Below are positions 1-34,914 of a stretch of 34,914 bases of DNA, in pieces; within the stretch, counting starts at the first letter, position 1, and each line of letters opens with the position of its first letter. The translations under genes and the position numbers were made by a program. The notes below the pieces were generated by a model. It saw nothing but the letters and a program-made list of their open reading frames with translations, ran no database searches and was not told where the DNA came from. This stretch comes from Candidatus Pacearchaeota archaeon (GTDB taxonomy: Archaea > Nanobdellota > Nanobdellia > Pacearchaeales > GW2011-AR1), in contig JAFCEY010000001.1 in NCBI GenBank assembly GCA_017608945.1, forward strand, positions 1-34,914, in the 5' to 3' direction.

Positions 1-961
1 TTTTTCTTAAAATTATACAAGGTTTTTTGAATATTAGTGATTCTTCTTGAATACTGCCTCCATCTGTAATTAAGTAAGTACAATTTGCTAACAGAAAAAT
101 AAACTCAGGGTAATTAGTTAAAGGAGTTATTTCAATATTTTCATTTTTTTTAACTTTTATTTTGTTCATTAAATTATATCTTTTAAGATAATAAGCTGTA
201 TTATCATGTAAGGGCCAAATAGCTTTTATTTTTACATTACTTATAATCTCAACTATTTTCTCCATTCTTTCTTTTGACTTTAAATTTTCATGTCTGTGAA
301 TATTGATTAAGGCATACTTTTGTTTAGATTTTTTTCTGGTTTTAGATTTCTTTGCTTTTTCATAAGCAATTAAAGCAGAATCAATTATTGTATTGCCTGC
401 ATTTATTATTTGTTTTTTATTTTTATATTTCTGCAAATTTTTTTCTGTCTCTGAAGAAACAGCCAAAAGAATATCTGAAAACCTATCACTTATTTGTCTT
501 GAAATCTCTTCTGGAAAAGGCTCAAATAAACTCCCTGAACGCAAACCAGCTTCTAAATGAACATTTTTCCAGATTTTTTTTCTGCTAGGATTTAATAACT
601 TGCTTGAAGCTATAGATGCTGCAGCAGTACTCATAGTATCTCCATGATATAAAACATATTTTGGATTTATTTTTCTTAAAAGCCTTTTTATCTTAAAAAT
701 CATTAAAAAAAACCAAATTATAGAATTCTTATTCATTTTAGACCAAAATTTTGTACTTATTTTTGGTTCTTTACTAAGCACAAAATCTGGTTTCTTTACA
801 CCAAATTCTTTGCAAGATTCTTTTAAAGGATGCTGCCCTGTATGTATGAGCCAGTAATCTTTTTTTTGCTTTTGTAATTCAAGCATAATAGGCATGCACT
901 TAATTAACTCTGCTTTGGTTCCTATAACAATTGCTATTTTAGAATGTGGTTTTTTTGGCAT
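1..961 (-). CDS. wecB: UDP-N-acetylglucosamine 2-epimerase (non-hydrolysing, WecB/MnaA family); C-terminus runs off the window start
   Basis: Absent from the ORF track because no stop lies in the window. My minus-strand translation from ATG 959-961 stays open to base 1: MPKKPHSKIAIVIGTKAELIKCMPIM...HTGQH...LYHGDTMSTAAA...HLEAGLRSG...PFPEEISRQ...ITDGGSIQEES. These are the epimerase family signature blocks, in order. Confidence 0.8.
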   Translation of the reverse strand, partial: MPKKPHSKIAIVIGTKAELIKCMPIMLELQKQKKDYWLIHTGQHPLKESCKEFGVKKPDFVLSKEPKISTKFWSKMNKNSIIWFFLMIFKIKRLLRKINPKYVLYHGDTMSTAAASIASSKLLNPSRKKIWKNVHLEAGLRSGSLFEPFPEEISRQISDRFSDILLAVSSETEKNLQKYKNKKQIINAGNTIIDSALIAYEKAKKSKTRKKSKQKYALINIHRHENLKSKERMEKIVEIISNVKIKAIWPLHDNTAYYLKRYNLMNKIKVKKNENIEITPLTNYPEFIFLLANCTYLITDGGSIQEESLIFKKPCIILRK

Positions 962-1026
962 TGTTCTAATACTTAATAAAAAACATATTTTAAAGATTAT
1001 GTAGAATCATTAATATTTTAAGATTT

Positions 1027-3789
1027 TTATTTTATAAACTGTAAATCATCTAATTCTGCATATTCTCCAGAGGTTTTTAAAAATTCCTCTCTTGCAATTA
1101 CGTTTTCAGGATAATCAACTTTCCAAATTTTAATTGGACCTCTTAATCCTTGATAATATACAAAGTCTCCAATACCTGCTCCTTGACTTTTTAAATTTTT
1201 AATTAAGACATCATCTTCAGAATGAGCAATTTTTATTGTAGGATAATTATCAAATGCATCATTTAATAGATAAAGTTGTGCAAATAAACCGTTCATTGTT
1301 CTTTTAGAAAGATATATTGCTGCCCCTGTTTGGTCTAGCTGCATTTTTTCCTGAGAGGTATATAATGAGGGAATTAAGACAATCATGGCTTCCAATCCAG
1401 AGCCGAAATCTGCAAGTCCTTTATTATAGTATAAATATCTAATAGGAATTTTGTATTTATCATCGTTATAATAAAATACTACTTCAGGCTGTTTTATTGT
1501 TGGCTTGCTTTCAATTTGTGAAAATTCAATAATTGTTCCTATCACAAAAGATTTATAATTTGGATTTCCAAGTTTATCATAAGTTGGCCCTGGTAAAAAG
1601 ACTATTGTCTCATTTTCTTTCCAGATAATATCTTCATCCACACCAGATATTCCTGTATAAACTTTTATTTCTCCTGTTGAAGTTTCTTGAGTTTGTTTTC
1701 TATCTACAGACATAACATTAATAATACTAAATCTATCCCAAGAGTCATTACTTCCTATTTTACTATAAGCAGGATATTTCCCAAGGTCAGAAGGGTCAAT
1801 TAAAAGGTAAGAAACATTATGTGTTTTCATTAAACTTAATGCTGTTTCTGGTTTTGGTGTTGTTAAAAGATATCTTCCTATTATATGGTCCCAATATCCA
1901 ACAACATGTCCTCCATCAGTTACTGTTGGTCTTTTTCCAAGTGTCTGAACCCAGTAACCATAATCCCACCAATGAATAAACAAAGAATTTTCAGGAGTAT
2001 TTTCTCTTACCCATGCCATTGCTTTTTGCCATTGATAATTTGCACTTGGTCCTGTATTCTGCGCCTGAAATTTAGATGCTCTGACAAAACTATTTAAACT
2101 CAATAAAGATAAAACAATAATAGCTATTAATAAAAAACCAAGAAATGTTTTTGTTAAATCATCCCTGCTTTTTTTAAAATATTCAGCTACCTTAACTATA
2201 GAATTTCCAACCATAAAGCAGGCAAAAGGAGTTATAAAGAAAAGTAATCTTACTGCACCTCTTCCCGAAATTAACATAAAAAATAACCAAGAAGAAATAA
2301 TTATTAATTCTGGTTTTATTTTTATCTTCTCTTCTTTAAGAGTTTTAAGCGAGTAAATTAAAAATAATAATATGCTCCCAAAATAAAGAAATTTGCTTAT
2401 AAAATTAGTTCCATTTAGTAAAGAATCTTGAGATATTCTACTAAACAAAATTCCAGAAACCATTATAATCCAAACCAAAGAAAAAAGGATTTTATTTTTC
2501 TTTTTGTTAATCCCTTTTGAAATATCAAAACCAACAAGAATCATTCCTAAATAAAACAGCCAGAAAAAATATTTACTTATTTCATTAATCCAATCTTTAA
2601 GGTAAGGTTGTCTATTTTCTGCGACAGTTAAACCTGTTCTTCCCCCTGCAAATGGGTTGAGGACTTCCTCTAAAATCCCAAAAATATAATGGAAAGGGTT
2701 TCCTTTAAATATCCAAATAAAGATTCCTCCTAAAATTAAAAGAACTAATAAACTGTAAAATATATGGTATTTTTCAATTTTTTCTTTTTTAAAAAATTTA
2801 AATTTTTCTTTTAATTTAAGGTTTAGCATGCTGAAATCTGTTACAATAAAAATTAAAACTGCTCCTGAAAGAATACTTGTTGTATTTAGAAGCACTTTGT
2901 TTATCATAAAATTTAAAGAAACATCATAAAATAGGCCAAATAAAACTGTTGATAAAATCCACAAAAAATAAAATAAGATAAAATTTTTCAATGACTTTTT
3001 ATTTCCATTTAAATTTCTTATTTTGATTAACCAAAAAAGACCAAAACTTAATGGAAGGATCATAAAAATAAAATTAGCGCCCCCACCCCAACTAACAATT
3101 GTAAATGTTGATAAAAAGCCAATTAATAAAGAAAATAAAATTACTTTAAGTGTGCAATTTTTTCCTTTTTCTTTTTTGTTTAAGAATTTTAAAGCATAAG
3201 TATACATTAAAAATGTGGAAAATAAAGCAAACATTCCTATAGCTTCATGGTCTGAAAAACCTGCCATACTCCTATAGAGATAAGAAGGGATGAATGCTAA
3301 AAAGACAGAACTAATTAAAGCTGTTATCTTAGATTTTGTTAAAATATAAATTAAAAAGAAAAAAACTATTAATCCTAAAATGAAAAATATTACTGGAGAA
3401 ATAACATCAATAAACTGTATTGTAATGTTTTTATTAAATATTTTTCCTATTTTATATAAAAAAATAACAGCTTGAGGCAGGATTTCATGAGAAAAGCCTA
3501 CTTGTGCAGATGGGTACCTCATTACATCTACTGCAGGCAAACTTCCTTTTTCAAGTATAGTTTCAGCAAGTCTTAAAAAATAAAAAGGGTCCAATGCAAG
3601 AGGGACATATTCTCCTGTTGTTTGATCTTTCAAGAGAGGAAGATTTTGAAATCTTATCCAACAACTTACAATTAAAATAACTAAAAATAAAGAAATAATG
3701 ATAATATTTATTACCTTTTTTTGTTTCAAAAAGTCAATTGTCTGGTTAAGATACTCTTTTATTTTTTGTTTATTTTTATTTCCATCCAT
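1027..3789 (-). CDS. aglB: Archaeal oligosaccharyltransferase AglB (STT3 family)
   Basis: 920 aa. About 13 N-terminal TM helices followed by a soluble C-terminal domain. The catalytic WWDYGYW motif is present (FIHWWDYGYWVQ). Confidence 0.9.
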   Translation of the reverse strand: MDGNKNKQKIKEYLNQTIDFLKQKKVINIIIISLFLVILIVSCWIRFQNLPLLKDQTTGEYVPLALDPFYFLRLAETILEKGSLPAVDVMRYPSAQVGFSHEILPQAVIFLYKIGKIFNKNITIQFIDVISPVIFFILGLIVFFFLIYILTKSKITALISSVFLAFIPSYLYRSMAGFSDHEAIGMFALFSTFLMYTYALKFLNKKEKGKNCTLKVILFSLLIGFLSTFTIVSWGGGANFIFMILPLSFGLFWLIKIRNLNGNKKSLKNFILFYFLWILSTVLFGLFYDVSLNFMINKVLLNTTSILSGAVLIFIVTDFSMLNLKLKEKFKFFKKEKIEKYHIFYSLLVLLILGGIFIWIFKGNPFHYIFGILEEVLNPFAGGRTGLTVAENRQPYLKDWINEISKYFFWLFYLGMILVGFDISKGINKKKNKILFSLVWIIMVSGILFSRISQDSLLNGTNFISKFLYFGSILLFLIYSLKTLKEEKIKIKPELIIISSWLFFMLISGRGAVRLLFFITPFACFMVGNSIVKVAEYFKKSRDDLTKTFLGFLLIAIIVLSLLSLNSFVRASKFQAQNTGPSANYQWQKAMAWVRENTPENSLFIHWWDYGYWVQTLGKRPTVTDGGHVVGYWDHIIGRYLLTTPKPETALSLMKTHNVSYLLIDPSDLGKYPAYSKIGSNDSWDRFSIINVMSVDRKQTQETSTGEIKVYTGISGVDEDIIWKENETIVFLPGPTYDKLGNPNYKSFVIGTIIEFSQIESKPTIKQPEVVFYYNDDKYKIPIRYLYYNKGLADFGSGLEAMIVLIPSLYTSQEKMQLDQTGAAIYLSKRTMNGLFAQLYLLNDAFDNYPTIKIAHSEDDVLIKNLKSQGAGIGDFVYYQGLRGPIKIWKVDYPENVIAREEFLKTSGEYAELDDLQFIK

Positions 3790-3837
3790 TTTAAAATAAA
3801 TTAAAGAGAATTTACTTTAAAAGGTTTAGCTTATAAT

Positions 3838-4836
3838 CTAAAGGAAGAGCAGGAATCCAAGAATAATAATTAAAATTTGAAAACCATTAATAAACCAAAC
3901 AACTTCTTTTTCATAAACTTTCTTCGATGGTTTTATTTTTTTAAGAATTTTTATTGCTAAATGTTCCAAACCATAAATTTTTTCATAAGGTATTTCCAAA
4001 CTTCCATCAGGATTTACTTTGGCAAAACTTTCTTTTTTTAATTTTCCTCTTAGTTTCAAGATCATTTCTAAAATATAAGGGATAAAAAAGAAGACAGCTA
4101 TTTTTTCAATATTTCCTAAAATTGCAATTACTGCGATTAATGCTCCAACAGAGTATGTTAAAATATTTCCTGGAAAGATTTTTGCAGGATATTTATTAAA
4201 AATATAAAAAGCAATTAAAGATGCAATCATATATAAAGCAATTACACTTAACCAGCTATTTCCAGTGATGTATGTTGTATAAGCTAAGGCTGTAAGAATT
4301 ATGATTCCTTGACTTGCTTCAAGCCCATTATATCCTGCCAGACAGTTAAAACTAAGTGTTGCACCTAAAATTCCTAAAGGAATAATTAATAAAGGATAAA
4401 ACATCCCAAAATTAACTGCTCCAAAAAAAGGAACCAACATTGTTGACTCTCCTGCATTAATAACCATTAATGGAATAGCAGAAAATAATACTATCAATAT
4501 CCTCATATTTTTATTTAATCCCTTTTTCCATCCAAGAATATCATCTATAATCCCAACGAATGAGCTTATGAATAAGACACATAATAACGCAAAAATGTAG
4601 GTAGATAATTCTAAACTCTTAAAAATAAAAGTGTTTAAAGAGATATATAGCAAAATTCCAAAAGAAACTCCAAATAAAACAGCAACCCCTCCACCTTCTG
4701 CAACTTTTTCTTTCTTGACCTTATGCATATCTAATCCAATAAAACCATTTGATTGAGCTTTTTTTATCCATTTTGGAAGAATCAAGAATGTGCAGAAAAA
4801 ACTAGTAAATATTGTTATTAAAAGTATTAGGTTCAT
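3838..4836 (-). CDS. aglH: UDP-GlcNAc:dolichyl-phosphate GlcNAc-1-phosphate transferase (MraY/WecA/GPT family)
   Basis: 332-aa polytopic membrane protein with family motifs GIIDDILG and NCLAGYNGLEASQG. Lies directly upstream of aglB on the same strand. Confidence 0.75.
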   Translation of the reverse strand: MNLILLITIFTSFFCTFLILPKWIKKAQSNGFIGLDMHKVKKEKVAEGGGVAVLFGVSFGILLYISLNTFIFKSLELSTYIFALLCVLFISSFVGIIDDILGWKKGLNKNMRILIVLFSAIPLMVINAGESTMLVPFFGAVNFGMFYPLLIIPLGILGATLSFNCLAGYNGLEASQGIIILTALAYTTYITGNSWLSVIALYMIASLIAFYIFNKYPAKIFPGNILTYSVGALIAVIAILGNIEKIAVFFFIPYILEMILKLRGKLKKESFAKVNPDGSLEIPYEKIYGLEHLAIKILKKIKPSKKVYEKEVVWFINGFQILIIILGFLLFL

Positions 4837-4856
4837 TTTTTTTCTTTAATATTTTT

Positions 4857-5714
4857 TTATTTAAATAACAACGGAGTAAAGTATACTTCAATTAATGCTG
4901 CAATTATTAAAATTGCCATTGCTATTAAAAGCAATATAATTGTGTTCTCTGCTACTCTTAAAAATTTTCTGTTTTTTATTCCAGTTCTCAAGACTCCGAT
5001 GCCAAACATTCCTCCTGCTAATGCAGTAATAAAATAAGCAGCAATTTCTGGAAATCCATGAATCATGTATCTTAAAATCCCCATTGGAATTTCTTTTAGA
5101 TTATATTCTGTAAATATTCCAATTGCAGCACTTATAACAGAAGCATTCCATGCTAAGATGAATATTGCACCTGCACCAAAAATTAACGAAAAAACTAAAG
5201 TAAAAATCATAACATACATATTATTCTCTATTATTGATAAAAGTCTTGCCTCTCTTCCAGAAACTTCAGCTGTAATTTGAGGAGTTATTGAATATGCTTT
5301 AACACATCCTTCAATATTCCCAGGATTGTTTATTAAGCAGTAAGTTTCAATTTGTGCATTAAATAAATTTGAATCTTGTAAAACAATATACCAAAAAGAA
5401 AATGCTACAATAAATCCTAAAAAAAGCCACATTAAAGCATAAATAGCATCACTGTGCGTTTTCCATACTTTAACTGCTCCTTCAACATTTTCATCTTCTT
5501 TTTCTTCTTTTTTTATTATAAAATACATAAAAGGGAGAGAGAACATCACACTAAATGTTACAACAATTATGCCTGAAAATTTGGCTAATACAAAGTCTTT
5601 TGAAAATAAAAAGTACACTAACAAAATAGAAATTGAAGCATAAATCAGTCCTACAAAAAACATTTTCCAAGAGCCTTTTTCAACTTTTTTTGGATTGATT
5701 ATTGATTCAAGCAT
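4857..5714 (-). CDS. SpoIIM-like (DUF95) integral membrane protein
   Basis: 285 aa, multi-TM. Blocks ENNMYVMIFTLVFSLIFGAGAIFILAWNASV and IHGFPEIAAYFITALAGG resemble the stage II sporulation protein M family pattern (NN..V / HG.pE..a....aG). Confidence 0.6.
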   Translation of the reverse strand: MLESIINPKKVEKGSWKMFFVGLIYASISILLVYFLFSKDFVLAKFSGIIVVTFSVMFSLPFMYFIIKKEEKEDENVEGAVKVWKTHSDAIYALMWLFLGFIVAFSFWYIVLQDSNLFNAQIETYCLINNPGNIEGCVKAYSITPQITAEVSGREARLLSIIENNMYVMIFTLVFSLIFGAGAIFILAWNASVISAAIGIFTEYNLKEIPMGILRYMIHGFPEIAAYFITALAGGMFGIGVLRTGIKNRKFLRVAENTIILLLIAMAILIIAALIEVYFTPLLFK

Positions 5715-5769
5715 AATTTATAAAGAAAAAGAGAATTTTTAAAGTTTCTTAGTTTAATACTGAGATAAA

Positions 5770-6594
5770 ATGAATAAACAAAAAGTTTTTAATAAGATTG
5801 TAAAAGACATTAAAAATATAAAAATTCAGGGGGCAAGAAACATTGCAAAAGCAGCTTTGAAAGCTTATTTTCTTGTTCCAGGGAAATCTTCAAAGAAAAA
5901 ACTCTTGTTTTCAAGACCAACAGAACCGATGATGAAGAATGTTTTGGATATGGCTGAGAAAGGAATATCAAAGAAAGAAATTCTAAAACATTTTTTAGAA
6001 GCACAAGAAAAAATCAATAAATATGTTTTCAAATTAATTAAAAATAATGATATAATTTTTACTCATTGTCATTCCACAAATGTTCTCGGTTCTTTAATTT
6101 ATGCAAAGAAAAAGGGAAAAAAATTTCAAGTTTATAATACTGAAACTCGTCCTTTATTTCAAGGAAGAAAAACCGCCAGAGAGTTACGGAAGGCAGGAAT
6201 TGAAGTTACTATGTTTGTAGATGCAGCTGTGGCATTCGCAATTGAAAAAGAAAATAAAAAAGATAAAATTTATTCAAATAAGGTTTTTCTCGGAGCAGAT
6301 GCTTTGCTCAAAAAAGGAGTTGTCAATAAAATTGGGAGCAAGACAATTGCAAAAATAGCCCATGATTCTAAAATTCCTGTGTATATAATTGCAGACTCTT
6401 GGAAATATTATCCAAAAAAAATAAATTTAGAAATGAGGGATTTTTTTGAAGTCTGGAAAAAGGCAAAGAAATTAAAAATAAATATTAAAAATCCTGCTTT
6501 TGAGTTTATTCCAAAAAAGTATATTACAAAAATTATTTCAGAATTGGGAATTTTGGATTATGATTCTTTTTTAAGATTAAAAAGAAAAAACTAA
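5770..6594 (+). CDS. eIF-2B alpha/beta/delta-family protein, candidate ribose-1,5-bisphosphate isomerase (e2b2)
   Basis: 274 aa. IF-2B family core: THCHSTNV...VYNTETRPLFQGRKTARELRKAGIEVT...VFLGADALLKKGVVNKIGSKTIA...VYIIADSWKY. Confidence 0.65.
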   Translation: MNKQKVFNKIVKDIKNIKIQGARNIAKAALKAYFLVPGKSSKKKLLFSRPTEPMMKNVLDMAEKGISKKEILKHFLEAQEKINKYVFKLIKNNDIIFTHCHSTNVLGSLIYAKKKGKKFQVYNTETRPLFQGRKTARELRKAGIEVTMFVDAAVAFAIEKENKKDKIYSNKVFLGADALLKKGVVNKIGSKTIAKIAHDSKIPVYIIADSWKYYPKKINLEMRDFFEVWKKAKKLKINIKNPAFEFIPKKYITKIISELGILDYDSFLRLKRKN

Positions 6595-6606
6595 TTTCTG
6601 TTTTAA

Positions 6607-6981
6607 TTAACTTCTACTTTGTGAAATTTTTTCCATTTCTTCTTTAGATTTTTCTAATCCTTCTTCTAACTCTCCTTTAACTTGCTCAAGTTTTTCTATT
6701 TGTTGTTCAATAAGCTTTTTTGTTTCTGGAATAGATTTTTTTACAAAATTTTTTTCTCCAATATCAACTATCAATTCCTCAGATTGTATTTTTGCTTTTA
6801 TGAAAATTCCTTTTCCTATTGGAGAAAAAATTTCCTTACCCTTACTATTAACAAGTTCGTTAAGCTGCAGTTTTAATAATTTCATCTCAGTTATTGTTTG
6901 TTCTATTAAAGAAATTTGCTCTTGTAACTGAGAAATTTGTTGTTCAAAGATATTTAATTTTAAAGCAGTCCTTTTTTCCAT
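6607..6981 (-). CDS. pfdA: Prefoldin alpha subunit (GimC alpha)
   Basis: 124 aa. Coiled coil, then two beta-hairpins (EIFSPIGKGIFIKAKI / ELIVDIGEKNFVKKSI), then coiled coil, which is the alpha-type prefoldin architecture. Confidence 0.7.
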   Translation of the reverse strand: MEKRTALKLNIFEQQISQLQEQISLIEQTITEMKLLKLQLNELVNSKGKEIFSPIGKGIFIKAKIQSEELIVDIGEKNFVKKSIPETKKLIEQQIEKLEQVKGELEEGLEKSKEEMEKISQSRS

Positions 6982-6982
6982 T

Positions 6983-7480
6983 TTATAAAACCTTAAAAAC
7001 TTTTCTTAAAATACTACTAAAAAACATAGCAAGAATTAAATAAAACCAGAACCAACTTAAAAATCCGAAGAACTTTGGATTTCCTAAACTTATGAATTTG
7101 TCATTAAACCATCTAAAAAACAAAATAAAAGGAATTCCTGTAAACATTATGCTTCTACTTGTAAGTTTCATTGTTTTTGGAACAAATTCAAATTGTTTTT
7201 TTTGGAATTCCATTAATTTTTCAGGATTCCCTTTGTACTTATTCATTTCTTCTCTAAGAATTTTTTGTTCTTTTTTTAGCTCTCTTAATGCTTCTTGGTC
7301 TGTTGCATATTTTTGAACAAAAGTTGTTATTAATGTTATAAAAAAAACAATAAATATCATTCCTAAATAAAGATTCCATTCTAAAAGCCAGCCTGCACTT
7401 GGGTCAAGCAGAGCATGAACAGAATCTTTTATCAAGGGTATTTTATCCCAGTATATAGCAATAATCATAGAAGCAAACAT
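6983..7480 (-). CDS. DUF106 membrane protein (archaeal YidC/Oxa1/EMC3-like insertase, Mj0480 family)
   Basis: 165 aa. TM1, then a charged coiled-coil loop (LRELKKEQKILREEMNKYKGNPEKLMEFQKKQFE), then TM2 and TM3. Sits immediately downstream of secY, the conserved position of this family in archaea. Confidence 0.7.
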   Translation of the reverse strand: MFASMIIAIYWDKIPLIKDSVHALLDPSAGWLLEWNLYLGMIFIVFFITLITTFVQKYATDQEALRELKKEQKILREEMNKYKGNPEKLMEFQKKQFEFVPKTMKLTSRSIMFTGIPFILFFRWFNDKFISLGNPKFFGFLSWFWFYLILAMFFSSILRKVFKVL

Positions 7481-7527
7481 TATAAAAAATAGTTTTTAAA
7501 AGTTTCCGCAGAATAATTAATTAAGAT

Positions 7528-8916
7528 TTAACTTTCAATGAATTTCTTTAGTGCAGGATTCATATCAGCTTGATGTTGCTGAGAGATGCTTTGATAAAAT
7601 TGGAAGAAAATCATAACAACAAGCAATATAGCAGTTCCTGAAACCATTGCTCCTAAAAGGTCAGATAATGAAGCAAGAAAACCAATTGTCATACCACCCA
7701 TTACAGTTAAAGGAGTTATGTATCTTTCAAGAATACTCTCCAGAATTCTTTCATCTTGTCTAAATCCTGCTATTTGCAAACCAGAAGAAACAATTTTATG
7801 TGCTTGGCTTTTTGCATCCATTCCAGAAGTTTTAACCCAAAATACAGCAAATAATGTTGAAAAACCCATAAAAAATAAAATATGTGTTAAGCCTTGAAAA
7901 AGATAAAGAGGCAGAAATCCTCCCCTAATTGTTAATTCCAGAAGATTTGTGCTTCCAAGCCAAAAAGCTAATCCTGAAACTGGTTGATTATTTATAAAAT
8001 GTCCTAAAAAAGTAGGTCTTCCAAGCCAGTTTTCTAAAATTCCTCCAAAAAGTTGGGTTGTTGCAATTAAAGCAGATGTAAATATCACAGGGATAACAGA
8101 AGTATAAAAAAAAGCTAATGGCCATTTAACCCCATAACCCCTAATTCTTCCGAATGACAGAGGAATTTCAACTTTTAATGATTGTGCCCATACAACAATT
8201 AAAAACACACCAATGGTAACAGCAATTGCTCCAAATGAAGAGAAAAATTCTATACTATGATGTCCTATTACTGATTGTATCAAGACAAAGAATTTTCCAG
8301 TGCAAGCAGTATTTGTAAAGTCAATTAAACAATTTCTTCCTTGCTGATTTAAAAATTGGAATGCTGCAGTGAAAAGTCTCCAAGAAACTCCTGCTCCAAT
8401 AAACAAGCTGACTCCTGAGCCAAATCCCCATTTGTTTGAAAGCTCATCCATATAATAGATTGCTAGACCTCCTAAAATTAATTGAAAAATTACTAAAAAA
8501 GTAAAGCCTTCAATAGCTTGTAAACCTCCCATTAAAACATAAACCAAAGACTCAAAAATTATGAAAAAGAAAACCAAAAGTTTCTGAATTCCCTGAAAAA
8601 ATTTTCTTCCTTCTTCAGTTGCAGTATCAATATTTAATATTCCTGAACCAACTAACAATTGCAAAATAATAGAAGCCATTACAATAGGTCCTATTCCTAA
8701 TGAAATAATACTTCCAAAGTCTGTTGCAAGAATTATTGCAAGATATTCAAATCTTTCTAATGCATTTTCTGACAACCCAAAAAGAGATATATTTGCAAGA
8801 ATAAAAAAAGAAATAAGAATTATTAAGGTCCATTTTAATTTTATTTTAAAATCAAGTTTTTTTTCTTCTGGCTCTTTAACTTCAGGAATATAACTGAAAA
8901 TTTTTCTTAAGTCCAT
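7528..8916 (-). CDS. secY: Preprotein translocase subunit SecY (Sec61 alpha)
   Basis: 462 aa, 10-TM pattern, located after rpl15 at the end of the ribosomal supercluster. Typical SecY blocks (GIGPIVMASIILQLL, GRIRGYG). Confidence 0.93.
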   Translation of the reverse strand: MDLRKIFSYIPEVKEPEEKKLDFKIKLKWTLIILISFFILANISLFGLSENALERFEYLAIILATDFGSIISLGIGPIVMASIILQLLVGSGILNIDTATEEGRKFFQGIQKLLVFFFIIFESLVYVLMGGLQAIEGFTFLVIFQLILGGLAIYYMDELSNKWGFGSGVSLFIGAGVSWRLFTAAFQFLNQQGRNCLIDFTNTACTGKFFVLIQSVIGHHSIEFFSSFGAIAVTIGVFLIVVWAQSLKVEIPLSFGRIRGYGVKWPLAFFYTSVIPVIFTSALIATTQLFGGILENWLGRPTFLGHFINNQPVSGLAFWLGSTNLLELTIRGGFLPLYLFQGLTHILFFMGFSTLFAVFWVKTSGMDAKSQAHKIVSSGLQIAGFRQDERILESILERYITPLTVMGGMTIGFLASLSDLLGAMVSGTAILLVVMIFFQFYQSISQQHQADMNPALKKFIES

Positions 8917-8918
8917 AT

Positions 8919-9365
8919 TTAAATAGATTTTTTAATATTTTGAATTAAAATTTCTCCTCCAGCTTTTCTAACTTTTTCTATTGCTGATTTTGAAGCTTCT
9001 TTTGTTTTTATGATTAATTTTTCCTTAACTTCTCCTTCTCCTAAAACTTTATAATCAGGTAAGTTAATCTCGATTCCATTTCCTGTTTTTTTCCCATATT
9101 TTTCTAAATTTATTACAATGTCCCTTAAGTTTATTCTTTTCCTTTTGTCTTTTTTTGTTTTTCTACTTGTTATCCCTTGTTTTCCAAAATATTTTCCGTG
9201 ATAAAGTTTTGTAATAAGAGTTATTTTTTGCCCTGATCTTTTTCCTGTTCCTGCCATCCCCTTTCCTCCTTTATGTCCCTTTCCTTTTCCTTTTTTCCTT
9301 GCTCCACGCCTATGTGTTGCGCTTCCTCTCATTTTTTTTGATTTTTTTGTTTTTTTGATTTTCAT
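8919..9365 (-). CDS. rpl15: 50S ribosomal protein uL15 (L15P)
   Basis: 148 aa. Gly/basic N-terminus RGSATHRRGARKKGKGKGHKGGKGMAG. Located just before secY. Confidence 0.93.
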   Translation of the reverse strand: MKIKKTKKSKKMRGSATHRRGARKKGKGKGHKGGKGMAGTGKRSGQKITLITKLYHGKYFGKQGITSRKTKKDKRKRINLRDIVINLEKYGKKTGNGIEINLPDYKVLGEGEVKEKLIIKTKEASKSAIEKVRKAGGEILIQNIKKSI

Positions 9366-9700
9366 TGTATTTCTTCTAAAGCTTTTTTTAATTTTTTCAA
9401 ATGAGGTCTTTCTTTAAAATACTCCTCTGAAGCTTCATTTAAATATCTCAAAAATCTTTTTTTACCTGTTAAGGGATTATTATCAGTTTTTAATAAATAA
9501 TATTTATCACCAATTTTTTTAATAAAATTATCTTTTTCTTCCACCATTAGTTGAGTTTTAATGTTATAAAGACAATCTTTAGGAAACTCAAATCTCTTTA
9601 TAGCTTCATTATAAATTTCTTTTTCAGTTTTATCCCCTTCTTTTAAAATTAATTCTATGAGATGTTTATAAATTATTGACATTTTACAGCATTCTTTCAA
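9362..9700 (-). CDS. Hypothetical small protein (winged-helix-like pattern) inserted between rpl30 and rpl15
   Basis: 112-aa ORF. The likelier start is ATG 9680-9682 (MSIIYKHLIELIL...), one nt after the rpl30 stop. Its TGA stop overlaps the rpl15 ATG (ATGA at 9362-9365). No family recognised by eye. Confidence 0.55.
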   Translation of the reverse strand: MKECCKMSIIYKHLIELILKEGDKTEKEIYNEAIKRFEFPKDCLYNIKTQLMVEEKDNFIKKIGDKYYLLKTDNNPLTGKKRFLRYLNEASEEYFKERPHLKKLKKALEEIQ

Positions 9701-10022
9701 TTAATTCATTAATTTTTTCTTTATTATCCCCTAAGACTCCTTTTGGAAAATGTTCTTTGCTTTTAATTCCTCCTCTTGGCGGATGTAACCTAAAAAAATT
9801 TTTTGTTTTTTGTCCTCTTTTTTCCATTAATTTTTTATAAGTTTCTTTATTTATCTCGCCATAAGCAACAAAATCCTTAACTTTTTTAACCATCCCTAAA
9901 ATTTCTTTTGTTTCTTCAATTACTATACATGAATATTTTCTTTTAAGTCTTAATCTGCGGAGAGTTTCAGCTACATCTTTTTTTAATCCAGTTCTTCCAG
10001 CAATTCTAATTATAGCAATCAT
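9684..10022 (-). CDS. rpl30: 50S ribosomal protein uL30 (L30P)
   Basis: 112 aa: MIAIIRIAGRTGLKKDVAETLRRLRLKRKY...FRLHPPRGG. Located after rps5. Confidence 0.9.
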   Translation of the reverse strand: MIAIIRIAGRTGLKKDVAETLRRLRLKRKYSCIVIEETKEILGMVKKVKDFVAYGEINKETYKKLMEKRGQKTKNFFRLHPPRGGIKSKEHFPKGVLGDNKEKINELIERML

Positions 10023-10762
10023 TTTATATTTGTTTTTTTCAAAGCATTAATACAGGCTTTAACTAAATTAAATGTTGTTCTTTTTTTTCCGAAAGTTTTG
10101 CTATAAATATCTTTAATTCCTGCAAGTTTCAAGACTTTTTTTAATTCACTTCCAACAACTAATCCTGTTCCCTGAGGAGCAGGAATTAAAACTATTCTCA
10201 CGCTTCCAGATTTTCCTGTAATTTTGAATGGAATAGTATGGGGCTCTGAACAAGAACAGTCAAAAGCAGAGCAAGTTCTATTTACACTTATAATATTTAA
10301 CTTAGCCTTTCTAATTGCTTTATCTCTTGCTGGGAGAGTTTCTTTTGCCTTTCCCATTCCAATACCAATATGTCCATTTTCGTCTCCAACAACAGCCATG
10401 GTTGAAAAGGTTGGAATATTTCCTTCAGCAGTTTTTCTTTGTGTCTGACGCCAAGCTCTTCTTTTCCCTCCACCAAATTTCCCCTTTGACTGACCCAGAG
10501 AAATTAACTCTGATTTTAAATTAAGTAAATAATCAACAATTTGCTCTTCGAGAATTTTTCTTTTTGCATCAAGAATTTCATCAATATTCTTAATTTTTCC
10601 TTCTTTCACTTCTTTTCCAAGTTTTGTTTTTGGAGTCCAAGAAGCCAATATCTCTCTTTTTCTTTCTTTTTCAATTTCCTTTTTTTCAAGTTCTTTTGAT
10701 ATTTCTTCTTCTAAAATCTCTTCACTTTTTTCTTCAGTTTCTTCTAATTTACTTTTTTTCAT
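10019..10762 (-). CDS. rps5: 30S ribosomal protein uS5 with acidic/Lys-rich N-terminal extension
   Basis: 247 aa. Core TFSTMAVVGDENGHIGIGMGKAKE...IPAPQGTGLVVGSELKKVLKLAGIKD. The first ~40 aa are a Glu/Lys-rich low-complexity stretch. Confidence 0.93.
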   Translation of the reverse strand: MKKSKLEETEEKSEEILEEEISKELEKKEIEKERKREILASWTPKTKLGKEVKEGKIKNIDEILDAKRKILEEQIVDYLLNLKSELISLGQSKGKFGGGKRRAWRQTQRKTAEGNIPTFSTMAVVGDENGHIGIGMGKAKETLPARDKAIRKAKLNIISVNRTCSAFDCSCSEPHTIPFKITGKSGSVRIVLIPAPQGTGLVVGSELKKVLKLAGIKDIYSKTFGKKRTTFNLVKACINALKKTNIK

Positions 10763-11249
10763 TTTCTTCTATTTTCTTTTTAATTTCATCAAACCTTAAA
10801 GATTTTTTTAGATATTTTCCTTTTATCTTATCTTCATCTGGAAATTCTCCTTTGTATTTTATCTTAATCCCAGAATCAACAAGTCCTTTAATAAAAGCAT
10901 AAGTTCTTGTTTTCGATAAAACTCTATTCATTCCAAAATCTAATATTGGAGTTTCAAGATTTTTTTGAATTATTTTTTTTCCAATTAACAATCCTGTTAA
11001 GTATGATGCAGGAATGCTTTTTAAGCTTCCTTGAAGCTCTTTAGGCCATCCAAATTTTAATAAATGTTTAGAGCTTAATCCTATTTCAACTTTATCCCTT
11101 GCCTCTTTGCTTGTTATATATTGTCCTATAATATATCTGTTTGTTTTTCTAAAAACAAGCCGAGGAAAGCTGCCTTTTAGTAATTTAAGTCTTTTCAAAT
11201 AATCTGTTTTTCTTTCTCTTCTCCTTCTTTTTGGAACTCTCATTTTCAT
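10749..11249 (-). CDS. rpl18: 50S ribosomal protein uL18 (L18P/L5e)
   Basis: 166 aa: RRRRERKTDYLKRLKLLKGSFPRLVFRKTNRYIIGQ. Operon position. Confidence 0.9.
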   Translation of the reverse strand: MKMRVPKRRRRERKTDYLKRLKLLKGSFPRLVFRKTNRYIIGQYITSKEARDKVEIGLSSKHLLKFGWPKELQGSLKSIPASYLTGLLIGKKIIQKNLETPILDFGMNRVLSKTRTYAFIKGLVDSGIKIKYKGEFPDEDKIKGKYLKKSLRFDEIKKKIEENEKK

Positions 11250-11650
11250 TTTAAACTTTTTATATATTCTTTTAAATGTCCTATATCCCTAAATTCCCTA
11301 TTTCTAATTTTTTTCCTTAATTCTAATGCATCCTCTTTTGTTAATTTTCCTTGTTTTTTTAACTCCCTAATATATTTTCTTAATTTTCTAACTAGAACAA
11401 CATACTCTCTTTTTCTTTTTTTAACTTTTCTCTTTATACTTCCTATCCCCTTTTTTTTCTTCCTTTTCTTTTTCTTTTTTCTTCCTTTTTCTTCTTTTAT
11501 GATTATTGCTCCATCTTTATGTAAATCTTTTATATCTTGCCTTGTGATAGCTTCTTTAATTTCTTCAAGTCTTGACTTCAAGAAAATTATTCTTTCTTTT
11601 CCTACATTTAAAGTTCTTGCAGCAAGTTTTTTTTTCTTTTCAAGATTCAT
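11246..11650 (-). CDS. rpl19e: 50S ribosomal protein L19e
   Basis: 134 aa: KKKLAARTLNVGKERIIFLKSRLEEIKEAITRQDIKDLHKDGAI. Archaea/eukaryote-specific. Confidence 0.9.
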   Translation of the reverse strand: MNLEKKKKLAARTLNVGKERIIFLKSRLEEIKEAITRQDIKDLHKDGAIIIKEEKGRKKKKKRKKKKGIGSIKRKVKKRKREYVVLVRKLRKYIRELKKQGKLTKEDALELRKKIRNREFRDIGHLKEYIKSLK

Positions 11651-12011
11651 TTTCCTTTTTCAGTTTTTCTAAAAATTTTTTATTTACATTATAAACCGGA
11701 ATTTTTTTCTCTTGTGCTTTTTTTAAAATTTCGAGTCTTTTCCTTTTTCCAACTTTCCCGATAATTACAATTTCTCCTTTTCCTATTTTTTCAAGTTCTT
11801 TAACATTATAAACAATAATAGGAGTTTTTCCATTAATTTTGTCTCTTAATTTTTTATTTTTCTTATGTCCAACACTTACGGTTTTTGGATAACCTTTCCT
11901 TTTCTCTCTCATTTTATTATCTCTTCCTTTCGGCTTTCTCCACTTTTGCTTTTTCTTCCTTTTCTTTCCCAACTTCAGATGTTCTGTTGTGTTTCTTCTT
12001 AAAAATTTCAT
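11640..12011 (-). CDS. rpl32e: 50S ribosomal protein L32e
   Basis: 123 aa: FLRRNTTEHLKLGKK..WRKPKGRDNKMR..RKGYPKTVSVGH. Operon position between L6 and L19e. Confidence 0.9.
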   Translation of the reverse strand: MKFLRRNTTEHLKLGKKRKKKQKWRKPKGRDNKMREKRKGYPKTVSVGHKKNKKLRDKINGKTPIIVYNVKELEKIGKGEIVIIGKVGKRKRLEILKKAQEKKIPVYNVNKKFLEKLKKENES

Positions 12012-12550
12012 GTTTCTCTTCCTGGTTTTTTTATAATGAAGATTCCATCCTGGAAAATTCTTCTATCTCTTTTTTTGATTTTTGTAGCAACTTCAAGATC
12101 TGCTGCTGTCTGTCCTGCAAGTTCTTTATTGCATGAGAAAACCTTTATGACATCTTTTTCAATTTTGACATCAACTTCCTCTGGAATTTTAACTTTTCTT
12201 GGAATTCTCTCCCCTAAGAAATTTTTTATTAAAAGTTCTTTATTTTTAATTTCTATTGTCATTGGAAAATGGCTGAAACAAACCTTAAGCTGGTACTCAA
12301 ATTTTTCTTGTACTCCTCGAATCATATTTTTTACATGAGAAGAAATTGTATTTATCATTCTTTTGTCTTTTTTTGTTGCTTTTTTACTACCAATAATAAT
12401 CTTATCATCTTTTTTTTCAAAAATTAAGCCTGCTGTTTTGCATTTTTTTCTATTTTCTCCTTCTGGACCTTTAACTATAATTGTATTCCCTTCTATATTT
12501 GTCTCCACTCCTTCTGGAATTTTGATATTTTGAAAAATTTCTTTTCTCAT
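12008..12550 (-). CDS. rpl6: 50S ribosomal protein uL6
   Basis: 180 aa: IKIPEGVETNIEGNTIIVKGPEGE. Two-domain L6 pattern, operon position. Confidence 0.92.
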   Translation of the reverse strand: MRKEIFQNIKIPEGVETNIEGNTIIVKGPEGENRKKCKTAGLIFEKKDDKIIIGSKKATKKDKRMINTISSHVKNMIRGVQEKFEYQLKVCFSHFPMTIEIKNKELLIKNFLGERIPRKVKIPEEVDVKIEKDVIKVFSCNKELAGQTAADLEVATKIKKRDRRIFQDGIFIIKKPGRET

Positions 12551-12551
12551 T

Positions 12552-12932
12552 TTAATAAAAATAAGCTATTAGGCATCCACCAAATCCTTTTTCTAATGCT
12601 TGTTCATGTGTCATTAAACCTTTATTTGTAGAAATAATCATTACCCCGATGTTTCTTGCAGGAAGAAATCTTCTTCGGTATTTTTCAATTTGATTTTTAT
12701 TTACTGTAAATCTTGGTTTTATTGCCTTACATTCAAAAAAATCACAAAGAGTGACTTCTACTTTTTTTTCTTTAGTATTAATTTTATATTTTTTTATAGC
12801 TCCTTCTTGTTTCATTATTTTTAAAATTTCTATTAATAAATTTGAAATTCTCTTTATTTCTATGGTTTTCTTTCTGGCTTTTTTAGCATTCCTTATAGCA
12901 TTCAAACCATCAGCAACAATATCTTGTGCCAT
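12552..12932 (-). CDS. rps8: 30S ribosomal protein uS8
   Basis: 126 aa: DIVADGLNAIRNAKKARKK...VMIISTNKGLMTHEQA...GGCLIAYFY. Confidence 0.93.
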   Translation of the reverse strand: MAQDIVADGLNAIRNAKKARKKTIEIKRISNLLIEILKIMKQEGAIKKYKINTKEKKVEVTLCDFFECKAIKPRFTVNKNQIEKYRRRFLPARNIGVMIISTNKGLMTHEQALEKGFGGCLIAYFY

Positions 12933-12950
12933 TTTATGAATATTTCTAAA

Positions 12951-13178
12951 TTATGAATATTTTTTAAAACCCATTTCCTCGGCTATTTCTCTAAAACAAT
13001 GTCTGCATAAGCTTAATCCATATGAACTTATGTGAGCTCCAAATCTTCCACATCTTTCGCATTTTTTAGCTGCAACTCCAATTTTTCTGTCTTTGGGTTT
13101 ATTATGTTTTAAAAACTTCTCTACTTTTACTTTTTTCTTTAATTGCTTTAAGATTTTTTTCCAATTGCTAGCTGTCAT
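12951..13178 (-). CDS. rps14: 30S ribosomal protein uS14 (zinc-binding type)
   Basis: 75 aa. C-terminal CERCGR...LCRHCFRE Cys4 motif. Located between L5 and S8. Confidence 0.9.
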
Positions 13179-13187
13179 ATTTTAATA

Positions 13188-13682
13188 TTAAACAAATTTA
13201 GTTTGGAATTTTTCTTCCATAAATTTAATTATTTCTTCACGGCTTACAGCCTGTCTTTTTGGGATATTCCCTTTTTTAATTTTTTTTAACCCTATTCTTT
13301 TTCCAGCCTTCATAAAAGTAACTGTAACATCTAATCCTCTAATACCTATCTCTCTTTGATAATCTATTCCTGGAATCTCTATATACTCTTTAATTCCAAA
13401 TGAAAAAGTGTTTTCACTTACTTGTTTTCTTCTTAGTTTGTTGTCTATTGCAGCAAGCATTTTTTTTAAAATTATTTCAGGATTTTTTCTTATTGTTACA
13501 ACTGCTCCTACTTCTAATTTTGGCCTGACTCCTAATGAGGGAATTCTTTTTTTTGTTTTTCTTTTTGACGGTTTTCTTCCTGTAAGGATTTCAAGAAGTT
13601 TGATTCCTTTTTCTAAATCTTCCCCAGTCCCGCCTACACTTAAAATAACTTTTTCAATCTTTAATTCTTTCATAGGATTCAT
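13188..13682 (-). CDS. rpl5: 50S ribosomal protein uL5
   Basis: 164 aa: MKELKIEKVILSVGGTG...FSFGIKEYIEIPGIDYQ...GLDVTV. Confidence 0.92.
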   Translation of the reverse strand: MNPMKELKIEKVILSVGGTGEDLEKGIKLLEILTGRKPSKRKTKKRIPSLGVRPKLEVGAVVTIRKNPEIILKKMLAAIDNKLRRKQVSENTFSFGIKEYIEIPGIDYQREIGIRGLDVTVTFMKAGKRIGLKKIKKGNIPKRQAVSREEIIKFMEEKFQTKFV

Positions 13683-14323
13683 TCTATTACAATTAGTTGT
13701 TTAATTAAAGCATTAACATCTTTATTTTCAAGATTAACTTTCGCTCTATTATTATCTATGATTTTCTTTACTATTCCTTTTTTTCCAATGTGTTTTCCAT
13801 CAATCATGAGGATTTTTGAATTTTCTTTTAGTGGAAGATGGTTTAATATCTTTTTTTCTTTAGGGTTTATTTGAAGAGAGTCATTAATCTTACATTTAAT
13901 ATCGCTTATGAGATTTCTTCCATCGCTTAAATTCAGTTGAGTCTTTTTTCCTTTCAATAATTTTTTCCCAATTATTTTAATTACTTTTTTATGTGCCTCT
14001 GATTCCTTTATTTCTTCAACCCGAAATTTTCCTTTTTCAGAAATATTAAGTCTATAATGTTTTTTAAGAGGAATAATTGTTATCACATCAAATAACAAAA
14101 CAGTTTCTTTTTCATCTTTAGCAGTCTTGCCATTAATTAAAATGTTTTTTGCTTTTATTGCTTTTATTGCTTCTTTTCTATTTTGAGATATTCTGAGTAT
14201 ATCTCTTAAAACCATTAACAAAGATATTCCTGTTTTAAGGTGAGACTTAGGTCTGACTATAAATGTCGTTCCTTTTCTATTTATAGGCCATCTTTTTGGG
14301 ACTTTTTGTCTTTTTAGATGCAT
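13679..14323 (-). CDS. rps4e: 30S ribosomal protein S4e
   Basis: 214 aa: MHLKRQKVPKRWPINRKGTTFIVRPKSH. Archaea/eukaryote-specific. Confidence 0.92.
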   Translation of the reverse strand: MHLKRQKVPKRWPINRKGTTFIVRPKSHLKTGISLLMVLRDILRISQNRKEAIKAIKAKNILINGKTAKDEKETVLLFDVITIIPLKKHYRLNISEKGKFRVEEIKESEAHKKVIKIIGKKLLKGKKTQLNLSDGRNLISDIKCKINDSLQINPKEKKILNHLPLKENSKILMIDGKHIGKKGIVKKIIDNNRAKVNLENKDVNALIKQLIVIE

Positions 14324-14324
14324 T

Positions 14325-14690
14325 TTATTTTATTCTTTTTTTATCTTCCAAATTTAAATCAATTATTTGTAAATTTGAAGCTTTTAATGGAACATTAACT
14401 TTACTTCCATCTTGCTTTTTTATTTGAATTCCTTGCACAAATATTTTTTGCATTTTTGTATTTACTTCTATTACCTTTCCTTCCTTTTTTTTGTATTTCC
14501 CCCTCATTATCCTGACAGTGTCCCCCTTTCTTATAGGAACGCTTCTTTTTCCATGCTTCTTTCTAAGTTCTTTTGATAAATTTGCACTAAGGAATTTTCT
14601 CTTTATATGTAATGGAGCATTAGCTAAATATTTCCTTTGTTTTCTAGGCAACTTACTTGCTTTCCATTTATCTGAAAATTTTTTTTTCAT
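14325..14690 (-). CDS. rpl24: 50S ribosomal protein uL24
   Basis: 121 aa: RKQRKYLANAPLHIKRKFLSANLSKELRKKHGKRSVPIRKGDTVRIMRGKYKKKEGKV (KOW motif). Confidence 0.92.
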   Translation of the reverse strand: MKKKFSDKWKASKLPRKQRKYLANAPLHIKRKFLSANLSKELRKKHGKRSVPIRKGDTVRIMRGKYKKKEGKVIEVNTKMQKIFVQGIQIKKQDGSKVNVPLKASNLQIIDLNLEDKKRIK

Positions 14691-14833
14691 TTTTTTCTAT
14701 GATAGGCTTGTTCACAAATTTTACAATTTTCTCTTATTGATTTATCCATTATAAATCCTAAAATAGCTTTTTGATTATTATAGTCTTTATCATTAGATTC
14801 TCTTAATTCAGCTTCTAACTTTTCCTTTTTCAT
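14687..14833 (-). CDS. Unannotated 48-aa ORF filling the rpl14-rpl24 spacer
   Basis: My translation: MKKEKLEAELRESNDKDYNNQKAILGFIMDKSIRENCKICEQAYHRKK. ATG at 14831-14833 lies 1 nt after the rpl14 stop. Its TGA overlaps the rpl24 ATG (ATGA at 14687-14690). Below the 60-aa cutoff of the ORF track. Confidence 0.4.
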   Translation of the reverse strand: MKKEKLEAELRESNDKDYNNQKAILGFIMDKSIRENCKICEQAYHRKK

Positions 14834-14834
14834 T

Positions 14835-15236
14835 TTAATACACAAAATTTGCAATTTTAGCTACTTGGGGCCATCTTTCTAAAATTTCTCTTGCAACTGG
14901 CCCTTTAATCTGTGTTCCTTTTGGGTTTCCTTTTTCATCTTTTAATATTGCCACTGCGTTGTCTTCGAAAGTTACTCTCTCTCCGTCTTTTCTTTTATAA
15001 GGTTTTTTAATTCTTACTATTATAGCATCAAATACTTTTCCTTTCATTTCAGGAATTCCTCTTTTCACACTCACTTTCACCCAATCTGCAATTTTTGCTG
15101 ACATTTGTCTTCCTTTTTTTCCTTTTCCTTTTTTAACTGAAACAAGTCTTACAAGCCTTGCTCCGCTATTATCTGCAACTGTTAGTTGTGCTCCTAAATT
15201 AACTCCTCGTGTAGCTTTTGCACTTATTGCTTTCAT
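14835..15236 (-). CDS. rpl14: 50S ribosomal protein uL14
   Basis: 133 aa: LTVADNSGARLVRLVSV...VFDAIIVR.KKPYKR.DG..V.FEDNA. Confidence 0.93.
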   Translation of the reverse strand: MKAISAKATRGVNLGAQLTVADNSGARLVRLVSVKKGKGKKGRQMSAKIADWVKVSVKRGIPEMKGKVFDAIIVRIKKPYKRKDGERVTFEDNAVAILKDEKGNPKGTQIKGPVAREILERWPQVAKIANFVY

Positions 15237-15580
15237 TTTTTCTTTTTTGATGTTTTAATTACTACAAAATGGATTATTTTACTTAAAGGCCTACATTCCT
15301 GCACTTGTACAATGTCTCCAACTTGAACCTTTTCTTTTATGCAATCAGGGAGCCGAGCGTGAATTCTTGTAGTTCTTTTTTTATATCTTTCATATTTTCT
15401 TATGTAAACTTCTTTTTCGAACTCTACTACAATCCTTCTTGGAAATTTTTTCTTTACTTTTCCTTCAAAGATTTTTCCTCTTGCTTTTAATCTTCCATGA
15501 AAAGGGCAATCTTTGTCATTGCATAAAGCTCCAGCTACTTCTTTGTCTTTTATTTTTTCTTCTTTCATTTTTCTTTCCAT
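15233..15580 (-). CDS. rps17: 30S ribosomal protein uS17
   Basis: 115 aa: CNDKDCPFHGRLKARGKIFEGKV...YIRKYERYKKRTTRIHARLP...VGDIVQVQECRPLSK. Confidence 0.92.
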   Translation of the reverse strand: MERKMKEEKIKDKEVAGALCNDKDCPFHGRLKARGKIFEGKVKKKFPRRIVVEFEKEVYIRKYERYKKRTTRIHARLPDCIKEKVQVGDIVQVQECRPLSKIIHFVVIKTSKKKK

Positions 15581-15598
15581 TTTTCTTCTTGTGTGTTT

Positions 15599-15895
15599 TT
15601 AGTCTATTAACTCTTCGTTAAAGCCCATTTCTACTAAAGCTTCTTTGATTTTTTTTCTGTGGTTTCCTTGCAATTCTATTACATTGTTTTTGTAAGATCC
15701 ACCACATGCGAACTTGTTTTTTAAGGTTTTTGTGATTTTTTTAATGTCAACATCTTTTCCAAACCCGGTGATTACTGTCATGACTTTTCCGTATCTTTTT
15801 TTTTCTAAAGTCACTTTTATTTTCTGTGCACTTTTTGCTATTTGTTCACACACACAAGCTTGCTTAGGCAAGCCACATTTAGGACAAATTTCCAT
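15599..15895 (-). CDS. sui1: Translation initiation factor aSUI1 (aIF1)
   Basis: 98 aa: CPKCGLPKQACVCE...KIKVTLEKKRYGKVMTVITGF...LKNKFACGGSYKNNVIELQGNH. Located between rpl29 and rps17, as in many archaea. Confidence 0.88.
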   Translation of the reverse strand: MEICPKCGLPKQACVCEQIAKSAQKIKVTLEKKRYGKVMTVITGFGKDVDIKKITKTLKNKFACGGSYKNNVIELQGNHRKKIKEALVEMGFNEELID

Positions 15896-16070
15896 TCTTA
15901 CCTTTTATAGTGAGTATTCTTGCAATAATCTTTTTAATTTCTCTACTCCTTGAGCCTTTTTTTGTAGGATTTGCTTTAGCTTTTGTTAATTCTAATTTTA
16001 ATTCTTTTAATTTTCTTTTAATTTCCTCTTCATTCATTTTTCTAATTTCCTTTGCTTTTAGAGTTGCCAT
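15879..16070 (-). CDS. rpl29: 50S ribosomal protein uL29
   Basis: 63 aa: LKAKEIRKMNEEEIKRKLKELKLELTKAK. Located after rps3. Confidence 0.9.
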   Translation of the reverse strand: MATLKAKEIRKMNEEEIKRKLKELKLELTKAKANPTKKGSRSREIKKIIARILTIKGKNGNLS

Positions 16071-16695
16071 TTTCTCTTTCTTCTTTAATTTTTTTGATTA
16101 TTTCTTCATCAATTTTTATTTTATCACTTAGTTCAGCGTATGGAGGTAATATACTCACTTTAATTCCAATAACTCCAGGTTTTGTTTGTGCAATTGATTT
16201 TGCTCTTTCAACAACCTTAGCACTATTCCCAATTTTTTTTAAATATCCTTGAGAGAATCTCCAGGTTTTTGCTCTTGAGCTAGGGAGTTTTCCACTTAAA
16301 ACAATTTCAGCTCCAAGAGCTCCAGCATCCATTATTTTCTGTAGGGTTCTATAAGCTACGACTTTAAATTTTAAAGCCCCAATTCTTTCTAATGCTAAAG
16401 CAATTTCATCAGCAATTATTTGAGCATCAAGCTCGGGTTTTTTTACTTCTTCTATTTCAATTCTAGGATTTTCAAGTTTAAATCTTGTCTTTAATGTTTT
16501 TGTAAGTTCATCAATTCTTCCCCCTCCTCTCCCTATTACTAAACCGGGTTTATGTGTTGAAATTATAATTTTTTCACCAATAGGGGTATATTCTATTCTG
16601 ACTTTGCTTATTTTCCCTTTTTCTAAAGATCTTTTGATATACTCACGAATCTTAAACTCTCTTTTCTTGAAATCAACTACATTTTTTTCTTCCAT
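16042..16695 (-). CDS. rps3: 30S ribosomal protein uS3
   Basis: 217 aa. KH domain with PGLVIGRGGGRIDEL. Operon position. Confidence 0.93.
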   Translation of the reverse strand: MEEKNVVDFKKREFKIREYIKRSLEKGKISKVRIEYTPIGEKIIISTHKPGLVIGRGGGRIDELTKTLKTRFKLENPRIEIEEVKKPELDAQIIADEIALALERIGALKFKVVAYRTLQKIMDAGALGAEIVLSGKLPSSRAKTWRFSQGYLKKIGNSAKVVERAKSIAQTKPGVIGIKVSILPPYAELSDKIKIDEEIIKKIKEERENGNSKSKGN

Positions 16696-17286
16696 TTACT
16701 TCTTCATTTCCTTTACTTTTATTTTAATGTTGGTTCTTTTTCTTCTAATTCTTCCATATCTTCCATAAGGCCTTGAACCAATATTTGCTGTTGCTTCTGC
16801 AATTATTGGATTTTCTAGTCCATTATAATTAGCATTCGCCTGCAAACTTTTGAGCAATTTTATAAATTCTTGAGAAGCTTTTTTTGGATATCTTCCAGAC
16901 ATTATTCCTTTTCTATGAGGAATTTCTCCTTTCATTGGAATTGCTTTTTTATGTATTATAACTTCTCCTAAATTTCTTATAGCTTCATCAATTTCTTTTC
17001 CTTTTATGAATTTACAAATGCTAACTGCTTGTTTTGTTGAGATTGGCAGGTTTTTTACATTGATTATTGCTTCTGTTTTTTTCAGCTTTTCTTTTTTTTG
17101 AATTTCCTTAGGTTTTTCTTTTTTTTCTTCACTGATTTTTTGCTCTTTGTTTTTTCCTTGCGTTTTTTCTTCTGTCTTTTTATTTTTCTCTTCAGACTTT
17201 CTTTTGTAGACTTTCTTTTGTTTTTCCATTGCCTTTCTTTCCTTTTGATTTGGGTTTGGATTTTTTTCTGTCATTTTCAATTTCAT
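16696..17286 (-). CDS. rpl22: 50S ribosomal protein uL22 with ~70-aa Lys/Glu-rich N-terminal extension
   Basis: 196 aa. The uL22 core starts near [31 protein letters not shown]. The ATG overlaps the rps19 stop (ATGA at 17283-17286), which supports the long N-terminus. Confidence 0.9.
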
Positions 17287-17675
17287 TTCTTAGCTTTTGC
17301 TCTAGTTCCCTTAGTTGCTCCAACTCCTGCTACTCCGTGTTTAATTTTGCCTCTTGTTAAAGCGAATTCTCCTAATCTATGTCCCAACATTTCTTCAACT
17401 ATATTTACAGGAGTAAAATTTTTTCCATTGTGAATATGGATTCTCATTCCAACCATTTCTGGAACTATGATTAGGTCTCTTTGATGTGTTTTTATAGGTT
17501 TATTTTTCTCGATTTTTTCTTTTGCTCTATTTATGAATTTTTCAATTTCATGGAATTGTCTTAACACTGTTCTTCTTGCTCTAGATTTAAGATACTTCGC
17601 AAATTCTCTGACATCTAATGATTTTAATTCTTCTATTTTTTTTCCTCGGTAAGTAAATTCTTTTTTCTTTTCCAT
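17283..17675 (-). CDS. rps19: 30S ribosomal protein uS19
   Basis: 130 aa: [29 protein letters not shown]...[22 protein letters not shown]. Confidence 0.93.
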
Positions 17676-17676
17676 T

Positions 17677-18375
17677 TTATTTTTTCTTTTTTCCTGTTCT
17701 TTTAGGCCTTAATAATCCAACTTTTTTTCCAGGAGGAGCATTTCTTTTAGCAATTTTGCTTTTTGGGTTTTTTCCTCTACCACTTCCGAAAGGATGGTCT
17801 ATAACATTCACTTTAACAGCAGAAGTTCTTGGCCATAATTTATTTTTTGATTTTTTAATATAATATTGTTTTCCTGCTTTGACTATAGGTTTTTTTAATC
17901 TCCCTTCTCCCGCTATTTTTCCAATAGTGGCTCTACACTCTTTGTTAAATACTCTCTCTTTTTTTGACGGCATCAAAACAAAAACTTTATCTTCAACAAT
18001 CTTACTTACTACTGCAAAATTCCCCCCACACCTAATAAAAACCCCTCCATCTCCAGGTTTTGATTCAATATTGTAAATTTCTGTTTTTACAGGGATTTCT
18101 TTCAATTTTAAGATATTTCCATTTTTAACTTCTTTTTCAAATTTTATTTTTTGTCCTTCAATCATTCCTTTACATGCAGGAATATAAAAAAATCCTTCAC
18201 TGTATTGAATTTTTGCTAAAGGAGCGCTATGCCCTGGAGAATTAAGCAGTTTAACAACAGTTCCCTCTCCTTTAAGTTCTTTAGGATATTTTATTTTAAT
18301 TTTGAAAGCTTTTCTTTTGACTCTGTAAGTAAAACTTCCTTTTCCTCTTGCTTGTTGTATAATTCTTTTTCCCAT
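17677..18375 (-). CDS. rpl2: 50S ribosomal protein uL2
   Basis: 232 aa: [13 protein letters not shown]...[15 protein letters not shown]...[22 protein letters not shown]. Confidence 0.95.
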
Positions 18376-18382
18376 TTTACAT

Positions 18383-18625
18383 TTATATTAATCCTAGTTT
18401 AGTTGCTAAATCAATAGCTGGAAATTGTTTTTTTAATTTAACACAAGCGTATTTTTTATTTCCTCTAATAGAAGTTCTTATTTTTTCAACTTTAACTGAA
18501 AACAAAGATTCAATTTCTTTTTTAATCTGATTTTTAGTCTTTTGTTTTTCTGTTTCAAATGTTAAAACATTTTCTCTTTCAATTTTCAAAACAGCTTTTT
18601 CTGTTATTATTGGTTTTAAAATCAT
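18383..18625 (-). CDS. rpl23: 50S ribosomal protein uL23
   Basis: 80 aa: ILKPIITEKAVLKIERENVLTFETEKQKTKNQIKKEIE. Located between L4 and L2. Confidence 0.9.
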   Translation of the reverse strand: MILKPIITEKAVLKIERENVLTFETEKQKTKNQIKKEIESLFSVKVEKIRTSIRGNKKYACVKLKKQFPAIDLATKLGLI

Positions 18626-19419
18626 TTTTTCTTAAATTTATTTTCAAGTTCTTTAATTGCTTGTTCAGTATAAATTGTTAACCTACCAGGTCCTCCTTTT
18701 GCTAAATCCATGACATTAAGATTTTTTGCATTCTTAACATCAAAAATATTTGTTTTAAGTTTTTCATTATTTCCAATAATTAAAAGTGCTCCTGCACTTT
18801 TACTATGTCTCCTGCCGCGAAATTTTCCTTTTCCTGCTCTAATTTTTTTTCTTTTTATTGCTATTTTCAAAAGTCTCTCTCCGAGAATTTTTTTTAGACT
18901 TTCAAGAAGAGGTTTTGTTTTTAATGTTAAAATCTTGGATTCAACGATAAATGGTAGATTTATTTTTTCTCCTCTTAGAGTTTTGTATTTTTTTGTAATT
19001 TCTTTTTCATTTGCTGTTGCACTTATTGCGCTTTCAAAAGCTATTTTCAACTCTTTTTTGTTTATTTTTCTTTTAGTTATTGATAAAGTCTTTGGGGGAT
19101 GTGCTCGCATGCCTCCTCTTGCTTGAGGCACTTCAGCTGCTTCCCAGTGAAATTGTTCCCCTCTTCTAAGAAAAATTTTTCTTGGAACTCTACTTATTCC
19201 TCTTCCATACTGACTTTTCCACACATGTCTTCTATGAGCAATTTTTCCTTTAGCCGAATATTTTTTTCCTGCTGTAAGAGAAGGAGAATATGGCTGCCTA
19301 ATTTTTTTAGCTTCTAAAACCTTAGCAATTATATCTTCTCTGACTGGTTGAGAAAAACAACTTGGAAGATTAATTTCTTTAATTTTCTTTCCGTCTATAT
19401 TAAAAACATTTGCTTTCAT
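18622..19419 (-). CDS. rpl4: 50S ribosomal protein uL4 (L4P/L1e)
   Basis: 265 aa: QPYSPSLTAGKKYSAKGKIAHRRHVWKSQYGRGISRVPRK...GGMRAHPPK. Confidence 0.93.
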   Translation of the reverse strand: MKANVFNIDGKKIKEINLPSCFSQPVREDIIAKVLEAKKIRQPYSPSLTAGKKYSAKGKIAHRRHVWKSQYGRGISRVPRKIFLRRGEQFHWEAAEVPQARGGMRAHPPKTLSITKRKINKKELKIAFESAISATANEKEITKKYKTLRGEKINLPFIVESKILTLKTKPLLESLKKILGERLLKIAIKRKKIRAGKGKFRGRRHSKSAGALLIIGNNEKLKTNIFDVKNAKNLNVMDLAKGGPGRLTIYTEQAIKELENKFKKK

Positions 19420-20372
19420 CTTTCTATCTTCAAAAACTCATAAGTTTTTTTAGCCTGTTTTTTACTTGGTCGTAAAGGATTTGTGGCTAATAACCCCCTT
19501 TTTGCAGGTCCTTGTATGCTTCCATGAAGAATTAGATAATCACTTTTAATATCTCCAAAATTTTTTATGTTTTTTAGTTCTTTCTTTTCTTCAGCTTTTC
19601 CTAAGTCTATTATTTTATTATTATAAACTATTCTCGTAAACATTCCTAACTGACCCGCTTGTGGAGCTCTGAAAGTAACTCTTGCAGGATGCCAAGGGCC
19701 GAGACTTCCTGGACGTCTTCTACCTTTTTCTGATTTATGTTGTTTTAAACTAATTCCAAATCTTTTTACTGGGCCTTGAAAGCCTTTTCCTTTTGTTATT
19801 CCCCTAATATCAATTAATTGACCTTTTTCAAATACATCTGAAATAGAGATTTCTTTGTTAATTTTAAGTCTGATTAAATTAAGTTTTTCTTCGAGATTTC
19901 CAGACAAACCAATTTCACATAAATCGGGTGTTTTTTTTATGTTTGTTTTTTTACAAAGAGAGTAAATTACAATTCTAATGTCATCGTAATCTTTTATTTT
20001 ATTAATGGCCTCTTCAAATTTGATTTTTTTCTTTGGAATCTTCAGTTTTCTTTTTAATTCCTTATCAAGATTCTCAGCAAGAATTTCCTTGATGATTTTT
20101 CCATTTTTATAAAATCTTACAGAAAATATTTTTATTGGAGGGCATTCGAGAATTGTAGCAGGGATTATAATTTTCTTTCCCTTTGTCATTGAATTTGGTG
20201 TATTATCTTTAACATGAATAGAGGCCATTCCTGCTTTATAACATATAAATCCTTTAATGTTTTTTAGAGAATCAGGAATAGCATCCCAGTTCACACTAGG
20301 TAGAAATTTCTTAGCTCTTTTCCTCGGCCAATATTGCAAACTTCCTTTTCTTGGTTTTCTTCTTGTAGGCAT
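19416..20372 (-). CDS. rpl3: 50S ribosomal protein uL3
   Basis: 318 aa: RKPRKGSLQYWPRKRAK...GFICYKAGM...GITKGKGFQGPVKRFG...GSLGPWHPARV. First gene of the supercluster. Confidence 0.95.
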   Translation of the reverse strand: MPTRRKPRKGSLQYWPRKRAKKFLPSVNWDAIPDSLKNIKGFICYKAGMASIHVKDNTPNSMTKGKKIIIPATILECPPIKIFSVRFYKNGKIIKEILAENLDKELKRKLKIPKKKIKFEEAINKIKDYDDIRIVIYSLCKKTNIKKTPDLCEIGLSGNLEEKLNLIRLKINKEISISDVFEKGQLIDIRGITKGKGFQGPVKRFGISLKQHKSEKGRRRPGSLGPWHPARVTFRAPQAGQLGMFTRIVYNNKIIDLGKAEEKKELKNIKNFGDIKSDYLILHGSIQGPAKRGLLATNPLRPSKKQAKKTYEFLKIER

Positions 20373-20472
20373 TTCCTATTTTTGCGGATATTGTCATTTT
20401 ATTATCTCTGGAATTGAAATAAGTAAAAAAATAAGGTTTAAAAGAGTTTTGTTTTCTTGATTTTTTGAAGTT

Positions 20473-20988
20473 TTAAGCAACTATATAACCGAAAGTATAC
20501 TCAGAAAGTGAAGTTAATTTCCCTTTAACACAAACAAAAGGATAACTTAAAGAATATTGATCATTACCTAATTTTACAATTACAATTGTTATATCGTTTT
20601 CTTTAGAGATATCCTCTTCATGAACAATTTTATGTGTATAAAAACTCCACATATCGAAGTAATCTAATGCGTCTTTAGGATTATCAAAATGTTTACTATC
20701 AACTATTTCATAAAATGCTTTATAAGATGATTTTTTCTTCCATAATTCTGCTTTTTGATTTACTTCATTTAGACACGCTTGATGAGAGGGATTTGACATT
20801 GTTTTAGTTGCTTCAACGGAGTTTTCAGGTTCCTCTTGTATTATATTACCAACATTTCTTTTAAATGAATCAAATAAAGAAGGGTTAAATATAAATGATA
20901 ATATCAAACTTCCAATTATAAATACTAAAATCCATATAAATAATTTTCTTACAAATCCCATTTTTTGTTTTGTAAGACTAATATACAA
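20473..20988 (-). CDS. Hypothetical membrane-anchored protein
   Basis: 171-aa ORF with a single N-terminal TM helix (LFIWILVFIIGSLILSFIF) followed by a soluble domain. No family recognised. Confidence 0.5.
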   Translation of the reverse strand: MYISLTKQKMGFVRKLFIWILVFIIGSLILSFIFNPSLFDSFKRNVGNIIQEEPENSVEATKTMSNPSHQACLNEVNQKAELWKKKSSYKAFYEIVDSKHFDNPKDALDYFDMWSFYTHKIVHEEDISKENDITIVIVKLGNDQYSLSYPFVCVKGKLTSLSEYTFGYIVA

Positions 20989-20999
20989 ACTTAATCTTT

Positions 21000-21701
21000 T
21001 TATGCTACAAATTCATTTTCACTTTTAATTTCTTCTCCATCAACTATCGCTTTTCTTATAATTTTTCCCTTTCTTTTTGCATTCTCTCTTATTTTCGCAT
21101 AGTCTGTTTCCTCTTTAAGTTCATCAGGTATAAGAATTTCATTAATTAAGAAAGTATGATTTATTTCAGCTTTTTTGAAATTTTCTTTTTCAAAAATAAA
21201 ATCTCTTACAATTTTTTTATCTCTAGTGATAAGTTTACAAAAATCTGCTTGAGGTTTTTCCTCTCTTTTTTTCCCAGGTTTCCCTGATTTTGGAAGTTTT
21301 GGTTTTATTTTTAACTCATTCTCTTCTGCTCTAAAACTCAAAGCAAAAAAAGCTTTTGGAAATTTTTCAAGTAAATTAAGAATTTCTTCTTTATCCATCT
21401 CCTTTTCTATTATATATTTTTTAATTCCCTGAAACTGTTTCTTACCTTTAAAAGAAAGCCCTTCGAGGTCATTTGTTGATACAATGATTCCTCTGACGAT
21501 TGTTTTTCCTTTAAGTTTTTCAGCTACAGCCTTAACAAGATCATTTGCAAATTCATAATTTGTAGAAATGATAAATTTTCCATTTAGGTTTTTTATATTA
21601 ACTACTGCTCTGTCTTTAAATTTCCCTCTCCCAAATTTTTGAAATTGTAAATGGACTAAATTGTCAATTTTATTGTCAAAAATTTTTTTTATAAAATTCA
21701 T
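21000..21701 (-). CDS. Hypothetical protein (unknown family)
   Basis: 233-aa clean ORF, Lys-rich, with a central basic linker (KPKLPKSGKPGKKREEKP). No motif recognised by eye. Confidence 0.5.
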   Translation of the reverse strand: MNFIKKIFDNKIDNLVHLQFQKFGRGKFKDRAVVNIKNLNGKFIISTNYEFANDLVKAVAEKLKGKTIVRGIIVSTNDLEGLSFKGKKQFQGIKKYIIEKEMDKEEILNLLEKFPKAFFALSFRAEENELKIKPKLPKSGKPGKKREEKPQADFCKLITRDKKIVRDFIFEKENFKKAEINHTFLINEILIPDELKEETDYAKIRENAKRKGKIIRKAIVDGEEIKSENEFVA

Positions 21702-21792
21702 TTTCTTTCTAATTCATAAAAATTTTTTACTTTTAAACTTTCCGTCATTTCTTTTTAATAAGTTTTATAAACATAAGAGAGATTATTGTATT

Positions 21793-22827
21793 ATGAATGA
21801 AACTTTTTTTAGAAAAATAGCAATTATAATAATATTAGCTATTCTTGCAGTTTTATCTTTCTTCCTATTAAAGCCTCTTTTGCTTTCTATAATTTTCGGG
21901 ATAATTTTAGCATTTATTTTTACTCCAGTATATAATTGGCTTTATAAAAAAATAAAATCAAAGAATTTATCTGCCATTATAATCTGTATTTTATTATTAA
22001 CCTTGATAGTTCTTCCAATATGGTTTTTAATTCCTATCGCAGTACAAGAATCTATAAAACTGTATACTGCCTCACAAAAAATTGATTACAGCTCTCTTAT
22101 TGAACGTTTTCTTCCAGCTTTCAAGGTTTCAGAACAATTTTCTGCTGAAATTGGTTCTGCACTTCATTCTTTTGTAACAAAATTAACAAATTCTTTAATG
22201 AATTCATTATCAAATCTAATTTTTAATTTTCCAACTCTTGTTTTACGGTTTATTGTGGTAATTTTTGTATTCTTTTTTGTATTAAGAGATAAAGAAGAAT
22301 TTATTTTATATATCAAAGAGATTTTTCCTTTCTCAAAAGAAATAGAAAAGAAATTTTTTGCTTCAACTAAACAAATAACCTCCTCTATTCTGTACGGACA
22401 AATTCTTATAGGGGCTATTCAGGGTCTTGTATTAGGAGTAGGATTATTTATTTTTAAATCTCCAAATCCTTTGCTTCTTACTCTTTTCTCAGTTATCGTA
22501 GGAATTCTTCCAATTGTTGGTCCTGCAATTGTTTGGGTACCTCTTTCTCTTTATTTCTTTATTTCAGGAAACAATCTTCCTGCAATTGGAATTATTGCTT
22601 TTGGTTTAATATCTTTATTTTCAGATAATCTTCTAAAGCCAATTTTTGTTTCAAGAAGAACAGAGATTCATCCAGGTATTGTGCTTATTGGAATGATTGG
22701 TGGATTATTTTTATTTGGTGTTTTGGGATTAATTATTGGACCATTAATTCTTGCATATCTTATAATTATGCTGGAATTTTATAAAGGAAAAAAATCTTCA
22801 ATATTAATTGGAAATCATAAAGATTAA
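21793..22827 (+). CDS. AI-2E family transporter (PerM/UPF0118 permease)
   Basis: The track ORF starts at a TTG (21661) that overlaps the divergent gene. The first ATG, at 21793 (MNETFFRKIAIIIIL...), gives a ~344-aa multi-TM protein with the family block GAIQGLVLGVGLFIFKSPNPLLLTLFSVIVGILPIVGPAIVWVP. Confidence 0.75.
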   Translation: MNETFFRKIAIIIILAILAVLSFFLLKPLLLSIIFGIILAFIFTPVYNWLYKKIKSKNLSAIIICILLLTLIVLPIWFLIPIAVQESIKLYTASQKIDYSSLIERFLPAFKVSEQFSAEIGSALHSFVTKLTNSLMNSLSNLIFNFPTLVLRFIVVIFVFFFVLRDKEEFILYIKEIFPFSKEIEKKFFASTKQITSSILYGQILIGAIQGLVLGVGLFIFKSPNPLLLTLFSVIVGILPIVGPAIVWVPLSLYFFISGNNLPAIGIIAFGLISLFSDNLLKPIFVSRRTEIHPGIVLIGMIGGLFLFGVLGLIIGPLILAYLIIMLEFYKGKKSSILIGNHKD

Positions 22828-22851
22828 AAATATTCTTTGATTGTTTTAAAA

Positions 22852-24339
22852 ATGATACTTAAAACCAAAATTCTTGGGTGGTCAGCAGGATTTCCGGTGG
22901 TTATGTTAAACCTAAGAACAGCAAAGAAACTTGGAGTTGAGAGTAAAGATAGAATTCTTATAAAAACTTTATCTAAGAAACAGAAAAAAATTTCTGTAAT
23001 AGCAGATACTATTAAAAATCTGGTTAAAGAAGGAGAAATTTTTGTTTCTTTGGAGCTTGCAGAAACTCTAAATTTAAAACAAGGACAAAAGGTTGATGTT
23101 TCTTTATCTCCTGTTCCAGCGAGCTTTACTTTTATAAGAAAAAAATTAAATAATGAGACCTTATCTAAAAAAGAAATTAAGAAAATAATTGAAGATATTG
23201 TTAATAATTCCCTTTCAGAAACAGAAGTTTCTCTTTTTGTTTCTGCTATATATGAAAAGGGAATGAGTATGAAGGAGATAATTTATTTGATTGAGTCTAT
23301 GCTTGAAACTGGGAAAAAAATAACTTTTGATAAAAATTTTGTTGCTGATAAACACAGCATTGGAGGTGTTCCAGGTAATAGAACAACTCCGATAGTTATT
23401 TCAATATGTGCTGTTGCAGGTTTAATAATGCCTAAAACATCTTCGAGGGCTATAACCTCTGCAGGAGGAACAGCAGATGTTATTGAAACAGTAGCTAAAG
23501 TTGATTTTACAATGGAAAGAATAAAAAAAATAATTAAAAAAACAAATGCATGTATTGTTTGGGGAGGGAGTTTGGGGCTTGTTCCAGCAGATTCAAAGAT
23601 AATACAGGTTGAAAAAGTTCTTAGGATTGATCCAAAAGCTCAACTTTTAGCTTCTATAATGGCAAAAAAATTAGCTCTTGGAAGCAGGTATATTCTTATA
23701 GATATTCCTTATGGAAAAACAGCAAAAGTTGATAAAAAAGAAGCATTAAAATTAAAAAAGAAATTTGAATATCTTGGCAGATATTTTAAGAAAAAGCTGA
23801 AAGTTGTTTTAACAGATGGACGTCAGCCTATTGGGAATGGAGTTGGTCCTGCCTTAGAATTAATGGATATTCTTAAAGTTTTAGATCCGAAAAAACAAAA
23901 ACAAGCGCCTAAAGATTTAGAAAAAAAATCTTTATTTTTAGCAGGGGAAATTCTTGAGATGAGTGGAAAGGTAAAAAAAGGGCAGGGAATTAACTTTGCA
24001 AAAAAAATCCTTTATTCTGGAAAAGCCCTTGAAAAATTTAAAGAGATAATAAGAGCTCAGGAGGGAAGTCTTAAAAGATTAAGGTATGGAAAATTTAAAA
24101 AAGATATTCTTTCAATCAGGTCAGGAAAGATTTCAGAGATAGATAATCAGAAAATAAATTTTCTTGCAAGAGTCACAGGTTGCCCTGTAAATAAATTTTC
24201 TGGACTTTATCTTTATTATCACATTGGTGATAAGGTTAAGAAGGGAGAAAAAATTCTAACTCTTTATTCTGACTCCAAATTAAAGTTAAAAGAAGCATAT
24301 TCTTTTTTTAATAAATTAAAGCCTATTAAAATCTTATAA
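22852..24339 (+). CDS. deoA: AMP phosphorylase (archaeal DeoA, thymidine phosphorylase family)
   Basis: The track ORF begins at TTG 22837; the ATG at 22852 (MILKTKILGWSAGFPVVMLN) matches the AMP-phosphorylase-specific N-terminal domain. Core blocks: KHSIGGVPGNRTTPIV, PKTSSRAITSAGGTADV, WGGSLGLVPADSK, RIDPKAQLLASIMAKK, GRQPIGNGVGPALE. Confidence 0.88.
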   Translation: MILKTKILGWSAGFPVVMLNLRTAKKLGVESKDRILIKTLSKKQKKISVIADTIKNLVKEGEIFVSLELAETLNLKQGQKVDVSLSPVPASFTFIRKKLNNETLSKKEIKKIIEDIVNNSLSETEVSLFVSAIYEKGMSMKEIIYLIESMLETGKKITFDKNFVADKHSIGGVPGNRTTPIVISICAVAGLIMPKTSSRAITSAGGTADVIETVAKVDFTMERIKKIIKKTNACIVWGGSLGLVPADSKIIQVEKVLRIDPKAQLLASIMAKKLALGSRYILIDIPYGKTAKVDKKEALKLKKKFEYLGRYFKKKLKVVLTDGRQPIGNGVGPALELMDILKVLDPKKQKQAPKDLEKKSLFLAGEILEMSGKVKKGQGINFAKKILYSGKALEKFKEIIRAQEGSLKRLRYGKFKKDILSIRSGKISEIDNQKINFLARVTGCPVNKFSGLYLYYHIGDKVKKGEKILTLYSDSKLKLKEAYSFFNKLKPIKIL

Positions 24340-24371
24340 AATTTTTTAAACTTCTCTGCATTTTGTTTTGC

Positions 24372-24644
24372 ATGGTTAGTTCCACAAAAAGTCTTATAGA
24401 ATATTTTAAAAAAAATCTTTCTAAAGGCTACACTCCAGAAACTCTTAAATGGGCTTTGATAAATCAAGGCTATTCAAAGTCAATTGTTCAAGCGTCTCTA
24501 AAAGAAGCGCAAAAAGAATTAGCTAAAGAAGCTCCTATTTTAAGAGAAAAACCAGAAATAAAATATGAAGTTTTTGACGAAAAAGGAAACCCAATTGTCA
24601 TTCCTTTAAAAAAATCTTGGTGGAAGAGGTTGTTTAAGTTGTGA
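24372..24644 (+). CDS. Hypothetical small protein
   Basis: The track ORF starts at TTG 24363; the first ATG is at 24372 (MVSSTKSLIEYFKKNLSKGYTPETLKWALINQGYS...). ~90 aa, no recognised family. Confidence 0.4.
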   Translation: MVSSTKSLIEYFKKNLSKGYTPETLKWALINQGYSKSIVQASLKEAQKELAKEAPILREKPEIKYEVFDEKGNPIVIPLKKSWWKRLFKL

Positions 24645-24724
24645 AGGAGTTGGTAATTGTTTTAAGTTTATCATTTTTAATTATATAGTAATCTTTAAAA
24701 CTTCTTAATTAATTATTAATTTAT

Positions 24725-24842
24725 GCCTCTGTCGCATAATGGTATTGCACCGGTCTTGAGAGCAGAACCTTTGGTTCTGCATCCCTTTTGACAAGATAAC
24801 CGGGCCCGAAAGGGCATCCAGGTTCGATTCCTGGCAGAGGCG
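24725..24842 (+). tRNA. tRNA-Ser (anticodon UGA) with a 37-nt intron at the canonical 37/38 position
   Basis: Hand-folded. Acceptor GCCTCTG/CAGAGGC, G73 discriminator. Anticodon stem CCGGT/ACCGG, loop CT-TGA-G[intron]A. Long variable arm GCCC-GAAA-GGGC. T arm CCAGG-TTCGATT-CCTGG. CCA is not encoded. Confidence 0.8.
24761..24797 (+). other. tRNA-Ser intron (bulge-helix-bulge type)
   Basis: CTTG (positions 32-35 of the tRNA) pairs with CAAG (24792-24795) and is flanked by 3-nt bulges AG|A and AU|A. The intron also holds a perfect 8-bp hairpin GCAGAACC-TTT-GGTTCTGC. The boundary can slide by 1 nt because A flanks both sides. Confidence 0.65.
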
Positions 24843-24847
24843 TAATA

Positions 24848-24920
24848 AGCTTCAGGCAAGATTTGAACTTGCGACCTCCATCTTACGAGGATGGCGCTCT
24901 AACCACTGAGCTACTGAAGC
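24848..24920 (-). tRNA. tRNA-Thr (anticodon CGU)
   Basis: Reverse complement: GCTTCAG-TA-GCTC-AGTGGTTA-GAGC-G-CCATC-CTCGTAA-GATGG-AGGTC-GCAAG-TTCAAAT-CTTGC-CTGAAGC-T. Perfect cloverleaf, no intron, CCA not encoded. Confidence 0.9.
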
Positions 24921-25046
24921 ACTTCATGAGATACAGGTATTAATCTTTCTTTAACTACTTTCCTTTAATTAGATAAAAAAATTATTATAAAAATATTATT
25001 AGCTCCAACTAAAAAGTCTTTATCTTAAGGAAAGAGAAAATTATTC

Positions 25047-25051
25047 AAAAA
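25047..25051 (-). terminator. Oligo-T tract just downstream of the P1 stop (candidate archaeal terminator)
   Basis: Minus strand reads TAG-AC-TTTTT-G directly after the last gene of the L1-P0-P1 operon. A second T5 tract follows about 30 nt further on. Confidence 0.25.
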
Positions 25052-25053
25052 GT

Positions 25054-25341
25054 CTATCCAAAGAGTGCACTTAGACCTTCTGCAGCTTCTTCTTTCTTTT
25101 CCTCTACAAGTTCTTTTTTTTCTTCTTTTTCTACTTTAGTTTCTGATGGTTGAACCAATGTAGCACTTTCTAGTTCTTTTTCTATGTCAACTCCTTTAAG
25201 ACTAACGACTAAAGCTTTTATTTTTGCTTCTTCTTCAGGATTAATTTCTTTTCCTGCAGCTTTAAGGATATTTTTTATATTTTCCTCATTTATTTCCTTT
25301 CCTATCTTATGCAATAAAATAGCAGCATATATGTCTTCCAT
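25054..25341 (-). CDS. rpl12: 50S ribosomal stalk protein P1 (L12e/aP1)
   Basis: 95 aa: MEDIYAAILLH..GKEINEENI..ILKAAG, an acidic linker, and the conserved C-terminal EEAAEGLSALFG. Confidence 0.93.
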   Translation of the reverse strand: MEDIYAAILLHKIGKEINEENIKNILKAAGKEINPEEEAKIKALVVSLKGVDIEKELESATLVQPSETKVEKEEKKELVEEKKEEAAEGLSALFG

Positions 25342-25350
25342 TTTTTTATC

Positions 25351-26115
25351 TCATTTATTTAATTGAATTTTTTCTAAAGCCTTTCCATGAATTGCAGCTT
25401 TTCTTATTAAAAAACTTATTGTTTCATGACAGATGTAATTAATGTTGATAGCAAATGCTAAAGATTTTATAAAACTTGTCTTTATATTTTCTAAATTTTC
25501 TTTTTTATTGATTTTTATATTTAAATATAACTTTTCTGTTTTTTTATCAAAAGCTGCAAAGGGTATAATTCCTACTAGAAAAGGTTTAATATTCAATTTA
25601 TTCATAATATCTGCAGCACTCTGAGAAATTTTTTCTCCTTTTTTAACTATTATTTTTGGCTCTTTGATGTTTATTTTTCCATTTTCTATTTGAATTTTTA
25701 CTCCTAATGCTCCGAGTTCAGATATTGCTGGTCCTGGAACCAAATCAGTTGGTCCAGGAAGAATTTCTATATCTTCTTCTGCAATTTGTCCTGCTTTTGC
25801 TTTTGCCTCTTTTTTATTTTCCACTAATTCATACGCAAGTTCAAATGCATCTAAATCAGAAAAAATAATAGCAGTATCTCCTTTTATTTCATTTTTAATT
25901 TTTTTTAACTCTTCATTTTCAGAATTGTTAATTGCTCTTAATATCAAATTTTTTTTTGGGACTTTTATTATAACTTTCTCCCTTAAATTTTTTTTAATTT
26001 CTTGAAACTGCGCGGTAGGGAGATTTTTTATTGACGCTAATAAAATTGTATTCTTTGTTTTTATAAGATTAGAAAGTTCTTCAACAATTTTGGATTTTAA
26101 ATTTTTCTTGGTCAT
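25351..26115 (-). CDS. rpl10: 50S ribosomal stalk protein P0 (uL10), short form without acidic C-terminal tail
   Basis: 254 aa. uL10 N-terminal domain (KIVEELSNLIKTKNTILLASIKNLPTAQFQEIKKNLRE) plus the archaeal insertion domain (PGPTDLVPGPAISELGALGVKIQIENGKINI). Ends ...HGKALEKIQLNK, 10 nt before the P1 start. Confidence 0.88.
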   Translation of the reverse strand: MTKKNLKSKIVEELSNLIKTKNTILLASIKNLPTAQFQEIKKNLREKVIIKVPKKNLILRAINNSENEELKKIKNEIKGDTAIIFSDLDAFELAYELVENKKEAKAKAGQIAEEDIEILPGPTDLVPGPAISELGALGVKIQIENGKINIKEPKIIVKKGEKISQSAADIMNKLNIKPFLVGIIPFAAFDKKTEKLYLNIKINKKENLENIKTSFIKSLAFAININYICHETISFLIRKAAIHGKALEKIQLNK

Positions 26116-26738
26116 TTTACATTTATTTTTATTGGTTTAGTCATAGTGAGCTTGATTTCAAGATTTTTTATGTTCTCTTTCCCCTTTTGAAGCTCTTTTA
26201 GCAGAGCATTATAAACACTTAGAATATTTTCTATTATTTCCTCATTTTTCATGGTCTCTTTTCCAACACACATTTTTATGCTTGGTTCCTTTGTTCTAAT
26301 TCTTAAACTTGAATTTATTTTTTCAACAGTCTCCTTAATTATTTTATCATTGACTTCTTTTAATATTCCTAACTGAGGAGAAGGCATTTTTCCTGCAGGA
26401 CCAAGTATTCTTCCAAAATTTGTTGCAACAAGAGGCATAAGATTTGCTTGACTTATGAAAAAATCATATTTCTTTAATTTTTTAATTCCTTTAGTTGTCG
26501 AATATTTTTTAAATTCATCTTTAGTTATGGTGTCGATATTTTTGTTTTTATTCTCTAAAAAAGCGCAGATTTTTTTATCTTTTATTTTATGTGGGACCTG
26601 GATAAATAAATTTATAGAGTTTTTCTTTATGTCAAATTTTTGCAGATTTATAATTAAATCAACACTCTGATTGAAATTCCTTTTTCTTTCTTTTCGTAGC
26701 TCAGAAAGAGCTTTTTCTAATTCTTTTTTAAGTTCCAT
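26112..26738 (-). CDS. rpl1: 50S ribosomal protein uL1
   Basis: The track ORF starts at ATG 26754-26756. The ATG at 26736-26738 (MELKKELEKALSELRKERKRNFNQSVDLIINL) is preferred because GGAGGT (26746-26751) lies 7 nt upstream of it. Confidence 0.9.
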   Translation of the reverse strand: MELKKELEKALSELRKERKRNFNQSVDLIINLQKFDIKKNSINLFIQVPHKIKDKKICAFLENKNKNIDTITKDEFKKYSTTKGIKKLKKYDFFISQANLMPLVATNFGRILGPAGKMPSPQLGILKEVNDKIIKETVEKINSSLRIRTKEPSIKMCVGKETMKNEEIIENILSVYNALLKELQKGKENIKNLEIKLTMTKPIKINVK

Positions 26739-26750
26739 TTTTATTACCTC

Positions 26751-26801
26751 CAACATTACGCGTCAGTATCATAGAACCCTAACTAAATACTGACGATGTT
26801 G
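26751..26801 (-). promoter_or_regulatory. Structured 5' leader of the L1-P0-P1 operon (candidate L1 autoregulatory rRNA mimic)
   Basis: Minus strand: CAACAU-CGUCAGUAU-[17-nt loop UUAGUUAGGGUUCUAUG]-AUACUGACG-CGUA-AUGUUG. This is a perfect 9-bp stem extended by a 6-bp stem across a 4-nt bulge. Its 3' arm ends immediately next to the GGAGGU SD. Confidence 0.35.
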
Positions 26802-26831
26802 TTTAATGGTGAAATTTTTAGAAAAGAGGAA

Positions 26832-26839
26832 TTTATAAA
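26832..26839 (-). promoter_or_regulatory. TATA-box-like element for the L1 operon
   Basis: TTTATAAA about 30 nt upstream of the leader hairpin start, which would place the TSS at or near the base of the structure. Confidence 0.3.
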
Positions 26840-26956
26840 CTTAACCTTTGTATTTCATTTGCCCAATTCTTCTAAATCTTTATCTGATATTGTTACTTTA
26901 ACTTAAAATAAATATATCACAACAATCCTTAAAAATAAACTTTATTTTTTCTTTTA

Positions 26957-27307
26957 ATGGAATTAGTAGCTTTATTATCATCAGGAAAAGGTTCTTGGGC
27001 TCAAGTTGCTGGTTTAATAAAATATAGTGACTGGGATAAAGTTATTTTGCTAGGAGATGATTTTGCAAAAAAATTTACTTCAGAAAAAAAACTTGAATTT
27101 ATTAAAGTGAATTTAAATTCCAAGCTAAAAGAACTTCGTGAAGAATTTTTAAAAAAACTCAAAGGGAAGATTGAAGGTACAGAGGTTGCTTTGAGTATTG
27201 CTTCTGGCGATGGCAAAGAGCATATGGCTCTAATTTCTGCTTTAATTAATTTGCCTGTTGGGATAAGATTTGCAGCTTTAACAAGAGAAGGGGTTATTTA
27301 TTTATAA
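26957..27307 (+). CDS. Hypothetical small protein (Rossmann-like alternating pattern)
   Basis: 116 aa: MELVALLSSGKGSWAQVAGLI...KVILLGDDF...VALSIASGDGKEHMALISALINL. No family assigned with confidence. Confidence 0.5.
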   Translation: MELVALLSSGKGSWAQVAGLIKYSDWDKVILLGDDFAKKFTSEKKLEFIKVNLNSKLKELREEFLKKLKGKIEGTEVALSIASGDGKEHMALISALINLPVGIRFAALTREGVIYL

Positions 27308-27308
27308 G

Positions 27309-27554
27309 ATGGAAGAATTTTTAAAAATTAATGATGAGAAATATCCTCCAGAAGATTTCTGTAAAAAATATTGTAAAGATGAAACATTTAAATTATTATC
27401 AAAGCTTCAGTTAAATTCAAGGATTTTATTTAAAAATGATTCAAAGGCAATGAATTATCATCAAAAAATTTTTCAAAATGAGAGAAAAAAATGTGATAAG
27501 TGTTTAGCTACCCTTGCTTTTGATTTTATTAAAAACAACAAATATGATTTCTGA
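27309..27554 (+). CDS. Hypothetical small Cys-containing protein
   Basis: 81 aa. Its ATG lies 1 nt after the stop of the previous gene. Contains CxxxC (CKKYC) and CxxC (CDKC) pairs, so it may bind metal. Confidence 0.4.
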   Translation: MEEFLKINDEKYPPEDFCKKYCKDETFKLLSKLQLNSRILFKNDSKAMNYHQKIFQNERKKCDKCLATLAFDFIKNNKYDF

Positions 27555-28547
27555 TTATATTTGATTTTCCTGTATTTTCATTTTTCTTTTATCCTTTCCA
27601 AGCAGAACAACACAACTTCTTTTTTCTTCATCGAGAATTTTATAATTTCTTAATTCTTTCACTAATTTTTCAGCAAATTTTTTAATTTCTTTAAAAGTCG
27701 GCTGTTTTTTATAACTATTTTCAATTCTTTTTCTTGAAAATCCTAATGCTTTAAATCCTTTAACATGAATAAAATCAGGTTCAGCTTTTTTTATTAATCT
27801 TGCATATTGAGAAATATGCTCTAATTCCATGTTTGAAATTTTATCCTTTTTTTCATTTATTTTTTTTATAAGAGTTAATCTTATCACTCTTCTTGTTTTT
27901 CTCTTTAGCTTTTTCATTATTTCCAAACTCTTATTGAATCTTTCCCAAGCATCTTTCCTTATAGAGTTATGCCAAATTTTGAAAAGTTTTTTGTTCGGCG
28001 CATTTAGTGAAATTGTGAGTTGTGTTGGAAGTGCATTTTTTTTCTCAAGTCTTTTGAGAATATCAGGATTTTGTCCATTAGTAACTAAAAAACTAATTGC
28101 TTTTCTTTTTCTTATTTCTTTTATTAATTCATCAAGTTTTGGATAAAGAGTTGGTTCTCCTGATAAAGATAATGTAAATAAAGTTGGCTTTAGCGCCTCT
28201 TCAAATTTTTTCTCTGATGTTTTTTTATTTCCTTTAAATCCGCTCAACAATTTTCTTCTCCCTTCAATAATTTTGTCTAAAATTTCTTTTGGCTCGTTAA
28301 TTTTCTTTAATTTAATTCCCAGATTCATTTCTATTGGGCGCCAACAATGTAAGCATTTGTTTTCGCACCACATTACTGCAGGAGAAAACTGGCAACATCT
28401 GTGGCTTTCAATTCCATAAAATTTTTCTTTCCAACATCCTCCTTTTTCATTAAGAGAGTTTTTAGTCCATTTACAAATTTGAACTGCAGAATGACCAAAT
28501 ATAGCATAGTGTTTTTTCTTTAATGCTTCCTTAATATTTTTTCTCAT
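27555..28547 (-). CDS. taw1: tRNA 4-demethylwyosine synthase Taw1/TYW1 (radical SAM)
   Basis: 330 aa: GGCWKEKFYGIESHRCCQFSPAVMWCENKCLHCWRP (auxiliary-cluster plus radical-SAM cysteines), and SLSGEPTLYP. Confidence 0.88.
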   Translation of the reverse strand: MRKNIKEALKKKHYAIFGHSAVQICKWTKNSLNEKGGCWKEKFYGIESHRCCQFSPAVMWCENKCLHCWRPIEMNLGIKLKKINEPKEILDKIIEGRRKLLSGFKGNKKTSEKKFEEALKPTLFTLSLSGEPTLYPKLDELIKEIRKRKAISFLVTNGQNPDILKRLEKKNALPTQLTISLNAPNKKLFKIWHNSIRKDAWERFNKSLEIMKKLKRKTRRVIRLTLIKKINEKKDKISNMELEHISQYARLIKKAEPDFIHVKGFKALGFSRKRIENSYKKQPTFKEIKKFAEKLVKELRNYKILDEEKRSCVVLLGKDKRKMKIQENQI

Positions 28548-28561
28548 AAAAAAATTAAAAA

Positions 28562-29977
28562 TTAAGGAGTTTTAAATCTTGTCAAAAACCAAAATATCAT
28601 GATTAGAAAAAATAAAAATAAAATGATGTATGTTAAGAGATTAAAAAATCCCTTAGCCTTTTTTTCATTTTTTGTTATTGCTAAAGCTGTTAAGAATAAA
28701 AATTTCCCTCCATCAAAAATTCCGATGGGAAGCATGTTTATCAAAGCAACACTGATGCTTATTATAGTGAGCCATAATAATAAATTGTATATGAAAATTC
28801 CTCCTACGAATTTCGCTTCATAATAGACGTTTTCTTTTTTTATGAAATTTATAACTTTATTTAATATTCCTTTTCTTTCAATAAAACCAACTCCGAGCCA
28901 AGGAACACTTTCATTTTTTGGATTACTTCCTAAGACAATCTCGTATTTTAATGTTTCATTATCGAATTTAGTCACTATATCTATTTTCTCTCCTGGCGAA
29001 TACTTCATCAATTCTTCTACAAATTTTTTCTTACTATCTATCGCAACCCCATTAATTTCTTTTATAGCTCCCTTTAATTCAGAATTTATGGCAGGAGAAT
29101 TATCATAAAGGACTATATAATTTTCATTATTTTTTTGCTGTTTCAAAAAACTTTTTGTTAAAAGATAATCTCTTCCATTAGCTTCAATTTGATTATATCC
29201 ATCTTTTAATAAATTAAGAATTCCTTCATAGCTAATATTCTCTAAGGGTACTCCATTTATCAGTTCAATTTTTGTTATCGGGACTATTGAATATGAATAG
29301 CTATCAAAAGTTACTCCAGAAGGAATAAATGCGATATTAAAAAAACCTAATAAAATTAAAAAAAAGAAAATTGCTACAAGAACATTAGCGAATGTCCCAG
29401 CAGAAAGTATAGAAAGTTGGCTAAACTTACTTTTTTGAGACATTTTCTTTTCGTCTAGCTCGACAAAGGCAGCAAAGAATATAGGAAGGAAAAAAGGAAA
29501 AAAACCAAACCCTGTGTTTTTTATTTTCACCTTTTTGTGTGCTGCAAAAATTCCGTGCGCAAATTCATGAGTTATAGCGATTATAGCAATAATAATTATC
29601 CAATATGTGAAATAAAAAGGTGGTAAAAAATCTAATTTAAAAATCTGAGGAAGGTAGGGAATTAAAGGCATTATTGGGGGAACTTTAACTATTCTAACAA
29701 TATTTGGCTGAAAAAGATAAACCCAAACTATTTTTCCAAATAAATAAATCATGGCCCCCATTAGAAAATATCCGAGGATTATAGAAATATAACTTAAAAC
29801 CTGTAAAGTTTTTTTATATTTATTTCCAATATTGTTAATTATTTTAATTCCTTTTTTTGTTCTGTACAAAAGGAGTAAGCCTTCTTTTTTAATTTTGTTT
29901 CTTCTTTTATATAAAAATATAGAGACAAATATTATGAAGAGTGCTAAAAAAGATATATCATAAATGATAAAATTCAT
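28562..29977 (-). CDS. Site-2 protease family (M50) membrane metalloprotease with PDZ-like insert
   Basis: 471 aa. HEFAHG zinc motif in a TM helix, C-terminal NMLPIGIFDGG (NxxPxxxxDG) motif, and a soluble insert between the TM bundles. Confidence 0.85.
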   Translation of the reverse strand: MNFIIYDISFLALFIIFVSIFLYKRRNKIKKEGLLLLYRTKKGIKIINNIGNKYKKTLQVLSYISIILGYFLMGAMIYLFGKIVWVYLFQPNIVRIVKVPPIMPLIPYLPQIFKLDFLPPFYFTYWIIIIAIIAITHEFAHGIFAAHKKVKIKNTGFGFFPFFLPIFFAAFVELDEKKMSQKSKFSQLSILSAGTFANVLVAIFFFLILLGFFNIAFIPSGVTFDSYSYSIVPITKIELINGVPLENISYEGILNLLKDGYNQIEANGRDYLLTKSFLKQQKNNENYIVLYDNSPAINSELKGAIKEINGVAIDSKKKFVEELMKYSPGEKIDIVTKFDNETLKYEIVLGSNPKNESVPWLGVGFIERKGILNKVINFIKKENVYYEAKFVGGIFIYNLLLWLTIISISVALINMLPIGIFDGGKFLFLTALAITKNEKKAKGFFNLLTYIILFLFFLIMIFWFLTRFKTP

Positions 29978-30135
29978 TTTTTCTTTAAAGGACGGAAAGA
30001 ATTTCCTTTACACTTCCTGCATTTTACTTTACCCATTAGAACACGCTGAGGCTCTGCTCTAATTTTTAGATTACATCTTCTACAAACAAAAACATTCTTA
30101 AAAAGTCTGTTTGATGCTTCTGGTATTTTTGCCAT
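29974..30135 (-). CDS. rpl40e: 50S ribosomal protein L40e
   Basis: Below the track cutoff. My translation: MAKIPEASNRLFKNVFVCRRCNLKIRAEPQRVLMGKVKCRKCKGNSFRPLKKK (CxxC...CxxC zinc ribbon). Its TGA overlaps the protease ATG (ATGA at 29974-29977). Confidence 0.85.
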   Translation of the reverse strand: MAKIPEASNRLFKNVFVCRRCNLKIRAEPQRVLMGKVKCRKCKGNSFRPLKKK

Positions 30136-30147
30136 CGTTTTTTGAAA

Positions 30148-30534
30148 TTATAATTTTCTTTTAATTATTTTTTCACCCTCTACATCCCAATATTCTACAT
30201 TAGAATTTACTTCTAATTCTTTTTTTAATTCCTCTGAGCATGCCACATCAAAAGTCTCAAAATTTTCCAAATCCATTACATTAATTTTATCAGAAATTGA
30301 CAAAATTTGAGCCTTTCTCTTTTCAACTCTTGGGACCTCAAATTTATCATCTCCTGGAACAACAAAAACTTTTTTTTGTTCATTTAAAATTCCTATAGCT
30401 TCTATTCTAACTTTAGAATGTCCATGTTTTCCAGTTTTGCTTATATCTACTCTTCTCACTGTGCATGGAATTTTATCAATAATTATGTTTGTTCCGACTT
30501 TTACCTCTATGGCATTAATAATTTTTAAAACCAT
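30148..30534 (-). CDS. eif5a: Translation initiation factor 5A (aIF5A)
   Basis: Hypusination motif SKTGKHGHSKVRIEAIGI. The internal ATG at 30532-30534 (MVLKIINAIEVKVG...) gives the usual ~35 aa before GKHG. The longer track ORF (to 30591) would overlap the divergent FKBP gene. Confidence 0.9.
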   Translation of the reverse strand: MVLKIINAIEVKVGTNIIIDKIPCTVRRVDISKTGKHGHSKVRIEAIGILNEQKKVFVVPGDDKFEVPRVEKRKAQILSISDKINVMDLENFETFDVACSEELKKELEVNSNVEYWDVEGEKIIKRKL

Positions 30535-30584
30535 AACATCATGAAAAGAAATATATTTATAAACATTTTTGCTAAAAAAATAAA

Positions 30585-31256
30585 ATGACATTAAAGAAAA
30601 AAGATTTTGTTGAAATAGAATTTACAGGAAAAACTGCAGATGGGGAGATTTTTGACTCAAATATTGAAGAAGATCTTAAAAAGATAAATCCTAATCTGAA
30701 CTTGCCTGTTAAGGCAAAACCTTTAATTTTATGTTTAGGAGAAGGAATGTTTCTTAAACCAATTGAAGATTTTTTGATTGGGAAACCTGATACTCCTGCA
30801 AGTTATGAAATTAAACTCTCCCCAAAAGAAGCATTTGGAGAAAGAAATAAAGAATTGATACAAATTGTTCCCTTAAGAATTTTTCAACAAAACAATTTAA
30901 ATCCTGTTCCAAAAGCAATGTTTAATCTTGATGGAAAAATTGCAAAGGTTTTAGCTGTTTCTGGTGGAAGAGTTATTGTTGATTTTAATAATCCTCTTGC
31001 AGGAAAAAATGTAATTTACAAAATAAAAGTTTTGAGGAAAATTGAAGATATAAATGAAAAAATAAAAGCATTAATCTCATTTTTTTTCAAAAAAGAAATT
31101 GAATTTAAATTAGAAGGTAAAAAACTTGTTTTGAAAATTGAAAAGCCTATGGTAGAATATGCAAAGTTGTTTAAAGAAACTTTTAAAAACATTCTTGATT
31201 TGGATTTAGAAATCAAGGAAGAAAAGGAAGAGAAAGAAATTAGTAGAAAAGAATAA
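30585..31256 (+). CDS. FKBP-type peptidyl-prolyl cis-trans isomerase (long archaeal type with insert-in-flap and C-terminal domain)
   Basis: 223 aa: VEIEFTGKTADGEIFDSN...KEAFGERN...GRVIVDFNNPLAGKNVIYKIKVL. Confidence 0.8.
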   Translation: MTLKKKDFVEIEFTGKTADGEIFDSNIEEDLKKINPNLNLPVKAKPLILCLGEGMFLKPIEDFLIGKPDTPASYEIKLSPKEAFGERNKELIQIVPLRIFQQNNLNPVPKAMFNLDGKIAKVLAVSGGRVIVDFNNPLAGKNVIYKIKVLRKIEDINEKIKALISFFFKKEIEFKLEGKKLVLKIEKPMVEYAKLFKETFKNILDLDLEIKEEKEEKEISRKE

Positions 31257-32201
31257 TTATTTTAATTTTATTCCAATTTTTTCTAATGTATTCATCTTTT
31301 TATAATGAATCCTAATTTTTTTTAGAGTTCTTTTTTCTATTTGTCTTACTCTTTCTTTTGTTAAATCACAACCTCTTCCAATCTCTTCAAGTGTTTTGCC
31401 TTCCATTCTATCTAATAATATTTTTCTTTCTCTTTTTGTTACATTCATTTCATTAAGAATATTGTGGAGAGTTACTCGATTGAGAATTTTTTCTTCTATA
31501 ATATATTTTTTATCAGGCATATAATCTAATGAGGGATGTTTTTCTATAAAATATAAAGACCCTGTAAAATTTGATAATTCCTCGTTTGTTGATTTTTTGT
31601 TGGGGATGACCTCTAAGTTATCTTTAAATTCTCTAATTTCTTTTATTTTTTGTTGTTTATTTAAGGGGATTTTTATTAGTCCTGATTTATTTTTCAATGC
31701 TTTTTTAATTTTACTCTTCACCCACCAGTTTGCATAACTGAGAAAATAGTAGCCTCTCGTAGGATCATATTTTTCAAAAGCTATTACTAACCCTTCTAAA
31801 CCTTCACTAATAAGGTCTCTTATTTCTATATTTGGATTTTGATATTTCTTTGCTTCTTTTTCAACATATCTTATATTTGGAGTCAGTAGTCCGTTTCTAA
31901 TATATTCCATTTGATGTTCTAATTTCTTTAAGTTTTCTGAATCTTTTTTTGAGTTAAGATATTCTTTTATCTTTTTGTAAGTTGTATAAAGAGAAGAAAA
32001 AAGTTCTGAATCTCTGACAACAGGATATTTTCCAACCTCTCTATATATTAATTCTTCTATGCTCGGAATTTTTGAGTTAGGGGATTTTTTCTTTAGTTCA
32101 GTTTTATTTTTTTTATTTTGGATTTGTGTATTAATATATTCTTTATATTTTCTTATTGCTAGATCTGCTTCTTTAAGCAATTCATTTTCTGTAATTTTCA
32201 T
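31257..32201 (-). CDS. Sigma-70 family RNA polymerase sigma factor (regions 1.2, 2, 3.0 and 4 present), a bacterial-type protein in an archaeal context
   Basis: 314 aa. r1.2 IEELIYREVGKYPVVRDSELF. r2 NIRYVEKEAKKY...IRDLISEGLEGLVIAFEKYDPTRGYYFLSYANWWVKSKIKKAL. r3.0 LIKIPLNKQQKIKEI. r4 KRERKILLDRMEGKTLEEIGRGCDLTKERVRQIEKRTLKKIR. Confidence 0.85.
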   Translation of the reverse strand: MKITENELLKEADLAIRKYKEYINTQIQNKKNKTELKKKSPNSKIPSIEELIYREVGKYPVVRDSELFSSLYTTYKKIKEYLNSKKDSENLKKLEHQMEYIRNGLLTPNIRYVEKEAKKYQNPNIEIRDLISEGLEGLVIAFEKYDPTRGYYFLSYANWWVKSKIKKALKNKSGLIKIPLNKQQKIKEIREFKDNLEVIPNKKSTNEELSNFTGSLYFIEKHPSLDYMPDKKYIIEEKILNRVTLHNILNEMNVTKRERKILLDRMEGKTLEEIGRGCDLTKERVRQIEKRTLKKIRIHYKKMNTLEKIGIKLK

Positions 32202-32303
32202 TTTTAAACCATAAAATTAATTTATTTATTTTTTATAAATATTAATGCAAAATAAAACAAAAAAAACAACAATTCTTATAAATAGTTAATTCTACTTTTA
32301 AAT

Positions 32304-33380
32304 ATGGAGAATATTTATGAGAACTCTGAAGCACTTTCTATTGATAGAGAATTAGAAGAGCTTTTGAAAAAACAAACTACAAAAATTAAGGTTGTAGGTA
32401 TTGGCGGAGGCGGAGGCAACTCTTTAAGTAGGATGAGAGAAATTGGAATCAAGGGAGGAGAATTTATAGCAATTAATACTGATGCTCAAGATTTATTATA
32501 TACTAATTCTGATCAAAAAATTTTAATTGGTAGAGAGTTAACACAAGGTTTAGGGGCAGGAAGTAATCCAAGAATTGGAGAGGAGGCAGCAAGAGAGTCA
32601 GAATCTGAAATAAGGAAAAAAATGATGGGAAGTGATATGATTTTTATTACTTGTGGGTTAGGAGGAGGCACAGGAACAGGTGCTGCTCCTATAATTGCTT
32701 CTTTAGCAAAAAAACAAGGAGCTTTAACAATAGGAGTTGTGACATTACCTTTTACAATAGAAGGAAAAAAAAGAATAGAAAATGCTATGGATGGTTTAGA
32801 AAGACTTGAATCAGTAGTTGATACATTAATTGTAATCCCAAATGATAAGCTCTTGGAGTTGGCTCCTGAATTGCCTTTACATACTGCATTTAAAATTGCT
32901 GACGAAATTTTGACAAATGCTGTAAAAGGAATTACTGAACTTGTAACTGTTCCTGGGCTTGTGAATTTGGATTTTGCAGATGTGAAAGCAGTTATGATTG
33001 ACGGTGGTGTTTCTTTAATAGGGATGGGAGAATCAGATAGTACTCAAAGGGCTATTGATGCTGTAGAAAAAGCAATAAATAATCCTCTTATAGATGTTGA
33101 TATTTCAAGTGCTACAGGAGCTTTGGTAAATATTGTTGGTGGAAAAGATATGACTTTAGATGAGTGCAAGCAAATTGTTGAAACTATTGGTAATAGATTA
33201 AGTTCAGATGCAAAATTAATATGGGGGGCTCAGACTTCAGAAGATATGGATAAATCAATTAGAGTTTTATTAATTGTTACTGGAGTGAAATCAAGCCAAA
33301 TTTTAGGACAAGGAGAAACAATAGAAGAAATGAAGCATAGAGAAATTGAAGAAGAGCTTGGAATTGAGTTTTTTGAATAG
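32304..33380 (+). CDS. ftsZ: Cell division GTPase FtsZ
   Basis: 358 aa: KVVGIGGGGGNSL, NTDAQDL, GLGAGSNP, tubulin signature GLGGGTGTGAAPIIA, IPNDKLL. Confidence 0.95.
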   Translation: MENIYENSEALSIDRELEELLKKQTTKIKVVGIGGGGGNSLSRMREIGIKGGEFIAINTDAQDLLYTNSDQKILIGRELTQGLGAGSNPRIGEEAARESESEIRKKMMGSDMIFITCGLGGGTGTGAAPIIASLAKKQGALTIGVVTLPFTIEGKKRIENAMDGLERLESVVDTLIVIPNDKLLELAPELPLHTAFKIADEILTNAVKGITELVTVPGLVNLDFADVKAVMIDGGVSLIGMGESDSTQRAIDAVEKAINNPLIDVDISSATGALVNIVGGKDMTLDECKQIVETIGNRLSSDAKLIWGAQTSEDMDKSIRVLLIVTGVKSSQILGQGETIEEMKHREIEEELGIEFFE

Positions 33381-33463
33381 ACCTTGAATATCTAAAATAT
33401 CTAAATAATTAACTTTAAAAATTAAAAACTAAATTTTAAAAACTTTCTTTTTCTTTTTTAATT

Positions 33464-33619
33464 ATGAAATTTAATGTTAAAGAACTTTTAATCAAAGTAA
33501 AGTGAAAGCCGACAAAAAAAGAATTTGTTATGGTTGCAAAAGTTTCTGCTATTGGAATCGCAATTCTCGGTTTTTTGGGATTTTTGATTGCGATAATTAT
33601 GAAGGAGTTTGTTAGGTGA
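33464..33619 (+). CDS. secE: Preprotein translocase subunit SecE (Sec61 gamma) interrupted by an in-frame TGA at 33503-33505
   Basis: My translation: MKFNVKELLIKVK*KPTKKEFVMVAKVSAIGIAILGFLGFLIAIIMKEFVR. It shows a basic amphipathic helix, the KPTxxEF hinge and a single TM helix, which is the archaeal SecE pattern. Not in the ORF track. Confidence 0.6.
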
Positions 33620-33745
33620 TATCATAAACTAAACGATTTGTCTCTCTTCTCTCATCATTAATTTGACAATTTAATGGAAAATAAAATTTAATTTTCCACC
33701 ACAATAAATTATAAAAATATAATTCAATTTTATTCTTTATAAAAT

Positions 33746-34914
33746 ATGAACCTAGAAAATCTCTTGAAAAAAATCAAGAAGGCAAAAAATCACGTAAGAA
33801 ATGGATTGATCGCAGGATTAGTTGCTTCTGGATTATTTTTTTATTCATGTAATATAAATCCTCCAAAACCTGAACCAGAGCCACCAAAGCCAGATGAAGA
33901 AAATGAACTTTCAGAAAATACTCATATTTTGCCAGAACAGGATGCTCTTAAAATAACTGCTCTTTATGATGACGAAATAATTCTTTCAGAACCAATTTCT
34001 TATTTGTCTCCAGGTGATGTGATAGTTTCTAGTATTAGCGATGTAGCTCCTAATGGGGTTTTAAGAAAAGTGGAATATATTTCAGGAGATGGAAGAACAT
34101 TGTATACAGAGCCAGCGAATCTTGAAGAAGCTTTAAAAAATGCTGATTTTGAATTTCAAGGAAAACTTTCGCCGATTGATGTTAAATCTTTTTCTGGAAA
34201 AAAAGGAGTTTCAGAGATTTCAAATCCAAAATCATTATTTGATTTTAATATAAATCTTGATAATGTTGTTCTTTTTGACCAAGTAAAAGCAGATGGATAT
34301 ATCTCCTTTAATTCAGATTTTTATTTAAAATTTAAGATTAAAGATTTTAACCTTGATAAATTAATCTTTAAAAATATAACAAATGAAGATTCTAAAATTG
34401 AAATAAGTGCCTTGAACAATCTTGAAAACATTGGGAAGGAAGTGGAAATTGCTGAATATTATTTTCATCCTTTTATAGCAGGATATATTCCAGGAACAGT
34501 TTTTCCAATTATAATAACTCCAATACTTGAAGTAAATGTTGGTATGGATGGGAGTATTTCACCAATTGTTACTAGTGTAACTCAAAATGCAAATTTAACT
34601 GCTGGCTTAAGTTACGAAAATAGACAATGGAATCCAATATTTGATTTTTCAAATTATTTTTCTTGGATTCCTCCAGATTCACCAGAAATTTCATATCTAA
34701 AAGCTTATGCAGGACCAAGATTAAATTTTTTATTATATGGAGTAGCTGGCCCTTATGGAAAAATAGATTTTTATCTAAAATTAGATGCAGAACAATCTCC
34801 TTGGAAACTTTATGGTGGATTAGAAGCTGATTTAGGAGTAAAAATGCAGATATTTAGTTGGGATATAGCAGATTATTCTAAAAAAGTGATTGATTATGAG
34901 AAAGAATTGGCGAG
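33746..34914 (+). CDS. Hypothetical secreted/lipoprotein-like surface protein; 3' end runs off the window
   Basis: Open frame from ATG 33746 to the window end (my translation). Signal-anchor LIAGLVASGLFFYSC with a Cys lipobox-like site, then a Pro/Glu linker PPKPEPEPPKPDEE and a beta-rich domain. Confidence 0.6.
   Translation, partial: MNLENLLKKIKKAKNHVRNGLIAGLVASGLFFYSCNINPPKPEPEPPKPDEENELSENTHILPEQDALKITALYDDEIILSEPISYLSPGDVIVSSISDVAPNGVLRKVEYISGDGRTLYTEPANLEEALKNADFEFQGKLSPIDVKSFSGKKGVSEISNPKSLFDFNINLDNVVLFDQVKADGYISFNSDFYLKFKIKDFNLDKLIFKNITNEDSKIEISALNNLENIGKEVEIAEYYFHPFIAGYIPGTVFPIIITPILEVNVGMDGSISPIVTSVTQNANLTAGLSYENRQWNPIFDFSNYFSWIPPDSPEISYLKAYAGPRLNFLLYGVAGPYGKIDFYLKLDAEQSPWKLYGGLEADLGVKMQIFSWDIADYSKKVIDYEKELA

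Follow-up and report, generated by a model that had tools for sequence, protein, structure and literature searches.

The window, the whole stretch of 34,914 nucleotides that was analysed, carries close to its right end an open reading frame of bacterial type, located between a gene for an FKBP-type PPIase and the cell-division gene ftsZ. The features of the locus, with the regions of the encoded protein, are as follows.

30585..31256, plus strand: FKBP-type PPIase, bordering the insertion site on the left (Pfam FKBP26_IF and FKBP_C)
31257..32201, minus strand: sigma-70 family ORF, 314 aa (ORF listing, Pfam, NCBIfam, PDB sequence matches, AF2 and Foldseek)
31311..31439, minus strand: sigma domain 4, region 4.2 helix-turn-helix, aa 255-297 (Pfam Sigma70_r4)
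31491..31553, minus strand: shortened region 3.2 linker (the "sigma finger"), aa 217-237 (pLDDT and length comparison)
31554..31685, minus strand: region 3.0 and truncated region 3.1, aa 173-216 (gaps in the alignment with orthologues and with bacterial sigmas)
31686..31880, minus strand: sigma domain 2, regions 2.1-2.4, aa 108-172 (Pfam Sigma70_r2)
31902..32201, minus strand: N-terminal 100 aa, made up of a Lys-rich helix at aa 5-34, a segment resembling region 1.2 at aa 48-64 and a helix specific to the clade at aa 65-90 (alignment of the clade)
32229..32242, minus strand: A/T-rich TATA-like element some 30 nt ahead of the sigma ATG, a putative promoter of archaeal type for this gene (weak evidence at 28% GC)
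32266..32285, plus strand: ftsZ BRE/TATA promoter ACAACAATTCTTATAAATAG, 19 nt upstream of the ftsZ ATG
32304..33380, plus strand: ftsZ, bordering the insertion site on the right (Pfam Tubulin and FtsZ_C)

The ORF extends from an ATG start to a TAA stop codon and its product is a true member of the sigma-70 family. Pfam Sigma70_r2 (PF04542) was matched at aa 108-172 with 43.2 bits (cutoff 24) and Sigma70_r4 (PF04545) at aa 255-297 with 39.7 bits (cutoff 24.1), while the superfamily model TIGR02937, the sole NCBIfam model passed, scored 84.8 bits against a cutoff of 42.9. The NCBIfam models of RpoD, RpoS and SigA align with aa ~85-213 at E values of 1e-27 to 1e-32; the equivalog level was not reached in this set, the best scores being 96-112 bits against cutoffs of 354-554. 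A phmmer search of the PDB retrieved SigA, RpoS and RpoD (E 5e-24) in two blocks, aa 103-211 and 240-298, and the AF2 model (pLDDT 83.6) found as its top Foldseek matches the sigma chains of holoenzyme structures over ~300 columns. The matches from PDB and Foldseek are group 1/2 sigmas. Taken together with the archaeal neighbours of the gene, these results bear out the first-pass annotation in its central claim of a real bacterial-type sigma-70 homologue on an archaeal chromosome. That annotation had also read regions 1.2 and 3.0 in the protein, whereas Pfam detected neither: the r1_2 model (PF00140) is absent at E<=1, leaving region 1.2 recognisable by alignment only, and Sigma70_r3 (PF04539) is undetected in the window protein, although it was found in the orthologues P0129, P0130 and P0131.

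The N-terminal 100-aa arrangement is confined to the five-member archaeal clade to which the protein belongs. Its Lys-rich helix is not the acidic, autoinhibitory region 1.1, which is missing from the window sigma, and the bacterial region 1.2 "YL" is replaced. Within-clade identity amounts to 53% in the region-1.2-like segment and 52% in the helix at aa 65-90, which bears the motif F-SLY--YKKI--YL. The highest conservation is that of region 2.2, at 59% identity, and the domain 2 equivalents (E. coli numbering) D403, E407, G408, G411, L412, A415, F427 and Y430 are invariant in the clade. E. coli residues 403, 406, 407 and 409 are the four region 2.2 positions that contact the beta' coiled-coil (PMC8321222); D403 and E407 are kept in all five orthologues and the other two are altered in all five, the Q406 equivalent being S, D or N (S in the window) and that of N409 being L/S/I/S/W (L in the window). 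Region 2.3 retains all of its aromatics (Y425, F427, Y430, W433 and W434) in the window sigma, and across the orthologues F427 and Y430 are found in 5/5, W434 in 4/5 and W433 in 1/5.

With regard to region 3, sigma domain 3 has lost its third helix in the window lineage; region 3.1 is ~9 aa short relative to the orthologues and bacterial sigmas, and the region 3.2 linker, modelled as disordered (pLDDT <50), is ~15 residues shorter than in E. coli when counted between the S506 and L551 equivalents. The loss of ~24 residues from regions 3.1-3.2 constitutes an erosion of region 3, and the description of the sigma as full-length is a generous one. The reading that the functionally critical positions are intact holds only in part: the WW dyad is indeed present in the window protein, but the orthologues keep only W434 of it, and in addition to Q406 and N409 the window sigma has Q437 changed to S, T440 and R441 to K, and R584 to K. 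In region 4.2 (53% within-clade identity) the recognition-helix equivalents E585, R586, R588 and Q589 do not vary among the five orthologues, against only 31%, the lowest value, in region 4.1. Some 60 invariant residues in the five orthologues are concentrated in functional helices, and a map of selection emerges in which the helix of region 2.2 and the recognition helix of region 4.2 are kept while N409, W433, region 4.1 and the sigma finger have been discarded.

The surroundings of the gene are archaeal. Its neighbours include aIF5A, an L40e-like zinc ribbon, Taw1, AglB/STT3, L19e, prefoldin, SecY and FtsZ, an intron-containing tRNA is present on the contig, and the window FtsZ is 70-84% identical to the FtsZ of 80 MAG species of Pacearchaeota, Woesearchaeota and Nanoarchaeota. 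The contig is that of a Pacearchaeota/Woesearchaeota-like DPANN archaeon and not of a bacterium, as the first-pass annotation had held from the same neighbourhood. Its impression by eye that the composition resembles that of the neighbours was also correct, since the sigma gene (GC 25.6%) has a GC3 of 17% against 14-22% in the flanking genes; the equality of GC and GC3 with the neighbours is indicative of amelioration.

Orthologues of the sigma were identified in four further lineages (L086, L087, L089 and L096) at 42-45% identity. The gene occupies the identical spot, from FKBP to the ftsZ promoter, in the four lineages with readable flanks; L096, as the fifth lineage, offers no readable flanks and is outside the locus count. 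This count comprises 20 contigs obtained from JGI, ENA, Logan and NCBI, which derive from different samples and assemblers and span sigma identities of 42-100%. In them the same junctions recur: the FKBP stop codon abuts the sigma stop codon, and the sigma start is followed by the spacer and ftsZ. The sigma copy is intact in 20/20. Because the locus recurs in 20 independent contigs, the sigma gene is not misassembled, which settles the concern over a chimeric assembly that accompanied the first-pass annotation.

The order Taw1-M50-L40e-aIF5A-FKBP-FtsZ is conserved in relatives, and ~75 related species have the matching gene order without sigma, FKBP being followed directly by ftsZ in most of them. 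Other relatives hold different cargo genes at the FKBP|ftsZ junction. A profile search with the sigma alignment found no relatives in the contigs of GTDB species representatives, and, the search pattern having been clade-specific, FtsZ was chosen as the anchor for a second genome scan, in which no sigma occurred within ±6 kb at any of 80 FtsZ-anchored loci of relatives. Even L004, the closest relative of L089 (FtsZ 95%, aIF5A 93%), is without sigma. In a set of 1.84 billion representative proteins the archaeal sigma clade makes up no more than five clusters at 50% identity, and a scan of metagenome contigs with the sigma alignment produced only two matches, both distant (31-33%). Neither IMG/VR nor the phage genome collection contained a member of the clade, generic sigma matches of 27-34% being all that was retrieved, and no integrase, repeats or other mobile-element genes were seen beside sigma. 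The gene therefore represents a one-gene insertion at a single conserved site in otherwise conserved synteny, and it is dispensable, a non-essential accessory gene of patchy presence.

The sigma gene and ftsZ diverge across a spacer of 102 nt, a length that was confirmed. TATA-like elements comparable to the one proposed for the window sigma can be read from the sequence 22-30 nt upstream of the sigma ATG in L089, L087 and L086. The ftsZ side carries the promoter motif aaATCACAATAAT(y)CTTATAAA, which precedes ftsZ in most of the 80 relatives without sigma as well as at all sigma-bearing loci, and the BRE/TATA element of the spacer is accordingly native to ftsZ and lies outside the sigma insertion. 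No conserved candidate operator was found, and the spacer contains no other conserved element. Control of ftsZ by sigma through the shared spacer was considered and rejected on this ground. The divergent arrangement, which the first-pass annotation had pointed out, is incidental because the spacer element is the ordinary ftsZ promoter common among sigma-less relatives. Sites resembling the sigma-70 -35/-10 consensus were not enriched in positions 15000-34914 (82 against 86.1±9.6 in shuffles), a comparison of low power at 28% GC and with a consensus that may not be the protein's own.

The archaeal sigma clade is monophyletic, with the topology (L096,(window,(L086,(L087,L089)))), and the marker-gene tree, which covers three of the lineages, is in agreement with it; descent of the sigma within the clade was vertical. 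The donor phylogeny yielded no bacterial sister group and no identifiable bacterial donor, and the nearest named matches (27-40% identity) are scattered among Spirochaetes, Fusobacteria, Bacteroidales, CPR and Bacilli. A monophyletic clade without a bacterial sister, host-like GC and GC3 and an archaeal-style TATA element together fit horizontal acquisition followed by long residence, and to that extent the earlier suggestion of acquisition from a bacterium is supported. A separate clade formed by P0003 and P0128 (30-37% identity) was also noticed; it sits on a low-GC contig whose neighbouring genes could not be annotated.

The sigma evolves 2.5-10 times faster than its neighbours: between L087 and L089 its dN is 0.47, against 0.05-0.19 for the neighbouring genes. 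For the same pair the long-term dN/dS is <=0.35 with dS saturated (~1.3), and ORFs of 314-344 codons remain intact in five lineages. Since the ORF has been retained in five lineages despite saturated dS and with dN/dS <=0.35, the gene is not a pseudogene, in accordance with the earlier judgement that it is not decaying; the survey of syntenic orthologues and dN/dS proposed at that time thus returned a locus shared by four lineages and a constrained protein. Among four strains the polymorphic sigma codons are divided into 14 nonsynonymous and 5 synonymous, a ratio that contrasts with 6:14 in six neighbouring genes (p=0.010), and the density of nonsynonymous polymorphism is 12-fold higher in sigma than in the neighbours (p=1.5e-7). 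A hotspot lies in the region 3.2 linker, where 4/7 of the replacements between the window and strain L095 fall at aa 231-235; further variable patches lie at aa 204-214 and 276-279. The rate is thus accelerated under residual purifying selection, although a gene in the course of disappearing would likewise fit the near-neutral short-term dN/dS and the repeated loss.

Compared with the bacterial group 1/2 sigmas (SigA/RpoD, RpoS and SigB), the window protein shares the domain order, the fold, the Pfam domains of regions 2 and 4 and the residues D403, E407, F427, Y430, W434, E585, R586, R588 and Q589. Unlike them, it falls far under every RpoD, RpoS and SigA equivalog cutoff, has a clade-specific N-terminus in the absence of region 1.1, a truncated region 3.1-3.2, a lost N409 and a changed Q406, and resides as a non-essential, fast-evolving gene in an archaeon that has TATA/BRE promoters and, as far as the 35 kb of the window go, no evident bacterial core RNAP. 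Sigma-70 genes in DPANN are not new in themselves. Castelle et al. (2021, PMC8204110) described them (fam00359), especially in Woesearchaeota, with mis-binning ruled out and anti-sigma factors noted as absent. The window sigma adds to these published genes, and the novelty implied by the first-pass annotation was to that extent overstated; its author had also missed the accessory status, patchy distribution and unusually fast evolution of the gene. It resembles them in being a sigma-70-class gene on a bona fide DPANN contig with no anti-sigma nearby, and differs in belonging to a very small, distinct clade that has a fixed insertion site, is patchily present and evolves at an accelerated rate; the main text of the 2021 survey is without locus, clade or evolutionary analysis, and what is added here is the orthologous set, the fixed genomic address and sister genomes with and without sigma. 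The rpoS-like sigma genes described for viruses of DPANN and for one prophage (Nat Commun 2025, PMC12647753) are likewise divergent sigma-70-family genes tied to DPANN genomes, whereas the window sigma is chromosomal, between housekeeping genes and with no viral genes around it. Generic similarity extends to phage-encoded sigmas (PHROG 351, 122.7 bits) and to MzaA of the MZA anti-phage system (88-114 bits over its sigma part). The MzaA match is limited to profile positions 375-525 of 683 in PADLOC and 460-585 of 726 in NCBIfam (113.9 bits, cutoff 800); the matches to phage sigmas and MzaA extend no further than the shared sigma core, and the window gene has no phage or Mza gene context. Neither a full MzaA (about 700 aa) nor a partner Mza operon was found at the locus, where sigma is flanked by FKBP and ftsZ, and PHROGs and PADLOC gave generic sigma similarity only, with no defence-system context.

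We consider, with a probability of about 0.5, that the gene is a domesticated, horizontally acquired sigma-70 gene of group 1/2-like layout that now serves as an accessory, stand-alone, sequence-specific DNA-binding regulator. A bacterial gene with the 1.2, 2, 3, 4 layout would have been acquired by a small Pacearchaeota/Woesearchaeota-like DPANN sub-lineage, probably by one insertion of a single gene between the FKBP 3' end and the ftsZ promoter, and then inherited vertically, with several sister lineages losing it again. Its transcription probably starts from an archaeal TATA-type promoter of its own, which is predicted to give a nearly leaderless transcript, and its product may bind DNA alone through the invariant region 4.2 recognition helix, possibly also through domain 2, working presumably in a cell without bacterial core RNAP. 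That a sigma can do so is suggested by B. subtilis sigma-A, for which one report (PMC3035472) describes specific promoter binding without core; region 1.1, which normally keeps free sigma70 off DNA (PMC8321222), is the very part that the window sigma does not possess. A canonical initiation subunit is most likely not at hand, because the host promoters are of TBP/TFB type and because the flap-tip helix, the docking site of sigma region 4, is described as commonly absent in archaea (PMC8321222). The usual TBP/TFB/TFE are reported in DPANN (PMC8204110). From these considerations we infer a DNA-binding regulator, and its fast protein evolution and strain polymorphism mark it as niche- or conflict-related and accessory, not as housekeeping.

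Against this regulator reading stands region 2.2, the RNAP-binding helix in bacteria, which is not obviously needed for pure DNA binding and whose conservation hints at a protein partner. The Rpo1 clamp coiled-coil, which is homologous to the beta' clamp helices and to which TFE and Spt5 bind, could be such a partner, and domain 2 seated there might direct or modulate promoter opening in a hybrid manner. In favour of this are the best-conserved status of region 2.2 in a clade otherwise only 42-45% identical, with D403, E407, G408, G411 and L412 invariant and Y430, F427 and W434 mostly kept, and the retention of two (403 and 407) of the four beta' contacts (PMC8321222). Nevertheless, no member keeps the remaining contacts (Q406 becomes S/D/N, N409 is lost in 5/5), region 4.1 is poorly conserved and would commonly lack its flap-tip dock (PMC8321222), the sigma finger is truncated in the window lineage, sigma-70-type sites number 82 against 86±9.6 expected, and close relatives dispense with the gene, all of which renders this hybrid factor quite unlikely. 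The narrower claim of a working RNAP-binding factor, with region 2.2 on the coiled-coil and region 4.2 reading DNA, is decidedly improbable; if true, it would mean hybrid bacterial/archaeal promoter selection or opening, or competition with TFE/Spt5 at the clamp, in a small DPANN lineage. A sigma aimed instead at the RNA polymerase of another cell, a bacterium living as partner, host or competitor, would explain why core-binding and melting residues without obvious use in an archaeon are kept, and why evolution is rapid. Phage-encoded sigma factors do target bacterial RNA polymerase. This effector is very unlikely, given that there is no evident signal peptide (the N-terminus being modelled as a soluble Lys-rich helix) and no secretion system at the locus, that N409 is lost and Q406 changed, and that W433 varies among the orthologues and the linker is cut short.

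Turning from partners to origins, a chance acquisition in slow decay, devoid of current function and lost lineage by lineage, would account for the patchy presence down to the nearest relative, the 14:5 strain polymorphism, the lineage-specific deletions in regions 3.1-3.2 and the loss of residues near-invariant in bacteria. We regard such a relic as unlikely in view of dN/dS <=0.35, the clustering of the ~60 invariant residues in functional helices, the intact copies in 20/20 contigs and the 314-344-codon ORFs kept in five lineages at saturated dS, though stops arise easily at 26% GC. Slightly less likely still is a virus- or element-derived regulator (of defence, anti-defence or superinfection control) caught in a variable hotspot and shaped by an arms race. 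The varied cargo at the junction, the DPANN viral and prophage sigmas (PMC12647753), MzaA as best NCBIfam and PADLOC match, and fast patch-wise diversification, such as RGCD to KDYN at aa 276-279 adjoining the recognition helix, all fit it; they are countered by a lone gene in fixed position and vertical descent, with no adjoining mobile-element genes, integrase or repeats, no clade member among viral genomes beyond the generic 27-34% matches, and an MzaA match limited to the generic sigma part with no other Mza genes present. A bacterial fragment misjoined to archaeal DNA, or bin contamination, found no supporting point and is refuted for practical purposes by the identical junctions across samples and assemblers at 42-100% sigma identity and by a composition identical to the flanks.

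Sigma factors are the hallmark of transcription initiation in bacteria, and archaea rely on TBP/TFB/TFE instead; a sigma under selection in such a cell is therefore a natural experiment on a sigma without its polymerase. The question of whether it acts by DNA binding alone, by binding archaeal RNAP or in conflict becomes tractable with this set of genomes. Being rare, dispensable and fast evolving, the gene does not speak for bacterial-type initiation as a general pathway among archaea; it is an add-on amid conserved housekeeping genes and not a core transcription factor.

Among the neighbours of sigma, the Sec61gamma-type SecE named in the first-pass annotation is present, but it carries an in-frame TGA. 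Recoding of TGA was considered and rejected, as the codon was created where 66 bp that strain L095 retains have been deleted.

The gene described by the first-pass annotation as a bacterial-type sigma-70 factor is real, and Pfam, NCBIfam, solved-structure and model comparisons corroborate each other on this point. The features of the window considered here are as follows.

24725-24842, plus strand: intron-containing tRNA of 118 nt (Rfam, full 71-position model matched)
24848-24920, minus strand: tRNA-Thr(CGT), head-to-head with the preceding tRNA
31257-32201, minus strand: sigma-70 family ORF of 314 codons, from the ORF listing (hereafter sigma)
31365-31376: strain patch RGCD to KDYN, sigma aa 276-279, just before the recognition helix
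31497-31511: strain patch KKYII to DRYSL, sigma aa 231-235
32266-32285: BRE/TATA-like ftsZ promoter aaATCACAATAAT(y)CTTATAAA, strongly conserved upstream of ftsZ in most of the sigma-less relatives L004-L083
33466-33619, plus strand: SecE/Sec61-gamma gene downstream of ftsZ, with an in-frame TGA at 33505-33507
from 33747: large ORF after SecE, running off the end

The product belongs to the sigma-70 superfamily, as both defining domains pass the Pfam gathering thresholds (Sigma70_r2 at aa 108-172, Sigma70_r4 at aa 255-297). Solved SigA/RpoS/RpoD chains match it in two blocks (aa 103-211 and 240-298), and among the matches listed for its AlphaFold2 model (pLDDT 83.6) there were only sigma chains in holoenzyme structures, with ~300 columns aligned. 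NCBIfam RpoD/RpoS/SigA models match aa ~85-213 (E 1e-27 to 1e-32), but the only cutoff passed is that of the superfamily model TIGR02937, and the protein is a member of no RpoD, RpoS or SigA equivalog. Pfam r1_2 and r3, proposed for the search together with r2 and r4, were not detected in it. The description "full-length" goes somewhat too far, since region 3.1 is short by ~9 residues and the region 3.2 finger/linker by ~15; a Lys-rich N-terminal helix stands where acidic region 1.1 would be. Likewise, the critical positions said to be intact are so only in part: D403 and E407 (E. coli sigma70 numbering), for example, are kept, while Q406 is replaced by S, N409 by L, Q437 by S, T440 and R441 by K, and R584 by K. 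A canonical holoenzyme function is doubtful.

When 1.84 billion representative proteins were searched with a profile, only five 50%-identity clusters gave full-length matches that include the peculiar N-terminus; the contigs encoding them come from assemblies of JGI, ENA, Logan and NCBI. Every contig of sufficient length (20, from four lineages) carries the same arrangement of ftsZ, divergent sigma, convergent FKBP, aIF5A, L40e, M50 protease and Taw1, although the sigma proteins of different lineages are only 42-45% identical; L096, the fifth lineage, is represented by a 1.1-kb contig without flanking genes and lies outside this count. The survey for syntenic orthologues suggested earlier was thus fruitful, and the same junctions in separate assembly sources effectively exclude the chimera or contamination that had been a concern. 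The five-member clade was compared with 59 bacterial relatives at the positions where conservation among the latter reaches 85% or more: D403, E407, G408, G411, L412, A415, F427, Y430, E585, R586, R588 and Q589 are kept (W434 in 4/5), whereas N409 (0/5), W433 (1/5) and the Y-L of region 1.2 are lost and Q406 is replaced by S/D/N. Region 2.2 (59%), region 4.2 (53%), the region-1.2-like segment (53%) and a clade-specific helix at aa 65-90 (52%) are best conserved within the clade, and region 4.1 (31%) worst.

The archaeal surroundings and neighbour-like composition noted at first reading are borne out. Around sigma lie aIF5A, an L40e-like zinc ribbon, Taw1, site-2 protease, AglB/STT3, L19e, prefoldin and SecY; the 118-nt tRNA spans the full model, so its intron measures ~45 nt; and FtsZ is 70-84% identical to that of 80 species-level MAGs, almost all of which bear the label Pacearchaeota, Woesearchaeota or Nanoarchaeota. 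Sigma has 25.6% GC and 17% GC3, in line with neighbouring genes. ARAGORN fails to call the intron-containing tRNA. Two relatives publicly labelled "Candidatus Omnitrophota bacterium" (L059, DATJPO010000038.1) and "Patescibacteria group bacterium" (L068, JAHYJW010000002.1) show archaeal M50-L40e-aIF5A-FKBP-FtsZ synteny and FtsZ 78-82% identical to the window's, and are probably mislabelled or contaminated bins.

With FtsZ as anchor, +/-6 kb was taken from the 80 related species, and a profile search of six-frame ORFs found a sigma homologue in 0/80 of these loci. The order Taw1-M50-L40e-aIF5A-FKBP-FtsZ is kept in about 70/80, FKBP usually abutting the ftsZ promoter; sigma is therefore a single-gene insertion into conserved synteny. 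The FKBP/ftsZ junction tolerates insertions and appears to be a recurrent spot for them, as some sigma-less relatives hold other cargo there (L009, L023, L030, L034, L035, L043, L059 and L064; further L019, L020, L031, L042, L050 and L055), usually a ~180-aa ORF on either strand, DUF218/YdcF-like by eye, and otherwise unrelated unknown ORFs. In an NJ marker tree (FtsZ+FKBP+aIF5A+M50), the carriers window, L087 and L089 share one subclade with sigma-less genomes, and the closest relative of L089 is the sigma-less L004 (FtsZ 95%, aIF5A 93%). The proposed sigma phylogeny returned a monophyletic archaeal clade, (L096,(window,(L086,(L087,L089)))), in agreement with species relationships for the three lineages present in the marker tree, but no specific bacterial sister group from which a donor could be named. 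A single ancient acquisition, followed by inheritance in vertical descent and by several losses, is the simplest history.

The sole conserved element of the 81-103-nt sigma-ftsZ spacer is ACAA(C/T)AATTCTTATAAA, ~20 nt upstream of the ftsZ ATG. A BRE/TATA-like motif lies 20-25 nt upstream of this ATG in most of the 80 sigma-less Pacearchaeota/Woesearchaeota species, which identifies the element as the native archaeal ftsZ promoter and implies nearly leaderless ftsZ mRNAs. The divergent arrangement is therefore incidental. Each sigma gene is preceded by a TATA-like, A/T-rich element of its own, 22-32 nt before the ATG, consistent with a predicted archaeal-type, nearly leaderless expression, though weakly so in a 28% GC genome. 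The window shows no excess of sites resembling sigma-70-type promoters (82 vs 86+/-9.6 expected).

The main new result is the accelerated evolution of sigma, the fastest-evolving gene of the neighbourhood. Between L087 and L089, FtsZ is 93% identical, Taw1 84%, M50 72% and FKBP 72%, sigma only 45%, and its dN is 0.47 vs 0.05-0.19 for eight neighbouring genes. The suggested dN/dS check gave at most ~0.35 because dS is saturated (~1.3), and residual long-term purifying selection follows from this value; in all five lineages the ORF, 314-344 codons long, has stayed intact in a gene of 26% GC. Among four near-identical strains (window, L095, L102, L103), polymorphic codons are 14 nonsynonymous/5 synonymous in sigma and 6/14 in six neighbouring genes together (Fisher p=0.010), with a 12-fold higher density of amino-acid polymorphism in sigma (p=1.5e-7); strain-level selection is relaxed or diversifying. 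The changes are patchy (aa 204-214, 231-235 and 276-279), and such adjacent rather than scattered replacements suggest either events that change several nucleotides at once or recombination with a divergent allele.

Our best reading, at a probability of roughly 0.5, is that sigma is a domesticated, accessory, stand-alone DNA-binding regulator. Its invariant region 4.2 helix would contact DNA, perhaps together with domain 2, and the expressed protein would act alongside TBP/TFB-driven initiation in a cell presumably devoid of bacterial core; B. subtilis sigma-A is reported to bind promoters specifically without core (PMC3035472). The data show family identity, host, insertion history, dispensability and selection pattern, whereas DNA binding, expression and the lack of a bacterial core are inferred. 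Horizontal acquisition followed by repurposing, as first proposed, is plausible, and that interpretation was partly right. A slowly decaying relic has a small chance of being the answer. Docking on the archaeal clamp coiled-coil, unlikely in our estimate, stays in play because region 2.2 is so strongly conserved. A conflict- or mobile-element-related regulator is just as unlikely: rpoS-like genes reported on DPANN viruses (PMC12647753) lend some support, but viral contigs and phage genomes yielded no member of the sigma clade, and the PADLOC and NCBIfam likeness to MzaA is limited to the generic sigma core. An effector aimed at bacterial RNAP is very improbable. Compared with these, the stand-alone regulator remains our preferred reading.

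The novelty implied earlier was overstated, since sigma-70-class genes were already described in DPANN, especially Woesearchaeota, by Castelle et al. 2021 (PMC8204110), who excluded mis-binning, saw no anti-sigma factors and offered no settled mechanism; the finding rediscovers a published phenomenon, and the gene is rare, dispensable and anticipated in the literature. Added here are the definition of a very small orthologous clade whose insertion site is fixed, sister genomes with and without sigma, its accelerated evolution, and the finding that region 3 and specific core-contact residues have eroded. The question of a sigma factor's job without bacterial RNAP is now better posed.

Beyond ftsZ, SecE of the window is 66 bp short of the intact 73-aa gene of strain L095 (3529-3750, minus): one copy of a 25-bp tandem duplication is gone, together with 41 bp more. 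The deletion junction creates the in-frame TGA, which rules out TGA recoding; either an essential gene is disrupted in this allele, or the assembly has collapsed here. Directly after the SecE stop, window 33620-34914 and L095 1-3528 diverge wholly, the strains being otherwise 98-100% identical, and L095 carries there a 476-aa ORF and an N6/N4 DNA methyltransferase; the stretch has the look of an island that varies between strains, beside the conserved block. Full-length sigma-like proteins also form a second small clade, from L003 (Logan contig SRR10445545_14618) and protein P0128, which is 30-37% identical to the window protein and has an acidic N-terminus (contig GC 27%); neighbours of the L003 gene carry no Pfam/PHROG annotation except UbiA, methyltransferase and DUF6020.
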